The position numbers and the translations under genes are program-made. 64,000 nt of DNA from an uncultured Chloroflexia bacterium (GTDB lineage: Bacteria > Chloroflexota > Limnocylindria > Limnocylindrales > CSP1-4), in contig CAVSKS010000009.1 of NCBI GenBank assembly GCA_963728605.1, positions 397,447 to 461,446 of the forward strand. The letters are read 5' to 3'. Shown here piece after piece: positions 1-64,000 of the stretch. Position 1 is the stretch's first letter. Each line of letters begins with the position of its first letter. The notes under the pieces are model-generated. The model was not told the DNA's origin. It was given only the letters and a program-made list of their open reading frames with translations, and did no database searches.

Positions 1-2
1 CG

Positions 3-338
3 ATGATGGGCCGGATCGCTGGCGAGCGGTGCCGGCTCGTCGTCCTGACCGACGAGGACCCGCGGGGCGAGGACCCCGACGCGATCCTCGACGACATCGC
101 CGCGGGCGTCGAGGCGGCCGGCAAGCGCCGCGGCGTCGATCTGCTGCTGCTACCGGACCGTCGCGAGGCTATCGAGGCGGCCTTCGAGCGGGCCCGACCG
201 GCCGACGTCGTCGTCCTGGCGGGCAAGGGCCACGAGCAGGCGATCCTGTACGCGGATGGCCCGCAGCCGTGGAACGAGCGAGCGGTGGCCGAGGAGGTCC
301 TCGCGAACCAGGGATACGCGGCTACGACTCGCCCTTAG
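3..338 (+). CDS. murE: Mur ligase C-terminal fragment (MurE-like UDP-MurNAc-tripeptide synthetase); 5' end lies outside the window
   Basis: ORF is open to the window edge. Carries C-domain motifs TDEDPRGEDP..ILDDI and LAGKGHE. Stop at 336-338. Confidence 0.6.
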   Translation: MMGRIAGERCRLVVLTDEDPRGEDPDAILDDIAAGVEAAGKRRGVDLLLLPDRREAIEAAFERARPADVVVLAGKGHEQAILYADGPQPWNERAVAEEVLANQGYAATTRP

Positions 339-342
339 CCAG

Positions 343-1044
343 ATGCGCGGTTGCCTTTCGGTGCTGATCATTGCCGCCGCGTTCGTCGTCGGCGGCGCCT
401 GGTTCGGCGGCCCGCTGCTGGCCGCTGGGATCGTCCGCTCGGCGCTCGAGGCGTCCGACTTCGAGGGTCGCAACACGACCGTCCAGGTGGTCGCGGACCC
501 GCCGATCGAGGTCCTCCTCGGTCGCGCCGACGAGGTCCGGATCGGGGCAGACGACGCGTCGATCGAGGGCCTCGGGGCGGTACGGCTCGACGTCACGCTC
601 GCCGGCGTCGACCTCGTCGGGCGGACGTTCACCGGCCTTGCCGGCACGCTCGACGACGTCACGATCCGGGGCGAGGACGGCAGCCGGACGCGTGCGACCA
701 CCGTTGCCCTCGCCGGCCCGCCCGATGACGTCGAGGCGATCGTCCGGATCGAGCCATCCGCGGTGGACGGCCTCGTCGCGGCGGCGATCGAACGGGAGAT
801 CGGCCTGTCGGTCGGTTCGGTGTCGCTGCGCGCCCCCGACACGCTCGTGTTCACCGCCGGCCCGGTGGAGGCCACCGGCAGGCTGTTCGTCGCGGCCGAT
901 GGCTCACTGTCCCTCGCCGCGGACGTGCCTGGGAACCCACGGATCGCGATCCTCGATGCGGGTGCGCCACTCACCTTCGAGTCGGTGGCCGTCGACGAGG
1001 ACCTGGTCCTCGTCGGATCACTTGATCTCACCGAGTGGGAGTGA
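343..1044 (+). CDS. membrane-anchored DUF2993/LmeA-like protein
   Basis: ATG 343 follows the murE stop. N-terminal TM helix (VLIIAAAFVVGGAWFGG), then beta-rich segments (RIGADDASIEGLGAVRLDVTLAGVDL). Family call is by eye. Confidence 0.45.
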   Translation: MRGCLSVLIIAAAFVVGGAWFGGPLLAAGIVRSALEASDFEGRNTTVQVVADPPIEVLLGRADEVRIGADDASIEGLGAVRLDVTLAGVDLVGRTFTGLAGTLDDVTIRGEDGSRTRATTVALAGPPDDVEAIVRIEPSAVDGLVAAAIEREIGLSVGSVSLRAPDTLVFTAGPVEATGRLFVAADGSLSLAADVPGNPRIAILDAGAPLTFESVAVDEDLVLVGSLDLTEWE

Positions 1045-1235
1045 CAGCGGTTCATTCGTCGGACAAGTGGGTAGTGGCTCAATTTGAAAGGAAAAGAGGC
1101 CAGTCCCGACGAGTCCGTGCCGTTGCAATGCTGCAACAAAGGAGTACGCTGTCTGGTGCAGCAACCTCAGGCCGAAGCCGTCAAGCGGGCGTCCGTCCGT
1201 CTCCTCCGTCCCGAGGCCCAGGAAGTTGGGCCACC

Positions 1236-1595
1236 ATGGCACGGCGTGAAGCTATTGAGACCGCGCTTGCGGCTTGGCGCGACGCAGACAGACGGCTGGC
1301 GAACGCCGTCGACGGCGAGGTGGATGCGCTACGCGAAGAGGCGGAGCGTCACCGCGACGAGTTCCAGCGGCTGTCAGCACAGCACATGGTCGAGTGGATC
1401 GGCAAGCTCCACGAGGCGGAGGCCCGCCGCGCCCACGCCACACCGTCGACCCTGCCGTTCCACCTGGCCGCCCGGGACACGCAGGAGATCGCCTCCGAGA
1501 TCTGGGAGGCCGCGCGCAGCAGCGACGAGGACACCCCCGTCACCGTGGCCAACAAGCGGACCACGCCTCGGCCGGTCCGGCCGGGCACTGCCTAG
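1236..1595 (+). CDS. hypothetical coiled-coil protein
   Basis: ATG 1236 is preceded by AGGAAG 10 nt upstream. Charged helical sequence (EAIETALAAWRDADRRL..EEAERHRDEFQRL). An in-frame ATG at 1128 is an alternative start. Confidence 0.45.
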   Translation: MARREAIETALAAWRDADRRLANAVDGEVDALREEAERHRDEFQRLSAQHMVEWIGKLHEAEARRAHATPSTLPFHLAARDTQEIASEIWEAARSSDEDTPVTVANKRTTPRPVRPGTA

Positions 1596-1619
1596 CGGCC
1601 GCACCCGGCTCCTCCGGTC

Positions 1620-1625
1620 TAGGCT
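1620..1625 (+). promoter_or_regulatory. -10-like TAGGCT 6 nt upstream of GTG 1632
   Basis: TAnnnT hexamer with no SD between it and the start codon. Confidence 0.3.
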
Positions 1626-1631
1626 CTTCGG

Positions 1632-2555
1632 GTGCATGACGAAGACCTGACGGTCCGTCGGCTCAGCGGACGCGACGAGCTGGACCTGTTCCGTTCGATC
1701 TCGTACGTGCTCAACGAGGAGCTGGTGGGGGATCTCGATGCCGGCCGCCGCCGGCTCGACTGGCTGTGGCTGGCCCTGCGCGGGAACCGACTCGTCGGCC
1801 GCCTCGGTTGGTGGACCCGTTCGGCCGAAGCCCCGCCGCAGGTCCTGGACTTCCTGGACGTGTCAGACGTGGACGAAGGCGTCCGGCTCGTTGACACCGC
1901 GATGCGCGAGGTGCTGCCTGGCGGTTCGACGCCGCCGGATTACATCCGCTTCCTGCCGCCCGACTGGGCATCGGATCCGGCGCTCGTCCGCGACGTCGAC
2001 GTCCGGCGGACCGTGCTGGAGCGCCTCGGCGCCCGGCCACTGGTCGAACGGCTTCGCCTGCAATGGGACGCCGGCGGCCCGGTGCCAGAGCCCAGCGAGC
2101 GGCTGCAGTTCCGGGCCGTGGCCGACCGCGCGGAGCTGGTCGGCCTGATGACGTCGGTGCTGGAAGGCACGCTCGACGCGCACAGCCGCGCGGACCTGAC
2201 GCGGATGCCACCCGCCGAGCAGGCCAACGTCCAGTACGACGACGAGCTGGCCCGCTACACCACGCCGCGCGAGTGGTGGCGGGTCGCGACGCTGCCCGAT
2301 GGCCCACCGGTCGGGTTCGTCATCCCGGCCAGCAACGCCTACAACGCGATCATCGCCTACATCGGGGTACTGCCGGCCTTCCGGGGCAAGGGCTATGTCG
2401 ACGACATCCTCGCCGAGGGCACTCGGATCCTCGCCGCGCAGGGCGTTCCGCGCATCCGGGCCTCGACGGATGTGGGCAACCTGCCGATGGCCCGCGCCTT
2501 CGAGCGTGCCGGCTACGTCACGTTCGAGCGGCAACTCGACATGACCTGGAGCTGA
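1632..2555 (+). CDS. GNAT-family N-acetyltransferase
   Basis: C-terminal GNAT core IGVLPAFRGKGYVDDILAEGTRILAAQGVPRIRASTDVGNLPMARAFERAGY. GTG start. Confidence 0.7.
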   Translation: MHDEDLTVRRLSGRDELDLFRSISYVLNEELVGDLDAGRRRLDWLWLALRGNRLVGRLGWWTRSAEAPPQVLDFLDVSDVDEGVRLVDTAMREVLPGGSTPPDYIRFLPPDWASDPALVRDVDVRRTVLERLGARPLVERLRLQWDAGGPVPEPSERLQFRAVADRAELVGLMTSVLEGTLDAHSRADLTRMPPAEQANVQYDDELARYTTPREWWRVATLPDGPPVGFVIPASNAYNAIIAYIGVLPAFRGKGYVDDILAEGTRILAAQGVPRIRASTDVGNLPMARAFERAGYVTFERQLDMTWS

Positions 2556-2686
2556 CCGGCACGAGCCGGGACCGATGAGTTTCGGCAACACGCCCGGTCT
2601 CAATGGTTGGCGCCGGCGAGGGATGACCCGTCCGGCGCCTCCGTTTGCCCCGATCGGGGGAGGCCGGCCGAGCCGGGACCCGCTGC

Positions 2687-2692
2687 TAGACT
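2687..2692 (+). promoter_or_regulatory. -10-like TAGACT 9 nt upstream of relA ATG (candidate leaderless promoter)
   Basis: TAnnnT hexamer; no SD before ATG 2702. Confidence 0.4.
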
Positions 2693-2701
2693 CTCGGCCA
2701 C

Positions 2702-4948
2702 ATGGCGACGCCACGCACGAAGACCGAGGAAACGACGCCGGTACGGCGACCGCCGCGCCGCGCGCTGGTCCCGAGCCGCCCGGCAGGCAAGCCGGAGCAC
2801 GACCTCGGACGGCTGCGCGAGCAGCTGCTGGCCACGCTCGAGGAACACAACCCCCAGATCGACCTCGACCCCGTCAGCCGGTCGTACGATTTCGCCGTCG
2901 AGGCGCACGAGGGCCAGCTGCGGGCCTCCGGTGAGCCGTACGTCACCCATCCCATCGCCAGCGCCCAGATCCTGGCGGACCTCGGGATCGACCCGATCGC
3001 CATCCAGGCCGCCCTCCTCCACGACGTCCCCGAGGACACGGAATATTCGCTGAGCGACCTCGAGGAGCGGTTCGGGGCCGAGGTGACCCGCCTCGTGGAT
3101 GGCGTCACCAAGCTGTCCAAGTTCAGCACCCACAGCCACGAGCAGCAGCAGGCCGAGAACATCCGGAAGATGCTGCTGGCGATGGCCGAGGACATCCGGG
3201 TCGTCCTCATCAAGCTCGCCGACCGGCTCCACAACATGCGGACGCTCGCCGCCCTGCCGCCGGAGAAGCAGACCCGGATCGCCCGCCAGACGATGGAGAT
3301 CTACGCCCCGCTGGCCGAGCGCCTCGGGATCTGGCAGGTCAAGTGGGAGCTGGAGGACCTGGCCTTCAAGATCCTGGAGCCGGAGCGCTTCCGCGAGCTG
3401 GCCAAGCTGCTCGACACCCGCCGCAAGGGCCGCGAGGGCTACATCGAGCGGGCGATCGCGGAGCTCGAGCCGCGACTCAAGGATTCCGGCATCGAGGCCG
3501 ACCTCCAGGGCCGCCCGAAGCACATCTTCAGCATCTACAAGAAGATGCAGCGCAAGTCCGCCGAGTTCGGCGAGATCTACGATGTCTACGCCATCCGGAT
3601 CCTGGTCGACGAGGTCCGTGACTGCTATGCCGCCCTCGGCATCGTCCACGCCCTGTGGCGCCCGATCCCGGGCCAGTTCGACGACTACATCGCGGTTCCC
3701 AAGAACAACCTCTACCAGTCGCTCCACACCGCCGTCATCGCCCTCGACGGCAAGCCCCTCGAGATCCAGATCCGGACCCACGCCATGCACCAGGTCAGCG
3801 AGGTCGGGATCGCCGCCCACTGGCGGTACAAGGAGGGCTCCAAGAGCGACCGCGAGTACGACGCCAAGCTCGCCTGGCTGCGCCAGCTCATGGACTGGCA
3901 GCGCGACGTCTCCGATTCGGATGCCACCGAGTTCGTCGAGGGCATCAAGCTCGACATCTTCCAGGACCAGGTCTTCGTGTTCACCCCACGGGGCGACATC
4001 AAGGACCTCCCCGCCGGCGCGACGCCCCTCGACTTCGCCTACCGGATCCACACCGACGTCGGCCATCGGACGATCGGGGCCAAGGTCAACAACCGCCTGG
4101 TCCCGCTCGACTACCGGCTCAAGAACGGCGACATCGTCGAGATCGTCACGACCAAGGGCGAGCACGGGCCGTCGCGCGACTGGATGAACGTGGTCCGGAC
4201 CTCCCATGCCCGGGAGAAGATCCGGCAATGGTTCAAACGCAAGGACCGTGACGAGAACATCGTCCACGGCAAGGAATTGCTGGAACGCGAGCTGCGGCGG
4301 CTGGCCCGGACGTCGCTCGGCGCGGTGGGCAGCGAGCGCCTGGTCGAGGTCGCCAAGCAGTACAACTTCGACGCCGCCGACGACTTCTATGCCGCCATCG
4401 GCTACGGCGCGATCTCGGCCCAGCAGGTGGTAATGCGGCTTGGCGTCGTCGACGACGGCCACACCGCCCTGCCAACCGTCGCCCCGCAACAGCAGATCGC
4501 GCGGACCGGCGGGGTTCGGGTCAAGGGCGTCGGAGACCTCCTCGTCCGCTTCGCCCGCTGCTGCCACCCAATCCCGGGTGATCCGATCGTCGGCTTCATC
4601 ACCCGGGGCAAGGGCGTGACCGTCCATCTCCAGTCGTGCGGCACGGTGATCAACGAGCGCGAGGTCTCGCGGCTGATCGACGTGGAGTGGGAGGCGGCGC
4701 CGGCCCAGACCTACCCGATCGCGATCCGGGTCGAGGCCTACGACCGGACGGGCCTGCTCAACGACATCACCCAGGTCGTGGCGGAGAACAAGGTCAACAT
4801 CGTCGCCGCCGCGGTCCACGTGAACCCGGACCACACCGCGATCGTGACCTCCACGCTGCAGGTGTCGTCGGTCGCCCAGCTGGCCCGGGTGATGAGCCGG
4901 ATCGAGCAGCTCAAGGACGTCATCTCGGTCCAGCGCGACCTCGGCTGA
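2702..4948 (+). CDS. relA: bifunctional (p)ppGpp synthetase/hydrolase RelA/SpoT family
   Basis: HD hydrolase motif HPIASAQILADLGID..LLHDVPEDT; synthetase block RPKHIFSIYKKM..YDVYAIRI; TGS (VFTPRGDIKDLPAGATPLDFAY) and C-terminal ACT-like region. Confidence 0.95.
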   Translation: MATPRTKTEETTPVRRPPRRALVPSRPAGKPEHDLGRLREQLLATLEEHNPQIDLDPVSRSYDFAVEAHEGQLRASGEPYVTHPIASAQILADLGIDPIAIQAALLHDVPEDTEYSLSDLEERFGAEVTRLVDGVTKLSKFSTHSHEQQQAENIRKMLLAMAEDIRVVLIKLADRLHNMRTLAALPPEKQTRIARQTMEIYAPLAERLGIWQVKWELEDLAFKILEPERFRELAKLLDTRRKGREGYIERAIAELEPRLKDSGIEADLQGRPKHIFSIYKKMQRKSAEFGEIYDVYAIRILVDEVRDCYAALGIVHALWRPIPGQFDDYIAVPKNNLYQSLHTAVIALDGKPLEIQIRTHAMHQVSEVGIAAHWRYKEGSKSDREYDAKLAWLRQLMDWQRDVSDSDATEFVEGIKLDIFQDQVFVFTPRGDIKDLPAGATPLDFAYRIHTDVGHRTIGAKVNNRLVPLDYRLKNGDIVEIVTTKGEHGPSRDWMNVVRTSHAREKIRQWFKRKDRDENIVHGKELLERELRRLARTSLGAVGSERLVEVAKQYNFDAADDFYAAIGYGAISAQQVVMRLGVVDDGHTALPTVAPQQQIARTGGVRVKGVGDLLVRFARCCHPIPGDPIVGFITRGKGVTVHLQSCGTVINEREVSRLIDVEWEAAPAQTYPIAIRVEAYDRTGLLNDITQVVAENKVNIVAAAVHVNPDHTAIVTSTLQVSSVAQLARVMSRIEQLKDVISVQRDLG

Positions 4949-4970
4949 CCGAATTCCAGGGGGGCTCCGA

Positions 4971-7031
4971 ATGCCCGGCCCGACTTCGCCGCTCGATCTG
5001 GCCGCCTCGCTCGTGGCCGAGGGCCGCCGCCGCTACGACGAAGGCGAGCTGGCCGAGGCGCTGCCGCTCGCCCGGCAGGCGGTTGATCTCCGCCGAACCG
5101 GTGGCGCCGGGCCGGCCGAGCTGGCCGACGCGCTCCGCCTGGCCGGCGAGCTCAGCTTCGAACTGGGTGACTACGACAGGGCAAAGACGGTCGCCGACGA
5201 GGCCCTCGCGCTGGATCGGACCGCGGGAGCTGACGGCGCCGCCCTCGGCGCCGACCTCAACCTCCTTGGCGTGTGTGCCCTCGTCGTGGGCGACAACCGG
5301 ACGAGTGGCCAGCTGCTGGCCAAGAGCCTCGAGTTCCGCCAGGCGGCCCTCGGCGACGACGACCCCGAGACCATCGAGTCGCTCAACAACCTGGGTGTGG
5401 CCACCGCCCGGAGCGGCGACATGGCGGGGGCGATCCGGATCCACGAGGACGCCCTCCGCCGCTGCGAGCGATCGCTGGGCGTGCACCACCGTCGCACGGC
5501 GGAGACCCTCAATGCGCTGGCGGTCAAGCTCAACCAGGACCCGAGCACGCAGGGGAAGGCCCGGGACCTGTACGCCCGGGCACTCGAGGCGGCCGAGGCG
5601 TCGCTTGGCCCCGAACATCCGCTCGTCGCCACCCTGCTGGCCAACCTCGCCACCGCCAGGATCGACGCGGACGATCTTGCCGGCGGGCGGCAGCTCCTCG
5701 AACGGTCCGTAGCGCTCCACGAGCGCCGGTTCGGGCCGGACCATCCCAACACCGCGCACCCGATCATGTCGCTGGGCGAGCTGGAGCTCATGGAAGGGCG
5801 GCTCGAAGCCGCCAGACCGCTGATGGATCGGGCGCTCGCGATCCGGGTCAACGCGTTCGGCACGGATCATCCTGACACCGCCACCTCCGTCGAGCGGTTG
5901 GCCTGGGTCCTTGGCAACGACATGCAGCCGGACGCCGACGCCGCGGCCGATGCGGTCGCGATCTACCAGATCCACGTCGCGCTGACGGGCGGCGGTGGCG
6001 GATTCGGCTTCTTCAAGCCGCCCGGCGCCAGGCGAGAGAACGTCGACCGGGACCTGCGGGCCTACCTCGCACGCGTCGCCGGTTCATCGCCGCCGGCCGA
6101 CGCTGCCGCCGCGGCGGAACTCGAACGGGCCGACGCGCTTCGGCAGGCCGCCGACGCCCAGCTGGTCGGCGGTCGCCTGGACGAAGCCGCAGCGGGCTAC
6201 CAGGCGGCCATCGAGGCGATGGAATTGGCCCGCGGGCCAGGCCATGCGGCGCTGGTCGAGCCGCTCCGGCGCCTCGCCGCGATCGAGACGGCCCGCGAAC
6301 GGATGCCGCAGGCGCTCGCCCTCGAGGAACGGGCGGTCGCCATCCTCGCCCGCGAGTACGGCGACAGCCATCCTCATACGATCATGGCCCTCACGATGCT
6401 CAAGCTCGCTCGCGTGCAGGAGTACGGCGATGGCGCGGGTCGCGAGGTGGCTGACCGGATGCTCGCGGCGGTGCCCGAGGGGTCCGACGAACCGGCCATC
6501 CAGTTCCTGCGGCGGTCCGTCGAGCTCCAGCGAGAGCAGATCCCCGACGACGCGGTGGCCGACCCGATCGGCCTCACCGAACGACGCCGGCAGGCGATCG
6601 AGGCGACCCAACCACTGGCCGAGCCGTCGTTCGCCGACCTTACGGGTGACGAGGGGCGGGAGCTGTCGTTTCTGATGGCAGATGACCGGATCGTCGTCAA
6701 GGACGCCACGAGACGGGTCCAGCAGATGGTCTTCGACAACGGCGGGGAGCTGAGCGATCGGGCCGCGGTGCTGGTTCCACAGCTGATCCGGATTGCCGGC
6801 GACCCGCGCGTTCGCGGGCGGGTCGGCGCGGCGGCCATCGCGGCGGCCGCCGTTCGGGCGGCTCGCCTGCCCGACGGGCCCCCGGTCGCGGCGGCGGTCC
6901 TGGCGCTGGAGCCGGCCCTTCGAGCCGTGCTCGCCGACCTCGAAGGGAGTAATGACGAAACGGGGGAGCGCGCCGGGACCCTGCGGGACTGGCTGGATCA
7001 AGGGGCAGGAGACGCAGATGCTGGCGGCTGA
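4971..7031 (+). CDS. TPR-repeat protein (TPR_12/kinesin-light-chain-like repeats) with an uncharacterised C-terminal half
   Basis: Repeated ~42-aa units such as LNNLGVATARSGDMAGAIRIHEDALRRCERSLGVHHRRTAETL. Lies 22 nt downstream of relA. Confidence 0.7.
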   Translation: MPGPTSPLDLAASLVAEGRRRYDEGELAEALPLARQAVDLRRTGGAGPAELADALRLAGELSFELGDYDRAKTVADEALALDRTAGADGAALGADLNLLGVCALVVGDNRTSGQLLAKSLEFRQAALGDDDPETIESLNNLGVATARSGDMAGAIRIHEDALRRCERSLGVHHRRTAETLNALAVKLNQDPSTQGKARDLYARALEAAEASLGPEHPLVATLLANLATARIDADDLAGGRQLLERSVALHERRFGPDHPNTAHPIMSLGELELMEGRLEAARPLMDRALAIRVNAFGTDHPDTATSVERLAWVLGNDMQPDADAAADAVAIYQIHVALTGGGGGFGFFKPPGARRENVDRDLRAYLARVAGSSPPADAAAAAELERADALRQAADAQLVGGRLDEAAAGYQAAIEAMELARGPGHAALVEPLRRLAAIETARERMPQALALEERAVAILAREYGDSHPHTIMALTMLKLARVQEYGDGAGREVADRMLAAVPEGSDEPAIQFLRRSVELQREQIPDDAVADPIGLTERRRQAIEATQPLAEPSFADLTGDEGRELSFLMADDRIVVKDATRRVQQMVFDNGGELSDRAAVLVPQLIRIAGDPRVRGRVGAAAIAAAAVRAARLPDGPPVAAAVLALEPALRAVLADLEGSNDETGERAGTLRDWLDQGAGDADAGG

Positions 7032-7111
7032 TGAGCAATCCAACCGGCACGCCGCCGCGAATGCACCCGTGAGCCTTCCCGCCGCCGGCGCGGGGACGTG
7101 AGGGGACCAAG

Positions 7112-7951
7112 TTGGCGCGCGACGATGTGCTGCAGGAGATCAGGCGGCTCGACCCGGTGGCCGACCACCAGCGGATCGCGTTCCTGACCTCGCTCCACGA
7201 GTTCCCGTGGGACACAACGCGATCACTGGAGCTGGCGCTGTTCCGGGCGTTTGCGGTCGCCAAGGGCACGGCGCTGCTGGCAGGCACCGGCGAATTCACC
7301 CGGCGGACCCAGAAACGCTACGACGACACGGTCCTGCTGCTTGCCGAGATCCTCGAGCATGGCTACGACAGCGGTCGGGGCAAAGCGGCGCTGCGCCGGA
7401 TGAACCAGATGCACGGCCGCCATCCGATTCCCAACGACGAGTTCCTGTACGTCCTGTCGACCTTCGTGTTCGAGCCGATCCGCTGGAACGAACGCTTCGG
7501 GTGGCGACCGCTGATCGAAGCCGAGAAGCTCGCGTCGTTCCATTTCTGGCGCCAGATCGCTCGACGGATGGCACTCAAGGACGTCCCCGAGACCTACGAG
7601 GCGCTGGAGTCGTACTACGAGTCCTTCGCCCGGGAGCACTACCGGTTCGCCCCCGAGAACCTGGCACTCGCGGTCGCGACGCGCGACCTGTTGCTCGGCT
7701 GGTATCTGCCGAAGCTGCTCTGGCCCATCGGCCGGCCCTTCGTGCACGCCCTGATGGACGACCAGCTCCTTGCCGCGACCGGCCTACCGAAGCCGCACCT
7801 GGCGGTGCGGCGCCTGGCGGAGGCCGCGATTCGGACCCGCAGCCGGATCGTTCGCCGCCTGCCGGCTCGTCGGAAGCCGCGGTTGATCACCGCGCGTCGG
7901 CACCCCACCTATCCGAATGGCTACCAGATCGAGGAACTCGGCGTCCACTGA
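7112..7951 (+). CDS. MpaB/DUF2236-family putative oxygenase
   Basis: TTG start after GAGGGGA. Sequence RIAFLTSLHEFPWDTTRSLELALFRAF..RRMNQMHGRHPIPNDEFLYVLSTF resembles the DUF2236 family by eye. Confidence 0.5.
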   Translation: MARDDVLQEIRRLDPVADHQRIAFLTSLHEFPWDTTRSLELALFRAFAVAKGTALLAGTGEFTRRTQKRYDDTVLLLAEILEHGYDSGRGKAALRRMNQMHGRHPIPNDEFLYVLSTFVFEPIRWNERFGWRPLIEAEKLASFHFWRQIARRMALKDVPETYEALESYYESFAREHYRFAPENLALAVATRDLLLGWYLPKLLWPIGRPFVHALMDDQLLAATGLPKPHLAVRRLAEAAIRTRSRIVRRLPARRKPRLITARRHPTYPNGYQIEELGVH

Positions 7952-7986
7952 CGTCGGCGCCGCACTGCCCAGGGCGAATTGCAGGA

Positions 7987-8172
7987 TCAGGCGGACTGGC
8001 CGTCCGACGCCGCGGTCTCCTCGACGAGCGGCTCGTCGAGCAGCCAGATCGACTCGTCGATGGCCTCGGCAAGGGTGCAGACGGCCTCCCGCTCGCTCGC
8101 GGGAGCGGCCTCGTAGGTGGACTTGAGCTCACACAGCCGATCGAACCAGACCCGACGCTCGTACTTGCTCAT
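7987..8172 (-). CDS. small hypothetical acidic protein (61 aa)
   Basis: ATG at 8172 (minus strand) with GAAGG 8 nt upstream. Convergent with the MpaB-like gene. Confidence 0.35.
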   Translation of the reverse strand: MSKYERRVWFDRLCELKSTYEAAPASEREAVCTLAEAIDESIWLLDEPLVEETAASDGQSA

Positions 8173-8343
8173 GACGTTCGCCTTCTTGCCGCTGCCCCGG
8201 TCACCTCGTAGGCCGGAATGGGCGGAACGGTAGGCTTCCGTCGAGCCGGCAACGATCGCCCGAACGGTCAATTGGCAGGGGCGAGTCGTCATACGTGCCG
8301 GTCACGCAGGCTGCGTAGGCCGCCCGGGGCGATGCCGCCCGGC

Positions 8344-8349
8344 TAGACT
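8344..8349 (+). promoter_or_regulatory. -10-like TAGACT 8 nt upstream of hisS ATG (candidate leaderless promoter)
   Basis: TAnnnT hexamer; no SD. Confidence 0.4.
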
Positions 8350-8357
8350 TCGGCCCG

Positions 8358-9644
8358 ATGCCCGACCTCCGCGCCCCCAGGGGCACTCGCGACCTGCTGC
8401 CGCCGGAACGGTCGGCCGTGCTGCGCCTCGAACGGATCGCCGCCGACCTCTGTGTCCGGTATGGCTACAAACCCATCGAAACGCCGATGTTCGAGCAGGC
8501 ATCGGTGTACGAGCGCGGCGTCGGCGACACGACCGACGTCGTCGAGAAGGAGCTGTTCCGGCTCCAGCCGCGGACCGAGGACGGCGAGCAGTGGGCCCTC
8601 CGCCCGGAGCCCACGGCCGGGATCGCCCGGGCCTACGTCCAGCACGGGATGCAGACGCTGCCCCAGCCGGTGAAGCTGACGATGACCGGCCCGATGTTCC
8701 GTTATGACCGGCCCCAGGCCGGCCGCTACCGCCAGTTCTGGCAGTTCGACGTCGAGGCGATCGGCGATCCCGGACCGGCGATCGATGCCGAGATCATCGA
8801 GCTGGCGAACCGGTTCTACACCGAGGCCGGCCTGCCCGGGGTCACGATCCTGCTCAACTCGATCGGCGATGCCGCCTGCCGGCCGGCGTACCTCGATGCC
8901 CTGAAGGCCTGGTACCGGCCACACGCCGAGCGGCTGCCGGCGATCGAGCGGTCGCGGCTCGAACGCAACCCGCTGCGTCTCCTCGACTCGAGCGAGCCGG
9001 CGTTGACCGAGCTGAACGCCGGTGCGCCGCTCATCACTGATCACCTGTGCGAGGCCTGCACGGAACACTTCGTGGCTGTCCGCACCCACCTCGACGCGCT
9101 GGGCGTTGCCTATCGGTTGGAGCCCCGCCTTGTCCGCGGCCTCGACTACTACACCCGGACCGCATTCGAGGTTTACCCCGCGGGCGCCGAGAGCCAGCAG
9201 TCGGCCGTCGGCGGTGGCGGACGGTACGACGGCCTGGTGGAGCTGCTGGGCGGGCGGCCGACGCCGGGCATCGGCTTCGGTCTTGGCCTCGATCGGACGG
9301 TCCTTGCGATCGCCGCCGCGGGGCGGGAATCCGAGCCGGAGCCGGCGCCACTCGCCGTCGTGGTCGGCGCGGATCCCGGGGCCACCGTGGAGCGGCTCCG
9401 TGTTGCCACGGACCTGCGGTCGGCGGGCCTGGTCGCCAGGGCAGATCTCAGCCACCGCAAGCTCGGTCGCCAGCTCGAGGCCGCGTCCAAGGAGCACGCC
9501 CACTTCGCGGTGATCCTGGGCGACGAGCTGACCGAAGGCCAGGTCCAGCTGCGCGACCTGGAAGCCGGCACTCAGCGTCTACTGCCGGTCGCCGATCTGG
9601 CCCGCGAGCTGGCCCGTGCCGGGAAGGCCCATCACCACGGCTGA
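8358..9644 (+). CDS. hisS: histidine--tRNA ligase
   Basis: N-terminus PRGTRDLLP..., class II motifs, FRYDRPQAGRYRQFWQFDVE, GGGGRYDGL. Confidence 0.95.
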   Translation: MPDLRAPRGTRDLLPPERSAVLRLERIAADLCVRYGYKPIETPMFEQASVYERGVGDTTDVVEKELFRLQPRTEDGEQWALRPEPTAGIARAYVQHGMQTLPQPVKLTMTGPMFRYDRPQAGRYRQFWQFDVEAIGDPGPAIDAEIIELANRFYTEAGLPGVTILLNSIGDAACRPAYLDALKAWYRPHAERLPAIERSRLERNPLRLLDSSEPALTELNAGAPLITDHLCEACTEHFVAVRTHLDALGVAYRLEPRLVRGLDYYTRTAFEVYPAGAESQQSAVGGGGRYDGLVELLGGRPTPGIGFGLGLDRTVLAIAAAGRESEPEPAPLAVVVGADPGATVERLRVATDLRSAGLVARADLSHRKLGRQLEAASKEHAHFAVILGDELTEGQVQLRDLEAGTQRLLPVADLARELARAGKAHHHG

Positions 9645-9653
9645 CTGAGCGGA

Positions 9654-10325
9654 TCAGTCGCCGGCGGCACGCCGGGGTCGGGTGGCGGCAAAGACCGCGA
9701 GCGAGCCAAGCGTCTCCAGCTCGACCGACTCGAACGACGCCGCCAGGCTGTCGTGCAGCCACTCGGCGGTGTCGTCGAGGTTGTCGAAGGCGCCTCGCCG
9801 GTTGAACGCCGCGAGGAACGCCCGCCCCAGCCTGCTGTGCTGGCCAGTCCTGCCGAGGACCGTGGCGCCGAACAGCACACCATCGGGCTCCAGCACCGAG
9901 GCGACGTGCTCGATCGCCAGTGCCTTGCGGGTGCCAGGCCCGGGCAGGCAGTGGATGACCGCGTTGAGGGCCGCCGAGGCGAACGGGCCGCTGACCGGCA
10001 GCGGCTTGAGGACGTCGGCCTGGACCGTGGTTACCTCGAACTGCCGAAGGCGTCGGGACGCGTAGTCCAACACGGCGCGGTTGGGGTCGAGCAGCGTCAC
10101 CGGGCTGCCCGGTGCCAGCCCCGACCGCTCGATGAAATATCCCGTGCCGGGACCGACGTCGAGGTGCGGGCTGCGGATGTGCCGTCGATAGTCCTCGACC
10201 ATCCGAGCTGTTGGGGCGTGCCAGACCCAGCGCGTGGTGAACCCCAGGACCCACGCGTCGTACACCGTGAGGAGCGGCCGGCGGTAGTCCGCCTGGCCAC
10301 GGTATGCCGGATCGTTGCGGTCCAT
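9654..10325 (-). CDS. class I SAM-dependent methyltransferase
   Basis: Motif I LDVGPGTGYF. ATG at 10325 lies 2 nt after the stop of the upstream macro-domain gene. Confidence 0.7.
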   Translation of the reverse strand: MDRNDPAYRGQADYRRPLLTVYDAWVLGFTTRWVWHAPTARMVEDYRRHIRSPHLDVGPGTGYFIERSGLAPGSPVTLLDPNRAVLDYASRRLRQFEVTTVQADVLKPLPVSGPFASAALNAVIHCLPGPGTRKALAIEHVASVLEPDGVLFGATVLGRTGQHSRLGRAFLAAFNRRGAFDNLDDTAEWLHDSLAASFESVELETLGSLAVFAATRPRRAAGD

Positions 10326-10327
10326 GG

Positions 10328-10864
10328 TCACGGCTGGGGCTCCTCGACCACGAGTTCCGCGCGCTCGTGCCCGGCCATGGCGCGGCGCATGATCTCCGCC
10401 GAATCCTCGCTGAACATACAGAAGAAGACCTCCGCCGGGTACGCGTGGCCGTCGAGCCAGGTTGCCACCTCGCGGACGGCGATCCGGCACGCTTCAGCGC
10501 GCGGGTAGCCATAGATCCCGGTCGAGACCGCCGGGAAGGCGATGACCGAGAGGCGGTTCTCGTCGGCGAGATGTAACGACTCGCGGTAGCAGCTGGCGAG
10601 GATCTCTCGCTCGCCGGCTGACCCGCCCTCCCACACCGGGCCTACGGTATGAATCACGTAGCGCGCCCGAAGGTGGTGACCGCCCGTGATCCGCGCCTGC
10701 CCGGGCGGGCACGGCGCCACCTTGCGAGCCTCAAGGGCAAGTCCCGGTCCGGCGGCCCGGTGGATCGCCCCGTCCACGCCGCCACCGCCCTGGAGCGACG
10801 AGTTCGCGGCGTTGACGATCGCGTCCACGTCCAGATCAACGATCGACCCGACGACCACGGACAT
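10328..10864 (-). CDS. macro-domain protein (O-acetyl-ADP-ribose deacetylase / ADP-ribose-binding, YmdB-like)
   Basis: DLDVDAIVNAANSSLQGGGGVDGAIHRAAG..., HTVGPVW, AFPAVSTGIYGYP. Only the last 178 codons of the 829-aa minus ORF are used. Confidence 0.85.
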   Translation of the reverse strand: MSVVVGSIVDLDVDAIVNAANSSLQGGGGVDGAIHRAAGPGLALEARKVAPCPPGQARITGGHHLRARYVIHTVGPVWEGGSAGEREILASCYRESLHLADENRLSVIAFPAVSTGIYGYPRAEACRIAVREVATWLDGHAYPAEVFFCMFSEDSAEIMRRAMAGHERAELVVEEPQP

Positions 10865-10906
10865 TCGCGGCGACACCCTCAACCCTCCTCGGCCGACTCC
10901 TTCCCG

Positions 10907-10912
10907 TACGAT
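10907..10912 (+). promoter_or_regulatory. -10-like TACGAT 9 nt upstream of aspS ATG (candidate leaderless promoter)
   Basis: TAnnnT hexamer; no SD. Confidence 0.4.
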
Positions 10913-10921
10913 ACGCCGGCC

Positions 10922-12802
10922 ATGACGGACCGAAACCCTGGCCTCGCCACGCCCTACCGGACGCACACCGCGGGCGAGCTCCGTCCGGCCGACGCCGGTT
11001 CGCCGGCCCGGCTCGCCGGCTGGGTTCACCGACGCCGTGACCTGGGCCACCTGATCTTCCTCGACGTTCGCGACCGGCACGGGATCACCCAGGTCGTGAT
11101 CGACCGGACCGAGCAACCGGTGGCCCACGCGATCGCGAGCAAGGTCAGGCCGGAATTCGTGGTCACCGTCGCCGGCGAGGTCGCGAAACGCCTCGAGGGG
11201 ACGGAGAACCCGAAGCTGCCGACCGGTGAGATCGAACTTCGCGCGTCCGAGGTCACGATCCTCTCGGAATCGAAGACGCCGCCCTTCCAGGTGAACGAGC
11301 CTGACGCCCCGGTCGAGGAGAGCGTCCGGCTCAAGTACCGCTACCTCGACATCCGGCGCGAGCCGATGCAGCGGCGGCTCCTCCTGCGAAGCCGCCTCGT
11401 GCAGGCCATCCGCGAGGTCCACCACGCCAACGGCTTCGTCGAGGTGGAAACCCCGAACCTGATCAAGTCGACGCCCGAAGGCGCCCGCGACTTCATCGTC
11501 CCGTCGCGCCTCCAGCCGGGTGCCGTCTATGCCCTGCCGCAGAGCCCCCAGCAGCTCAAGCAGATCCTGATGGTCGGTGGGATCGATCGCTACTTCCAGA
11601 TCGCCCGCTGCTTCCGCGACGAGGACCTTCGCGGCGACCGCCAGCCGGAGTTCACCCAACTGGACCTCGAGATGAGCTTCGTCGACGAGGACGCGGTCAT
11701 GGCGTTCATCGAGCGGATGATCATCGAGGTTTCCACGGCCACCGTCCCCGAGCGCCCGATCCGGCAGGTTCCGTTCCCGCGGTTCACGTTCGACGAGGCG
11801 ATGGAGCGGTTCGGCTCCGACAAGCCGGACATCCGGTTCGGGATGGAGCTGGTCGACCTGGCGAAGGCGCTGGGTGACGCCTCCGGGTTCCGCGTCTTCG
11901 ACGAGACGCTGGCGGGCGGGGGTCGGGTCAAGGCGATCGTCGCCCCGGGCATGGGCGCCGCGACGCGCAAGGAGACCGACGAGCTGACCGAGACTGCGAA
12001 GCGGTTCGGGGCGAAGGGCCTGGTCCACCTTTCGGTCCAGGAGGACGGGGAGCTGCATGGCCCGGTGGCCAAGTTCCTGGCCGAGGATGCGCAGCGACGG
12101 CTCGTGGATGCCAGCGGCGCCGGTCCGGGTGACCTCATCCTGATCGTGGCCGACGCGGGGGAGGTCGCCAATGACGTCCTCGGCCGGCTGCGGGTGGACC
12201 TTGGTGCCCGGCTGGGCCTGGCGGATTCGACGGTCCTCTCGTATTGCTGGGTCTACCGCTTCCCGATGTACCAGTGGGACGAGGAGCTGGGTCGCTGGGA
12301 CGCGACCCACAACCCGTTCAGCGGCGTGGTCCCGGAGGACGAGGAACTGCTCGTGACCGCCTCTGGAGATCCCTCGAACCCGTCGAAGGACGATCCTGCC
12401 GGCCGAGCCCGGGCGATGCAGTACGACGTTGCCCTCAATGGCTGGGAGGTCGGTGGCGGGTCGGTCCGGATCCACCGTCGCGACCTTCTCGAGCGGTCGT
12501 TTGCCCTCCAGGGCCATTCGCTGGAGGGTATGCGCGAGAAGTTCGGGGCGGTCCTCGACGCGTTCGAGTTCGGGGCGCCGCCGCACGGCGGCATCGCCAT
12601 CGGGATCGACCGCTGGGCGGCGTTGTTCTCGCACCAGACCAACATCCGCGAGGTGATGGCCTTCCCGAAGACGCAGTCCGGGGCGGACCTGATGCTCGAC
12701 GCGCCATCCGAGCCGGATCCCGGGCAGTACAGCGAGCTCGGGCTCAAGTTCGTGGGCCTGCCCGGCCGAGCCGGGGCCAAGGGCGACGAGGTCGACGCCT
12801 GA
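10922..12802 (+). CDS. aspS: aspartate--tRNA ligase
   Basis: RTHTAGELR..., GWVHRRRDLGHLIFLDVRDRHG, FQIARCFRDEDLRGDRQPEFTQLD, GGGSVRIH, PPHGGIAIGIDR. Confidence 0.95.
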   Translation: MTDRNPGLATPYRTHTAGELRPADAGSPARLAGWVHRRRDLGHLIFLDVRDRHGITQVVIDRTEQPVAHAIASKVRPEFVVTVAGEVAKRLEGTENPKLPTGEIELRASEVTILSESKTPPFQVNEPDAPVEESVRLKYRYLDIRREPMQRRLLLRSRLVQAIREVHHANGFVEVETPNLIKSTPEGARDFIVPSRLQPGAVYALPQSPQQLKQILMVGGIDRYFQIARCFRDEDLRGDRQPEFTQLDLEMSFVDEDAVMAFIERMIIEVSTATVPERPIRQVPFPRFTFDEAMERFGSDKPDIRFGMELVDLAKALGDASGFRVFDETLAGGGRVKAIVAPGMGAATRKETDELTETAKRFGAKGLVHLSVQEDGELHGPVAKFLAEDAQRRLVDASGAGPGDLILIVADAGEVANDVLGRLRVDLGARLGLADSTVLSYCWVYRFPMYQWDEELGRWDATHNPFSGVVPEDEELLVTASGDPSNPSKDDPAGRARAMQYDVALNGWEVGGGSVRIHRRDLLERSFALQGHSLEGMREKFGAVLDAFEFGAPPHGGIAIGIDRWAALFSHQTNIREVMAFPKTQSGADLMLDAPSEPDPGQYSELGLKFVGLPGRAGAKGDEVDA

Positions 12803-12876
12803 GCGCGTCGACGCCACAGATCGACGCCTCCCCCGCGGAGCGGATCCGCGCCTTCGATCTCGCTCGCGGCCTGGCC

Positions 12877-13920
12877 GTGCTGTTCATGATCCTGGTCCAC
12901 ACGCTGGGCCACTACGGCAACGACGCGACGTGGACCAGCCCGCTCGGTGGCGTGCTCGTCTTCCTCGGCGGACCGGCTGCGGCGCCCGTGTTCATGGTCC
13001 TGATGGGGGCGTCGCTGGCGTTCTCGTCCCGAGGCTCGCCCCGGGCGATCGCGCGCCGCGGCGTCTGGCTGCTGTTCCTGGCCTACACCCTCAACGTCCT
13101 GCGTGGCTGGCTGCCGGCCACGCTTGGACTCACCACGGGCTACGTGACCCTCGACGACATTGCCCCGTACACGCCCCAGGTCCTGCTGGGCATCGTCGAC
13201 ATCCACCAGATGGCCGGGCTGGCGCTGCTGGGGATCGCGGGACTGCTGTTCGTGGTTGGCGCCCGCGCGATCCGTCCGGCGGCGATCGCCCTCGCGGTGA
13301 CGGCCGCGCTGGCCGCCCCGTTGCTGTGGGGCCGGACCACCGGCCAGCCGGTGATCGACACCGGGCTCGCGCTCCTGTGGGGGACCGACTGGAACGTTTT
13401 CTTCCCGCTCTTCCCGTGGATCGCCTACCCGCTGGTCGGCTTCGCGTTCGGGCGGACCCTGGTGGCCCTCCCGGATCGCCGGGCATTCGTTCGCCAGGCG
13501 GGGATTGCCGGTTTGGCGCTGGGCATCGCCGGCGTCGTCGCAATCGTCGTCACCGGCGAGGCGATCGGCATCGAGGACTACTGGCGCCAGGGACCGGCGA
13601 TCGTGCTGGCGATCCTCGGGTTCGTGCTCGTCTGGCTGGCGGCGTGCGATCTCGCGGTCGGGCGGCTGCCCGCGTCGGTCGGTGACCTGCTGTACGGCTG
13701 GAGTGCCCGGGTCACCTCGATGTACTGCATCCACTGGATCCTGATCGGGTGGGGGGTCGGGCTGTTCGGCCACCGGCAGCTGGACCTGCCGGCGCTGGTG
13801 CTGGTCATGCTCGGGCTCGTGGTGGTCACGGACCGGATCACGGCGTGGCTGCCGTTCCTTCGCGGTCCCGGAGCCCGGCGAAGGCAGATCCGGGAGACGC
13901 CGGCCCCGGCACCGGCATGA
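12877..13920 (+). CDS. polytopic membrane protein, DUF1624 / heparan-alpha-glucosaminide N-acetyltransferase-like
   Basis: Multiple TM helices. The family-typical N-terminal R-x4-D-x2-R-G (RIRAFDLARG) lies upstream of the first canonical start codons (GTG 12877, ATG 12886), so the true start may be CTG 12799 (see findings). Confidence 0.5.
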   Translation: MLFMILVHTLGHYGNDATWTSPLGGVLVFLGGPAAAPVFMVLMGASLAFSSRGSPRAIARRGVWLLFLAYTLNVLRGWLPATLGLTTGYVTLDDIAPYTPQVLLGIVDIHQMAGLALLGIAGLLFVVGARAIRPAAIALAVTAALAAPLLWGRTTGQPVIDTGLALLWGTDWNVFFPLFPWIAYPLVGFAFGRTLVALPDRRAFVRQAGIAGLALGIAGVVAIVVTGEAIGIEDYWRQGPAIVLAILGFVLVWLAACDLAVGRLPASVGDLLYGWSARVTSMYCIHWILIGWGVGLFGHRQLDLPALVLVMLGLVVVTDRITAWLPFLRGPGARRRQIRETPAPAPA

Positions 13921-14840
13921 GGCTGCTCCGCTTCCTGCCCGAGCATCCCCGGTTGACGGCGCTCCTGGGAGCGACGTGCATCGCCTTCTCCGGGATTTTC
14001 TACCGCTATGCCGCGGTGCCGCCGTCGACGGCGACCCTCTTCCGGTGCCTGTACGGCCTGCCGATCCTGGCGGCCGTCGCCTGGTACGAGCATCGCCGGT
14101 TCGGTGGTCTGCCCCGCCGCTCGATGGGGCTGGCGATCGTGGCCGGGGCGTTTTTCGCGGGCGACCTGACCTTCTGGCATCACGCCGTCGACGCGGTCGG
14201 GGCGGGGCTGGCGACCGTGCTGGGCAACCTGCAGGTGCTCGTCGTCGGCCTGCTGGCCTGGATCCTGTTCCGGGAGCGCCCGTCGGGGGCCGTGCTCGCG
14301 GCGCTGCCCGTCGTCCTCGTTGGCGTCTTCCTGATCTCCGGCGTCGTCGACGACGGGGCATACGGCGCGAACCCGACGCTTGGCGTGGTCCTGGGGCTCC
14401 TGACGGCGCTGTGTTACGGGGCCTACCTGCTGGTGATCCGGCGAGCCGGCGACGCACGGCGAACGGCCGGTCCGGTCGCCTTCTCGACGGCCTCGACGGC
14501 GATCGTCGCCGGCCTCGTGGGCGCCCCGCTGGGCGAGCTGACCGTCCCCGCCTCGGTCGGAAGCCACGCCTGGCTGCTGATCTATGGCGTCACGTCCCAG
14601 TCGCTGGGCTACCTGCTGATCTCGCTGTCGCTGCCGCGACTGCCCGCGGTCCTGACCTCGATCATCCTGCTTGCCCAGCCGGTCATGACGATTGGCCTCG
14701 GGATCGTCCTGCTGGCCGAGGCGCCGTCGGCGCTCCAGGTCGTCGGCGTCGGCCTGGTGATCGGTGGGATCGCGGTCGCGACGCTGCCGCTGGGGCGCGT
14801 TCGCGAAGCGTTGGCCACGGCGGCGACTCGGCTGACCTAG
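13917..14840 (+). CDS. EamA/DMT-family transporter
   Basis: ATGA overlap with the upstream gene. About 10 TM helices in two EamA-like halves. Confidence 0.75.
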   Translation: MRLLRFLPEHPRLTALLGATCIAFSGIFYRYAAVPPSTATLFRCLYGLPILAAVAWYEHRRFGGLPRRSMGLAIVAGAFFAGDLTFWHHAVDAVGAGLATVLGNLQVLVVGLLAWILFRERPSGAVLAALPVVLVGVFLISGVVDDGAYGANPTLGVVLGLLTALCYGAYLLVIRRAGDARRTAGPVAFSTASTAIVAGLVGAPLGELTVPASVGSHAWLLIYGVTSQSLGYLLISLSLPRLPAVLTSIILLAQPVMTIGLGIVLLAEAPSALQVVGVGLVIGGIAVATLPLGRVREALATAATRLT

Positions 14841-15556
14841 CCCGGCTGCTCCGGGTTCTCGGCGGCGGCCTGTCCGTAGGGCGCGAGGGCGGGTCCCTCG
14901 AGCGGCCCGTCGTCGCCCTGGTCGGCGATGGCCGCGCCCCACTCGTGGACGTGTCCGCCCGCCGGCTCGCTCGGACCGGTGTACGGGGGAAGATCGGCCC
15001 GGGAGACCGAACGGTCGTGGGTCGTGCCCGGGTCGCCGAGCTCGAGCCGCAGTTCCGGTGCCCCGGCGGCGACGAGGTCGTCGAGGACATCGTCCGGCAT
15101 CCGGTCCATGGCAATCGTGGCGAGCGAGCCGCTGAGCTCGGCCGGCACGAGCGCCGGCCAGCCCCGATCGCCACCATAGGTCGGGACGATGATCGATCCC
15201 GGGTTCGTGCCGGAGGCCTCGATCATCGAGGTGATGGTTTCCGGTCCGACCCAGACGATCCGCGCCGGCCAGACGAAGGAGGCGCCGGTCTCGTGGACCG
15301 CGGCGGTGGCGACGTCGATCCCGCGCCGGATCTGGCCCACGGGGCCCGCCTCGCGCGGCGCCGGTTCGGCGAGGGTCACCGGCGCGCCGGCGAGGGCCGA
15401 GGCAATCGTGCCGTCCGGGTCTGCGGCGACGACGACGATGGGTGTCGCCCCACCGGACCAGGCGATGTCGGCGATCCGGCGGACCGACGCCATCCCGTCG
15501 GCGTCGGCGAGGGCGGATTCCGGGGTCGCGGCGAGGATGATGGCGGCGACGGTCAC
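14837..15556 (-). CDS. MobA-like nucleotidyltransferase-family protein (degenerate N-terminal motif)
   Basis: AAIILAA...PIVVVAA..., WPALVP resemble the NTP_transf_3 fold. Acidic/Pro-rich C-terminal tail. Family call is weak. Confidence 0.4.
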   Translation of the reverse strand: MTVAAIILAATPESALADADGMASVRRIADIAWSGGATPIVVVAADPDGTIASALAGAPVTLAEPAPREAGPVGQIRRGIDVATAAVHETGASFVWPARIVWVGPETITSMIEASGTNPGSIIVPTYGGDRGWPALVPAELSGSLATIAMDRMPDDVLDDLVAAGAPELRLELGDPGTTHDRSVSRADLPPYTGPSEPAGGHVHEWGAAIADQGDDGPLEGPALAPYGQAAAENPEQPG

Positions 15557-15780
15557 GCGGACGATCCTAGCAGTGGCACATGACCCGAGGGTTGCTGCTC
15601 AGCTGCCCTGCGACTGATAAGCGGGCGCTTCGCCTCCAGATGGGATCAGCGGGCCCTGAATCGAGCCAGCGGCACGCCAGGTGGTTGCCACGCGGCTGGC
15701 CAACAACCAAATGGCGGCACGGCGCGCATACCAGTCGCCAGGCGGCTGACCAGCAACCGCGCGGTTGGGATCGGCGTTGG

Positions 15781-18700
15781 TCAGCGAACCCGAACGGGTC
15801 GATGCCGCCGGTACGACGCCAGCCACGCGGCGGCGCCCAGCAGCGCGAGCAATGCAGCCGCGACGGTGAAGGACGGCGACGCGCTGCCGTCAGCGAGCAT
15901 GGCGGTGTCCGGAATGTCGATGACCTCGAGGGGCGCCGTGAGGCTCAGTACCGCACCCTCTGGGTCGACCCCACGCGCCTCGACGTCAAGCCAGCCATCG
16001 GAAGCGGTGGTTGGGACCGTGATCCAGACACTGACGTTGCCATCCTCGTCGGCGACCACGGTGGCCACGAGGCCGGGCTCGGCGAGGAGCCAGATCTCGA
16101 CGGTCGATCCCGGCATGAAGCCGGTAGCGGTGACCAGGACCTTGCCGCCCGGCGAGGTGGCCTCGCGGTCGAGAGCGATCGAGGGCGACGCAGCCGACGG
16201 CGGCGTGGTCGGCCCTTCCACGGTGAAACTCACGGTGACGGGATCCGCGGCCGCCACGTTGGCGTTGCCGGGCTGGCTGGCCGTGACCGTGCACGTGCCC
16301 GGTCCGGTGATCGTCAGGGTCGACCCGGTCACCGAGCAGGCGCCGGTTGCGGTGTAGGTGATCGGCAGGCCGGCCGACGAGGTCGCATCGAGGTCGATCG
16401 GCCCGTCATCGGTGGTCGCGTCGGGTGGCGCCACGAACGTGATGACCTGGTTCGCCTTGGTGACGGTGATCTCGACGCTGATGGTGACCGTTTCGTAATT
16501 CGAACCGTCGGTCGGGGTGAAGGTGACGGTCAGGGTATGTGCCCCGGCGCCCAGGACGGCGCCCGCGGCGGGGCCGTAGACATACGTCCCCGGGACCGAC
16601 GCGCCGGCGTTCAGCTGCGTACCAGAGAGGGGCGTGCCGTAGGTGATGTCGTCCGGATCGGCCCAGGTCACCACCGGGGTCGCCTTGGCCACCGCGAACG
16701 AGCGGCTGACGTCGGCGGCGGCTGCATGGTTGGCATCGCCCGGCTGGTGGGCCGTGACCACGCAGGTCCCGACACCGCTGATCGTGAGCGTCGTCCCGGA
16801 CACACTGCAGGGACCGGACGTCGTGAACGTGACCGGCAGTCCCGACGTGCTCGTGGCCGACAGGCTGATCGGACCGTCGTCGAACGTCGCACCGCTGAGG
16901 GCACCGAAGGAAATGGACTGCGCGGCAGGATCGACGGTCAGCCACCCGTCCACGTAGTCGAACACGTACGAGCCGCTTGAAAGGCCGGACGCCGAGACCG
17001 CGTACGTCCCGACGGGGCTCGAAAGGGTGGCCGCGGTGGCGAACGCAAGGCTTCCGCCAAGGTCGCCGGCGTCGTCGCCGTTGACGAAGCCGCTGAAGGT
17101 GACACCGAACGCGGGGTTCGGGTCGCCGTACGGGCGCGAGCTGTCGTTGACGGTGACGGTGAGAGTGACGGGGCCGATCGTGAACACGCCGGTTCCACCG
17201 ATGACGAAGTCGTAATTGGTGGCGGCCAGGGTCCCGACCGTGCACGTGATCGTGTACTCGCCGGCCGGGTCGCCCGTCGTCGCATCGGTCGTGCAGGCGG
17301 CGGATCCGGAGACGACCGTGTCATCGTCGCCCGCCACGAAGCCGGTGATGTCAACGGCGAAGGTCGTGGGGACCGGGTCGCCCATCGGGATCGCCGTGTC
17401 GACCGGGGTGACCGTCAGGGTCGCCTTGGTGACCGACAGGCTGCCGGCCGCAAAAGTGATCGCATAGTTGGGCGACGACAGGCCCGAGGCGCTCACGGTG
17501 TAGCTGCCGACACTGCTGCCGCTGCCGGCCGATGTCGTGAAGATCAGCGTGCCGACGAGGTCGGCGATGGTGTCGCCGTTCTGGAAGCCGGTGATCGTCA
17601 CACCGAACGCAGGGTTGGCCGCGCCGTACGTCTTGGTGGCCGAGTCGACGGTGATCGTGAGGTCGGCCGGTTCCACGGTCAGCGTGGCCGTGCCCGAGAG
17701 GTCGAAGGTGTAGTTGGCGGCGGCCAGCGAGCCGACCATGCAGGTGATGGGGTAGGTCCCGACCGGGGAGGTCGCGACGGCGGGCGTCGAGCAGGCGGGA
17801 GCGCCCGACAGGTCGCCCGCGTCGTCGCCGTTGACGAATCCGCTGTAGGCCACCGTCAGCGGCGGGTTGGCAGCACCGTAATCCCGCGACTGCGCGTCCG
17901 GGGTCACGGTCAAAACGACCGGGTCGACCGTCAAAGTCCCATCGACGAAGGTGATCGCGTAGTCGCTGCTCGTGTAGCCGCTGCAGGAGATGGCGTACCC
18001 GCCGACGTTGCTCGCCGACGTCGCACTGGTGCCGCAGGTCAGGGTCCCGCCTAGGTCGCCCGCGTCGTCGCCGTTGACGAAGCCGCTGAAGGTGACCCCG
18101 AACGTCGGGTTCGGGTCGCCGTAGTCGCGCGCGACGTCCATCACCGTGACGGTGAGCGCGGCGGCACCGACCGTCAGCGTCCCGGGGACGAAGGTGATGT
18201 CGTAGTTGGCGTCGGTCGCCCCCGAAACGGTGATGGGGTAGGTGGCCGGGCTGCTGGAGGCGACGGCCGTAGTGGACAGGCTGGCGGGCGTGTCGAGGTC
18301 GCCCGGATCGTCACCATTGACGAAGCCGGCGTAGGTCGCGCTGAACGTGGGGTTGGGGTCGCCATAGGGGCGGGCGGCGTCGTCGGCCGTGATCGTGAGC
18401 GAGGCCTTGGAGATCGTCAGGTTTGCGGGCGTCCAGGTGAACGCGTAGTTCGCGCTGGTGAGCCCCGACGGGGTAACGGGATACGTCCCGACCGGGCTGG
18501 CGGCCGTTGCGGACGTCGAGAAGCCGAGGGTGCCGCCGAGGTCACCCGCGTCATCGCCGTTGACGAAGCCGCTGAACGACGCGCTGAACGCCGGGTTCGG
18601 GTCGCCGTAGGTCTTGCCGGCCGCGACCGTCGAAACGGTCAGGGGCGCCTGGGAGATCGTGAACCCTGCCGAGCTCCCGTTGCTCGTCGCATGCGTCGAG

Positions 18701-20160
18701 TCGCCCCCGTACGCGCCGGACAGCGAGCCCGTACCGACGCCAGTGGCGGTGTAGGTGACCGTGCAGCTGGCGCTGGAGGACGTGGCCGCGGCGAGGGTGC
18801 ACGTGGTCGACGTACCCAGGACGCCCGACATCGCGACGCTGCCGGTCGGGACCGTGGGGCTGCCGCTGATGTCGGTCACGGCGACCGTGCACGTCTTGGT
18901 TCCGCCGTACAGGATCGCGCCGGCCGGACAGGTGACGGTCGTGGTCGTCGCGGCGACCACGGGCCCGACCGTCTGGGCAGTGCCGCCGGTCCCGGTGATC
19001 GTCGCCACGCCGTCGCTGCCGGTTCCGGTCGCGGCATTGGCGATCGTCATGAATGTCCCGATGTCGCCCACACCCGGCGTGACGGATACCCGGATCGTCG
19101 CGCTGATGGCGGCCGCGCCGCCGAGGATGGTCCCGGGCGTCCAGGTGACGGTCTGGCCTACGGCCCCGATGCTGCCGCTGGCGGTGCTCTGCGAGACGAT
19201 CGAGATCCCCGCGGGCATCACGACCGAGATGCTCGGGCTGAACAGCGATGAGCCGGCGGTGTTCTGGGCGGTAACCAGGACGTCGTAGACGCTGGCGCTG
19301 CCGTCCTGTGGTGGGTTCGGGCCGCTGACATGGCTCTTGCTCTGGGTGAAGGTCAGCGTGGGGGGGCTCAGGACGACCGTGGCGAGGTTCGCGAAGCTGA
19401 TCGCGGAGCCGGTCATGTAGTCCTTGTTGATCGTCGCCAGGTTCGCAGCCGCGGACGAGCCGAAGAAGAGACGGACCGGCGTGCTCGCCGTGACAAGCCC
19501 TGCTGAGGCTGTGGCAAGCGTGCTGACCGGAACCTGCCAGTCGATGAAGTACTGGCCGCCACCGGCGGCGACGACGCGGGCGCCGGTGCCGACCGCGTTG
19601 AGCGGATCGAACGCTGGTGCGGCGGTGTTGAACTGGTACACATCGGTGATGCCGGTGCCGGGCGCATTGCCGACGTAGACCGTATCGGGCGCTGCGACGG
19701 ACCCGACGGGCTTGCCGTTGACCCCGGTGACGGCCTTGGTCGTCCAGACGCCGGGGCTGTCCTGCGTCGCGAGGAGCACGAGCCAGGTCGCGTTGTCGAA
19801 GCCGCCTTTCGAGGTGTCCACGGGGTTGGTCCCGACCCGCACCCGGAAGAACGCCGTCCCGCCCGAGACGGCCAGGAAGACGGACGTCGACCCGCCACCA
19901 CTGGAACTGATGTCGTACACGGAGCCGACGCCCGACTCTCCCTCGACGTCGGAGATCGGCGTGCCCGTGTCGCTCGTGTAGCTGGTGAACGACGACGGCC
20001 ACGAGATCGGCGTCGCGTTGGGCGGGTTCGGATAGACCGTGCCGGCGTCGACGACGGGTGCGACGAGCAGCAGCTGCGCTGCGATCGCGGCCACGAGCCC
20101 AAGCAGTGAGGAGATCCGCTGGGTGCGCGGACGCGGGTTCGGGGCAACGCGGAACGGCAT
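15781..20160 (-). CDS. giant secreted surface protein (1459 aa) with MBG (YGX-type) tandem repeats, Ig-like domains and a C-terminal TM anchor
   Basis: N-terminal signal peptide (SSLLGLVAAIAAQLLLVAPVVDA). Seven ~81-aa repeats with YGDPNP..F.GFVNGDD.GDL..Y.I....NY.I.F..G.LT[IV]. C-terminal hydrophobic helix plus basic tail (AALLALLGAAAWLASYRRHRPVRVR). Confidence 0.85.
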   Translation of the reverse strand: MPFRVAPNPRPRTQRISSLLGLVAAIAAQLLLVAPVVDAGTVYPNPPNATPISWPSSFTSYTSDTGTPISDVEGESGVGSVYDISSSGGGSTSVFLAVSGGTAFFRVRVGTNPVDTSKGGFDNATWLVLLATQDSPGVWTTKAVTGVNGKPVGSVAAPDTVYVGNAPGTGITDVYQFNTAAPAFDPLNAVGTGARVVAAGGGQYFIDWQVPVSTLATASAGLVTASTPVRLFFGSSAAANLATINKDYMTGSAISFANLATVVLSPPTLTFTQSKSHVSGPNPPQDGSASVYDVLVTAQNTAGSSLFSPSISVVMPAGISIVSQSTASGSIGAVGQTVTWTPGTILGGAAAISATIRVSVTPGVGDIGTFMTIANAATGTGSDGVATITGTGGTAQTVGPVVAATTTTVTCPAGAILYGGTKTCTVAVTDISGSPTVPTGSVAMSGVLGTSTTCTLAAATSSSASCTVTYTATGVGTGSLSGAYGGDSTHATSNGSSAGFTISQAPLTVSTVAAGKTYGDPNPAFSASFSGFVNGDDAGDLGGTLGFSTSATAASPVGTYPVTPSGLTSANYAFTWTPANLTISKASLTITADDAARPYGDPNPTFSATYAGFVNGDDPGDLDTPASLSTTAVASSSPATYPITVSGATDANYDITFVPGTLTVGAAALTVTVMDVARDYGDPNPTFGVTFSGFVNGDDAGDLGGTLTCGTSATSASNVGGYAISCSGYTSSDYAITFVDGTLTVDPVVLTVTPDAQSRDYGAANPPLTVAYSGFVNGDDAGDLSGAPACSTPAVATSPVGTYPITCMVGSLAAANYTFDLSGTATLTVEPADLTITVDSATKTYGAANPAFGVTITGFQNGDTIADLVGTLIFTTSAGSGSSVGSYTVSASGLSSPNYAITFAAGSLSVTKATLTVTPVDTAIPMGDPVPTTFAVDITGFVAGDDDTVVSGSAACTTDATTGDPAGEYTITCTVGTLAATNYDFVIGGTGVFTIGPVTLTVTVNDSSRPYGDPNPAFGVTFSGFVNGDDAGDLGGSLAFATAATLSSPVGTYAVSASGLSSGSYVFDYVDGWLTVDPAAQSISFGALSGATFDDGPISLSATSTSGLPVTFTTSGPCSVSGTTLTISGVGTCVVTAHQPGDANHAAAADVSRSFAVAKATPVVTWADPDDITYGTPLSGTQLNAGASVPGTYVYGPAAGAVLGAGAHTLTVTFTPTDGSNYETVTISVEITVTKANQVITFVAPPDATTDDGPIDLDATSSAGLPITYTATGACSVTGSTLTITGPGTCTVTASQPGNANVAAADPVTVSFTVEGPTTPPSAASPSIALDREATSPGGKVLVTATGFMPGSTVEIWLLAEPGLVATVVADEDGNVSVWITVPTTASDGWLDVEARGVDPEGAVLSLTAPLEVIDIPDTAMLADGSASPSFTVAAALLALLGAAAWLASYRRHRPVRVR
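16936..18652 (-). repeat. array of 7 tandem MBG-type coding repeats (~243 nt each) inside the giant surface-protein gene
   Basis: The DNA block gttgacgaagccgctgaaggtgac.ccgaacg..gggttcgggtcgccgta recurs near 17080-17130, 18070-18125 and 18555-18610, with more diverged copies between. Confidence 0.8.
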
Positions 20161-20347
20161 GTCGGTCGGGACCTCTGGTTTCGACTGATCCGGCGGACGT
20201 GGGCGGTGCCCGCCAGCACCAGGACGATTGGGTTGTCCAATGGACCATGCCGTCCGGCGGGCGTATCCCGCGATGGCCCGATCGTCCGGGCCAAGCAGGG
20301 ACCTGTGGCGTTCTCACCTACGGAGCAGCGGCCCCAGCCGCGTGTGC

Positions 20348-20353
20348 GACAAT
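20348..20353 (+). promoter_or_regulatory. -10-like GACAAT (preceded by TGc) 9 nt upstream of typA ATG (candidate leaderless promoter)
   Basis: Extended -10-like tgcGACAAT; no SD before ATG 20363. Confidence 0.35.
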
Positions 20354-20362
20354 CCGCCGCCC

Positions 20363-22264
20363 ATGAGGATCGAGTCCCGTCCCGCCGTGCGCTCCGACCT
20401 GCGCAACGTGGCCATCGTCGCCCATGTCGACCACGGCAAGACGACGCTCGTCGACGCGATGCTCCGCCAGACGGGTGCCTTCCGGGCCAACCAGGCGCTG
20501 GTCGACCGGGTCCTCGATTCGGGCGATCTCGAGCGGGAGAAGGGGATCACGATCCTCGCCAAGCAGACCACGGTCGATTACGGCGACATTCGCCTCAACA
20601 TCGTCGACACGCCGGGACACGCCGATTTCGGTGGCGAGGTCGAACGAAGCCTGCTGATGGTCGACGCCGTGCTGCTCCTCGTCGATGCGGCGGAAGGGCC
20701 ACTGCCGCAGACCCGCTACGTGCTCCAGAAAGCAATGCAGCGGCACCTGCCGGTGGTCGTTGCGATCAACAAGATCGATCGCTCCGATGCCCGTGCGCCG
20801 GAGGTCCTCGACGCGATCTACGAGCTGTTCATGGACCTAGGGGCGGACGCGCACCAGATCGAGTTCCCGGTCGTGTATACGAACGCCAAGGCCGGGACCG
20901 CCACCCGCTCGCTGGACGAGCCGGGCACGGACCTCCGACCGCTGCTCGACGTCCTCGTCGAGGTCACGCCGCCGCCGACCCACGAGGTTGGCCATCCGCT
21001 CCAGCTCCTGGTGACCAACCTCAGCGCCAACGAGTACGTGGGGCGGATGGCCGTCGGCCGGATCCGGAACGGTCGGATCCGGATGGGCCAGCGGATCGCG
21101 GTGGTCCGCGATGAGCCGGACGACACCGCGGGGACGGTCGAGCCGGGCCGGACGGTGACGCTCAACGGCACGGTGACCAGCCTCCAGACGGCGCGCGGGA
21201 TCGAGCGCGTCGACATCGACGAGGCCGGTCCCGGCGACATCGTCTCGGTCGCGGGACTGCCGGAGGTCACGATCGGCGACACCCTGACGGACCCCTCGGA
21301 TCCGAAACCGCTGCCGCGCCTCGACGTCGACGCGCCCACCCTCCGGATGACGTTCGGGGTCAACACCTCGCCGTTGGCCGGCAAGGAAGGCAAGTTGCTC
21401 ACCTCGCGCCAGATCCGGGCACGCCTCGACAAGGAGGTGCTCGGCAATGTCTCGATCGAGCTCCATCCCACCGAGACCGGCGACACGTTCGAGGTTCGCG
21501 GCCGTGGCGAGCTCCAGCTGGCCGTCCTGATCGAGCAGATGCGTCGCGAGGGCTTCGAGATGACGGTCAGCCGGCCGGAGGTGATCCTCCACGACGTGGG
21601 CGGCGAGACCCAGGAACCCTACGAGCGGGTCACGATCGACATCCCGCCCGATTACATCGGCGAGGTTCAGACGGGCCTTGCCGGCCGGAAGGGCCGGCTC
21701 GAGCAGATGTCGACCGACGCGGACGGGCGGGTCCGGATGGAGTACGTCCTCCCGGTCCGCGGGCTGATCGGCTACCGGGGACAGCTCCTGACCGACACCC
21801 GTGGGACGGCCCTCCTCCACCAGATCGGCGAAGGCTACGGCCCGTGGGCCGGCGAGGTGACCCACCGCACGAACGGTGTCCTGGTCGCCGATCGCAACGG
21901 CACGAGCAACGCCTACGCTTTGTTCAACCTCCAGGAACGGGCGGAGCTGTTCATCGGCGCCGGGGTCGACGTCTACGAGGGCATGGTCGTCGGCGAGAAC
22001 TCGCGGTCGGGCGATCTCGACGTCAACCCGACCAAGGAGAAGAAGCTCACCAACATCCGGACCCACGCCCACGACGAGGCACTCCGGTTGACACCGCCCC
22101 GCCCGCTGACCCTCGAATCGGCGATCGAGTTCATCGCCGTGGACGAGCTGGTCGAGGTCACGCCGGCCTCGATACGGCTCCGCAAGCGCCTCCTGTCGCA
22201 GCACGACCGGCGCCGTGAGCGTGGCCGCGAGGACGACCTCCGCCGGGGCGCCGAAGCTTCGTAG
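20363..22264 (+). CDS. typA: translational GTPase TypA/BipA
   Basis: [44 protein letters not shown]-like domains follow. Confidence 0.95.
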
Positions 22265-22340
22265 CCGGCCGGTTGCAATACGGGCCATCGCGCCCCGATA
22301 CTGCCGCGACCAAGGAAGGCGACGACTGGAGGTCGGGCAG

Positions 22341-23558
22341 GTGCGGCGTGCGGCTCGGGTGGCGTTCCTCGGCATCCTCGCGACCGGCTGGACGGTTGGG
22401 CTCCCTTCCGCTCAAGCGGGCGCGCCCGCCGAGGTCAGCATCTTCGTCGCGTCCTGGCGGTACTGGATCACTACCGATGAATCCACCACCCGGGAGCGGA
22501 TCTGGTTCGCCATCGACGTCATCAATACGTCGCCGTATCGGGTCGGCGGATATGCGACCGCGAGATTCCAGTACACGATGGGCAGTGGCTACGTCGAGAA
22601 CGCCGTCATCGTGGGCAATCTCTCGCCGGCGAACCTGGCCCCGGGCCTGCACGGGTCGACGCTGACGTCCTACCTCGCGCCAGGTGGATCCAACATCCAG
22701 TCGGTCACGGTCACGGGCGTGACCGCGGGTGGGTATACCCAGCCCGCACCGTTTGGAGCGGTCGGGATGTCGACGACCGGTCCCATCGCCTACAGCCCCA
22801 AGCTCGACGAAATGGCCGTTCCGATCGTCATCCGGAATCGACGCTCCACGCCGGTGACGGTCTGGAAGGTGTCGGCCGCGTTCTTCGCCGCAGACGGCAC
22901 CATCCTGACTGTCGGGAGCAGCGATGTAGACGCAGTTATCGCTCCATTCGATGAGTGGACGATCTGGATCTACGCGGAGGCTCCCGGTATTCCGGTCAGC
23001 GTGCGGCTCGGGATGACCTCCTCGCCGGCGGGCCAGATCGTGACCTGGGACAACTGGTTCCACGACATCGGCACGTCGACGTTCCAGAACGACATTGCCT
23101 GGATCGCGGAGGCGGGGATCACCCGCGGTTGCGAAGCATTCCGCTACTGCCCGATCGCCGGCGTGACCCGGGCCCAGATGGCCAGCTTCCTGGTCCGAGC
23201 ATTCACCCCGACGGCGATCATCAGTGATCACTTCACCGACGACGAGACGAGCACCCACGAGGCCGACATCAACTGGCTCGCGTCGGCCGGTTGGACCACC
23301 GGCTGCGGTGGCGGCAAGTACTGTCCCGACGCCGGCGTCACCCGAGCCCAGATGGCCAGCTTTCTGGTCCGAGCGCTTGAGATACCGCCGACGGCTGCGG
23401 ACTTCTTCACCGATGACGAGGCCAGCACCCACGAGGCGGACATCAACCGCCTGGCGGCCGCCGGCCTGACCTCCGGCTGCGGTGGCGGCAAGTACTGCCC
23501 GACGGCGGGTGTGACCCGAGGCCAGATGGCGGCGTTCCTGCGACGGGCGTTGGAGTAG
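22341..23558 (+). CDS. secreted protein: unknown beta-rich N-terminal region plus 3 C-terminal SLH-like Cys-pair repeats
   Basis: GTG 22341 lies 8 nt after GGAGG. Signal peptide RRAARVAFLGILATGWTVGLPSAQA. The C-terminal triple repeat is shared with the next two genes. Confidence 0.75.
   Translation: MRRAARVAFLGILATGWTVGLPSAQAGAPAEVSIFVASWRYWITTDESTTRERIWFAIDVINTSPYRVGGYATARFQYTMGSGYVENAVIVGNLSPANLAPGLHGSTLTSYLAPGGSNIQSVTVTGVTAGGYTQPAPFGAVGMSTTGPIAYSPKLDEMAVPIVIRNRRSTPVTVWKVSAAFFAADGTILTVGSSDVDAVIAPFDEWTIWIYAEAPGIPVSVRLGMTSSPAGQIVTWDNWFHDIGTSTFQNDIAWIAEAGITRGCEAFRYCPIAGVTRAQMASFLVRAFTPTAIISDHFTDDETSTHEADINWLASAGWTTGCGGGKYCPDAGVTRAQMASFLVRALEIPPTAADFFTDDEASTHEADINRLAAAGLTSGCGGGKYCPTAGVTRGQMAAFLRRALE
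23058..23555 (+). repeat. 3x SLH-like Cys-pair module (coding)
   Basis: F.D...S.HE.DI.WLA.AG.T.GC...YCP...VTRAQMASFLVRA, three copies. Confidence 0.7.
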
Positions 23559-23606
23559 GGCGCCGGCTGGCTCGGCGCGGACTCGTGCCGATCGGCTAAC
23601 GTGCAA

Positions 23607-23630
23607 CCGGACGGCGCGAGGCCGTCCCGG
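23607..23630 (+). terminator. GC-rich hairpin between the first and second anchor-module genes (possible attenuating/terminating stem-loop, no U-tract)
   Basis: ccGGACGGC-gcgag-GCCGTCCcgg: a 7-bp stem extended by 2 bp across a bulge. Confidence 0.25.
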
Positions 23631-23659
23631 AACGGGTCTTCGGGGAGCACCACCAGGGC

Positions 23660-24952
23660 ATGATTTCGCGCCACAGGACGAGTCGGCCATCGGCCCAGCG
23701 GCGCTTCCTTCTCCCGCTCCTCAGCCTGGCTCTGGCCACTTCCGCGCTCGCGGCCTTGCCGGCGGGGCCGTTCGCCACCCGCGCCACCGCCGCCACGGAC
23801 CGGCTGCCGGACCTCCGGATGGCCAAGCTGTCCGACTTCCACATCGTCACCACGTCGTCCGGACGACGCCTGCTGCGGTTCACCGCGCTGATGCTGAACC
23901 TGGGGGCCGGCGCGTTCGAGGTCCGATCGACGCGCCCGAACACCAGCACCCCGTGGGACATCAACCAGGTCGTGTTCGACGACGCCGGAGGCTCCCGCAA
24001 CGTCGACACGACTGCGACGATGACCTACGGCGGCGACGGCCACGGCCACTGGCACATCGCGTCGGTGGTCGACAGCGACCTGTTCAACGAGAACCGCACG
24101 GTCCATGGCTCCAAGATCGGGTTCTGCTTCTTCGATACGACGCTGTGGTCGCCGAGCCTGCCCGGATCCCCGGCATCGCCCCGGTACCGGGAGACCGACT
24201 GCGCCCGCCAGAGCGAGCTGGTCAACACCAGCGGGATCTCCGTTGGCTGGGGCGACCTCTACCAGTGGACGTTGCCGATGCAGTGGATCGACATCACCGA
24301 CGTTCCCGCCGGTGACTACTACTTGCGCTCGATCGTCGATGCACGCGACCGGTTCCTCGAGTCGTCGAACACCAACAACTGCACCTACACCCGGATCCGG
24401 ATCAATGCCAGCGGCACGGGCTACACGGTCCTTGGCACAGGTGCGGTCTGCGTCACGGACTGGGCCACATCGCCATTCGCCGACGACATCGCCTGGCTGT
24501 ACGCGGCGGGTCTCACGACCGGCTGCGGAATCGAGCTGTTCTGCCCCAACCGCGCCGTCCCCCGGGCGGAGATGGCCAGCTTCCTGGTCCGCGCATTCGC
24601 GATCCCCGCATCGAAGGTCGACGCGTTCACAGATGACGACGGCTCGACTCACGAACCCGACATCAACGCCCTCGCTGCCGTGGGACTCACGACCGGCTGC
24701 GGGCCGCCTGGCTACTGCCCGGACCGGACCGTGACCCGGGCCGAGATATCCTCGTTCCTTGCCCGCGCGCTCGGCCTGCCGACCACCACCATCGACTCCT
24801 TCGCCGACGATGAGGGAATCAGCCACGAGTGGGCGATCAACGCCCTCGCCGCCGCCGGGATCACGACCGGCTGCGGTCCGGCGGCGTTCTGCCCCAACCA
24901 GTCGATGCTCCGCGGCCAGATGGCCGCCTTCCTCCACCGCGCGCTGGGATGA
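23660..24952 (+). CDS. lysyl-oxidase (LOX) family copper amine oxidase homologue fused to 3 SLH-like Cys-pair repeats; Tat-like signal peptide
   Basis: LPDL..LLRF, HGHWH (HxHxH Cu site), SKIGFCFFDT, GDLY..QWIDITDV, NTNNC all match the LOX catalytic domain. SAQRRFLLPLL is a twin-arginine-like motif. Confidence 0.85.
   Translation: MISRHRTSRPSAQRRFLLPLLSLALATSALAALPAGPFATRATAATDRLPDLRMAKLSDFHIVTTSSGRRLLRFTALMLNLGAGAFEVRSTRPNTSTPWDINQVVFDDAGGSRNVDTTATMTYGGDGHGHWHIASVVDSDLFNENRTVHGSKIGFCFFDTTLWSPSLPGSPASPRYRETDCARQSELVNTSGISVGWGDLYQWTLPMQWIDITDVPAGDYYLRSIVDARDRFLESSNTNNCTYTRIRINASGTGYTVLGTGAVCVTDWATSPFADDIAWLYAAGLTTGCGIELFCPNRAVPRAEMASFLVRAFAIPASKVDAFTDDDGSTHEPDINALAAVGLTTGCGPPGYCPDRTVTRAEISSFLARALGLPTTTIDSFADDEGISHEWAINALAAAGITTGCGPAAFCPNQSMLRGQMAAFLHRALG
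24476..24949 (+). repeat. 3x SLH-like Cys-pair module (coding)
   Basis: Same module as at 23058-23555, e.g. FTDDDGSTHEPDINALAAVGLTTGCGPPGYCPDRTVTRAEISSFLARAL. Confidence 0.7.
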
Positions 24953-24968
24953 TCGAAAGGGAGATGCC

Positions 24969-26681
24969 ATGACCCGCCAGCTCCGCCGCCGCCTTGGATC
25001 CCTGGTCACGATCGCCGTCCTGGCGACGGGCGCCATCGGGGCGCCAGGGGCGCTGGCCCGTACCTCCACGACCGCGGGCGAGCCTGCCCCGGCACCGACC
25101 GCCCTGGCGGCGGGTCAGCTCCAGTTCAAGTTCATCGATTCGGGGCTGTCCACGCCCGTCGGCATCGTCAACGCGGGTGATAGCAGCGGCCGGCTGTTCA
25201 TCGTCCAGCAACGCGGCGTCGTCCGGGTCGTCAAGAACAATGCCGTCCAGGCGGGGTCGTTCATGAACATCGCCTCGAAGGTGTCCCAGAGCGGCAACGA
25301 GCGAGGACTCCTGGGTCTGGCGTTCGATCCGGACTTCGAGACCAACCGCCGGCTGTTCGCCTACTACACCCGGGCCAGCGACGGCGACATCATCATCTCC
25401 CGCTTCCTTGCCGATCCGGGGCTCGCGACCGTCAACGAGGGCAGCGAGGTGCTGCTCCTGCGGATCGAGCACAGCACATACCCGAACCACAACGGCGGCC
25501 AGCTGGCATTCGGCCCGGATGGCTTCCTCTACGCGGCCATCGGCGATGGCGGCGGGTCGGGCGACCCGTCCAACAACGGCCAGGACAAGAACACCCTCCT
25601 CGGCAAGCTCTTGCGGATCAACCCGGATGGCACCGGTTCCGGCCCGTACAACACGTATTCCGTACCGTCGGACAACCCGTTCGTAGGCGAAGCCGGCTAC
25701 GACGAGATCTGGGACTACGGCCTCCGAAACCCGTGGCGGTTCAGCTTCGACCGGGCGACCAGCAACCTGTGGATCGCCGACGTTGGGCAGAACCGGTACG
25801 AGGAGGTCAACCGCGAGTCGGCGAGCAGCCCTGGCGGGGTCAACTACGGCTGGGACGACATGGAGGGCAAGCACTGCTACGAGAGTGGTTGCTCGTCGGC
25901 CGGCAAGACCCTGCCAATCGCCGAGTACGGGCACACCCTCGGCTGCTCGGTGACCGGTGGGTATGTCTATCGCGGCACGACCCAGCTCGACCTCGTCGGC
26001 AACTACGTCCTCGGCGACTACTGTTCGGGACGCGTCTGGACGATTCCCGCGGGCGGCACCACCCTCACCCAGCGGCTCGACACCAGCCTCTCGATCTCAT
26101 CCTTCGGTGAGAGCGAGTCAGGCGAGCTCTATGCCGTCGACGCGAGTGGCGGCCGGCTGTACCGCGTCGTGGCCCCCGAGTTCAGCGACATCCTAGCCTC
26201 GTCGTTCATCGACGATATCCACTGGCTGTTCTACGCGGAGATCACGTTCGGCTGCGGCGGCACGCGCTATTGCCCGAGGGACCCGGTGACCCGGGCCGAG
26301 ATGGCCTCCTTCCTGACGCGGGTCCTCGACCTGCCGCCAAGCCCTACCGATTACTTCAGCGACGACGAGTCGTCGCTCCACGAGGGCGCGATCAACTCGC
26401 TGGCCCGCGCCGGGATCACCGGTGGCTGCGCGACCAACCAGTACTGCCCGGAGCGGAACGTGCTCCGGGGTGAGATGGCGACCTTCCTCGTCCGGGCGCT
26501 CGAGATCGCCCCGACGGCCACCGATTACTTCACCGACGACGGGTCGTCCAGCCACGAGGCCAACATCAACGCGCTCCGGGCAGCCGGCCTGACGTCGGGC
26601 TGCAGCGCCACCACCTACTGCCCGAATGCCATCGTCACCCGCGAGCAGATGGCGGCCTTCCTGCACCGCGCCTTCGACTGA
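24969..26681 (+). CDS. PQQ-dependent sugar dehydrogenase-like beta-propeller (GSDH/sorbosone-dehydrogenase family) fused to 3 SLH-like Cys-pair repeats
   Basis: ATG 24969 lies 5 nt after AAGGGAG. Signal peptide present. [65 protein letters not shown]. Confidence 0.8.
26181..26678 (+). repeat. 3x SLH-like Cys-pair module (coding)
   Basis: Same module, e.g. [49 protein letters not shown]. Confidence 0.7.
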
Positions 26682-26691
26682 CAAGGGTTGG

Positions 26692-26718
26692 GCCCGGCCG
26701 GCGACCGACCGGCCGGGC
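26692..26718 (+). terminator. strong GC hairpin after the anchor-module cassette (I-shaped terminator candidate, no U-tract)
   Basis: gCCCGGCCGG-cgaccga-CCGGCCGGGc: a perfect 9-10 bp stem, 11 nt after the stop. It abuts the TACAAT hexamer of iscS. Confidence 0.45.
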
Positions 26719-26719
26719 G

Positions 26720-26725
26720 TACAAT
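26720..26725 (+). promoter_or_regulatory. -10-like TACAAT 9 nt upstream of the cysteine desulfurase ATG (candidate leaderless promoter)
   Basis: TAnnnT hexamer; no SD before ATG 26735. Confidence 0.45.
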
Positions 26726-26734
26726 CGCCGCCCG

Positions 26735-27922
26735 ATGGCGATCTATCTCGACCATGCCGCGACGACCCCGCTGCGGGCGGAGGTCCTCGAGGCCATGCTC
26801 CCGTACCTGACCGAGGCGTTCGGCAATCCCAGCTCGGCGCATGCCTTCGGGCGGGCGGCCCGGGCGGCCCTCGACGAGGCCCACGAGCGGGTCGCTGCCC
26901 GCCTCAACGCGGAGCCCCGGGAGATCGTCTTCACCTCTGGCGGGACGGAGGCCAACAACCTGGCGATCAAGGGCGCGGCCTGGGCATCGAAGGCGCGCGG
27001 CCACCGGATCGTGACCACCGCGGTCGAACACCACGCCGTGGGGCACACCCTGCGCTACCTCGAGAAGTTCGGCTTCGAGGTCGTCGAGCTGCCGGTCGAC
27101 CGCTACGGGCGGGTCGATCCCGATGCCCTGGACGCGGCGATCGACGACCGGACGGTGCTCGTCAGCGTGATGCTCGCCAACAACGAGGTGGGCACGGTCC
27201 AGCCGATCGCCGAGATCGGCAAGCGGGTCAAGGCCCACAAGGGCGTGCTGTTCCACGTCGACGCCGTCCAGGCGGCGCCGTACGTCGACATCGACGTGGA
27301 GAAGCTGGGCGCCGACTTCGTGGCCATGGGCGCCCACAAGTTCGAGGGCCCCAAGGGCGTTGGGGCGCTGTACATCCGCCACGGGACCCACATCCTGGCC
27401 CAGCAGCACGGGGGCGAGCAGGAACGGCATCGCCGGGCCGGCACGGAGAACGTCGCTGGAGCGGTTGGGTTGGCCGCCGCGTACGACCTGTGCTGCCAGG
27501 AACGCCCCGAGACGAACAAGCGACTGCGGCGCCTCCGCGACAAGCTCAGGACCGCCGTGCTGGCGGTCGACGGCACGGAGCTGACCGGGCATCCCAACGA
27601 GCGCCTGCCGGGGATCCTCTCGATCGTGGCCCGCGATACGGACGGTTCGGCCGTGGCCCTGTCGCTCGACCTCGAGGGCATCGCCTGCTCCGTCGGCTCG
27701 GCGTGTACCACCGGCTCGACGGAGGTCAGCCACGTGCTGACCGCGATCGGCTACCCGGAGGAGGAGGCGCGCGGCGCCCTGCGCCTGTCGCTGGGTCGGA
27801 CGACGACCGACGAGGAGATCGAGACCGCGGCCGCGATCGTGCCCCGGGTCATCGCCTCGATGCGGACGGCGTCACCGCTGATCGCCGCGGATCCGCTGGG
27901 GCAGGGCGTCGGCGTCTCATGA
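26735..27922 (+). CDS. iscS: cysteine desulfurase (IscS/NifS/YrvO-type, class V aminotransferase)
   Basis: [47 protein letters not shown]-terminal [10 protein letters not shown] active-site Cys loop. Coupled to mnmA. Confidence 0.9.
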
Positions 27923-29058
27923 GCCGCGTCCTGGTGGCGATGTCGGGCGGGGTGGACTCGTCGGTCGCCGCGGCGCTCCTGCATGCGCAAGGCGAGGACG
28001 TCGTGGGCGTCTGGATGCGCCTCCACGACGTCGCCGACACGTACTCCGAGTTCAAGAAGAGCTGCTGCTCGCTCGACGCCGCGGACGACGCCCGGCGCGT
28101 CGCGGGCCAGCTGGGCATCCCGTTCTACGTGATGAACCTCGAGCGCGAGTTCGAGGCCGGCGTCCTCCAGCCGTTCCTCGACGCCTACCTCGATGGGCGG
28201 ACGCCCAGCCCGTGCGTCGACTGCAACACGTACGTCAAGTTCGGGGCGCTGCTGGGCCGGGCCCGCCACCTGTACGAGTGCGACGCCGTGGCCACCGGCC
28301 ACTACGCCAGGCGGGTGATCGGCGAGGACGGGCGGGCGCAACTGGCCCGGGCCCGCGACGCCGACAAGGACCAGACCTACTTCCTGTACGGCCTCCGCCA
28401 GGACCAGCTGGAACACGCGCGTTTCCCACTTGGTGAGCTGACCAAGCCCGAGGTCCGCGAGGTCGCCCGCGGGCTCGGCCTGGTGACTGCCGACAAGCCC
28501 GAGAGCCAGGAGATCTGCTTCGTCCCGGGCGGCGATTATCGGGAGGCCTTGCGCGAGCGGGCCGGCTGGCAGGCGGAGCCAGGGCCCCTCCTCGACGTCG
28601 ACGGCGAGCGCGTGGGGGACCACCGCGGGGCCGCCGGCTACACCGTCGGCCAGCGGCAGGGACTTGGCGTGGCCCTTGGGGCGCCGCGCTACGTGTCGCG
28701 GATCGACCCGCTGACCAACACGATCCAGCTGGGCCGGCGCGAGGACCTCGAGACCACGAGCTTTGCGGTCGAGCGGGTCACGTTCGTGGCCGATCGGCCG
28801 CCGGCGCGGGACGGCTTCCGGGCGTCGGTCCGGATCCGCCATCGAACGGCGCCGATTCCGGCCACCATTCGCCCACAGACGCCCGATGAGCCGGCCCGGG
28901 CCGGCCGCTGGATCGTCGAGACCGACGAGCCGGTGTGGGCTGCGGCCCCTGGCCAGGCCTGCGTGTTCGACGACGGCGACCTGGTCCTGGGCGGTGGACG
29001 CATCTCCCGCCCGACGCCGGCGGTCGCGGCCGGCCCGGTTCTGGCCGCGAGCGCCTGA
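27919..29058 (+). CDS. mnmA: tRNA 2-thiouridine(34) synthase MnmA
   Basis: ATGA overlap with iscS. PP-loop [26 protein letters not shown]. Confidence 0.9.
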
Positions 29059-29063
29059 TCGCT

Positions 29064-29345
29064 GTGCCGCCGGCGCCGATCCTCGCGGTGCTCGTCGGGA
29101 TCTTCCATACCGCGCTCTTCGTCCTGATCCGGGGCAGCGCCGGCGGCCAGCTGCCGCTGCTGCTCCTGGCGGCCGCGCTGGGTGCCTGGGCCGGCGACGC
29201 GCTGGGTGCGCGGCTGGGGATCGACCTGCTGCGGATCGGCGACTTCCGGCTGGTGGCGGCATCGGCGATGGCCTGGCTCGGGATCGGCTTCGTCGCGGTC
29301 ATCGCGACTCTGGGTCCCGAGCGCCGGGAGCGGCTGGGCCGGTGA
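29064..29345 (+). CDS. small hydrophobic membrane protein (93 aa, ~3 TM)
   Basis: GTG 29064 lies 5 nt after the mnmA stop. ILAVLVGIFHTALFVLI / LPLLLLAAALGAWAG / AMAWLGIGFVAVIATL. Confidence 0.4.
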   Translation: MPPAPILAVLVGIFHTALFVLIRGSAGGQLPLLLLAAALGAWAGDALGARLGIDLLRIGDFRLVAASAMAWLGIGFVAVIATLGPERRERLGR

Positions 29346-29572
29346 GCGAGCGACTGCCCGACGCGATCCGGCGGATCGTCCCGGACATCACCGACGCGTC
29401 GGATCCACCAACCGTGGCCTCGTTCCTGCGCGGACTGGCGGTCGGAGCGCTGGTCGGCGCGGCGATCGCGGGCTCAACGCTCCTCCAGCGCCGGCGGGCG
29501 AGCCACGAACGGGCGGCCGGATTGGCGGCAGAGCCACTCGCGCCCCCGAAGCCACCCATTTTGGGCGAATAG
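29342..29572 (+). CDS. small hypothetical protein (76 aa, one TM)
   Basis: GTGA overlap with the previous ORF. LRGLAVGALVGAAIAGSTLL. Confidence 0.3.
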   Translation: MSERLPDAIRRIVPDITDASDPPTVASFLRGLAVGALVGAAIAGSTLLQRRRASHERAAGLAAEPLAPPKPPILGE

Positions 29573-29657
29573 CAATCCGAGTGGTGGGCATCGGGGTCTG
29601 ACCCGGCCCTGGGCCGGGATCGTCCACGAATGCGGTCCGAATACCACCCGGATTGCC
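29572..29657. terminator. nested stem-loop structure in the spacer between convergent genes (bidirectional terminator candidate)
   Basis: Outer stem 29572-29584 pairs with 29644-29656 (12 bp, 1 mismatch). It encloses an inner hairpin CCCGGCC-ctg-GGCCGGG at about 29602-29618. Confidence 0.35.
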
Positions 29658-29737
29658 AAAGGCGCCGAATCGCTGGTCCGGCGAAGGCGCGGACCACCCG
29701 GGCTGCTATCTGCGGAAATCTCGCGGGCGCGCGACCC

Positions 29738-30178
29738 TCATGGCGCGACGGGGTCCACTAGCGTCATCACCGCCGTCCAGCCGCAATCGTGCCGTGGAAC
29801 CGGTTGCGGCGCGAATCCGCCGGCGCGCAAGTGGTCGCCGTCCCTCGCAACCTCGCGCCCAGCATTGTCAAAGACGGCGAATGGACTGAACTGGGCCGAA
29901 TAGCCGAACGGCCAGGTGATGCCCTGCTTCGCGCTACTCTCCCGTTCGATCCAGATGCAACCGTCCTCCTCGTGGAGGGTGCCATTCACTGCCACGGTGC
30001 CCCAGACGCAAGCGTCCACGCCCGGCGGGGGGCCGTACGGACACAACCGCTCCGCGTCCGGGAGCGCGACTCGCCCGCTCGGTAGGGGCATCCGGGTGGG
30101 CGGTTCTACGGACGAGTTCGGAGCGGCGCTGCAGGCGCCAACGAGCAGCAGGCAGGCGAGGACCGGTCGCACGCTCAA
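29738..30178 (-). CDS. putative lipoprotein, Cys-rich, unknown function
   Basis: Signal peptide with lipobox-like LLVGAC. Five further Cys residues. Confidence 0.55.
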   Translation of the reverse strand: MSVRPVLACLLLVGACSAAPNSSVEPPTRMPLPSGRVALPDAERLCPYGPPPGVDACVWGTVAVNGTLHEEDGCIWIERESSAKQGITWPFGYSAQFSPFAVFDNAGREVARDGDHLRAGGFAPQPVPRHDCGWTAVMTLVDPVAP

Positions 30179-30179
30179 G

Positions 30180-30725
30180 TCAACGCCGAAGCTCGAGGAC
30201 GTCGTCGATCACGAGGCGGTTCGCGCACAGCTCGGCGGCTGCGGGCTGGCACGCCACGGCTCGGTCGTCGTTGACGTGACCGAGCACGAGGATCGGGATC
30301 GGCGGCGCGTCGTAGGGCGTGTCGACCTCGCGCCACAGGCGATCCTCGAACCACGGCGTGAGATGGGGCCCGCGGGCCTCGGTGACCACGAAGTCGGCGG
30401 TCATGACCAGGATGGGCTCGGCCAGCTCGGTGATCCCGTATTCGCCGTCGTGGCAATAGATCTCGAGCTCGCCCGGGTTGGCCAACGGTGGCGCGCACGA
30501 ATGGCCAATGCCCCGGTTCGTCCAATAGCCCTCGACGAGCACTTGCGCGTCGCCGATCGTTCCCGCGTCGCGAGCGGCGAGGAACTGGCTCACCGACAGG
30601 GGGCGGGCGGAATCCCCGGGCCTGCTGCTGATGGCCGCGATCGCGACCAGGGCGACGAGGATCGCACCCACGGCGAAGAGCGCGATCGACGCCCGAGCGC
30701 CGCCGCCGTCCTCGCTCACCGGCAC
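30180..30725 (-). CDS. membrane-anchored (signal-anchor) exported protein, Cys-containing, unknown function
   Basis: N-terminal TM helix IALFAVGAILVALVAIAAI. 1-nt spacer to the downstream lipoprotein gene. Confidence 0.55.
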   Translation of the reverse strand: MPVSEDGGGARASIALFAVGAILVALVAIAAISSRPGDSARPLSVSQFLAARDAGTIGDAQVLVEGYWTNRGIGHSCAPPLANPGELEIYCHDGEYGITELAEPILVMTADFVVTEARGPHLTPWFEDRLWREVDTPYDAPPIPILVLGHVNDDRAVACQPAAAELCANRLVIDDVLELRR

Positions 30726-30729
30726 CCCA

Positions 30730-31290
30730 TCACCCCACGTCCGCTCTCGTTAGCGAGTACATCACCACGTCGACAGCGACGCCCCGGTGGAGCTCCCAGT
30801 TCCGGAGCACGCCCTCGCGGGTGAACCCGGCCCGCAGCGCGACCGCGCCCGAGCGGTCGTTGTCCACCAGCGTGTACAGCTGGAGCCGCTGGATCGGCAT
30901 CTCCTCGAACGCCCACCGGGAAACCAGTCGGAGGGCTCGGGTGATCACGCCGCGCCCCCGGGCCTCCGGGGCCAGCCAGTAACCGACCGATGCCGTGATG
31001 TCCTGGGGCGGATGGACGGTGATCGCGCCGAGCATCTCGTCCGTCCCGGCATCGGCGATGCAGAACGCCGCCGACCCGTCCGACCAGCCGCCGAACTCGC
31101 CGTTGACGAAGCCCAGGGCGTGGTGGTGCTCGTACGGCGAAGGGATCGGAACCCAGCGATGGATCTCCGGGTCCTGGCAGGCGCGGTAGACCGCGTCGGC
31201 GTCGGACCGGCGCCAGGGGCGTAGCGCGACGTCACCATCACGGAGCGGCGGATCGGGGGGTACGAGCGGCCTGGCCACGCCGCCGAGCAT
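30730..31290 (-). CDS. GNAT N-acetyltransferase (RimJ/RimL-like, Acetyltransf_3)
   Basis: LRPWRRSDADAVYRA..., VGYWLAPEARGRGVITRALRLVSRWAFEEMPIQRLQL..DNDRSGAVALRAGFTREGVLR. Confidence 0.8.
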   Translation of the reverse strand: MLGGVARPLVPPDPPLRDGDVALRPWRRSDADAVYRACQDPEIHRWVPIPSPYEHHHALGFVNGEFGGWSDGSAAFCIADAGTDEMLGAITVHPPQDITASVGYWLAPEARGRGVITRALRLVSRWAFEEMPIQRLQLYTLVDNDRSGAVALRAGFTREGVLRNWELHRGVAVDVVMYSLTRADVG

Positions 31291-31348
31291 GCGCCGGGGC
31301 CTCGGCCCGGGTCAATTCCGGTCGCCGCGAGCGCCGACCCCCGTTCGG

Positions 31349-31354
31349 TACCAT
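31349..31354 (+). promoter_or_regulatory. -10-like TACCAT 8 nt upstream of in-frame ATG 31363 of alaS
   Basis: TAnnnT hexamer; no SD before either ATG 31363 or ATG 31405. Confidence 0.3.
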
Positions 31355-31404
31355 TGCCGCCGATGGGGACCCCGCCGCCCGAACATGATCCGCGGATCGT
31401 CAGC

Positions 31405-34158
31405 ATGCCCGCCGCTGAGATCCGGCGCCGGTTCGTCGAGTACTTCGCCGAGCGCGGCCACGAGGTGGTGCCCAGCGCGAGTCTGATCCCCGCGAGTGAC
31501 CCAACACTGCTGTTCACCAATTCGGGGATGGTGCCCTTCAAGAACGTCTTCACCGGCGTCGAGAAGCGGCCCTATAGCCGCGCCGTCAGCGTTCAGCGCT
31601 GCCTCCGCGTGGCCGGCAAGCACAATGACTTCGAGGAAGTCGGCCGGACACCGCGCCACCACACGTTGTTCGAGATGCTCGGCAACTGGAGCTTCGGCGA
31701 CTACTTCAAGCGCGAGGCGATCCACTGGGCGTGGGACTTCCTGACCCGGGAGCTGGGCCTGCCGCCGGACCGGATCGCGGCCACGACCTACACCGACGAC
31801 GAGGTCGCCTGGAACATCTGGCGTGACGAGATCGGGCTGCCGCCGGAGCGGATGGCCAAGTGGGGCAACGTCGACGCCGGCGACGACAAGAACTTTTGGC
31901 GGATGGCGGAGACCGGGCCATGCGGCCCGTGCAGCGAGCTCCACTACGACCGTGGTGCCTCGTTCAGCGAAGGTCCCCACTGCATCCCCGACCACAGCGA
32001 GACCTGCCCCCGCTGGCTGGAGGTCTGGAACCTGGTGTTCATGGAGTTCGATCAGCGGCCCGACGGCCGGGTACCGCTGCCGTTCCCGAGCGTCGACACG
32101 GGTCTCGGGCTGGAGCGGATCAGCAGCGTCGTCCAGCAGGTGCCCACCAACTACGACACGGACCTGTTCCTGCCGGTCCACCAGCGGATGCGCGAGCTGC
32201 TGGGCCACGACCCCGACGACTTCGAGCAGGAGCGCTTCAGCTACCAGGTCATCGCCGATCACTCGCGGGCGGCGACCTTCCTGGTTGCCGACGGCGTCCT
32301 GCCATCGAACGAGGGTCGCGGCTACGTCCTCCGCAAGCTCGTCCGGCGGGCCGTCCGGCACGGCCGACTGCTGGGCCGGCGGGAGCCGTTCCTCCACGAG
32401 ACCGCCGCCGTGGTGATCGACGTGATGGGGGATGGCTATCCCCATCTCGTCGACGGTCGGGAGACGATCATCGGGACCATCCTCCGCGAGGAGACGCAGT
32501 TCGGCCGGACGCTCGACGCCGGGACGGTCCTGCTCGAGGAGGCATTGATCCCGCTGACCTCCGCCGAGCGGCAGGTGGGCCGCCGACCGGAGGACCTGCC
32601 AGCCGACGCTCCGAGGCTGTCCGGCGACGTCGCGTTCAAGCTCCACGACACCTACGGCTTCCCGATCGACCTCACCGTCGAGCTGGCGTCGGAGTACGGC
32701 GTGACCGTCGACCGGGATGGGTTCGAGGTCGCCCTGGCGGAGCAGCGTGAGCGGAGCCGCAGCGGCCGGAAGGCCGACATGAGCCGCCACGCGGAGCAGA
32801 TGTCGCTGTACGAGGGCGTCCAGCGCCAGCATGGCGACACCGAGTTCCTGGGCTACGAGACGACGACCGCCGAGGCGCGGGTCGTCGACATCATTCGCGA
32901 CGGTACGCGCTACGACGAGCTCGAGGCCAGGGGCGACATCGAGCTGCGGACGGACGCCGAGGCGTCGGCCGAGATCGTCCTAGACCGGACGCCGTTCTAC
33001 GCCGAGGGCGGGGGTCAGATCGGCGACCAGGGGGAGCTGCATCTCGGCGGCGAGGGCGGCGAGATCGTGTTCACGGTCGAGGACACCCAGAAGCCCGTTG
33101 GCGGGCTGATCGTCCACCGCGGCAAGCTGCGCGGAGCCCTCAAGGTCGGTGACGCGGTCACGGCCGTCGTCGACCCAGACCGGCGGGCCCACACCATGCG
33201 CAACCACACCGGCACGCACCTCCTCCACCGGGCGCTCCGCAACGTGGTCGGCGACCGGGCTCGCCAGGCCGGTTCGCTCGTCACGCCCGACTCTCTGCGG
33301 TTCGACTTCCCGCTCGATCGCGGGCTCAGCGGCAAGGAGCGTTGGGCGATCGAGGACGAGGTTCGCCGAATCATCCGCGACGACCGAACCGTCACGCCGT
33401 CGTACATGACGATGCCCCAGGCCATCGAGGCAGGCGCCGACGCCTTCTTCGACGAGAAGTACGGCGAAACCGTCCGAACCGTCCGAGTGGATGGCTACAG
33501 CCACGAGCTGTGCGGCGGGACCCACTGCCGGGCCACCGGCCAGATCGGCTCGTTCCTGATCACCGGCGAGCGGAGCATCGGCTCGGGGATGCGCCGGATC
33601 GAGGCCCTGACCGGGGCCGGCGCCGATGCCTGGCTGCGGGACCGCGTGGACCGGCTCGAGGCGGCAACCGAAGCCGCCGGCGCCCAGTCCGTAGAGGCGC
33701 TTCCGGACCGGATCCGGGTTCTCCAGAACGAGCTTCGGGAGACCCGGCGCCGCGTTCGCGAAGGCGGCGGAGCGGCGCTGCCCAAGGCAGGGGACCTCGC
33801 CTCCCGCGCCGAGGAGATCGTGCCCGGCGTCCGGCTCGTCGCCGCGAGCGCGCCGTGGGAGTCGATCGAGGCGGTCAAGGGCGTCGCCAAGGATGTCCGT
33901 GGCAGCCTGCCGTCGGGCGTCGTTGCCCTCGCCCTCGACGCCGACGAGCCCCAGATCTTCGTCACCGTGAGCGACGACCTCGTCGCCATGGGCATCAAGG
34001 CCGGCGACCTCGTCAGGGTGGCCATGGAGCCACTCGGTGGCAAGGGTGGCGGCCGGCCGGAGATGGCCCAGGGCAAGGGCGCCCACAGGGATGGCCTCGC
34101 GGCGGCACTCGACGCCATCGGCACGGCACTTCGGTCGCGTGACGGGCAGGAGGGCTGA
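31405..34158 (+). CDS. alaS: alanine--tRNA ligase
   Basis: MPAAEIRRRFVEYFAERGHEVVPSASLIPASDPTLLFTNSGM, GNWSFGDYFK, HTGTHLLH, C-terminal DHHA1-like domain. ATG 31363 (14 codons upstream) is an alternative start. Confidence 0.95.
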   Translation: MPAAEIRRRFVEYFAERGHEVVPSASLIPASDPTLLFTNSGMVPFKNVFTGVEKRPYSRAVSVQRCLRVAGKHNDFEEVGRTPRHHTLFEMLGNWSFGDYFKREAIHWAWDFLTRELGLPPDRIAATTYTDDEVAWNIWRDEIGLPPERMAKWGNVDAGDDKNFWRMAETGPCGPCSELHYDRGASFSEGPHCIPDHSETCPRWLEVWNLVFMEFDQRPDGRVPLPFPSVDTGLGLERISSVVQQVPTNYDTDLFLPVHQRMRELLGHDPDDFEQERFSYQVIADHSRAATFLVADGVLPSNEGRGYVLRKLVRRAVRHGRLLGRREPFLHETAAVVIDVMGDGYPHLVDGRETIIGTILREETQFGRTLDAGTVLLEEALIPLTSAERQVGRRPEDLPADAPRLSGDVAFKLHDTYGFPIDLTVELASEYGVTVDRDGFEVALAEQRERSRSGRKADMSRHAEQMSLYEGVQRQHGDTEFLGYETTTAEARVVDIIRDGTRYDELEARGDIELRTDAEASAEIVLDRTPFYAEGGGQIGDQGELHLGGEGGEIVFTVEDTQKPVGGLIVHRGKLRGALKVGDAVTAVVDPDRRAHTMRNHTGTHLLHRALRNVVGDRARQAGSLVTPDSLRFDFPLDRGLSGKERWAIEDEVRRIIRDDRTVTPSYMTMPQAIEAGADAFFDEKYGETVRTVRVDGYSHELCGGTHCRATGQIGSFLITGERSIGSGMRRIEALTGAGADAWLRDRVDRLEAATEAAGAQSVEALPDRIRVLQNELRETRRRVREGGGAALPKAGDLASRAEEIVPGVRLVAASAPWESIEAVKGVAKDVRGSLPSGVVALALDADEPQIFVTVSDDLVAMGIKAGDLVRVAMEPLGGKGGGRPEMAQGKGAHRDGLAAALDAIGTALRSRDGQEG

Positions 34159-35420
34159 TGGCCTTCTGGCGCCGGATCTGGCAACGCGACGGCGAACCGG
34201 CGCTGGCCGCCTGCACGGCACTGGACATCGGGACGGAATTCGCGAAGGCGCTCGTCTTCGAGATCGACGAGACCGGCAAGGGAACCATCAAGGGCGTCGG
34301 GCGCAAGCGGCAGGGCCTGTCGCACATGCAGTCGGGGACCGTGGCCGACATCGCCGCCGTCGTCGACAACTGCGCGATCGCGCTCCAGGAGGCCGAGGAG
34401 ATGGCCGGCTTCCGGCCGTCGCAGGTGGTGATCGGCATCGCCGGCGAGCTGGTCAAGGGCTTCACCACGACCCATTCCCAGGAGCGCAGGAAGCCCGACC
34501 AGCCGATCACCGAGGGCGAGCTCCAGAAGCTGATCGACGGCGTCCAGCGGGAGGCGCTCCGCGAAGCAGAGCGGGCCATCATCTGGGAGACCGGCCTGCC
34601 GCACGTCGACGTCCGCCTCGTCCACGCGGCCGTGGTCGGCGCGGCGATCGACGGCTACGCGCTGACCAATCCGGTCGGCTTCCAGGGCCGGCACGTCAAG
34701 ATCGGAATCTTCAACGCGTTTGCCCCGCTGGTCCACCTCGGTGCGCTCCAGAGCGTCGCCAGCCAGCTGGACCTGGAGCTGCTCGAGATCGTGGCCGAGC
34801 CGTACGCCGTCGCCCGCGTGCTTGGCCAGGACAACGTCCGCCAGTCCGGGGCGCTGTTCGTTGACGTCGGCGGCGGTACGACCGACGTCGCCCTCGTCCG
34901 GCAGGGCGGCATCGAGGGCACCCGGATGTTCGCCCTCGGTGGCCGGGCCTTCACCAAGTCGCTGGCCGATCGCCTGGATCTGCCCTTTCCACGCGCGGAG
35001 TCGCTCAAGGTCGACTATGCCCGCGGGCTGCCCGTCGACCAGCGTGAAGCGGTGGCGGAGATCGTCGCCGACGACGTGGCGGTCTGGGCGGCCGGCGTCG
35101 AGCTGGTCATGGAGGAGCTGGCCGCGGGTGACCTGCTGCCCGGCCGGATCTACCTCTGTGGCGGCGGCTCGCGACTCCCGGAAGTGCCCGCGGCGCTCGC
35201 CGCGGAAGCGTTCTGGAAGCGCCTCTCGTTCGCCCGGCCGCCGGAAGTCACGGTGATGTCGCCGGACCAGGTCGAGGGGATCGTCGATGCGACGGAGCTC
35301 CTCGTCGACCAGCAGGACGTCACCCCGCTCGGGCTGGCCTACCAGGCGATCGAGCTCCAGACGACCGAGGCTCCGCTCGACGTCGCCCTGCGGCGGGTCC
35401 TGCGGGCGATGAAGGTCTGA
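34158..35420 (+). CDS. actin-fold ATPase of the FtsA/PilM type
   Basis: TGATG overlap with the alaS stop. Phosphate-1 ALDIGTEFAKALVFE, phosphate-2 LFVDVGGGTTDVALV, adenosine motif IYLCGGGSRLPEV. Confidence 0.8.
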   Translation: MAFWRRIWQRDGEPALAACTALDIGTEFAKALVFEIDETGKGTIKGVGRKRQGLSHMQSGTVADIAAVVDNCAIALQEAEEMAGFRPSQVVIGIAGELVKGFTTTHSQERRKPDQPITEGELQKLIDGVQREALREAERAIIWETGLPHVDVRLVHAAVVGAAIDGYALTNPVGFQGRHVKIGIFNAFAPLVHLGALQSVASQLDLELLEIVAEPYAVARVLGQDNVRQSGALFVDVGGGTTDVALVRQGGIEGTRMFALGGRAFTKSLADRLDLPFPRAESLKVDYARGLPVDQREAVAEIVADDVAVWAAGVELVMEELAAGDLLPGRIYLCGGGSRLPEVPAALAAEAFWKRLSFARPPEVTVMSPDQVEGIVDATELLVDQQDVTPLGLAYQAIELQTTEAPLDVALRRVLRAMKV

Positions 35421-35423
35421 CCC

Positions 35424-36194
35424 GTGGCGTCCATCGTCTACCTCGACGTCGACGACGAGATCACCTCCGCGGCGGCGCGCATCCGGACGACGGAGGAGAA
35501 GCGCGTCGCGCTCGTCGTGCCGTACGGCTCGCGACTGGCGACATCGCGGATCAACTTCCGGCTGCTCGCCCGCGAGGCCCAGACCCGCGGCCGCCGCCTG
35601 GCGATCGTGGCAGGCGATGCGGCGACGCGTGCCCTGGCGGCCTCGGCCGGGCTGCCGGTGTTCGGCTCGGTGGGCGAGTACGAGGCGGCCGACGCCGACG
35701 GGACGGCAGACGCGCCGCCGCCGACGACGCCACGCGGCAGGCGCGGACGGGCGGTGGTAGGCCCGGAGCCCGAGACGGACGAAGCCAAGCCCTCAACGCA
35801 ACCCTCACCAGCCGTGGCGCCGGACCTCGAGGCCACGGTCGTCGCTGGCCACCCCGAAGGCGCCCGAGGTGAGCCCCACCCCACCGGCAGAACCCGTTAC
35901 CCGCCCGCCACGCCCGTCGTCGGCGGCGATTCCGGTCGTCCGAGGACGTCGACGCCTGCCGTTCGGGCGGACGGCCGCCATCGTCGCTGCCGGCGTCATG
36001 GCCTTCGTCGTGGTCGTCGGCGGCGCGGCCGCCTACCTGCTGCTCCCCTCGGCGACCGTGTCCGTGGTCGCGAAACCCGAGCCGCTGGGTCCGATCGAGC
36101 TCGTCGTCGTCGCCGACCCCACGATCATCGAGGTGGACGTGACGGCCGGCATCGTGCCATCGGAGCGGCTGACGTTCGACGTCGCCGTGAATGA
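35424..36194 (+). CDS. N-terminal cytoplasmic domain ORF (VYLDVDDEITSAAARIR...) of a probable larger membrane protein; only about the first 140 codons look genuine
   Basis: GTG 35424 lies 3 nt after the upstream stop. After about 35870 the frame turns Arg-rich and overlaps the next, convincing ORF by 326 nt, so a frameshift is suspected. Confidence 0.45.
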   Translation: MASIVYLDVDDEITSAAARIRTTEEKRVALVVPYGSRLATSRINFRLLAREAQTRGRRLAIVAGDAATRALAASAGLPVFGSVGEYEAADADGTADAPPPTTPRGRRGRAVVGPEPETDEAKPSTQPSPAVAPDLEATVVAGHPEGARGEPHPTGRTRYPPATPVVGGDSGRPRTSTPAVRADGRHRRCRRHGLRRGRRRRGRLPAAPLGDRVRGRETRAAGSDRARRRRRPHDHRGGRDGRHRAIGAADVRRRRE

Positions 36195-37206
36195 CACCTT
36201 TTCCGCCAGCGGTGTTCGGGTGGAGCAGTCGGCGGCGACCGGGTCGGTCAAGTTCCAGAGCAAGGACCCCACCGGTCCCAACAGCATCCCGGTTGGGAGC
36301 CAGGTCGCGACGCCAAACGGGATCCGCTTCCGGACCACCGCCGCGATCACGATCCCGCCGGCGACGATCATCGGGCTGACGATCATCCCGGGCGAAGCGG
36401 AGGTGGGCATCCGGGCGGTGGCGGATGGGCCGGGCGGCAATGTCGAGGCCAACGCGATCACGGTCATTCCGCCGGATGAGGACCCGCTCTTCACGGTGGT
36501 CAGCAACCCTGAGCCGACGACCGGTGGCCGGCGCGAGGAGTTCCCGGTCGTCGTCCCGGCCGACGTCGACGCGGCGATCGAGCAGCTCACCCAGCAGCTG
36601 GGGACCGATTTCGCGGCCCGCATCGCCGATCCGGCCAGTGTGCCGGCGGGCAAGACGCTGTTCCCCGAGACGGCAAGCCTGGCCGACCCCGAACCCACCG
36701 TCGCCCCCGAATCGCTGATCGGCACGGAGGTCGCCACGTTCGACCTGGGCATGACGTCCTCCGGCACGGTGATCGCCGTCGACGAGAGCCCGCTCGAGGA
36801 GATCGCCCGGACCCGGATCCGCGGCCGTGTCGAAACCGGCCACCGCCTGCTGGACGACTCGATCGAGATTGGCCCGCCAACGGCGACCGTCGAGGGCGAG
36901 ATCGTCCGGTTCAGCCTGTCGGCCGAGGCGTCCCAGGTCCGGATCCTCGACGCCGCCGCGCTGCGGGCGCTGGTGAAGGGCAAGCCGATCGCCGAGGCGC
37001 GGAGCCTGCTCAGCCCGTTCGGCGAGGTCGAGATCAGCACCTGGCCCGACTGGGTGACGACGATCCCCACGATCGACGCGCGGTTCCAGCTGACCGTCGA
37101 CACCGATACCGAGACGCCGCCGCCTGCCACGTCGCCCAGCCCGCGGCCGTCGCCCCGCCTGTCGCCGGCGCCGTCCGCATCGCCGGCCGGGCCCTCGGCC
37201 TCGTGA
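35869..37206 (+). CDS. bitopic membrane protein with baseplate-J/gp47-like extracellular region (probably the C-terminal continuation of 35424)
   Basis: TM helix AAIVAAGVMAFVVVVGGAAAYLLL. Then GSVKFQSKD..IPVGSQVATPNGIRFRTT..GEAEVGIRAVADGPGGNVEANAI, which resembles the baseplate J core. Pro/Ser-rich tail. GTGA overlap with ruvX. Confidence 0.7.
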   Translation: MSPTPPAEPVTRPPRPSSAAIPVVRGRRRLPFGRTAAIVAAGVMAFVVVVGGAAAYLLLPSATVSVVAKPEPLGPIELVVVADPTIIEVDVTAGIVPSERLTFDVAVNDTFSASGVRVEQSAATGSVKFQSKDPTGPNSIPVGSQVATPNGIRFRTTAAITIPPATIIGLTIIPGEAEVGIRAVADGPGGNVEANAITVIPPDEDPLFTVVSNPEPTTGGRREEFPVVVPADVDAAIEQLTQQLGTDFAARIADPASVPAGKTLFPETASLADPEPTVAPESLIGTEVATFDLGMTSSGTVIAVDESPLEEIARTRIRGRVETGHRLLDDSIEIGPPTATVEGEIVRFSLSAEASQVRILDAAALRALVKGKPIAEARSLLSPFGEVEISTWPDWVTTIPTIDARFQLTVDTDTETPPPATSPSPRPSPRLSPAPSASPAGPSAS

Positions 37207-37724
37207 GCCGTCTCCTGGGCGTGGATCTGGGGGAGCGTCGGATCGGCCTCGCGGTGGCCGATGGCGACGGATCCCCGGCGCGACCGCTGGCCACGATCCG
37301 GCGGGGCCGCACCTTGGACGCCGATGCCGCCCAGCTTGGGCGGGTCATCGCGGAGCAGCGGATCACCGAGCTCGTCGTCGGCTTGCCGCTCCACGCCCAC
37401 GGTGACGAGGGCAGCCAGGCGGCCGCCAGCCGCGACTGGGCGGCGCAGGTCGGCGCGTTGCTGGGGCTTCCGGTCACGCTCCGCGACGAGCGACTGTCGA
37501 GCCATCTCGCCGAGGAACGTGTTGGGCCGATGAAGCGCGGCCGGTCCGGCGGACCGCCGACGGCGTCACAGCGCGAGGCGTACCGTGGCAGGATCGATCG
37601 CGAAGCGGCCGCCATCATCCTCCAGGACGAGCTTGATGCGCGGGCGTCGCATCGCGGCCCGGCGGAGGAGCCGGACGCGAACGCGCAGGGGGCCACCGAT
37701 GGGGGCTGGGAGAAGAGCGAATGA
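37203..37724 (+). CDS. ruvX: Holliday junction resolvase-like / pre-16S rRNA nuclease RuvX (YqgF)
   Basis: LLGVDLGERRIGLAVAD, ELVVGLPL, DERLSS. Confidence 0.9.
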   Translation: MSRLLGVDLGERRIGLAVADGDGSPARPLATIRRGRTLDADAAQLGRVIAEQRITELVVGLPLHAHGDEGSQAAASRDWAAQVGALLGLPVTLRDERLSSHLAEERVGPMKRGRSGGPPTASQREAYRGRIDREAAAIILQDELDARASHRGPAEEPDANAQGATDGGWEKSE

Positions 37725-39088
37725 CGGTTCGCGGAGGACGTGGTCCACGCGAAGAGCAGGCCCACCCGATGGAGCCCGGGAACTGGGACGCACCACGTCC
37801 CGAGTGGGAGACCCGGCGCGGCGCCAATGGCTACCGGAACGGCCGCGATGGCCGGAACGGCGGTGGTGGGGGGCTGGGGGGGTTCGTCAAGTTCCTGGTC
37901 TTCACCCTGATCCTGGCGGTGATCGTCCTCGGCCTGCTGCTGACCGTCCTTCGGCCGCTGCTCAGCTCGGCGATCATGGATTGGGCCTACAACAACCCCA
38001 GCGCCCTGCGGCTGCCGTTCGTGGCGGACCTCGTCCGCGAGAACCTCGGCGGCGCCTTGACGGAGCCCGCCAGCGCAGACGCGACCGAGGTCGAGTTCGA
38101 GATCATCGCCGGCGACCGGATCGATACGCTCGCCCCCCGCTTGGCGCGAGACGGGCTGATCGCCAACGAGCGGGCGTTCATCTTCCAGGCGACGCTGCGT
38201 GACCTGAACCCGAAGCTCAAGGCCGGCAACTTTCACATCGGCCGCAATTTGACGCCGGACCAGGTCGTCACCGCGCTGATCGAGAACGAGATTGTCATCG
38301 TCGTAACGCCGATCACGTTCCGCGAGAGCCTGCGCCTGGAGCAGATGACGGCCAAGATCCAGCTGGACCAGCCGGCGAACATCGACGCCCGTGAGTTCTA
38401 CGACCTCGTCAAGAACCCACCGGAGACGCTCCTTGCCGACTACCCCTGGCTGGCCGAAGCCGGCCTGCCCGAAGGCGCCTCGCTCGAGGGCTTCCTGGCC
38501 GCGGCAACCTACGACCTGCTGCCGGAGACCACCGAGGAAGACTTGGTTCGGATGATGCTCGACCAGTTCCACGACACAGTCGGCGAGGAGCGGATGGCCG
38601 TCCCGGAGGCGCGGGGAATGACGTTCTACGACATCCTCAAGCTCGGCTCGATCGTGGAACGCGAGGCGGTCGTTGACGAGGAGCGGCCGATGATCGCCGG
38701 CGTCTACCAGAACCGGCTGACGCGGGGCGGTTCGTGGCTCCTCCTGTCGGCGGACCCGACGGTGTTCTACGGGGTCGACACGGTTCGGCTCGACGAGATC
38801 GGCTTCGAGAACTGGTACACGTACAGCTTCTGGGGTGTGCCGGAAGAGCCTCTCAACCAGATCGTGTTGCCGGGCGAGCTCGCAGGCTACAACTCGTACA
38901 CCCAGCGCGGGTTGCCGCCCGGGCCGATCTGCACGCCGAGCCTGTCATCGATTGACGCGGCGCTCGAGCCGGACATTGCAGAGGACTACCTGTTCTTCCT
39001 GGCTCGGCCCGATGGCAGCGGGACCCATGTCTTCTCGAAGACCCAGGCCGAGCACGACCAGTGGCGTCGGGAGTTCGGCTACCTGTGA
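37721..39088 (+). CDS. mltG: endolytic murein transglycosylase MltG (YceG)
   Basis: ATGA overlap with ruvX. N-terminal TM helix. LKAGNFHIG, LEGFLAAATY, ILKLGSIVEREA, AGVYQNRL, NSYTQRGLPPGPICTPS. Confidence 0.9.
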   Translation: MTVRGGRGPREEQAHPMEPGNWDAPRPEWETRRGANGYRNGRDGRNGGGGGLGGFVKFLVFTLILAVIVLGLLLTVLRPLLSSAIMDWAYNNPSALRLPFVADLVRENLGGALTEPASADATEVEFEIIAGDRIDTLAPRLARDGLIANERAFIFQATLRDLNPKLKAGNFHIGRNLTPDQVVTALIENEIVIVVTPITFRESLRLEQMTAKIQLDQPANIDAREFYDLVKNPPETLLADYPWLAEAGLPEGASLEGFLAAATYDLLPETTEEDLVRMMLDQFHDTVGEERMAVPEARGMTFYDILKLGSIVEREAVVDEERPMIAGVYQNRLTRGGSWLLLSADPTVFYGVDTVRLDEIGFENWYTYSFWGVPEEPLNQIVLPGELAGYNSYTQRGLPPGPICTPSLSSIDAALEPDIAEDYLFFLARPDGSGTHVFSKTQAEHDQWRREFGYL

Positions 39089-40306
39089 GCCGCGACCCGT
39101 CCTGGCCGTCGCCGGCGGACTTCGCGGCGCCCCCGACGGCCGCCGATCTCGCCCGCTGGGCGGAGGCCGACCGGGTGGCGCGGCCACGGCGCCTCGAGCG
39201 GTTGCGGGCGCGGTTCGCGGCCGCGGACGTGGACGCCTACTTCGGGCTGCGGATCGAGCACATGCGCTACTTGACCGGTTTCACGATCGGGCCGACCGAA
39301 GGCGCCGGGGATTTCGGGAAAGTTTCTCGTCAATGCCGAGGAGGTCGTCATCCTCGCCGACAGCCGGTACACGATCCAGGTCCGGGAACAGGCGCCGGAG
39401 GCGCGGGCCGAGGCCGCCTACAACAACCTCACGGAACGGTGGCCGGAGCTGCTCGCATCCCTTGGCGCCCGCCGCGTCGCCGTCGAGGCCGAAGTCATGA
39501 CCCACGCCGCGTGGACCCGCCTGGCCGAGGCAGCTCCGGACGTCGAGTTGGTCCCGGTCGATGGCTGGGTCGAGTCGGATCGGGCAGTCAAGGAGCCGGA
39601 GGAGCTCGAGCGGATCGCGGCGGCCTGTGCGGTCGCGGACCGAGCCCTCACGGCGTTGCTACCCAGGATCGTTCCCGGAGCCAGGGAAACGGACCTTGCG
39701 CTCGAGCTCGAATGGCTCATGCGATCGAACGGCGCAGAAGCGCTCGCATTCGAGGTCGCGTGCCTGGGCGGTCCGCGGGCCGCACTACCACACGGCGCGC
39801 CGGGTGATCGGGAGCTGGTCCCGGGCCAGGTCGTGCTGTTCGATTTCGGTGCCCAGGTCGCGGGCTACCGGAGCGACATGACCCGGACCCTGTTCGTGAG
39901 CGACCCGACACCGCGCGACCGGCTCGTCTACGACGTCGTGGCCAGGGCCCAGCGGGCCGCCATCGACCTGCTCGAGGCGCGTCTCGCGGAAGGCGTGGAC
40001 CTGCCGGCCGGTCGGGAGGTCGACGCCACCGCCCGGGCGGTCATCGAGGAGCACGGGATGTGGCAGCCGTACGCCCACGGCCTGGGCCACGGGATCGGCC
40101 TGGCGACGCACGAGCGTCCGACGCTCGGCCGGAAGTCGACGGAAGATCCGCTGCCCAGCCCGACCGTCTTCTCGGTCGAGCCCGGCATCTACCTCGAGGA
40201 CGAGGTCGGGGTCCGGATCGAGGACCTCGTCTCGATCGACGCCGCCGCCGGTCGCCTGGAGTTCCTGACCCGGTTCCCGCGCGGAGTCGTCGTCGTCGGC
40301 CGATGA
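39085..40306 (+). pseudogene. Xaa-Pro aminopeptidase (M24B, PepP/PepQ-like) interrupted by an apparent 1-nt frameshift near 39307-39322 (true pseudogene or assembly indel)
   Basis: GTGA overlap with mltG. The N-domain frame (..HMRYLTGFTIGPTEGAGDFGK) loses sense after 39322. The homologous continuation (FLVNAEEVVILADSRYTIQ...HGLGHGIGLATHE..VEPGIY..GVRIED) is in the +1 frame, which is open only after the stop at 39272-39274. Confidence 0.75.
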
Positions 40307-40347
40307 CCGATCCGACGCCGCTGATCGGACCGCGCGAGTCGCTCGGC

Positions 40348-40353
40348 TAGAAT
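40348..40353 (+). promoter_or_regulatory. -10-like TAGAAT upstream of efp (leadered; SD AAGGAG at 40368-40373)
   Basis: TAGRRT-type hexamer 30 nt upstream of ATG 40384. Confidence 0.35.
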
Positions 40354-40383
40354 TCCCGGCGACCTCAAGGAGCACACCACCCG

Positions 40384-40941
40384 ATGATCAGCACCGGAGA
40401 ACTGCGCAAGGGCGTCGCCATCGAGCTTGACGGCGACCTGTGGCAGATCCTCGACTACCACCACATCAAGATGGGCCGCGGGTCGGCCCAGGTCCGGATC
40501 ACGCTTCGCAACATCAAGCGCGGTCAGACGATCGAGCGCTCGTTCCAGGCGGGAACGAAGTGGCCGCGGGCGTCGATGGAGAAGCGGCCCGTGCAGTTCC
40601 TGTACCGCGACGATAACGACTTCCACTTCATGGACAACGACACCTACGACCAGTTCGTGCTCACGGCCGAGCAGCTGGGCGAGACCGGCCAGTACATGAA
40701 GGACGGGATGACGCTGGACCGGACGAGCTACCAGGGCGAGACGATCGGCGTCGAGCTGCCGGTGACGGTCGACCTGCGGGTGGTCGAGACCGAGCCCGGC
40801 TTCGCCGGCGATACGCAGTCGGGCGCCCGAAAGCCGGCGACCACCGAGACGGGCCTCGTGGTCCAGGTCCCGATCTTCGTCGACGTCGGTGACTCGATCC
40901 GGGTCGACACGCGGACGGGGGAGTACCAGACCCGGGTCTGA
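40384..40941 (+). CDS. efp: elongation factor P
   Basis: ISTGELRKGVAIELDGDLWQILDYHHIKMGRGSAQVR..., three OB-like domains. Confidence 0.95.
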   Translation: MISTGELRKGVAIELDGDLWQILDYHHIKMGRGSAQVRITLRNIKRGQTIERSFQAGTKWPRASMEKRPVQFLYRDDNDFHFMDNDTYDQFVLTAEQLGETGQYMKDGMTLDRTSYQGETIGVELPVTVDLRVVETEPGFAGDTQSGARKPATTETGLVVQVPIFVDVGDSIRVDTRTGEYQTRV

Positions 40942-41471
40942 TGGCTGGCCGCGGTGGGATCGAGGCGCTGCTCGACCTCATGGAGGAGGCCTACCGCGGT
41001 GCCGGGATCGAGGAATCCGACGAGAGCCAGGCGCTGCTGAACAACCTGTCGTCCGTTCCCGAAGCTTGGTGGCAGGCACTGCCTTCGGGTGTCGTGCGCT
41101 CGATCGGGTCGATCGCCCTTCATGTGGCGTCGTGCAAGGTGATGTACGACGACTACGCGTTCGGCTCCGGGACGCTGGAATGGGGGACGGCCGCGGTCGA
41201 ACCCTGGCCCGACGACGACGTGCCGCCCGCCGAGCTCCTCCCGTGGCTCGAGGCAGCGCATTCACGACTCGTGTCGCACGTTCGCGAGCTCACCGATGAC
41301 GCGGAGCTGGACCGCCCGCGCCTGACGAACTGGGGCGAGGAGCGCCCGACCCGCTGGATCCTCGCCGCGATGATCACCCACGACGCCTACCACGCCGGCG
41401 AGATCAACCACATCCGAAGCCTCCTGGACGGCGACGACCGCTGGCGCTACGTCCAGCAAGGGTTCGGCTGA
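40941..41471 (+). CDS. DinB-family (DinB_2) metal-dependent four-helix-bundle protein
   Basis: TGATG overlap with efp. HVASCKVMY..., THDAYHAGEINHIRSL. Confidence 0.7.
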   Translation: MAGRGGIEALLDLMEEAYRGAGIEESDESQALLNNLSSVPEAWWQALPSGVVRSIGSIALHVASCKVMYDDYAFGSGTLEWGTAAVEPWPDDDVPPAELLPWLEAAHSRLVSHVRELTDDAELDRPRLTNWGEERPTRWILAAMITHDAYHAGEINHIRSLLDGDDRWRYVQQGFG

Positions 41472-41520
41472 GGACACGTCCCGTGACGATCGGAAGGCAG
41501 GGAACGCGATGGGACTAGCA

Positions 41521-41616
41521 CTTCGTTCGTCGATCGGAACCCCAAGGGTTCCATGCAGCCGATGGAGCCAACAGGACGGCGCTCCATTCGTCGTTTGGAA
41601 CCAGTGAGGTTCCATG
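41521..41616 (+). repeat. two copies of TTCGTCG..GGAACC-N5-GGTTCC-ATG (palindromes at 41536-41552 and 41597-41613) upstream of xseA
   Basis: Direct inspection: GGAACCccaagGGTTCCatg and GGAACCagtgaGGTTCCatg, 61 nt apart, with related 5' flanks. Confidence 0.6.
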
Positions 41617-41652
41617 ACGGACCACGGGTGGCACCGGGCTACCATCTCCCGT

Positions 41653-43032
41653 ATGAGCCAGCGCGAGCTCCTGCCGGGTTGGGACGCGACGCCCGAGTCG
41701 CCCCCCGCTCCGCCGCGCACGCCGGGCACGTTCGGACTGCGGATTTTCGCCGTCAGCGACGTCACCCGGGCGATCAAGGACGCCGTCCGGGCCCAGGAGG
41801 GCCTCCGCGACCTGTGGGTCGAGGGCGAGGTCGGCCGGGTCACGGTCTCGAGCGCCGGGCACGCCTATTTCGCGCTCAAGGACGAGAAGAGCCAGCTCCA
41901 GTGCGTGTGGTTCCGCGATGACCGGCTGCGGAGCGCCTTCGAGCCCCAGGCCGGGCTCCGGATCGTCGTCCACGGCCGGATCGACCTGTTCGAGCCGCAG
42001 GGCGCGCTGCAGCTGTACGTCGAGTCGATCCAGCCAGCCGGGTTCGGTGACCTGGCGCTGCGGTTCGAGGCGCTCAAGGCCCGCCTCAGCGCCGAGGGCC
42101 TGTTCGACACGGCGCGAAAACGGCCCCTCCCGACCAGACCCCGAACGATCGGCGTCGTCACCAGCCCGACCGGCGCCGTGTGGCGCGATATCTGCCACGT
42201 CCTCGGCCGCCGCTGGCCGCTGGCCCGCGTCGTCCTCGTCGCGGCCCAGGTCCAGGGCGAGGATGCGCCTCGGAGCATCGTCCAGGGACTCCGGCGGCTG
42301 GAGAGATACCGCGAGGAATGCCTCACCCAGGGTCGTCCCGACGACGCCCCGGCCGTCACGATCCTGGCCCGCGGCGGCGGTTCGCTCGAGGACCTGTGGG
42401 CGTTCAACGATGAGCGCGTCGTTCGGGCGGTCGTCGCCCATGCCGTGCCAGTGGTCTGCGGCGTTGGCCACGAGGTGGACGTCACCCTGGCCGACTTCGC
42501 CGCTGACGTCCGTGCCCCTACGCCGTCCGCGGCCGCCGAGATCATCGTCCCCGATCGCGCCGAGTTCGCCGCCTCGCTCCGTCGCGCCGCGGCCCGCCTC
42601 CAGGCCGCCACGGATCGCCAGCTCCAGGCGGCGGCCAGGGAGCTCGCGGCTGAGCGCCGGGCCCTGGACCGGGTGAGCCCGCTGGCACGCCTCGTGGTGG
42701 CGCGCGAGCAGGCCGGACTGCTATTCGAACGCGCGACCCGCGCGGTGACGGACCGCCTGGCCACCAGTCGCCGACCCCTCGACCGGGCAGCCGAAGCGCT
42801 GCCCCGCCTAGCCACCGGGCGCCTCGCCGCCGCGCGTGCCGCCGTTGACGCCTCGGCCGCGGCGCTGGCCGTGCTCGGCCCGCAGCAGACGCTCGATCGG
42901 GGCTACGCCATCGTCAGGCGCGCCGCCGACGGGGGGATCGTCCGCGACCCGGGCGAGGCACCTCCGGGCACCCGGCTCAACGTCCGGGTGGCTCGCGGCG
43001 AGGTCCCGGCGACCGTCGACCCGGATGGCTGA
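41653..43032 (+). CDS. xseA: exodeoxyribonuclease VII large subunit
   Basis: FAVSDVTRAIKDAV..LWVEGEVGRV..SAGHAYFALKDE, GVVTSPTGAV, ILARGGGSLEDLW.FNDE. ATG 41614 is an alternative start. Confidence 0.9.
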   Translation: MSQRELLPGWDATPESPPAPPRTPGTFGLRIFAVSDVTRAIKDAVRAQEGLRDLWVEGEVGRVTVSSAGHAYFALKDEKSQLQCVWFRDDRLRSAFEPQAGLRIVVHGRIDLFEPQGALQLYVESIQPAGFGDLALRFEALKARLSAEGLFDTARKRPLPTRPRTIGVVTSPTGAVWRDICHVLGRRWPLARVVLVAAQVQGEDAPRSIVQGLRRLERYREECLTQGRPDDAPAVTILARGGGSLEDLWAFNDERVVRAVVAHAVPVVCGVGHEVDVTLADFAADVRAPTPSAAAEIIVPDRAEFAASLRRAAARLQAATDRQLQAAARELAAERRALDRVSPLARLVVAREQAGLLFERATRAVTDRLATSRRPLDRAAEALPRLATGRLAAARAAVDASAAALAVLGPQQTLDRGYAIVRRAADGGIVRDPGEAPPGTRLNVRVARGEVPATVDPDG

Positions 43033-43139
43033 GCTCGTCCTGCTGGCGCTCGGCGTGTCGGCGATCGCGGCCGTCGGGATCGTGCTTGGTAGACTCGTGG
43101 CTCCGGCCGTCGGCCGCATGGCAGGCCGGGAAGACGAGG

Positions 43140-43427
43140 ATGCAGGTGACGACCGAACCGCTGACCGCTGAGCCTAGGATCGACGACCTCGGCTTCGACG
43201 AGGCGCTCGACGAGCTAAAGCGGACGGTGTCGGAGCTCGAGGCCGGCGGTCAGCCGCTCGAAACCGCGCTGGCCCGTCACGAACGGGCCGCGGCCCTCCT
43301 CCAGCACTGCGAGCGGCTCCTCGACGCCGCCCAGCTGCGGGTCAGCCAGCTCGTCAGCCAGGCGGGCGCGCTCCGGTCGGTCGACGTCAAGCCCGAGGAC
43401 GCCGAGGAAGCGCCCTCCACCGACTGA
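43140..43427 (+). CDS. xseB: exodeoxyribonuclease VII small subunit
   Basis: FDEALDELKRTVSELEAGGQPLETALARHERAAALLQHCERLLDAAQLRV. SD GACGAGGA precedes the ATG. Confidence 0.85.
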   Translation: MQVTTEPLTAEPRIDDLGFDEALDELKRTVSELEAGGQPLETALARHERAAALLQHCERLLDAAQLRVSQLVSQAGALRSVDVKPEDAEEAPSTD

Positions 43428-43438
43428 CCGACAGCCCG

Positions 43439-44839
43439 TCAGTCGCGCGCTGGCGGGATGTTCAGGTTGAACCGGAAGACGTTGTCCGGGTCGTAGCGGG
43501 CCTTGATGCGCCGGAGCCGTTCGAAGCGCTCCGGGCCGAAGGCCGCCCGAACCCGCTCCGCGGTCTCGTCGACCGGCGAGTAGTTGCCGTAGCCGGCGCC
43601 GGTCAGTGACGACGCCGCCAGTTCGTTGGTCACGCCCCGAGCCCAGCCGATCTGCCGTTCGTCGTCGGCCGCGTCCTCCCAGATCGCGAGCGCGCTCACG
43701 TTCCAGCGCGCCTCCCGCTGGCCGAACGCGGCTCCACCATCGGGCTCGCGACGACCTCGCCCGGAGATCGACTCGAGGAGCAGGAACGAGACCTCGCCCG
43801 GCGCTGTCGTCATCCCCCGGACCACCGCGTCGATCGCGGGTCCATCGAGGTCGCGAACGAAGTGGCCCTTCCAGTAGTTGCGCAGGCCGAACGGCATCAG
43901 GCCACTGATCGCCTGCAGCTCGGGATACGTGATCGGTCCGATCCGGCCCGACAGGTTCGGCAAGGAACGCATTGGCGCCAGGGCGGCCTCCGCATCGGCC
44001 AGCGAGCCGTGATAGACGCCGAACAGGCGGACGTGCTCTTTCGGCCCCGCGGGCACGCCATCGACCGTCCGTTCTTCGGTGGTTGGGCCAACGAGCATGA
44101 AGGTCAGTTCATCGGGCGCCTCGCGGACCACCGCCGCGACCGCTGCGATCCCTGCCGTGGCATCGGCGAGCGGAACGGCGAAGCCGGCAGCGTGGATCGG
44201 TCCCAGCGGGTGGAGCGAGAACACGAACTCGGTAACCACGCCGAAGTTGCCGCCGCCGCCGCGCAGCGCCCACAGGAGGTCCGGATCGCCGCCGGCGCTC
44301 GCAGCGACGACCGAGCCATCGGCCGTGACAACCGTCGCCCCGACCAGGTTGTCGCAGGTCAGCCCGCCGGTACCCATCAGGAAGCCGATGCCGCCGGAGA
44401 GCGTCAAGCCACCGATCCCGGTGTCCACGAACGTGCCACCCGGCACGTACAGGGAGTGGGGGACCGTTGCCCCGTCGACGTCCTCCCATAGCGAGCCGCC
44501 GCCGGCCCGGGCGATCCGCGCGTCCGGGTCCACGATCACGTCGCGCATGCCGCGGAGGTCGACCACGAGGGCGCCGTCGGCGATGCTGTGGCCGGCGACG
44601 CTGTGACCGCCGCCGCGAACCGCGATCGGCAGCCCGGCCGCCCGCGCCGCCCGGACCGCCGCGACCACGTCGTCGAGCGAGCGGCACATCGCGATGGCCG
44701 CAGGGCGGCGATCGAGCATGCCATTGAACGACGTTCGCGCCCCGTCGTATCCGGGATCGGTCGGGCGGATCAGCTCACCGCTGAATTCGAGCGGCTCCAG
44801 CGAGTCGGCAATTGCCACGAACGGACCCTCCTCCGTCAC
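43439..44839 (-). CDS. FAD-linked oxidase (FAD_binding_4 plus BBE-like C-terminus)
   Basis: PIAVRGGGHSVAGHS, GGIGFLMG, C-terminal YDPDNVFRFNLNIPP. GTG start. Confidence 0.85.
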   Translation of the reverse strand: MTEEGPFVAIADSLEPLEFSGELIRPTDPGYDGARTSFNGMLDRRPAAIAMCRSLDDVVAAVRAARAAGLPIAVRGGGHSVAGHSIADGALVVDLRGMRDVIVDPDARIARAGGGSLWEDVDGATVPHSLYVPGGTFVDTGIGGLTLSGGIGFLMGTGGLTCDNLVGATVVTADGSVVAASAGGDPDLLWALRGGGGNFGVVTEFVFSLHPLGPIHAAGFAVPLADATAGIAAVAAVVREAPDELTFMLVGPTTEERTVDGVPAGPKEHVRLFGVYHGSLADAEAALAPMRSLPNLSGRIGPITYPELQAISGLMPFGLRNYWKGHFVRDLDGPAIDAVVRGMTTAPGEVSFLLLESISGRGRREPDGGAAFGQREARWNVSALAIWEDAADDERQIGWARGVTNELAASSLTGAGYGNYSPVDETAERVRAAFGPERFERLRRIKARYDPDNVFRFNLNIPPARD

Positions 44840-44942
44840 ACGATAAGGACGTCGCCCGTGTCACCACCGTCGACGCCTTGCAGAAACCTGCTCCCGCGTG
44901 GTATCAATAATCTAAGCGGACCGCCACGTCGGCCGGCCGCGC

Positions 44943-44948
44943 TAGACT
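44943..44948 (+). promoter_or_regulatory. -10-like TAGACT upstream of dxs (leadered; SD GAGGAG at 44962-44967)
   Basis: Same gcTAGACT context as upstream of relA and hisS. Confidence 0.35.
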
Positions 44949-44978
44949 CGCCGGGACTTCAGAGGAGTCTCCACCACC

Positions 44979-46997
44979 TTGTCCATCCTTGCCAACCTGC
45001 GCGGGCCCGCAGACCTTCGCGGCCTGACCGACACCCAGCTGGCCAAGCTGGCGGTCGAGATCCGCGAGACCATCGTCGAGACGGTGGCCCTGACGGGAGG
45101 CCACCTCGGTTCGTCGCTGGGCGTTGTCGAGCTGACGATCGCGCTCCACCGGCTGCTCGAATCGCCGCGCGACAAGATCGTCTGGGACACCGGCCACCAG
45201 GCCTATCCGCACAAGCTGCTCACGGGCCGACTCGAGCGGTTCGGGACGCTTCGGCAGCTCGACGGGGTGGGTGGCTTCCCGCGGCGGAGCGAATCGCCCC
45301 ACGACGTCTTCGACGGCGGGCACGCCGGCACGGGCCTGTCGATCGCCGAGGGGCTGGCCACCGCCCGCGACCTGCGCCACGGGATGGAGCGCGTCGCGGT
45401 CGTCGTCGGCGACGCGGCGCTGATGAGCGGCCTCAGCCTGGAGGCGCTCAACGACATCGGCCACCGCAAGACGCAACTGCTGATCGTGCTCAACGACAAC
45501 GAGATGTCGATCAGCCCCACGGTCGGCGCGTTCTCGCACTACCTGTCGCAGATCAAGCTGTCGACCGCGTGGGACCGGAGCCGGACGGCGTACGACTCGC
45601 TGGTCCAGCGTCTGCCGTTCATCGGCCCGGCCGCCCTCGAGTGGAGCCGCCGGCTCCGGAAATCGGTCGTCAGCTTCGCCCAACCCGGCCAGCTGTTCGA
45701 GGACCTCGGGGTCACCTATATCGGACCGGTGTCAGGGCACGACCAGAAGGCGCTGCTCGAGACCTTCGGGCGGGCGCTGGAGCTCGAAGGGCCGGTGATC
45801 GTCCACGTCCGAACCCAGAAAGGCCGGGGCTACCAGCCCGCCGAGACCGATCAGATCAGCTTCCACGGCGCCGCCCTGCCGCCGATGGCTGTCGCCGCAA
45901 CGAACGGCGCGGGCGCCAGCAACGGCAAGGTCGAGCCACCACCGATGCCGACCGAATCGATGGCCGACGATGCCGCTCCGGCCGCCGTAGCCCCGCCGGT
46001 CAAGCACCCGAACTACACCGCCGTCTTCGTCGCCGAGCTGATCGAGCTCGCCCGCGAGGATCGCCGGATCGTGGGCATCACCGCGGGCATGCCGACCGGC
46101 ACCGGCCTGTCGAAGTTCGAAGCGGCCTACCCGAAGCGGTTCCTCGACGTCGGCATCGCCGAGCAACACGCGATGACCCTCGCCACCGGCCTGGCGATGG
46201 GCGGAATGCGCCCGGTCGTGGCGCTCTACTCGACGTTCCTCCAGCGGGCCTTCGACCAGACCGTCCACGACGTCTGCCAGAACGACCAGCCGGTGCTCAT
46301 CGCGGTCGATCGCGCGGGCCTGGTGGGGGAGGACGGGACCAGCCACCAGGGGATGTTCACCCTGCCCGCCCAGCGCCAATTGCCGAACCTGGTCATTGCC
46401 TCGCCCCGTGATGAGCAGGAGCTGCGGTCGCTGCTCCGGACGGCGCTCGCCCAGGATCACCCGTTCGCCCTCCACTACCCGCGTGACGCCGGATTCGGGC
46501 TGCCGCCGATCGAGCCGGCCGTCCTGCCCGTCGGCCGTGGCGAGGTGCTCCGCGAGGGCCGGGACTTGCTGTTCGTCGGCTTCGGGCCGATCGTCGCCCG
46601 CTCGCTCGAGGCCGCGGATGCGCTGGAGGCGGACGGCTGGTCGGTGGGCGTCATCAACGCCCGGTTCGCCAAGCCGCTGGACCGCCAGCTGATTCTCGAC
46701 CAGGCTCGCGGCAAGCGGTTGCTGGTGACGTTCGAGGAAAGCGTCGTCACGGGTGGGTTCGGCTCCGGGGTCCTCGAGCTGGTCGAGGAAGCACGGATGA
46801 CGGATCCGGCCTACCGCGACCTGCCGGTCCGGATCGTCGGGATCCCCGGCGACCGGTTCGTGGACCACGGTTCGGTGGGGGATTTGCGGCGGGTCCTGCG
46901 CCTCGACGCCGCCGGCTTGGCCGAGCAGGTCCGAGAAGCGATCGCGACGCTGCAGCTCCAGCCCAACGCGGAGGCGGAACGCGCCCCGACGGGCTAG
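44979..46997 (+). CDS. dxs: 1-deoxy-D-xylulose-5-phosphate synthase
   Basis: TTG start. GGHLGSSLGVVELTIALH, WDTGHQAYPHKLLTGR, GDAALMSG, IAEQHA. Confidence 0.95.
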   Translation: MSILANLRGPADLRGLTDTQLAKLAVEIRETIVETVALTGGHLGSSLGVVELTIALHRLLESPRDKIVWDTGHQAYPHKLLTGRLERFGTLRQLDGVGGFPRRSESPHDVFDGGHAGTGLSIAEGLATARDLRHGMERVAVVVGDAALMSGLSLEALNDIGHRKTQLLIVLNDNEMSISPTVGAFSHYLSQIKLSTAWDRSRTAYDSLVQRLPFIGPAALEWSRRLRKSVVSFAQPGQLFEDLGVTYIGPVSGHDQKALLETFGRALELEGPVIVHVRTQKGRGYQPAETDQISFHGAALPPMAVAATNGAGASNGKVEPPPMPTESMADDAAPAAVAPPVKHPNYTAVFVAELIELAREDRRIVGITAGMPTGTGLSKFEAAYPKRFLDVGIAEQHAMTLATGLAMGGMRPVVALYSTFLQRAFDQTVHDVCQNDQPVLIAVDRAGLVGEDGTSHQGMFTLPAQRQLPNLVIASPRDEQELRSLLRTALAQDHPFALHYPRDAGFGLPPIEPAVLPVGRGEVLREGRDLLFVGFGPIVARSLEAADALEADGWSVGVINARFAKPLDRQLILDQARGKRLLVTFEESVVTGGFGSGVLELVEEARMTDPAYRDLPVRIVGIPGDRFVDHGSVGDLRRVLRLDAAGLAEQVREAIATLQLQPNAEAERAPTG

Positions 46998-47085
46998 GAG
47001 TGCGCGGCATTGTGGCGCCGCACCGTGGTCGTCATCGGCTTGCCACGATACGCCGCACGAGCTTCGGCAGATCCCGCGGCCACTG

Positions 47086-47439
47086 CTATCGCGAGAACGG
47101 GACCATGCGGTCGAGCACGGTGGCGATCAGCGCCCCACCGGCGATTGCCGCCACCGCCAGCAGCGCCCCCTCCTGGGCGATCGAGGCGAACGTGTACAGC
47201 AGGCCGCCGGCGGCCAGACCCTGCGAGAGGACGACGAGCGGCAGCGCCCAGCGTGTGGGTCGCGACACGCCGATCGCGCCCGCGAGGGAACAGAGGCCGT
47301 AGGCGAGGATGGCCAGCGGCACGAGCGAGGTCCTCGCGGCCGAGGAGGCCATCAGCGGAATGCCCACCACCAGCCCGCCGAAGGCACCGGTGAGCAGCAA
47401 CCCCATCGCGACGGTGGCGGCGGTCGAGCGACTGGTCAT
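47086..47439 (-). CDS. small polytopic membrane protein (117 aa, ~4 TM)
   Basis: ATG at 47439 (minus strand). Hydrophobic segments VAMGLLLTGAFGGLVVGIPL, LAILAYGLCSLAGAIGV and others. Confidence 0.5.
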   Translation of the reverse strand: MTSRSTAATVAMGLLLTGAFGGLVVGIPLMASSAARTSLVPLAILAYGLCSLAGAIGVSRPTRWALPLVVLSQGLAAGGLLYTFASIAQEGALLAVAAIAGGALIATVLDRMVPFSR

Positions 47440-47508
47440 GCCGCTCACGTGGCAAGTCCTCCGGTTCCGGTTGAGTCGCGGTGAAGGCCGCTGTGCCACG
47501 ATAGCCCG

Positions 47509-48324
47509 GTGAGCCAAGGGACCAAACCGAAACCGTCCCGCCAGCGCCTCGACCAGCTCCTCGTCGACCGTGGCCTGGCCGATTCACGTACCCGCGCCCA
47601 GGCCCTCGTCATGGCCGGCAAGGTACGCGTCGGGGATGGGGACGCGGCCCGGACGGATCGGAAGGCGGGCGACCTCGTCGATCCGGGTGTGCCGGTCGAG
47701 GTCCGCGTGCCGGACCCCTACGTCTCGCGCGGCGGGCACAAGCTCGCCGCCGCGCTGGATGCCTTCGGAATCGATCCCGCGGGACGGGTGTGCCTGGATG
47801 CCGGCGCGTCGACCGGCGGCTTCACCGATGTCCTCCTGCAGCGCGGCGCGGCACGCGTGTATGCCGTCGATGTCGGTCGCGGGCAGCTGGCCGAGGCCCT
47901 GCGCCGGGATCCGCGCGTCGTCTCGATGGAGCGGACCAATGCCCGGCACCTGACCGTGGAATCGCTGCCTGAGGACGTCAGCCTGGCGGTCGTGGACGTC
48001 TCGTTCATCTCGCTCGGCCTCGTCCTCGCGCCGATCGCGGCGGCCTTCGGCTCGAACCCGGTCGAGATCGTGGCACTCGTCAAGCCGCAGTTCGAGGTCG
48101 GCAAGGGCGAGGCCAAGGGCGGCGTGGTGCGGGATCCGGAAGCCCATCGGTTGGTTCTCAGGCGGGTCGTTGCGAGTGCGTCCGCCGCCGGACTTGGGTC
48201 CCGGGACGTGATCGCCTCGCCGATCCTGGGCCCGGAGGGCAACCGGGAGTTCCTGCTCCACCTGGCCTCGGGGCCCGGCTGCGCGGACATCGACGAGCGG
48301 GTCGTGGCGGTGACGAGCCCATGA
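47509..48324 (+). CDS. tlyA: TlyA-family rRNA (cytidine-2'-O)-methyltransferase
   Basis: S4-like RLDQLLVDRGLADSRTRAQALVMAG, FtsJ-like LDAGASTGGFTDVLLQRGA, DVSFISL. Confidence 0.9.
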   Translation: MSQGTKPKPSRQRLDQLLVDRGLADSRTRAQALVMAGKVRVGDGDAARTDRKAGDLVDPGVPVEVRVPDPYVSRGGHKLAAALDAFGIDPAGRVCLDAGASTGGFTDVLLQRGAARVYAVDVGRGQLAEALRRDPRVVSMERTNARHLTVESLPEDVSLAVVDVSFISLGLVLAPIAAAFGSNPVEIVALVKPQFEVGKGEAKGGVVRDPEAHRLVLRRVVASASAAGLGSRDVIASPILGPEGNREFLLHLASGPGCADIDERVVAVTSP

Positions 48325-49166
48325 CCGCCAAGCGACTGGGTTTCGCCTACAACCCGACGAGCGAGGCCGCGGTCGAGCTCCGGGAGCGGGCCGCTGGCTG
48401 GTGCCGCCGCCGCGACGTGGACCACTGGGCCGCCCAGGCGGGCGACATCGACCAGCTGCTCGAACAGCTCCCCTCGACCGACATTCTCGTCGTCCTCGGC
48501 GGCGACGGCACGTTCCTGCGGGCCGCGCGGGCCTGTGCCCAGGTCGACGTCCCGCTGCTGGGGATCAACCTCGGCAAGGTGGGGTTCCTGTCGAAGGCCG
48601 AGGCCCACGAGCTCGAGGACGTCCTCGTCCAGCTGGTGGGCGCCGAGTACCGGATCGACGAGCGAATGGCGCTGGAGGGCCGGATCCTCACCGGTGGCCG
48701 CGGCACCGACAGCTGGCCCTACGTGGCGCTCAACGACGTGGTCATCGCCCGCGGCGCGCTCGCCCGGGTGTGCCGGCTGGATGTCTCGATCGGGCGTTCG
48801 CACCTGGCGACGTTCGTGGCCGATGGCCTGGTCGTGTCCAGCCCGACGGGCTCGACCGGTTACTCGTTCTCGGCCGGTGGCCCGATCGTCGACCCGATGT
48901 CCCGGAACCTGATCGTCACCCCGATCGCCGGCTACCTGTCGGCGATCCGTTCGGTCGTCGTGGGGCCAGACCAGACCGTCCGCTGCCGGGTGGTCGACGC
49001 GTACGAGGCGCTGGTCAGCATCGACGGCCGCGAGGACGTGCCAATCGCCGTGGGAGACGTGGTCGAGGTCCGGGCGATGGAGCGCCCGATCCGCTTGGTG
49101 GAGCCCCGCGGCTCGCAGCCCTTCTGGGACCTCGTCCGGCACAAGGTGGAGCTGCTGCCGTCGTGA
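48321..49166 (+). CDS. nadK: NAD kinase
   Basis: ATGA overlap with tlyA. VVLGGDGTFLRAAR, GINLGKVGFL, SSPTGSTGYSFSAGGPI. Confidence 0.9.
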   Translation: MTAKRLGFAYNPTSEAAVELRERAAGWCRRRDVDHWAAQAGDIDQLLEQLPSTDILVVLGGDGTFLRAARACAQVDVPLLGINLGKVGFLSKAEAHELEDVLVQLVGAEYRIDERMALEGRILTGGRGTDSWPYVALNDVVIARGALARVCRLDVSIGRSHLATFVADGLVVSSPTGSTGYSFSAGGPIVDPMSRNLIVTPIAGYLSAIRSVVVGPDQTVRCRVVDAYEALVSIDGREDVPIAVGDVVEVRAMERPIRLVEPRGSQPFWDLVRHKVELLPS

Positions 49167-50887
49167 GCGGAGCGGTCGACGGCGCGGGCCGGCCGGGACG
49201 GCTGCTCGAGCTCACGGTCACGGACCTCGCGCTGATCGATCGCCTGCGCGTCGAGCTCGACGCGGGCCTCAACGTACTGACCGGCGAGACCGGCGCGGGC
49301 AAGAGCCTCCTGATCGATGCCCTGGGCCTTGCGCTGGGCGCGCGCGCGGACACGTCCCTGGTCCGGCACGGGGCGGAGGTCGCGCGCGTGGAGGCGCTCT
49401 TCGACCGGCTGCCGGAGCCGCTCATTGCCGTCCGCGAGGTGTCCGCGACCGGCCGGTCCGTCGCTCGCCTGGACGACGAGGCGGCGACGGCCGCCCGCCT
49501 GGCCGACGCCGTCGGATCGCTGGTCGAGGTCCACGGCCAGCACGAGCAGCAGCGGCTGCTCGACGAGCGCTGGCAGCGCGACCTGCTCGATGCCTTCGGC
49601 GGCCATGCTGCCGAACGGGCACGGGTCGAGGAGACCGTCGAGCGCTGGCGTTCAAATCGGGCGGCGCTGCGCGAGCTTGCGATCGACCCGCGGGACCTCG
49701 CCCGAAGGCTGGAGCTCCTCGAGCACGAGGGAACCGAGATCGCCGCCGGCCGGCTCCGCCCGGGTGAGGCCGCAGAGCTCAAGGCCCGGCTCAGTGCCAC
49801 GCAGCACGGCGAGGCGATTGCCCGTGGCACGACCGCGCTCACCGGGGCCTTGACCGAGGAGGGGAGCGGCGCGCGCGAGGCGGCTGCGTCGGCCCTGACC
49901 GAAGCCCGGGCGCTGGCCCGGATCGATCCACGCTTCGAGCCCCTCGCCGAACGCCTCGCCGGCCTCGACGCCGAGCTTGCCGACATCGCGTCGGAGGCCC
50001 GAACGCTGGCCGATGGCATCGATCACGACCCCGCGGCGGTGGCCCAGCTCGAGGAGCGCCTGTCGACGATCTACGCACTGCTCCGCCGCTACGGCGACGA
50101 CGAGGCGGAGGTCATCGCCCACGGCGAGCGGGCGGCCGCGGAGGTGGAGCGGTTGCGGGGCCTGGACGGCGAGCGCGACCGGCGGGCGAACGAGGATGCC
50201 CGGCTCCTCGTCGAGGTTGCGGTGGCGGCGGCGGCGCTGTCGGCGCGCCGCCGGGAGGCCGCCCTCGCGCTCGACGCGGACGTTGGGGCGGTCCTCGTCG
50301 ATCTCGGCTTCCCGGCTGGCGTGTTCGCGGTCAGCCTCGGAAGGAAGCCGGCTGCCAAGGACGATCCAGCGGTCGAGATCGACGGTGATGCGGTCGCGTT
50401 CGACGGGGCCGGGATCGACCAGGTCGTGTTCCAGCTGGCGCCCAACCCGGGCGAGCCGCCGCGACCCCTCGCCCGGATCGCCTCAGGCGGCGAGCTGTCG
50501 CGGGTCGCCCTGGCGATCAAGCAGGTCCTGGCCGAGGCGGACGACACGCCGGCCCTGGTGTTCGACGAGATCGACACCGGCATCGGTGGCCGGAGCGCCG
50601 ATCCGGTGGGGAGATCGCTGTGGGTCCTCGCGAGACGGCACCAGGTGCTGTGCGTCACCCACCTGCCGCAGATCGCGGCCCACGCCGACGCCCATTTTCA
50701 GATCACGAAGCGGGACCGCGGCGGCCGGACCGTCACCGAGGTCCACCGGCTCGACCGGGAGGGCCGGATCGTCGAGCTGGCCCACATGCTGGGCGGCGCG
50801 GGGACAGGCACGACGACCCTCGCCTCGGCCCGCGAGCTCCTCGACCGCGCCGAGGCCTGGCGGGGCGAGCTCCTCACCTCGAGCTGA
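49163..50887 (+). CDS. recN: DNA repair protein RecN
   Basis: GTGA overlap with nadK. LTGETGAGKSLLIDAL, coiled-coil middle, SGGELSRVALAIK, VFDEIDTGIGG. Confidence 0.9.
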   Translation: MSGAVDGAGRPGRLLELTVTDLALIDRLRVELDAGLNVLTGETGAGKSLLIDALGLALGARADTSLVRHGAEVARVEALFDRLPEPLIAVREVSATGRSVARLDDEAATAARLADAVGSLVEVHGQHEQQRLLDERWQRDLLDAFGGHAAERARVEETVERWRSNRAALRELAIDPRDLARRLELLEHEGTEIAAGRLRPGEAAELKARLSATQHGEAIARGTTALTGALTEEGSGAREAAASALTEARALARIDPRFEPLAERLAGLDAELADIASEARTLADGIDHDPAAVAQLEERLSTIYALLRRYGDDEAEVIAHGERAAAEVERLRGLDGERDRRANEDARLLVEVAVAAAALSARRREAALALDADVGAVLVDLGFPAGVFAVSLGRKPAAKDDPAVEIDGDAVAFDGAGIDQVVFQLAPNPGEPPRPLARIASGGELSRVALAIKQVLAEADDTPALVFDEIDTGIGGRSADPVGRSLWVLARRHQVLCVTHLPQIAAHADAHFQITKRDRGGRTVTEVHRLDREGRIVELAHMLGGAGTGTTTLASARELLDRAEAWRGELLTSS

Positions 50888-50889
50888 TC

Positions 50890-51855
50890 GTGGCCCCGGT
50901 GCCGCCGGTCGCGACCGAGGACGGGCTGCCGAAGGCGATCGAGGACTACCTGGTTCATCTCCGCGTGGAGCGGGGGCTGTCGCCGGCGACGATCGCGGCC
51001 TACGGCAACGACCTGCGCGACTTCGCCCGAGCAGTGGCGGCCGGACCCACGGCGCGAGCGTGGGCCAGGTCCGTGGATCCGGCGGTGTCCTACCTGGGCT
51101 CGCGCAAGCGCCGCGGGCTGGCGGGCGCGCCGGAACTGGCCCCGACGAGCCTCCGGCGGCGGGCCGCCTCGATCCGGGGCTTCTACCGGTTCGCGTTCGG
51201 CGAGGGATTGATCGAGCTCGACGTCGCATCACGGCTGGATCTGCCGCGCCAGCCCCGGCTGCTGCCCGACCCGCTGACGCAGGACGAGGTCGTCCGCCTC
51301 ATCGAGTCCGCCGCGGGACCCGCGGACCGGCCGGCGGCGGCCCTCCGGGCGCGGGCCCTCCTGGAGCTGCTCTACGCGGCGGGGCTTCGGATCACCGAGG
51401 CACTGGGACTCGACCGCGAGGATCTGTCCCTCGACGGAGCATTCGTTCGGGTCATCGGCAAGGGCGACCGCGAGCGGCTGGTACCGATCGGCGACGAGGC
51501 GATCGACTGGCTCCGGCGCTGGCTGGACGAGGGCCGGCCGGAGCTCCTCGACCGGTCGCACGTGGCGCCGGTGCGCGGCGGACCGCTGTTCCTGGGCGAT
51601 CGCGGCGGCCGGCTGGCCCGCCAGCAGGCCTGGTCGGTCGTTCGGGCGGCTGCGACCCGGGCCGGAATCGCCTCCCGGGTGACGCCCCACACGCTCCGCC
51701 ACTCCTTTGCCACCCATCTCCTGGAGGGCGGGGCGGACCTGCGGATCGTCCAGGAGTTGCTCGGCCATGCGAGTATCTCCACGACCCAGCTCTACACGCA
51801 CCTGACGGGGGAGCGGATCCGAGCGGTCTATGCCCGCGCCCACCCGCGGGCCTGA
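50890..51855 (+). CDS. xerD: site-specific tyrosine recombinase XerD/XerC
   Basis: IEDYLVHLRVERGLSPATIAAYGNDLRDF, RITEALGL, HTLRHSFATHLLEGGADLRIVQELLGHASISTTQLYTH. CTG 50884 (CTGA overlap with the recN stop) is an alternative start. Confidence 0.85.
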   Translation: MAPVPPVATEDGLPKAIEDYLVHLRVERGLSPATIAAYGNDLRDFARAVAAGPTARAWARSVDPAVSYLGSRKRRGLAGAPELAPTSLRRRAASIRGFYRFAFGEGLIELDVASRLDLPRQPRLLPDPLTQDEVVRLIESAAGPADRPAAALRARALLELLYAAGLRITEALGLDREDLSLDGAFVRVIGKGDRERLVPIGDEAIDWLRRWLDEGRPELLDRSHVAPVRGGPLFLGDRGGRLARQQAWSVVRAAATRAGIASRVTPHTLRHSFATHLLEGGADLRIVQELLGHASISTTQLYTHLTGERIRAVYARAHPRA

Positions 51856-51873
51856 GGGAGGTCGAGTCGAGGC

Positions 51874-52587
51874 ATGCCACGCTACGCCGATACGCTGCTG
51901 GCCGAGGGCGAGGTCGTCGTCCTTCGCACCCGCCAGCACCCACTGGCCACGGTCATCGACGCCAAGTACCCGTGGCTGCTCCTGATCGCCAGCCTCGTCC
52001 TGCTGTTCCTGAGCCAGAACCTGCAGGCCGGTCCGCTCCGCGACATCGCCGGCTACGCGACCTTGGCTGCGCTCGTCATCTCGCTGCTGTGGCTGGGCAA
52101 GATCTACTGGGCCTGGCTGTCGCAGGACTACATCATCAGCAACCGCCGGGTGATCAAGGTCGAGGGGATCATCAACAAGCGCTCGGCCGACAGCTCGCTC
52201 GAGAAGATCAACGACGCGGTCCTGACCCAGGACCTGGTCGGCCGAATCTTCAATTACGGCGACCTGGACATCCTGACCGCGGCGGACGTCGCGGTCGACC
52301 AGTACCGGATGCTCAACCGGGCGCCGGAATTCAAGCGCCAGATGCTCAACCAGAAGCACGACCTCGAGGGCGAGTTCAGCCGGCCGATGCCGTCGCCGCC
52401 GCTCCGGGCAGGCGGCGTGGCCATGCCGCCCCCGCCACCCGCGCAGCCGGCCCCGCCGCCGGCCCGCGAGATGAGCGCGGACGAGGTGACCCGGGCCCTC
52501 GCCGGCCTCGCCGACCTGCGCGACCGCGGGGCGATCAGCGTCGAGGAGTACGAGGCCAAGAAGGCCGACCTGCTCGCCCGCCTCTGA
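51874..52587 (+). CDS. membrane bPH_2 (YdbS/YdbT-like PH) domain protein with Pro-rich linker and C-terminal SHOCT domain
   Basis: Two TM helices. ISNRRVIKVEGIINKRSADSSLEKINDAV..GDLDI. C-terminal LADLRDRGAISVEEYEAKKADLLARL. Confidence 0.7.
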   Translation: MPRYADTLLAEGEVVVLRTRQHPLATVIDAKYPWLLLIASLVLLFLSQNLQAGPLRDIAGYATLAALVISLLWLGKIYWAWLSQDYIISNRRVIKVEGIINKRSADSSLEKINDAVLTQDLVGRIFNYGDLDILTAADVAVDQYRMLNRAPEFKRQMLNQKHDLEGEFSRPMPSPPLRAGGVAMPPPPPAQPAPPPAREMSADEVTRALAGLADLRDRGAISVEEYEAKKADLLARL

Positions 52588-52657
52588 CCCGCGGCTGGTG
52601 CCCGGCTAGGATTAGGACCGTCCCTGTCCGGCCCTCAACCCGAGCGCGGAGTCCCGC

Positions 52658-53308
52658 TTGCTGCTGTTCGGTGAACCGTCCGTCGAGCTGATCATCGCCA
52701 TCGCGATGCTGTTCCTGATCTCGTTGCCGTTCCACGAGTTCAGCCATGCGCTCGCGGCCTATCGCCTGGGCGACGACACGGCGGCTGCGCTTGGCCGCCT
52801 GACCCTCAACCCGATCGCCCATTTCGATCCGATCGGCGGCCTGCTGATCCTGATCTCCGGGTTCGGCTGGGCCAAGCCGACGCCCTACAACCCGTTCCGG
52901 GTCCGCGGCGGCCGAAGCGGCGAGGCGATCATCGCGTTTGCCGGTCCGGCCTCGAACCTGGTCCTGGCCGTCGCGGCAGCGATCCCGCTGCGCTACATCC
53001 TTTCGTCCGGCATCGAGGTCCCGGTGATCGTCGCGACCACCCTGCTGCTGTTCATCCAGCTCAACATCGGGCTGATGATCTTCAACCTGATCCCGGCCGT
53101 GCCGCTCGACGGGTCCAAAGTGTTGTTCGCATTCCTGGACCCGGAGACCGAGCGCCGAGTACGGCCGGTCCTGGAGCAGTACGGCCTACTGATTCTGATC
53201 GGGTTGATGTTCCTGCCGATCCTGCCGGGCGGGGAAACGGTGATCGACCTCGTGTTCCGCGAGATCGCCTTTCCGCTGATGGACTTCCTCATCGGTCGGC
53301 GGGTCTAG
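52658..53308 (+). CDS. site-2 protease family (peptidase M50) membrane metalloprotease
   Basis: HEFSHALAAYRLGD (HExxH), NPIAHFDPIG, NLIPAVPLDGSKV. TTG start after GGAG. Confidence 0.8.
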   Translation: MLLFGEPSVELIIAIAMLFLISLPFHEFSHALAAYRLGDDTAAALGRLTLNPIAHFDPIGGLLILISGFGWAKPTPYNPFRVRGGRSGEAIIAFAGPASNLVLAVAAAIPLRYILSSGIEVPVIVATTLLLFIQLNIGLMIFNLIPAVPLDGSKVLFAFLDPETERRVRPVLEQYGLLILIGLMFLPILPGGETVIDLVFREIAFPLMDFLIGRRV

Positions 53309-53309
53309 G

Positions 53310-53819
53310 GTGGCGGCGAAGGCGAGCGGCGTGGGCTGGTGGGCGGGCAAGATCCGCCAGTTCAGCGGTCACCTCCGGGCCCGCGTCGCGCGTGGGGAGC
53401 GCGACGGGCTCAGCGCCTGGCTGACGCCGGCCCAGCTGGCCGCCTTCGACACGATGCACGTCGCCGATCGGCGGCACGGCCTCGACGTCGTCGCCGCGCT
53501 ACGGGCCGACGGCGTTCGCGAGCCGGATGTCCTCGTCGCCGGGCTGCTCCACGATGCCGGCAAGGGACGAATCGGCGTCCTGCCGCGGGTCGCGTTCTCG
53601 CTGGGCCAGGCGTACGGCGCCTGGGTCTGGCGCCTGGCGTCGGTCTTGCCGGGGTTCGGCGTGGCGATCGACCGGCTGCGCGACCACCCCGAGCAATCGG
53701 CGGCGATCGCCGCGGCCGCCGGCTGCAGCGAACGGACGGTGGACCTGATCCGGCACCAGGACCGCCCGCTCGACCCGCAGTTCGGCGAGCTCCTCCGCCT
53801 CGCGGACGAGGCCAACTGA
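53310..53819 (+). CDS. HD-domain phosphohydrolase-like protein
   Basis: ADRRHGLDV...LLHDAGK. GTG start 1 nt after the M50 stop. Confidence 0.65.
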   Translation: MAAKASGVGWWAGKIRQFSGHLRARVARGERDGLSAWLTPAQLAAFDTMHVADRRHGLDVVAALRADGVREPDVLVAGLLHDAGKGRIGVLPRVAFSLGQAYGAWVWRLASVLPGFGVAIDRLRDHPEQSAAIAAAAGCSERTVDLIRHQDRPLDPQFGELLRLADEAN

Positions 53820-54658
53820 TGGCCGTCGCTCCGGAGGTCCTGTTCGGCGACGGCCGGCGGCCAGAGTCCGCCACGCACGTCCGGCTGGAGTCGTTCGACG
53901 GGCCCCTCGCCCTCCTGCTGTCGCTGATCGAGGCCCGCCAGCTCGACGTCCTGACCGTGCCGCTGGGCGCCCTCGCCGACGCATACCTTGACGCGCTCGC
54001 CCAGCTCGACGACGACCGGATCGGCAACGTCAGCGCCTTCGTGGCGGTGGCGAGCCAGCTGATCCTGATCAAGAGCCGCGCCATGCTCCCGCGGGCGCCG
54101 GTCGCCGCACCCGGCCAGCTGCCCGACGAAGGCACCGACCCCGAGGCCGAGTTGCGTGCCCGTCTCCTCCTCTACCGCGCCCACCGCGACGCCGGCGCCC
54201 GGCTCCAGGAGCTGGCGATCGAACGGATCGGGTCGTTCCGGCGGGAGCCCTCGGCCGCCCACGCCGCGGGCCTCGCGGGCGCCCGGCCGGCGGACCCGAC
54301 GCCGCTCGATCCCGGGCTGCTGCCCGCCGCCCTCGACGGCCTGGTCCGCCTGGCACCGCCGCCCGAGCCGCCACCGGAGGTCGTTCCCCGCAGCATCACC
54401 CTGACCGAGCGCGCCGCCGCGATCCGGGCCGCCCTCCGCGACGCCGACGCGATCGTGCTTCAGGAACTGCTCCACGGTGTCCGTGACCGGGTCGTCGTCG
54501 CGGTCACCTTCCTCGCCCTCCTCGAGCTCGTGAAGCGGCGCGAGATCGTCGTCGAGCAGGCCGAGCCGTGGGGCCCGATCGTGGCTCGCCGGGCGGGGTC
54601 ACCGGCGGCAGTCTCCCCGGCGGAGCCGATCGACGAATCGCTCGAGTCCTTCTCATGA
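53819..54658 (+). CDS. scpA: segregation and condensation protein A
   Basis: TGATG overlap. FDGPLALLLSLIEARQLDVLTVPLGALADAYL, SQLILIKSRAMLP, FLALLELVK. Confidence 0.9.
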   Translation: MAVAPEVLFGDGRRPESATHVRLESFDGPLALLLSLIEARQLDVLTVPLGALADAYLDALAQLDDDRIGNVSAFVAVASQLILIKSRAMLPRAPVAAPGQLPDEGTDPEAELRARLLLYRAHRDAGARLQELAIERIGSFRREPSAAHAAGLAGARPADPTPLDPGLLPAALDGLVRLAPPPEPPPEVVPRSITLTERAAAIRAALRDADAIVLQELLHGVRDRVVVAVTFLALLELVKRREIVVEQAEPWGPIVARRAGSPAAVSPAEPIDESLESFS

Positions 54659-55296
54659 CCGACGAACTGGCCGGCAACGGCCACGCCGAACTGGAGCCGG
54701 CGGAAACGCCTGAGCCCATCGAACTGACCGAGGCCGCGCTCGAGGCGCTCCTGTTCGTGGCCGAGCGACCACTTGCCCGGCGCGAGATCGCCGCGATCGC
54801 CGGTGTCGAACGCGCAGATGTTGACGCGCGCCTTGGTGACCTGGAGGTCAGCCTCCGGGAGCGCGGCATCCGGCTGGTGATCGCCGGCGATCGGGTCGAG
54901 CTGGCCACTGCGCCGGAGGCCGGCCGGCTGGTGGCCCGCTACGTTGGGGCCGACGCGGTCCGCCTCTCCCCGGCATCGCTCGAGACACTCGCCATCGTGG
55001 CCTACCGCCAGCCGGTGACCAAGGCCGCGGTCGAGCGGATCCGCGGCGTCGACTCGGACTACACCATTCGGAGCCTCTTGCATCGCCGGCTGGTGGTCGA
55101 GCTCGGGCGGGCGGAGACGCCGGGCCGGCCGTTCCTCTACGGCACGGGCTTCGACTTCCTCGAGCGGTTCGGTCTTGCCAGCCTCGACGATCTCCCGCCA
55201 CTCGACGTCCACGTGGCCGCCCGGCTGGCCGAGGAGGGCGCCGACGCCCTCGCGATGGAGGAGTCGCCTGGCGACCTGGAGCCGTCGGCCGGCTGA
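54655..55296 (+). CDS. scpB: segregation and condensation protein B
   Basis: ATGA overlap. EALLFVAERPL, ETLAIVAYRQPVTKAAVERIRGVDSDYTIRSLLHRRLV, GRPFLYGTGFDFLERFGL. Confidence 0.9.
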   Translation: MTDELAGNGHAELEPAETPEPIELTEAALEALLFVAERPLARREIAAIAGVERADVDARLGDLEVSLRERGIRLVIAGDRVELATAPEAGRLVARYVGADAVRLSPASLETLAIVAYRQPVTKAAVERIRGVDSDYTIRSLLHRRLVVELGRAETPGRPFLYGTGFDFLERFGLASLDDLPPLDVHVAARLAEEGADALAMEESPGDLEPSAG

Positions 55297-56117
55297 TGCC
55301 GCCCGAACGCCTTCAGAAAGTCCTTGCCGCTGCGGGCGTCGCGTCGCGACGGGGAAGCGAGGAGCTGATCGCCGCCGGTCGGGTGTCGGTCGACGGGCAG
55401 ATCGCGGTGATCGGCCAGCAGGTCGACGCGGACACGGCAAGGATCGAGGTCGACGGGCAGCCGATCGCGGGCTCCACGGCCCGCATCTACCTGGCCCTCC
55501 ACAAGCCCATCGGCGTGACGTCCACTGTCCGCGACCGGCACGCCGAGCGGACGGTCATCGACCTCATCCCGACCGCGCTCCAGCCCGACGGCGCGCGCCT
55601 CTACCCGGTGGGCCGGCTCGACCAGGACTCGGAGGGCCTGCTCCTGCTCACCAACGATGGAGACTGGGCGGAGCGCGTGCTCCATCCACGGTTCGGGGTC
55701 GAACGCGAGTATGCGGTCGGCCTTGCCCGGCCGCTCGACGCCGATCGGTACGCCGCGTTGAACCGCGGCATCCCCCTCGACGAGGGGCTCGCCCGCCTGG
55801 CCCAGCCGCTGCGGCCGGCGACCCAGATCGAGACCCGCCGGCTGGAGCCCGTCCTCGACCCTGTTGCCCCGCCGTTGCACTGGTACCGGGCAGTTCTGGC
55901 CCAGGGCTGGAAGCGTCAGCTGCGCCGGATGTTCGGCGCCGTCGACGTGCCGATCGAACGGCTGGTTCGGGTCCGAATCGGGCCGATCTGGCTGCGCGAA
56001 CTGCGAAGCGGCCGGTCCCGACGGCTGTCGGGCGAGGAGGTCCGCCGGTTGCGACCGGGCCGCTCCGAGGACACCAGACGGCGTACGGCGAAGGGAGGGC
56101 GATCGTGGGATTCCTGA
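55296..56117 (+). CDS. rluB: pseudouridine synthase, RsuA/RluB family
   Basis: TGATG overlap. S4 domain RLQKVLAAAGVASRR. Catalytic GRLDQDSEGLLLLTNDG. Confidence 0.85.
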   Translation: MPPERLQKVLAAAGVASRRGSEELIAAGRVSVDGQIAVIGQQVDADTARIEVDGQPIAGSTARIYLALHKPIGVTSTVRDRHAERTVIDLIPTALQPDGARLYPVGRLDQDSEGLLLLTNDGDWAERVLHPRFGVEREYAVGLARPLDADRYAALNRGIPLDEGLARLAQPLRPATQIETRRLEPVLDPVAPPLHWYRAVLAQGWKRQLRRMFGAVDVPIERLVRVRIGPIWLRELRSGRSRRLSGEEVRRLRPGRSEDTRRRTAKGGRSWDS

Positions 56118-57016
56118 GGAAGCTTGCCGGGCGCGATCACGGACCCGAGTGGGCCCCGTTCTTCTCCGGCGCCCAGGGTCGCGAGTTCCTCGAATCCGTG
56201 GCCGCGGACCTTCGCCGCCGCGACCTCCAGTTCCGGGTCGGCGACGGGGTCGTCGACGTCGACGGTGGCGGTCAGCTGGGCCTGGCGAACCTGGCCCAGG
56301 TCTGCAACCAGGCCCCGCCGTCGGAGTGGGGAACCGTGATCGGCCGGCATTTCGACGCGATCCTGACCAAGGTCGACGAGGTGGAATTCCGGTCGGACTT
56401 CGAGGCCGCCCGGCCGCTCCTCAAGCCGCGGATCTACGGGGCCGGTGACCTGCCCGATGACGCGGAGATCGTGGCCTCACCGATCGGTGCCGGGCTGCTG
56501 TCCGTCCTGACCTACGACCTGCCGACGAGCGTCCGGACGATCCACCGCGACGATGCCGCCGCGTGGGCCATCCCGGTCGACGAGCTGTTCGCCATCGCCC
56601 TCGCCAACCTCGAGGGCGCACCGGACCGGCCGGAGCGGACGGAGATGCCGTTCGAGGGCGGGGGCGTCATCAGCCTGCTCCACGGCGAGAGCTTCTTCGT
56701 CGCCTCGGAGATCCTCCGTCTTCGCGAGCACCTTGGCGAGGCGCCAAACGGGGCGCTGGCAGCCACCCCCAACCGGCACGTCGTGCTGTTCCACCCGCTC
56801 GTCGACCTGTCGGCGATCAGCGCGGTCCAGTTCATGATCCAGATGACGATCGGGTTCCATCGCGATGGCCCGGGCTCGATCTCGCCCAACCTCTACTGGT
56901 GGCACGACGGCGCGATCACCGATCTGCCCTATGCCACCGATCGGAAGGGCGTCCAGTTCTACCCGCCCGATGCGTTCGTCGGCATGCTGAACGGCCTGCC
57001 GCCGCCTCCCGGCTGA
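56105..57016 (+). CDS. conserved-looking hypothetical protein (303 aa), no family recognised
   Basis: GTG 56105 overlaps the rluB end by 13 nt. Balanced composition and no TM helices. Confidence 0.5.
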   Translation: MGFLRKLAGRDHGPEWAPFFSGAQGREFLESVAADLRRRDLQFRVGDGVVDVDGGGQLGLANLAQVCNQAPPSEWGTVIGRHFDAILTKVDEVEFRSDFEAARPLLKPRIYGAGDLPDDAEIVASPIGAGLLSVLTYDLPTSVRTIHRDDAAAWAIPVDELFAIALANLEGAPDRPERTEMPFEGGGVISLLHGESFFVASEILRLREHLGEAPNGALAATPNRHVVLFHPLVDLSAISAVQFMIQMTIGFHRDGPGSISPNLYWWHDGAITDLPYATDRKGVQFYPPDAFVGMLNGLPPPPG

Positions 57017-57021
57017 GCCGC

Positions 57022-57027
57022 TATCCT
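57022..57027 (+). promoter_or_regulatory. -10-like TATCCT 6 nt upstream of cmk GTG
   Basis: TAnnnT hexamer; no SD before GTG 57034. Confidence 0.25.
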
Positions 57028-57033
57028 CCGGCG

Positions 57034-58470
57034 GTGGCACCACGACGCGGCCTCGTCGTTGCGCTCGACGGGCCCGGCTCGTCGGGCAAGAGCAGCGTTG
57101 GCGCCGCGGCGGCGCTGGAGCTCGGCTACCGGTTCTGCGACACGGGCCTGCTGTACCGGGCGGTCACCTGGCTGGGCATCCGGCGGGGGATAACACCCGA
57201 CGACGAGCGGCTGGTCGGGCTGGTGGCCGAAGTCGAGCTGGCGGCCGACGAGAACGGGCGGCTGGCGCGGGTCCTCGTCGATGGCGTCGACGAGACGGCC
57301 GATGTTCATACCGAAGCCGTCGATGCCGAGGTATCCGCCTATTCGCGGGTGCCGGAGCTCCGTGCCGCCCTGCTGGAGCGCCAGCGGGCGCTCGCGGCCG
57401 ACGGGCGGATCATCATGGCCGGCCGCGACATCGGGACGGTCGTCCTGCCCGATGCGGACCTCAAGCTGTATCTCAACGCCTCGGTCGAGGAGCGCGCCCG
57501 CCGCCGGGCCGAGGAGCGGGGGATCGATCCTGGCGAACGTGAGGGCCAGGCCATCCTGGCCGAACTGCGACGTCGCGACTCGCTCGACAGCACGCGCGCT
57601 GTGGCGCCGCTCCGGCCCGCGGACGACGCCCGACTCCTGAATACCGATGGCAACCGGTTCGAGGACACGGTGGCGATGGTCGTGGCCGAGATCCGCGCCG
57701 CGGAGCAACCGCCCGCCGAGGAGGCGTCTCCACGAGGGGCTGGCGCCGGCGGTCCGCCGATCGAGGACGACGTCACACCGCTGATTTCCGGCACCGCGCT
57801 CGTGGCCCGCCTCCTCGCCCGAGCGATCACCCGAATCCGGTTCGAGGGCGCCATCGACCGCATCCCGCGGGAGGGCCCGGTGATCTTCGCCGCCAACCAC
57901 ATCTCCAACGCCGATCCGGTGATCCTCGGTGCCTGGTTGACGCCACGGCTCGGCCGGCGGATGCATTGGCTCGCCAAGCGCGAGATCTTCGACTGGCCGG
58001 TCGTCGGCTGGCTGGCCCGCAACGGCGGCATCCACCCGGTCGATCGCTCCACGGCGGATGTCGAGGCCTTCAAGCTGGCCCGCCGGATCCTCGACGAGGG
58101 CCACCCGCTGTTCGTCTTTCCGGAGGGCACGCGGTCCCCGGACGGGGTGCTCCAGGAAGCCAAGGACGGCGTCGCGATGCTGGCCCTGCGGACGGGCGCG
58201 GTCATCGTCCCGATCGGGATCTCCGGTTCGGACCGGGTGTGGCCCAGGGGCCAGAAGCTGCCAAGGCCCGGTGGCCGGGTGACGGTCAGGGTGGGGGAGC
58301 CGTTCCGGCTGATCGATGCGTTCCCGGACGGGGCCAAGGGACGCGAGGGTAAAGCGGCGGCCACCCGCCTGATCATGACCCGCATCGCCGAGCTGCTCGA
58401 CCCGCGGCATCGAGGCCGGTATGGAATTCCGGAGGAGCGACCCGAGCCGGCGATGCCGCGCATGCGCTGA
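57034..58470 (+). CDS. cmk: fusion ORF: cytidylate kinase (N) plus 1-acyl-sn-glycerol-3-phosphate acyltransferase PlsC-like (C)
   Basis: N-terminal ALDGPGSSGKSSVG..CDTGLLYRA..GRDIGTVV. C-terminal FAANHISNADPV (HX4D) and VFPEGTRSPDG. A single frame with no stop or obvious internal start in the linker. Confidence 0.8.
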   Translation: MAPRRGLVVALDGPGSSGKSSVGAAAALELGYRFCDTGLLYRAVTWLGIRRGITPDDERLVGLVAEVELAADENGRLARVLVDGVDETADVHTEAVDAEVSAYSRVPELRAALLERQRALAADGRIIMAGRDIGTVVLPDADLKLYLNASVEERARRRAEERGIDPGEREGQAILAELRRRDSLDSTRAVAPLRPADDARLLNTDGNRFEDTVAMVVAEIRAAEQPPAEEASPRGAGAGGPPIEDDVTPLISGTALVARLLARAITRIRFEGAIDRIPREGPVIFAANHISNADPVILGAWLTPRLGRRMHWLAKREIFDWPVVGWLARNGGIHPVDRSTADVEAFKLARRILDEGHPLFVFPEGTRSPDGVLQEAKDGVAMLALRTGAVIVPIGISGSDRVWPRGQKLPRPGGRVTVRVGEPFRLIDAFPDGAKGREGKAAATRLIMTRIAELLDPRHRGRYGIPEERPEPAMPRMR

Positions 58471-58584
58471 GTGCAAGTGACATCACGCTGAGCGACTCTG
58501 ACGGTGGCGTCCCAGCCCAATCCCTCGATGGTGGCCGACTCCCCTGGCTGTACCGGCACCCTTCGAGGTACTAACCTCGGCTTG

Positions 58585-59121
58585 ATGGCTCGTCCACTCG
58601 ATCGCGTTGAACCTACCGGACCTCAACTCGCTCAGACGTTGCGCGCCCTGCTGCCCAAGACGAGGCATGAGTCGTTCGACGGCATGGCGGAGCTGTACAC
58701 CCCGGACGGCGACGACATCTCGCAATGCGGCGCCCTGATGTCGTTGACCGGGGCGTTCAACGAGTGTCTCGCAGCCCGTGAGATGGATGAGGTGGGAGCG
58801 ATCCTCAACCTGATGGACGATCTCCTGGAGGCTTTCCCATCGGGACTGGGCATCTATAACAGCGTTCTCACCTGTTTCTTCGAATCCATCCTGCCGGTCC
58901 CACGTGGCGTGCATCGACAGGTCATACCCATGCTCGGCCCCAGGATTCGCACATACGCCAAGCGCTTCGAGCCACCATGGCTCGAGCCGGAACCGATCAG
59001 ACACTACGCCCCGTTCTCACCCGACTGGTCAAAAGACCTGAGCGCGGATATCGACGACATCAGGCGGGCGGCCAAGGCCTACTTCGAGTCGAGCGGGCCC
59101 ACTGAGGAGCGCGAACCCTGA
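58585..59121 (+). CDS. orphan hypothetical protein (178 aa) in a lower-GC segment
   Basis: ATG 58585. Plausible globular composition (..LMSLTGAFNECLAAREMDEVGAILNLMDDLLEAFPSGLGIYNSVLTCFFESI..). No family recognised. Confidence 0.5.
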   Translation: MARPLDRVEPTGPQLAQTLRALLPKTRHESFDGMAELYTPDGDDISQCGALMSLTGAFNECLAAREMDEVGAILNLMDDLLEAFPSGLGIYNSVLTCFFESILPVPRGVHRQVIPMLGPRIRTYAKRFEPPWLEPEPIRHYAPFSPDWSKDLSADIDDIRRAAKAYFESSGPTEEREP

Positions 59122-59537
59122 CCGCGGGCACGCGTGACATTCCCGCACGCTGACTGAAGCGGGCTCAGTGTCACCAACTGGTGGCCAGATTTTCACCGGG
59201 AGAACGCTAGGCCGCGATTTCGCCGCCAGGCAGCAGACTTCGAGCGTGGACCACAGGGCGCCGTAGCGGATCCGTGGCCTGACGCTCATCCCGCGCAAAT
59301 CTGGCCGCAAACGTGTCGTGGGGAGGCACGGCGTCGCGGACGGCGGAGTTAACGCTGCAGGAGCAGCGCACCCCGGCCGCGGCGCGGAGGTTTGCGATAG
59401 TGCTTCCCGGAGGAGCGTATGCGAGAAACTCGCCCCGGAGGCGGGTGCGGCAGCGCTAGCGTTGCCACGCAACGTGCGACTTGCAAGGAACACGTAATCG
59501 GGCGATTCGGCCGAGTCGTGCGATACTTGAACCGAAC

Positions 59538-60488
59538 ATGGGAACCGTCGAAACCATCCAAATCGCGAAGCGCACCGGGTTCTGCTACGGGGTCCGCGAG
59601 GCCATCGACAAGGCCAAGGAGGCCTCGGCCGCGGGCAAGACCACGCATACCCTCGGCCAGGTCGTCCACAACGAGGGCGTGATCTCCGACCTCGAGCAGC
59701 TGGGCATCAAGACCGTCGACACGCTCGACGATGTCGACCACGGGGCCGCGGTCGTGATCCGGGCCCATGGCGTTCGGCCGGACGTGATGGAGCGCGCCAG
59801 CGCCAAGGGTCTCGAGGTCATCGACGGCACCTGCACCTGGGTCATCCAGGAGCAGAAGGAGCTGGTAAAGCTCGTCGAGGAGGGCTACACGATCGTCCTC
59901 CTCGGAACGCCAAAGCATCCAGAGGTCGTCGGCCTGCTCGGCTTCGCCCCGGACGCGATCGTGGTCGACGAAGAGGACGACTGGGACCGGATCCCGCGCA
60001 AGAAGAAGATGGCGCTGATCTCCCAGTCGACCCAGCCGCCCTGGAAGTTCGAGAAGCTCGCCGCCTACATGGTCTCGCGCAGCCACGAGCTCAAGATCGT
60101 CAACACCGTCTGCCCGGTCACGATCCGGCGCCAGGAGGATACCCTCGAGGCGGCCCGCGAGGTCGACATGATGGTCGTCGTCGGTGGCCGGTCCAGCGCC
60201 AACACCAAGGAGCTGACCCGGCTGTGCGGCATCGCCGGCACGCCGGCCATCCAGATCGAGGGCGTCCGTGACCTGACCGACGCGTCGGCCTTCGGGGAGG
60301 CCCGGATCGTCGGCGTCACCGGCGGCACGTCGACGCCGATCGAGGACCTCCACGCGGTCGCTCGCCGCATCCTCGAGCTTGCCGGCACGCCGGAAGCCGC
60401 CGCGCGGGCCGATGAGCTGGCGTCGGCCGCCCTGGCCGCCGCCGCGACGCCGGCCGGCCGGACCACGTCACTGCCGAAGTCGGCCTGA
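59538..60488 (+). CDS. ispH: 4-hydroxy-3-methylbut-2-enyl diphosphate reductase
   Basis: GFCYGVREAI, VHNEGV, IDGTCTWV, NTVCPVT, VVVGGRSSANTKEL. Confidence 0.9.
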   Translation: MGTVETIQIAKRTGFCYGVREAIDKAKEASAAGKTTHTLGQVVHNEGVISDLEQLGIKTVDTLDDVDHGAAVVIRAHGVRPDVMERASAKGLEVIDGTCTWVIQEQKELVKLVEEGYTIVLLGTPKHPEVVGLLGFAPDAIVVDEEDDWDRIPRKKKMALISQSTQPPWKFEKLAAYMVSRSHELKIVNTVCPVTIRRQEDTLEAAREVDMMVVVGGRSSANTKELTRLCGIAGTPAIQIEGVRDLTDASAFGEARIVGVTGGTSTPIEDLHAVARRILELAGTPEAAARADELASAALAAAATPAGRTTSLPKSA

Positions 60489-60493
60489 GCTCC

Positions 60494-60550
60494 GTGGCCC
60501 CGTCGGTCCCCGAGCGGGGGATTCCCATCGTTGCCATCGTTGGGCGAGTC
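60494..60550 (+). pseudogene. relic 5' fragment of a der-like gene (encodes ..[12 protein letters not shown] then diverges)
   Basis: 10 codons at 60518-60547 match der codons 60646-60675 ([10 protein letters not shown]). Residues are 9/10 identical, and 6 of the 7 nt differences are synonymous third-position changes. Confidence 0.45.
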
Positions 60551-60615
60551 CTCGGACCGATGGCTAGCAGGGGCGTCGCCTCGGTCCTCCGAAGGCGCCG
60601 TGCTGTAGCCGCAGA

Positions 60616-62226
60616 GTGGACTCCTCGACGGTGATCGCGGAGAAGGGACTTCCCATCGTCGCGATCGTCGGCCGTCCAAACGTTGGAAAGAGCACGCTCT
60701 TCAACCGGATCGTCGGTGGCCGGACCGCGATCGTCGAGGATCGCGCGAGGACGACGCGCGATCGCCTGTACGGCGACGCCGAGTGGAACGGCCGGCGGTT
60801 CATCGTCGTCGACACCGGCGGCCTGGAGGTGGCACCGGGCGACCCGATCGAGATGAAGGTCCAGGAGCAGGCCAGGCTCGCCATCGCCGAGGCGGATGTC
60901 ATCCTGTTCATGGTCGATGCCGCGACCGGTATGACCCCCGCGGACGAGGAGGCGGCCGAGCTGCTCCGTACCGCCCGGGCGCCCGTCCTGGTCGCCGCCA
61001 ACAAGGCCGACAACGAGAAGCGCGAGCTCGAGGCGGCCGAATTCCATCGATTCGGCTGGGACGACACCTTTGCCGTCTCCGCGGCCCATGGCCGGAACGT
61101 GGCGGACCTGCTCGATGCCCTCGTCTGGGCCCTGCCGCCCGAAAGCGAGGAGGAGCGGTCGCGCAAGATCCGCGAGGCCGAGACCGAAGCCTGGGAGAAG
61201 GACGTCGCCGCCGGCCGGCTCGAGCCATGGGTCGTCGGCGGGGACGAAGAGACCGACGAGGGATCGGACGACGACGAACCCGCTGACGACGTCGCGGCTC
61301 GATGGGATGCCGAGATCGCCGCCGAGGCGGACCAGTCGCCCGCGGCGATCTGTTTCGTCGGCCGCCCCAACGTCGGCAAATCGTCGCTCCTCAACGCCCT
61401 GCTCGGCGAGGAGCGGACCATCGTCTCGGAGATCCCGGGAACGACCCGCGATACGATCGACACCCGGCTCAAGTGGGGTCGGAGCGAGATCGTCCTGATC
61501 GACACGGCCGGCATCCGACGCCGCGGCAAGGTGGCCTCCGGACCGGCCGCCGAGAAGTACTCGACGCTCCGCTCACTCAAGGCGATCACCCGGGCGGACG
61601 TCGCGGTGCTGGTCATCGACGCGGTGGAGGGCCTGACCGCCCAGGACGCCCACGTCGCGGGCTACGTCGTCGAGGAGGGCCGTGGCCTCGTCGTCGCGGT
61701 GAACAAGTGGGACCTGGTCGCGGAGAAGACAGACAAGACCTTCGACCAGTACGTCGAGTGGATCCGCAACGAGGTGCCGTTCCTCGACTTCGCGCCGGTC
61801 GTCTCGATCAGCGCCAAGACCGGTCAGCGGGTGGGCAAGGTGCTCGAGGCCGCGGTCGACATCTGGGGCGAGCGCCGCAAGCGGATCCCGACCGGTGAGC
61901 TGAACCGGCTGGTCATCGACGCCGTCGAGCGCAACGTCCCGCCGATCGTCAAGGGCAAGCGGCCCAAGATCTTCTACGCGACCCAGGCGGCCGTCGCGCC
62001 GCCGACGTTCGTGTTCTTCACCAGGGCCGCAGCCGCCGTCCACTTCAGCTACCGGCGCTACCTCGAGAACCGGCTGCGGGAGGCGTTCGGGTTCGACGGG
62101 ACGCCGATCAAGCTCGTCTTCCGGGAGCGCGAGTCGGCGAAGCTGCCGCGCCGCAAGCGACGCAACCCACACGGTCGGCGTACGACTGCAGCCCGGACGG
62201 TGGCCAGACCCAAAGCCCGAGGGTGA
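60616..62226 (+). CDS. der: ribosome-biogenesis GTPase Der (EngA) with acidic inter-domain insert and basic C-terminal tail
   Basis: Two G domains ([14 protein letters not shown]; [14 protein letters not shown]) plus a KH-like C-terminus. GTG 60616; in-frame GTG 60631 is an alternative start. Confidence 0.9.
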
Positions 62227-62377
62227 TTGTGCGGGGGTTGCCAGCGTGCAACGCTGTGGTTGCGCACGGGCACCGCGCACCCCCCAGCAGTGCCCGGGCG
62301 CTAATACGGTACCTTCACCGCTTGACGCCGCCGGGCACGCCCGGTCTATCCTCCGTGCCTGCCCGAGGACACCCCCC

Positions 62378-62968
62378 GTGTCGTACATCCCCCCCGACGC
62401 CGCGACGTTCATTGCACGCGTGGCCGCCCAGCCCTGCTGCGCCGCGATCACCGGCGAGGATCACATCGCCGCCGCGCTGACGAGCCAGGCCGAGATCATC
62501 TTCGTACTCCGCGGCAACGGCCTGGCGATCTCGCATCTCGTCCGGCAGATCCATGACGCGGGCAAGCTCGCCGCGGTCCACGTCGACCTCGTGACCGGCT
62601 TGAAGGCTGACCGCTCGAGTGTCGGCTGGCTGGCCAAGGCCGGCGTCGACGCCGTCATCAGTTCGCACGGCCAGCTCATGCCGGCGATCCGGCACGAGGG
62701 CATGACCGCCATCCACCGGTTGCTCCTCGTCCGGCGCAGCCAGCTCGACAACGCGGTCGCCGCGATCGGCCGGTCGGCGCCGAACATCGTCGAGATCCTG
62801 CCCGGAGTGATCCTGCCGTCGGTACTGCCGTTGATGCCGCGGTTCGACGTCCCGGTCCTGGCGGGCGGTTTCGTACGGACGGCCGCTGACGTCCAGGCCG
62901 TCCTGTCGGCCGGTGCCCTCGGCATCACCACCAGCTCACAGGCGCTGTGGGGCCTCCATGCCAACTGA
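62378..62968 (+). CDS. GlpP-family (glycerol-3-phosphate-responsive antiterminator-like, G3P_antiterm) protein
   Basis: GTG 62378 lies 8 nt after GAGGA. IFVLRGNGLAISHLVRQIHDAGKLAAVHVDLVTGL..GVDAVISS..AIHRLLLV..IVEILPGV..PVLAGGFVRT..ITTSSQALW parallels Bacillus GlpP by eye. Confidence 0.65.
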   Translation: MSYIPPDAATFIARVAAQPCCAAITGEDHIAAALTSQAEIIFVLRGNGLAISHLVRQIHDAGKLAAVHVDLVTGLKADRSSVGWLAKAGVDAVISSHGQLMPAIRHEGMTAIHRLLLVRRSQLDNAVAAIGRSAPNIVEILPGVILPSVLPLMPRFDVPVLAGGFVRTAADVQAVLSAGALGITTSSQALWGLHAN

Positions 62969-62969
62969 C

Positions 62970-63530
62970 ATGGCTCGCCCGCAGCTCCCGCCCGTGCTCA
63001 TCGCCGCCGACGGGCGCCACTCGCTCCACGTCCCGGCGGACATCGGGGCGGGGTTGCTGCTGCGGGACACGGACCTCGCCACGCTCGTCCATCGGGTCAA
63101 GGCCGATGGCCCACCCGAAGCCGTGGACCTCGACAGCGTCGGCGGGCTGGGCGGCGACGACGCCGCGGTCGACTTCGTCACCACCAGGCTGGGAATCCGG
63201 ATCGTGCTGACGCGCCGACCGCAGCTTGCCGCCCGCGTCGCCGAGCACGGCCACCTCGGCCTCGTCCATGTGTTCGCTTACGACTCCACCGGGATGGCCC
63301 GCTCGTTGGAGAGCCACCCCCGGCTCGATGGCGTCGGCAGCGTCCTCTCGCCGGGCCTGGTGATCGCCCACCTCCGAGACGACGAGCTGGCGGTGATTCC
63401 GCGGCCGCTGCTCGCCTATGGCCTGATCGACGACGTCGACGACGCCCACGCCTGCGCCCGGCTGGCCGATGGGATCGTGGTCCGGCCGGTCATCGCCGCC
63501 AGGCTCGCCGCCCAGCTCGTCATCACCTAG
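62970..63530 (+). CDS. second, more diverged GlpP-family paralogue
   Basis: ATG lies 1 nt after the upstream stop. LLLRDTDLATLVHRVKADG..AVDLDSVGGL..VDFV..RIVLTRR..VHVFAYDS..SVLSPGL..LLAYGLI shows the same block order as GlpP. Confidence 0.5.
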   Translation: MARPQLPPVLIAADGRHSLHVPADIGAGLLLRDTDLATLVHRVKADGPPEAVDLDSVGGLGGDDAAVDFVTTRLGIRIVLTRRPQLAARVAEHGHLGLVHVFAYDSTGMARSLESHPRLDGVGSVLSPGLVIAHLRDDELAVIPRPLLAYGLIDDVDDAHACARLADGIVVRPVIAARLAAQLVIT

Positions 63531-63542
63531 GCCGCTCGCCGA

Positions 63543-63998
63543 TCAATCGCCGACGGGGAACGATCCGCCGTCGAAGAACTCGAAGGCCGGAAACTCGCCC
63601 GTCGCGCAGATGAATCCCACCGCTCCGGCGGGCAGGCCGAGGAAGGCGGTCGTCTCGCTGCCCGGCCCGGCCGTGACGCCATCGCCGACCTGGATGATCC
63701 AGTCCGGCACCTGGACGTCCGGGTCCGCGAGATCGACCGAGTCGACGAACTGGAGCACGTCCGACCAGGTCTTTGGCTCCTCGACGCCGGCGATCAGGAC
63801 CGAAACCACCGACGCGGCGTCGTTCGCCAGCACGATTCGGGCGACGCCGCTTCGATCGATCGCCGGCTCGACCTGGCAGGTCGTCCCGTCCCATCGGACC
63901 ATGACGTCGCCGACGACGGTGAACGGCTGGGGCCGCGGGTCGCCTCGCCGGAGGGCGGTGAGGAGTGATGCCATGAAGGTGTCGGCATCGGCCGACAT
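63543..63998 (-). CDS. hypothetical protein (151 aa as seen; the true start may lie beyond the window edge)
   Basis: Minus-strand ORF convergent with the glpP-like pair. No family recognised. Confidence 0.4.
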   Translation of the reverse strand: MSADADTFMASLLTALRRGDPRPQPFTVVGDVMVRWDGTTCQVEPAIDRSGVARIVLANDAASVVSVLIAGVEEPKTWSDVLQFVDSVDLADPDVQVPDWIIQVGDGVTAGPGSETTAFLGLPAGAVGFICATGEFPAFEFFDGGSFPVGD

Positions 63999-64000
63999 GG

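Follow-up and report, generated by a model that had tools for sequence, protein, structure and literature searches.

Lysyl oxidase and propeller genes as a conserved pair in a variable surface-protein island of a Limnocylindria-type Chloroflexota

Introduction

Three neighbouring genes for apparently exported proteins, one of them a lysyl oxidase (LOX) homologue, share a C-terminal anchor, and the question that this locus raises is whether they constitute, together with a giant repeat protein encoded nearby, a single extracellular cross-linking system, as an earlier note on this DNA proposed. We analysed a 64-kb stretch (the window) from a soil Chloroflexota of high G+C content and Limnocylindria type. 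The observation in that note was confirmed and its interpretation was partly supported, the real signal in the cassette being a pair formed by the oxidase and a propeller protein.

Results and Discussion

Organization of the locus

The three genes of the cassette (P1, P2, and P3) are co-directional and separated by 101 and 16 nt, just as first read. Each product comprises a signal peptide, its own distinct N-terminal domain, and three SLH modules of ~58 aa. Read by eye, each N-terminus passes from a basic into a hydrophobic segment and finishes in an AxA-type end; P1, P2, and P3 all have the look of secreted proteins anchored to the wall. The features are as follows.

15781..20160, minus strand: MBG protein gene, 1459 aa (Pfam MBG_2 x7, 3.5e-132)
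about 20363-22264, plus strand: typA/bipA (Pfam GTP_EFTU and BipA_C; context only)
22341..23558, plus strand: P1 gene, 405 aa (ORF list, start codon, database match)
about 22341-22418, plus strand: P1 signal peptide (by eye)
about 22419-23054, plus strand: two tandem FxLYD-like beta-sandwich domains of P1 (AlphaFold2 model, NCBIfam)
23055-23558, plus strand: three Cys-pair SLH modules of P1 (Pfam, HMM)
23660..24952, plus strand: P2 gene, 430 aa (Pfam Lysyl_oxidase and SLH)
about first 31-44 aa of P2, plus strand: signal peptide with RR motif (by eye)
about 23792-24448, plus strand: lysyl oxidase catalytic domain of P2 (Pfam)
24449-24949, plus strand: three Cys-pair SLH modules of P2 (Pfam, HMM)
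24969..26681, plus strand: P3 gene, 570 aa (Pfam GSDH and SLH)
about 30 aa of P3, plus strand: signal peptide (by eye)
about 25059-26174, plus strand: six-bladed GSDH/HHIP-like beta-propeller of P3 (Pfam GSDH, PDB sequence matches)
26181-26678, plus strand: three Cys-pair SLH modules of P3 (Pfam, HMM)
26692..26718, plus strand: hairpin with a perfect 10-bp G+C stem, in the 53-nt P3-nifS spacer
26735-27922, plus strand: nifS/iscS-type cysteine desulfurase (Pfam Aminotran_5; context only)
27919-29058, plus strand: mnmA (Pfam tRNA_Me_trans; context only)

P1 starts with GTG at 22341, preceded by GGAGG 7 nt upstream, and a 405-aa database protein matched it with 100% identity and coverage. Pfam recognized the SLH modules of P1 and nothing in its N-terminal region, for which an AlphaFold2 model (pLDDT 93.7) was all-beta with two sandwiches, as expected from the initial description of a beta-rich region; a Foldseek search with this model returned only generic tandem Ig-like matches. 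The NCBIfam FxLYD_dom model matched 8 of 16 members of the P1 family (best 3.1e-7), the window copy itself not being among them. P1 is a non-catalytic protein made of tandem FxLYD-like beta-sandwiches, which in some lineages occupies the island as an accessory.

The LOX and GSDH assignments made at first reading for P2 and P3 both withstood these searches. P2 scored 57.7 bits (cutoff 20.4; 1.7e-15) against Pfam Lysyl_oxidase, and its alignment with LOXL2 (5ZE3) revealed conservation of DGHGHWH, GSKIGFCFFDT, and GDLYQW...QWIDITDV. All three copper histidines and the Lys and Tyr of the LTQ cofactor are retained, and H80, H82, H84, K104, and Y153 were invariant in the family alignment (A1). For P3, the ATG of which is preceded by AAGGGAG, Pfam GSDH gave 135.6 bits (3.1e-39), and the single sequence matched HHIP (8e-27), 3DAS (1.5e-22), and YliI (2G8S; 1.9e-16) in the PDB. 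A profile of the P3 family placed HHIP at 1e-53 versus about 1e-24 to 1e-27 for the PQQ dehydrogenases. On sequence, P3 is thus closest overall to HHIP, yet it has kept active-site motifs typical of PQQ aldose/sorbosone dehydrogenases. P3 appears to lack the C-terminal Arg-x-Arg that ligates PQQ in sGDH and YliI. PQQ is at most a putative cofactor of P3, the profile comparison placing it far nearer to HHIP, which is non-enzymatic, than to the PQQ enzymes known.

Downstream of P3, the hairpin that had been described as terminator-like does have its perfect stem, with a folding energy of -30.8 kcal/mol (z = -2.0) for the 53-nt spacer. However, the hairpin has no U-tract, a consensus terminator scan detected no terminator there, and Rfam gave no match; the hairpin might act as a terminator that lacks the U-tract, or it might stabilise the RNA.

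A generic anchor

The modules with the GC-x4-[YF]CP motif occur exactly three times in each protein, about 58 aa apart, in agreement with the earlier reading. At the DNA level, the repeat has a period of 174 nt with copies 62-78% identical, and when all six frames of the 64 kb were searched with an HMM of the nine modules, these nine copies only were found (each with E about 1e-28 to 1e-34). The modules of P2 matched the Sap structure 3PYW (1.1e-11). The consensus first drawn by eye was right in its cysteine pair and needed correction elsewhere: the spacer between the cysteines is x4 in nine of nine modules rather than x(3,4), and the DD...HE portion is missing from module 1 of each of the three proteins.

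The Cys-pair triple SLH returned more than 7000 matches, and the unrelated domains to which it was fused numbered at least 20; it is a generic anchor across this lineage, and its presence on all three proteins therefore says little. The earlier note had named such breadth, within this genome, as an outcome that would count against its reading; here it is seen at the level of the lineage. Such a C-terminal trimer would keep the exported proteins of the island on the wall and, given what is known of SLH trimers, may bind secondary cell wall polymer that is pyruvylated. In one clade, a CsaB-type pyruvylation cluster stands beside the oxidase-propeller pair: at L037/L090, L055, L058, and L081, the GSDH-LOX-SLH genes adjoin genes for UDP-GlcNAc 2-epimerase, PS_pyruv_trans (CsaB-like), Wzx, GT4, and Wzy, a neighbourhood that fits the known SLH-trimer/pyruvyl-ManNAc system (PMC6030368, PMC11464976).

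A variable island, and the case for cross-linking

The stretch from typA to nifS-mnmA is a variable island of surface-protein genes. Its left border is typA (identity 83-90% in loci with this slot), and its right border, conserved in synteny, is nifS with mnmA (26735..29058). The order typA-LOX(-GSDH)-nifS-mnmA recurs across loci, and the content of the slot differs between genomes, consisting of PD40-SLH proteins, P1-like proteins, a membrane protein of 243 aa, or just LOX; at L040, it holds two PD40 propeller-SLH and two GSDH-SLH proteins.

Animal LOX cross-links the matrix via allysine. The three SLH proteins and the MBG giant were first interpreted as a dedicated cross-linking system in which LOX would form allysine in the repeat protein, or in another envelope protein or polymer, leading to covalent cross-links. 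The complete catalytic set of P2, its predicted tethering to the wall, and the recurrence of all three genes, adjacent and in the same order, in the divergent genomes L085, L086, and L088 favour this model. However, the remaining members of the proposed system did not hold. The MBG protein, which has a C-terminal hydrophobic stretch and a basic tail, was indeed encoded on the opposite strand as described, but typA stands between its gene and the cassette, and tblastn found a homologue in 0 of the 91 loci that were fetched, made up of the first three and a further 88 (L004-L091). At L001 and L003, the NTP_transf_3 gene directly adjoins typA; the MBG gene, a lineage-specific insertion between these two genes, is no part of the LOX-GSDH module.

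P1-like proteins occupy the slot in only a few lineages (L084-L088), at L084 and L087 without LOX, and P1 was absent from all 80 representative loci described below; P1 follows the genomic slot rather than LOX. Its N-terminal region offers two lysines only, neither conserved. Taken with the generic anchor and with the judgement of Grau-Bove et al. that collagen-type cross-linking in bacteria is unlikely (PMC4448552), these data leave the cross-linking model distinctly unlikely.

The oxidase and the propeller as a pair

We compared 80 species-representative loci, nearly all from Chloroflexota/Limnocylindria MAGs and all of one class, counting a GSDH gene as adjacent when it lay within 1.5 kb of LOX. 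GSDH adjoined LOX in 49 of the 80 (34 LOX then GSDH, 8 GSDH then LOX, and 7 divergent). LOX lacked an adjacent GSDH in the other 31, and the partnership is therefore not obligatory. Nor is joint anchoring universal: among the 34 loci with LOX then GSDH, about 22 encode a propeller that lacks SLH.

These 31 loci, the changing content of the slot, and the restriction of the comparison to one class, owing to which some of the synteny merely reflects common descent, would fit a hot spot for SLH exoprotein genes between typA and nifS at which LOX and GSDH are independent and merely passed on together. We consider this rather unlikely, since the pair is also found away from the slot, where it takes two other gene orders and stands in several contexts among unrelated neighbours, with or without SLH. 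The LOX-GSDH pair is the only constant of the divergent class, in which both proteins lack SLH and the surrounding genes vary. LOX and GSDH co-diverge: their pairwise identities correlate with r = 0.87, a value reached by 0 of 999 Mantel permutations, and three clades of LOX/GSDH correspond to the three gene orders. Gaps of 16 nt in the window, 14 nt at L003, and 2 nt at L085, and a one-base overlap at L086 and L088, are of the kind (0-16 nt or stop/start overlap) typical of co-translated partners; judging by this spacing, the two genes are probably co-transcribed and often translationally coupled.

So tight a coupling, in a conserved two-gene arrangement of amine oxidase and partner, might also suggest that the propeller assists the oxidase in maturation or with its cofactor, as LodB/GoxB do for the LodA-type quinone cofactor. 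This is very improbable: Haloterrigena LOX refolds alone to an active enzyme (PMC6452851), and in 31 of the 80 loci LOX stands without an adjacent partner. In addition, LodB is a flavoprotein and not a propeller, and the LTQ of animal LOX forms autocatalytically with Cu and O2.

Proposed function

We lean modestly towards LOX and the propeller as the conserved two-gene core of the island, a surface module acting on amines to which the MBG protein is unrelated. As read from the sequences, a surface amine-oxidising two-enzyme module is likely, its substrate and partner chemistry being putative. The copper/LTQ oxidase would turn primary amines (R-CH2-NH2), either lysine/ornithine side chains or free amines, into aldehydes, releasing NH3 and H2O2. 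The propeller could then oxidise or capture the resulting carbonyl as hydrate or hemiacetal, the two proteins working at the cell surface either one after the other or on a shared substrate. The net outcome might be nitrogen release with aldehyde detoxification or a controlled change to an envelope component. We know of no GSDH-family enzyme documented as acting on LOX products.

LOX chemistry releases H2O2, and marine LodA is a lysine-epsilon-oxidase that generates it. The module could accordingly be imagined as a weapon producing H2O2 from environmental amines, or as a defence inactivating aminoglycosides or polymyxin, with a partner of sugar/aldehyde-oxidising fold processing oxidised amino-sugar products. 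Recombinant Haloterrigena LOX is active, BAPN-sensitive, and broad in amine specificity, and this relaxed specificity extends to the oxidation of aminoglycosides and polymyxin (PMC6452851). Still, genes for resistance, regulators, or immunity are absent from the neighbourhood, the surroundings are those of housekeeping genes, and the reading is entirely by analogy; we regard it as quite improbable.

For the preferred two-enzyme module, the conserved adjacency in dozens of related species gives poorly understood bacterial LOX a testable partner and location. Our literature search found no paper describing the LOX-GSDH pair or the three-protein combination, in line with the earlier remark that no bacterial system of this composition had been described.

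Comparison with known systems

Prokaryotic LOX (Haloterrigena turkmenica HTU-LOX and the set of Grau-Bove et al. 2015) share with P2 the PF01186 domain, the copper histidines, the LTQ Lys/Tyr, secretion, and an obscure native role. The 2015 survey listed mostly single-domain proteins and no Chloroflexi (PMC4448552); in P2, unlike these, the oxidase is joined to an SLH trimer, and a propeller gene conservedly adjoins it.

The lodAB/goxAB operons resemble LOX-GSDH as conserved two-gene units with a secreted, H2O2-producing amine oxidase and a protein-derived quinone cofactor, but the families are unrelated, comprising a CTQ enzyme and a flavoprotein partner that acts in cofactor biogenesis.

P3 shares the six-bladed GSDH fold and the motifs H-N-G-G, R-N-P, DxGxxxxEE[IV]N, and NYGW with soluble PQQ aldose/sorbosone dehydrogenases (E. 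coli YliI/Asd 2G8S, A. calcoaceticus sGDH, S. coelicolor 3DAS, and P. aerophilum 3A9G), although its overall similarity to them is much weaker than to HHIP, and it differs from them in its HHIP-like C-terminal blade and its SLH anchor, its own substrate and cofactor being putative. The propeller of the vertebrate Hedgehog-interacting protein (HHIP) is its best sequence match of solved structure; HHIP, however, is a ligand-binding non-enzyme with EGF domains where P3 has SLH, and it has neither the R-N-P motif nor the central active-site motifs retained in P3.

Finally, the anchor recalls the SLH-trimer proteins of Firmicutes (Bacillus anthracis Sap/EA1/BSLs and Paenibacillus alvei SpaA), with three tandem SLH, a common T-R-[AG]-[EQ], and sequence matches to the Sap and SbsB SLH structures. 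Firmicutes SLH exoenzymes likewise combine one anchor with many different catalytic domains, and CsaB-like and MnaA-like genes, as in their pyruvylated-polymer system, adjoin related loci here. The present host is instead a chloroflexotan, the anchor is C-terminal, its pyruvylated-polymer ligand is putative, and the canonical G-x-x-D-G-x-F-x-P is replaced in every module by the GC-x4-[YF]CP cysteine pair, which from its sequence probably forms a loop-stapling disulfide.

Layout of the cassette and its transcription signals

The genes for P1, P2 and P3, the three SLH-bearing products, lie on one strand with gaps of 101 nt (P1-P2) and 16 nt (P2-P3), in a window with a G+C content of about 70%. 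The features needed here are as follows.

Features of the cassette and of the neighbouring surface protein
15781-20160, minus strand: MBG protein with seven MBG_2 repeats, 1459 aa, signal peptide, C-terminal hydrophobic segment and basic tail, no SLH
22341-23558, co-directional ORF: P1, 405 aa, GTG start with GGAGG 7 nt upstream; three SLH modules at 23055-23558
23660-24952, co-directional ORF: P2, 430 aa; three SLH modules at 24449-24949
24969-26681, co-directional ORF: P3, 570 aa, AAGGGAG before the start; three SLH modules at 26181-26678

A database protein is identical to P1 (100% identity and coverage). As judged by eye, all three N-termini run from basic residues through a hydrophobic stretch to an AxA-like site. 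A scan for consensus promoters and terminators from 20000 to 27200 found none, and an Rfam search across 15-30 kb of the window gave no match. The hairpin at 26692-26718, which had been described as terminator-like, does have a real 10-bp G+C stem (spacer fold -30.8 kcal/mol, z = -2.0), but it lacks a U-tract and the consensus scan calls no terminator there. A second hairpin of 7 bp (GGACGGC, a 5-nt loop, GCCGTCC) was seen at 23609-23627 in the P1-P2 spacer and could loosen the coupling between P1 and the P2-P3 pair.

The SLH anchor

The domain assignments of the earlier note (SLH, Lysyl_oxidase and GSDH) all scored above the Pfam cutoffs, with SLH (PF00395) reaching 52.9, 45.8 and 56.3 bits in P1, P2 and P3, respectively, against a cutoff of 20.8. 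The proposed triple Cys-pair module was borne out in number, with three copies per protein and nine in all at a spacing of about 58 aa, each carrying GC-x4-[YF]CP; the spacer is always x4 and not x(3,4) as had been written. In the DNA the modules repeat every 174 nt with 62-78% identity between copies, which indicates old repeats rather than recent duplications. A six-frame scan of the window with an HMM of the nine modules returned just those nine copies. The SLH parts matched the solved trimers of Sap and SbsB, with residues 275-426 of P2 aligning to residues 16-172 of Sap (3PYW; E 1.1e-11) and SbsB (4AQ1) also matched, and a TRAE-type motif, [TPL]-R-[AGE]-[EQ], was found in all nine modules.

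The Cys pair stands where canonical SLH has G-x-x-D-G-x-F-x-P and is invariant in thousands of homologues; it also occurs in small proteins that have just one SLH, at the N-terminus (10872-12368 of the related locus L090). The two cysteines probably staple a loop by a disulfide, and the pair appears to mark an SLH subfamily present in Limnocylindria and in some MAGs labelled Actinomycetota.

A search with full-length P1 gave 7036 significant matches, and in the best 120 of these the Cys-pair triple SLH was fused to at least 20 unrelated domains, including VanY, GH18, CAP, peptidases S8 and M14, PD40/DPPIV, PKD, beta-helix, Amidase_2, SNase, GSDH and LOX (lysyl oxidase). We concluded that this module is a generic wall anchor of the lineage and, given the number of partner domains, that sharing it is no evidence for joint function. 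The earlier claim is thereby corrected on two counts, since neither the common anchor nor the giant MBG protein discussed below is evidence for a system.

In one clade of related loci (L037/L090, L055, L058 and L081), GSDH-LOX-SLH genes adjoin a cluster encoding a UDP-GlcNAc 2-epimerase, a CsaB-like PS_pyruv_trans protein, Wzx, GT4 and Wzy, an arrangement seen in four related loci. Neither csaB or CsaB-like genes nor the epimerase gene were found in the 64-kb window. In known systems a UDP-GlcNAc 2-epimerase/CsaB-type set produces the pyruvyl-ManNAc ligand to which SLH trimers bind (PMC6030368, PMC11464976), and the CsaB-type neighbours indirectly support, but do not prove, anchoring of these SLH modules to a pyruvylated polymer. 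The gene directly after LOX-SLH in this clade (L090 9246-10820) encodes an SLH protein of 524 aa that has no other Pfam domain and carries an HExxH motif (HEISHTLG); it is probably a zinc metalloprotease.

P2 is a lysyl oxidase with a conserved copper site

P2 matched Lysyl_oxidase (PF01186) with 57.7 bits against a cutoff of 20.4, over positions 84-195 of the 204 in the profile, and aligned to LOXL2 structure 5ZE3 with an E-value of 2.2e-9. In this alignment the copper site H-x-H-x-H of P2 (DGHGHWH) falls on that of LOXL2 (DCHRHYH), GSKIGFCFFDT pairs with GHKASFCLEDT at the Lys, and GDLYQW pairs with WDMYRH at the Tyr (GDLYQW...QWIDITDV); we take this Lys and Tyr, from what is known of LOX and LOXL2, to be the residues that form LTQ. 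The copper His residues, K104 and Y153 were invariant in 12 homologues that are 47-73% identical to P2. More than 2000 homologues were retrieved, the few with source names being from Chloroflexota or 'Candidatus Limnocylindria/Limnocylindrales' MAGs, and proteins combining LOX and SLH are already so labelled by the JGI and NCBI pipelines.

In all LOX homologues with an intact N-terminus (P2 at 23660-23790; database homologues P0002-P0114) the hydrophobic core is immediately preceded by Arg-Arg (for example RRFLLPLL, RRLLFAAS, RRLLPTLL), a pattern more regular than in the P1 family. This may be a twin-arginine (Tat) signal exporting a folded copper enzyme, a reading to be held against the fact that Arg-rich n-regions are common in high-G+C genomes.

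P3 is an HHIP-like propeller that keeps dehydrogenase motifs

P3 matched GSDH (PF07995) with 135.6 bits against a cutoff of 25 over nearly the whole profile (positions 2-331 of 332). Among solved structures HHIP matched best (8e-27), with the PQQ enzymes 3DAS, 3A9G, 2G8S, 2ISM and sGDH behind it. With a 27-member family profile the gap widened to 1e-53 for HHIP versus about 1e-24 to 1e-27 for the PQQ dehydrogenases, 7CDY and sGDH being weaker still. In sequence, the P3 family (propeller at 25059-26174 in the window) is far nearer to HHIP of vertebrates than to the solved PQQ dehydrogenases of bacteria, the best of which reaches 1e-27 against 1e-53.

The family conserves H-N-G-G, an invariant R-N-P-W, D-V-G-Q-x3-E-E-[IV]-N and N-Y-G-W, motifs that E. 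coli YliI shares in the alignment and that HHIP has lost, and the last blade of P3 ([13 protein letters not shown]) is HHIP-like. What we take to be the PQQ ligands of sGDH and YliI, Arg-x-Arg, seem to be missing from P3. A fungal AA12 enzyme that lacks several PQQ-binding residues of the prokaryotic dehydrogenases (which ones is not specified there) still uses PQQ, and PQQ dependence is not readable from active-site motifs alone (PMC4133262); for that reason the cofactor of P3 is not decidable from its sequence. The P3 family may stand for the enzymatic type from which the HHIP/HHIPL propeller descends. Dehydrogenase active-site motifs in the nearest bacterial relatives of HHIP bear on the origin of this animal ligand-binding fold.

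The conserved LOX-propeller pair and the variable island

A scan with one genome per species found 347 relatives, of which 80 loci were kept, almost all from Chloroflexota/Limnocylindria MAGs. Homologues and synteny thus placed the window in this group, and an actinobacterial origin, which the G+C content had suggested, was rejected. The 80 loci were surveyed with tblastn and the module HMM; a GSDH homologue less than 1.5 kb from LOX was scored as adjacent. By this measure GSDH adjoined LOX in 49 of the 80 loci, in three arrangements: LOX then GSDH (34 of 49), mostly in the slot between typA/bipA and nifS-mnmA, with the propeller bearing SLH in about 12 and lacking it in about 22; GSDH then LOX (8 of 49), both with SLH, in other contexts; and a divergent order (7 of 49) with SLH on neither protein. 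In the divergent class the neighbours vary by locus, so that the LOX-GSDH pair is the sole constant. When a third conserved partner was sought, the per-locus view of this class gave LOX and GSDH as the only common genes, and all-against-all clustering of ORFs was blurred by the antisense ORFs of high-G+C DNA.

Pairwise identities of LOX and GSDH were correlated across 45 pairs (r = 0.87), a value reached in none of 999 Mantel permutations, and the three clades coincided with the three gene orders. Where genes had been called, the two lay 16, 14 or 2 nt apart or overlapped by one base. Inherited synteny does not fully account for this pattern, which suggests that selection has kept the genes together. 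The alternative that LOX and propeller are not coupled at all has on its side the 31 of 80 loci in which LOX has no adjacent GSDH; set against the shared history of the two genes where they do adjoin, we consider it rather unlikely. A helper role for the propeller, in maturing the cofactor of the oxidase, would also go with close linkage, and it strikes us as extremely improbable.

In 11 of these 31 loci LOX occupies the typA-nifS slot with about 1 kb of other sequence between it and nifS (L004-6, L014, L017, L019, L021, L030, L032, L046 and L056). Where this stretch was read, in L001 (no GSDH in the slot), the gene after LOX (11367-12098) specifies a membrane protein of 243 aa that matches no family and consists of a signal peptide, a beta-rich part of about 150 aa and two to three transmembrane helices at the C-terminus.

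The slot is bordered by housekeeping genes, with typA upstream and nifS-mnmA downstream, and related genomes have the same frame. In L040 (439-8261) the slot holds two tandem paralogous PD40 (TolB-like) propeller-SLH genes, LOX-SLH and two GSDH-SLH paralogues. The slot is thus an island that can expand by further SLH surface proteins, and a variable one, as its contents differ between genomes. Further along, downstream of alaS, an actin-fold FtsA/MreB-like protein is followed by a Baseplate_J-like protein (34143-35420 and 35761-37206, plus strand), a pair also present at L001 18105-21106 (then ruvX) and L003 19898-21290; a phage-baseplate-type domain is unexpected among housekeeping genes.

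P1 and the MBG protein

The N-terminal 210 residues of P1 had no Pfam match, and nothing consistent was found over all 16 family members. AlphaFold2 (16-sequence alignment) predicted two consecutive beta-sandwiches with a pLDDT of 93.7. Foldseek returned only generic tandem Ig-like matches with TM 0.2-0.3 (factor XIII barrels, arrestin, LacZ, RbmA), from which, being generic, no function was drawn. The NCBIfam model FxLYD_dom (NF038353) matched 8 of the 16 family members (best 3.1e-7), the P1 of the window giving no match at E <= 1. No conserved lysine or catalytic motif was found in the N-terminal family, and P1 as a substrate of LOX was rejected for want of a conserved lysine.

The gene neighbourhoods uphold part of the proposed trio. 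P1-like proteins were absent from all 80 representative loci, in a search that detects them elsewhere at 28-38% identity. Genomic context came from five exact-protein look-ups of homologues on readable contigs, and all five lay in the typA-nifS slot: L085, L086 and L088 read typA-P1-LOX-GSDH, the full trio, and L084 and L087 carry the P1-like gene without LOX or GSDH. P1 is an occasional occupant of the slot.

The MBG protein had been placed beside the cassette, but typA/bipA intervenes. Its gene sits between an NTP_transf_3 gene and typA, where related genomes carry nothing, and no homologue was found in the 91 fetched loci, so that it looks like a lineage-specific insertion and was rejected as a member of the module. 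A true cross-linking system including the MBG protein would have drawn on its proximity to an amine oxidase; with these results we judge it quite unlikely.

Proposed function

P1, P2 and P3 would be exported and tethered non-covalently to a pyruvylated wall polymer, where LOX would oxidise primary amines to aldehydes with release of NH3 and H2O2; a recombinant archaeal LOX does oxidise amines, with broad specificity (PMC6452851). The propeller would work either on that substrate too or on the carbonyl formed from it; its family oxidises hemiacetal or aldehyde carbons. We lean, with some reserve, towards a surface module that processes amines in two steps, serving either nitrogen release with aldehyde removal or modification of the envelope. 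A role connected with H2O2 or with antibiotics we think highly unlikely.

A further, unlikely reading is that wall-tethered LOX and its HHIP-like partner modify the envelope of their own cell, the aldehydes creating or tuning covalent cross-links, with free ornithine or lysine side chains of the peptidoglycan stem, or lysines of SLH-anchored proteins, as candidate substrates. If true, bacteria would have their own counterpart to the cross-linking of animal matrix, and its parts would be the bacterial relatives of two animal extracellular proteins, LOX and HHIP.

Comparison with known systems

Prokaryotic LOX has been called 'enigmatic' and 'cryptic' (PMC6452851), and its function in bacteria was left open by a 2015 survey, in which prokaryotic LOX was mostly single-domain and Chloroflexi were not listed (PMC4448552). 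The present loci offer three handles on the native role: a location, namely an SLH trimer on the wall that is genomically linked to a pyruvylation locus; a conserved partner, the GSDH/HHIP-like propeller; and a large set of natural variants, with or without anchor and in three gene orders, open to comparative and biochemical study. The conserved pair makes the function of bacterial LOX testable. Full-text searches gave no paper in which lysyl oxidase is joined to either sorbosone dehydrogenase or SLH, in line with the earlier view of the composition as undescribed. SLH-anchored exoenzymes, bacterial LOX and GSDH-fold dehydrogenases are each already known; from those searches and the scope of the 2015 survey, it is the Cys-pair variant of SLH and the conserved pairing of LOX with an HHIP-like propeller that look undescribed.
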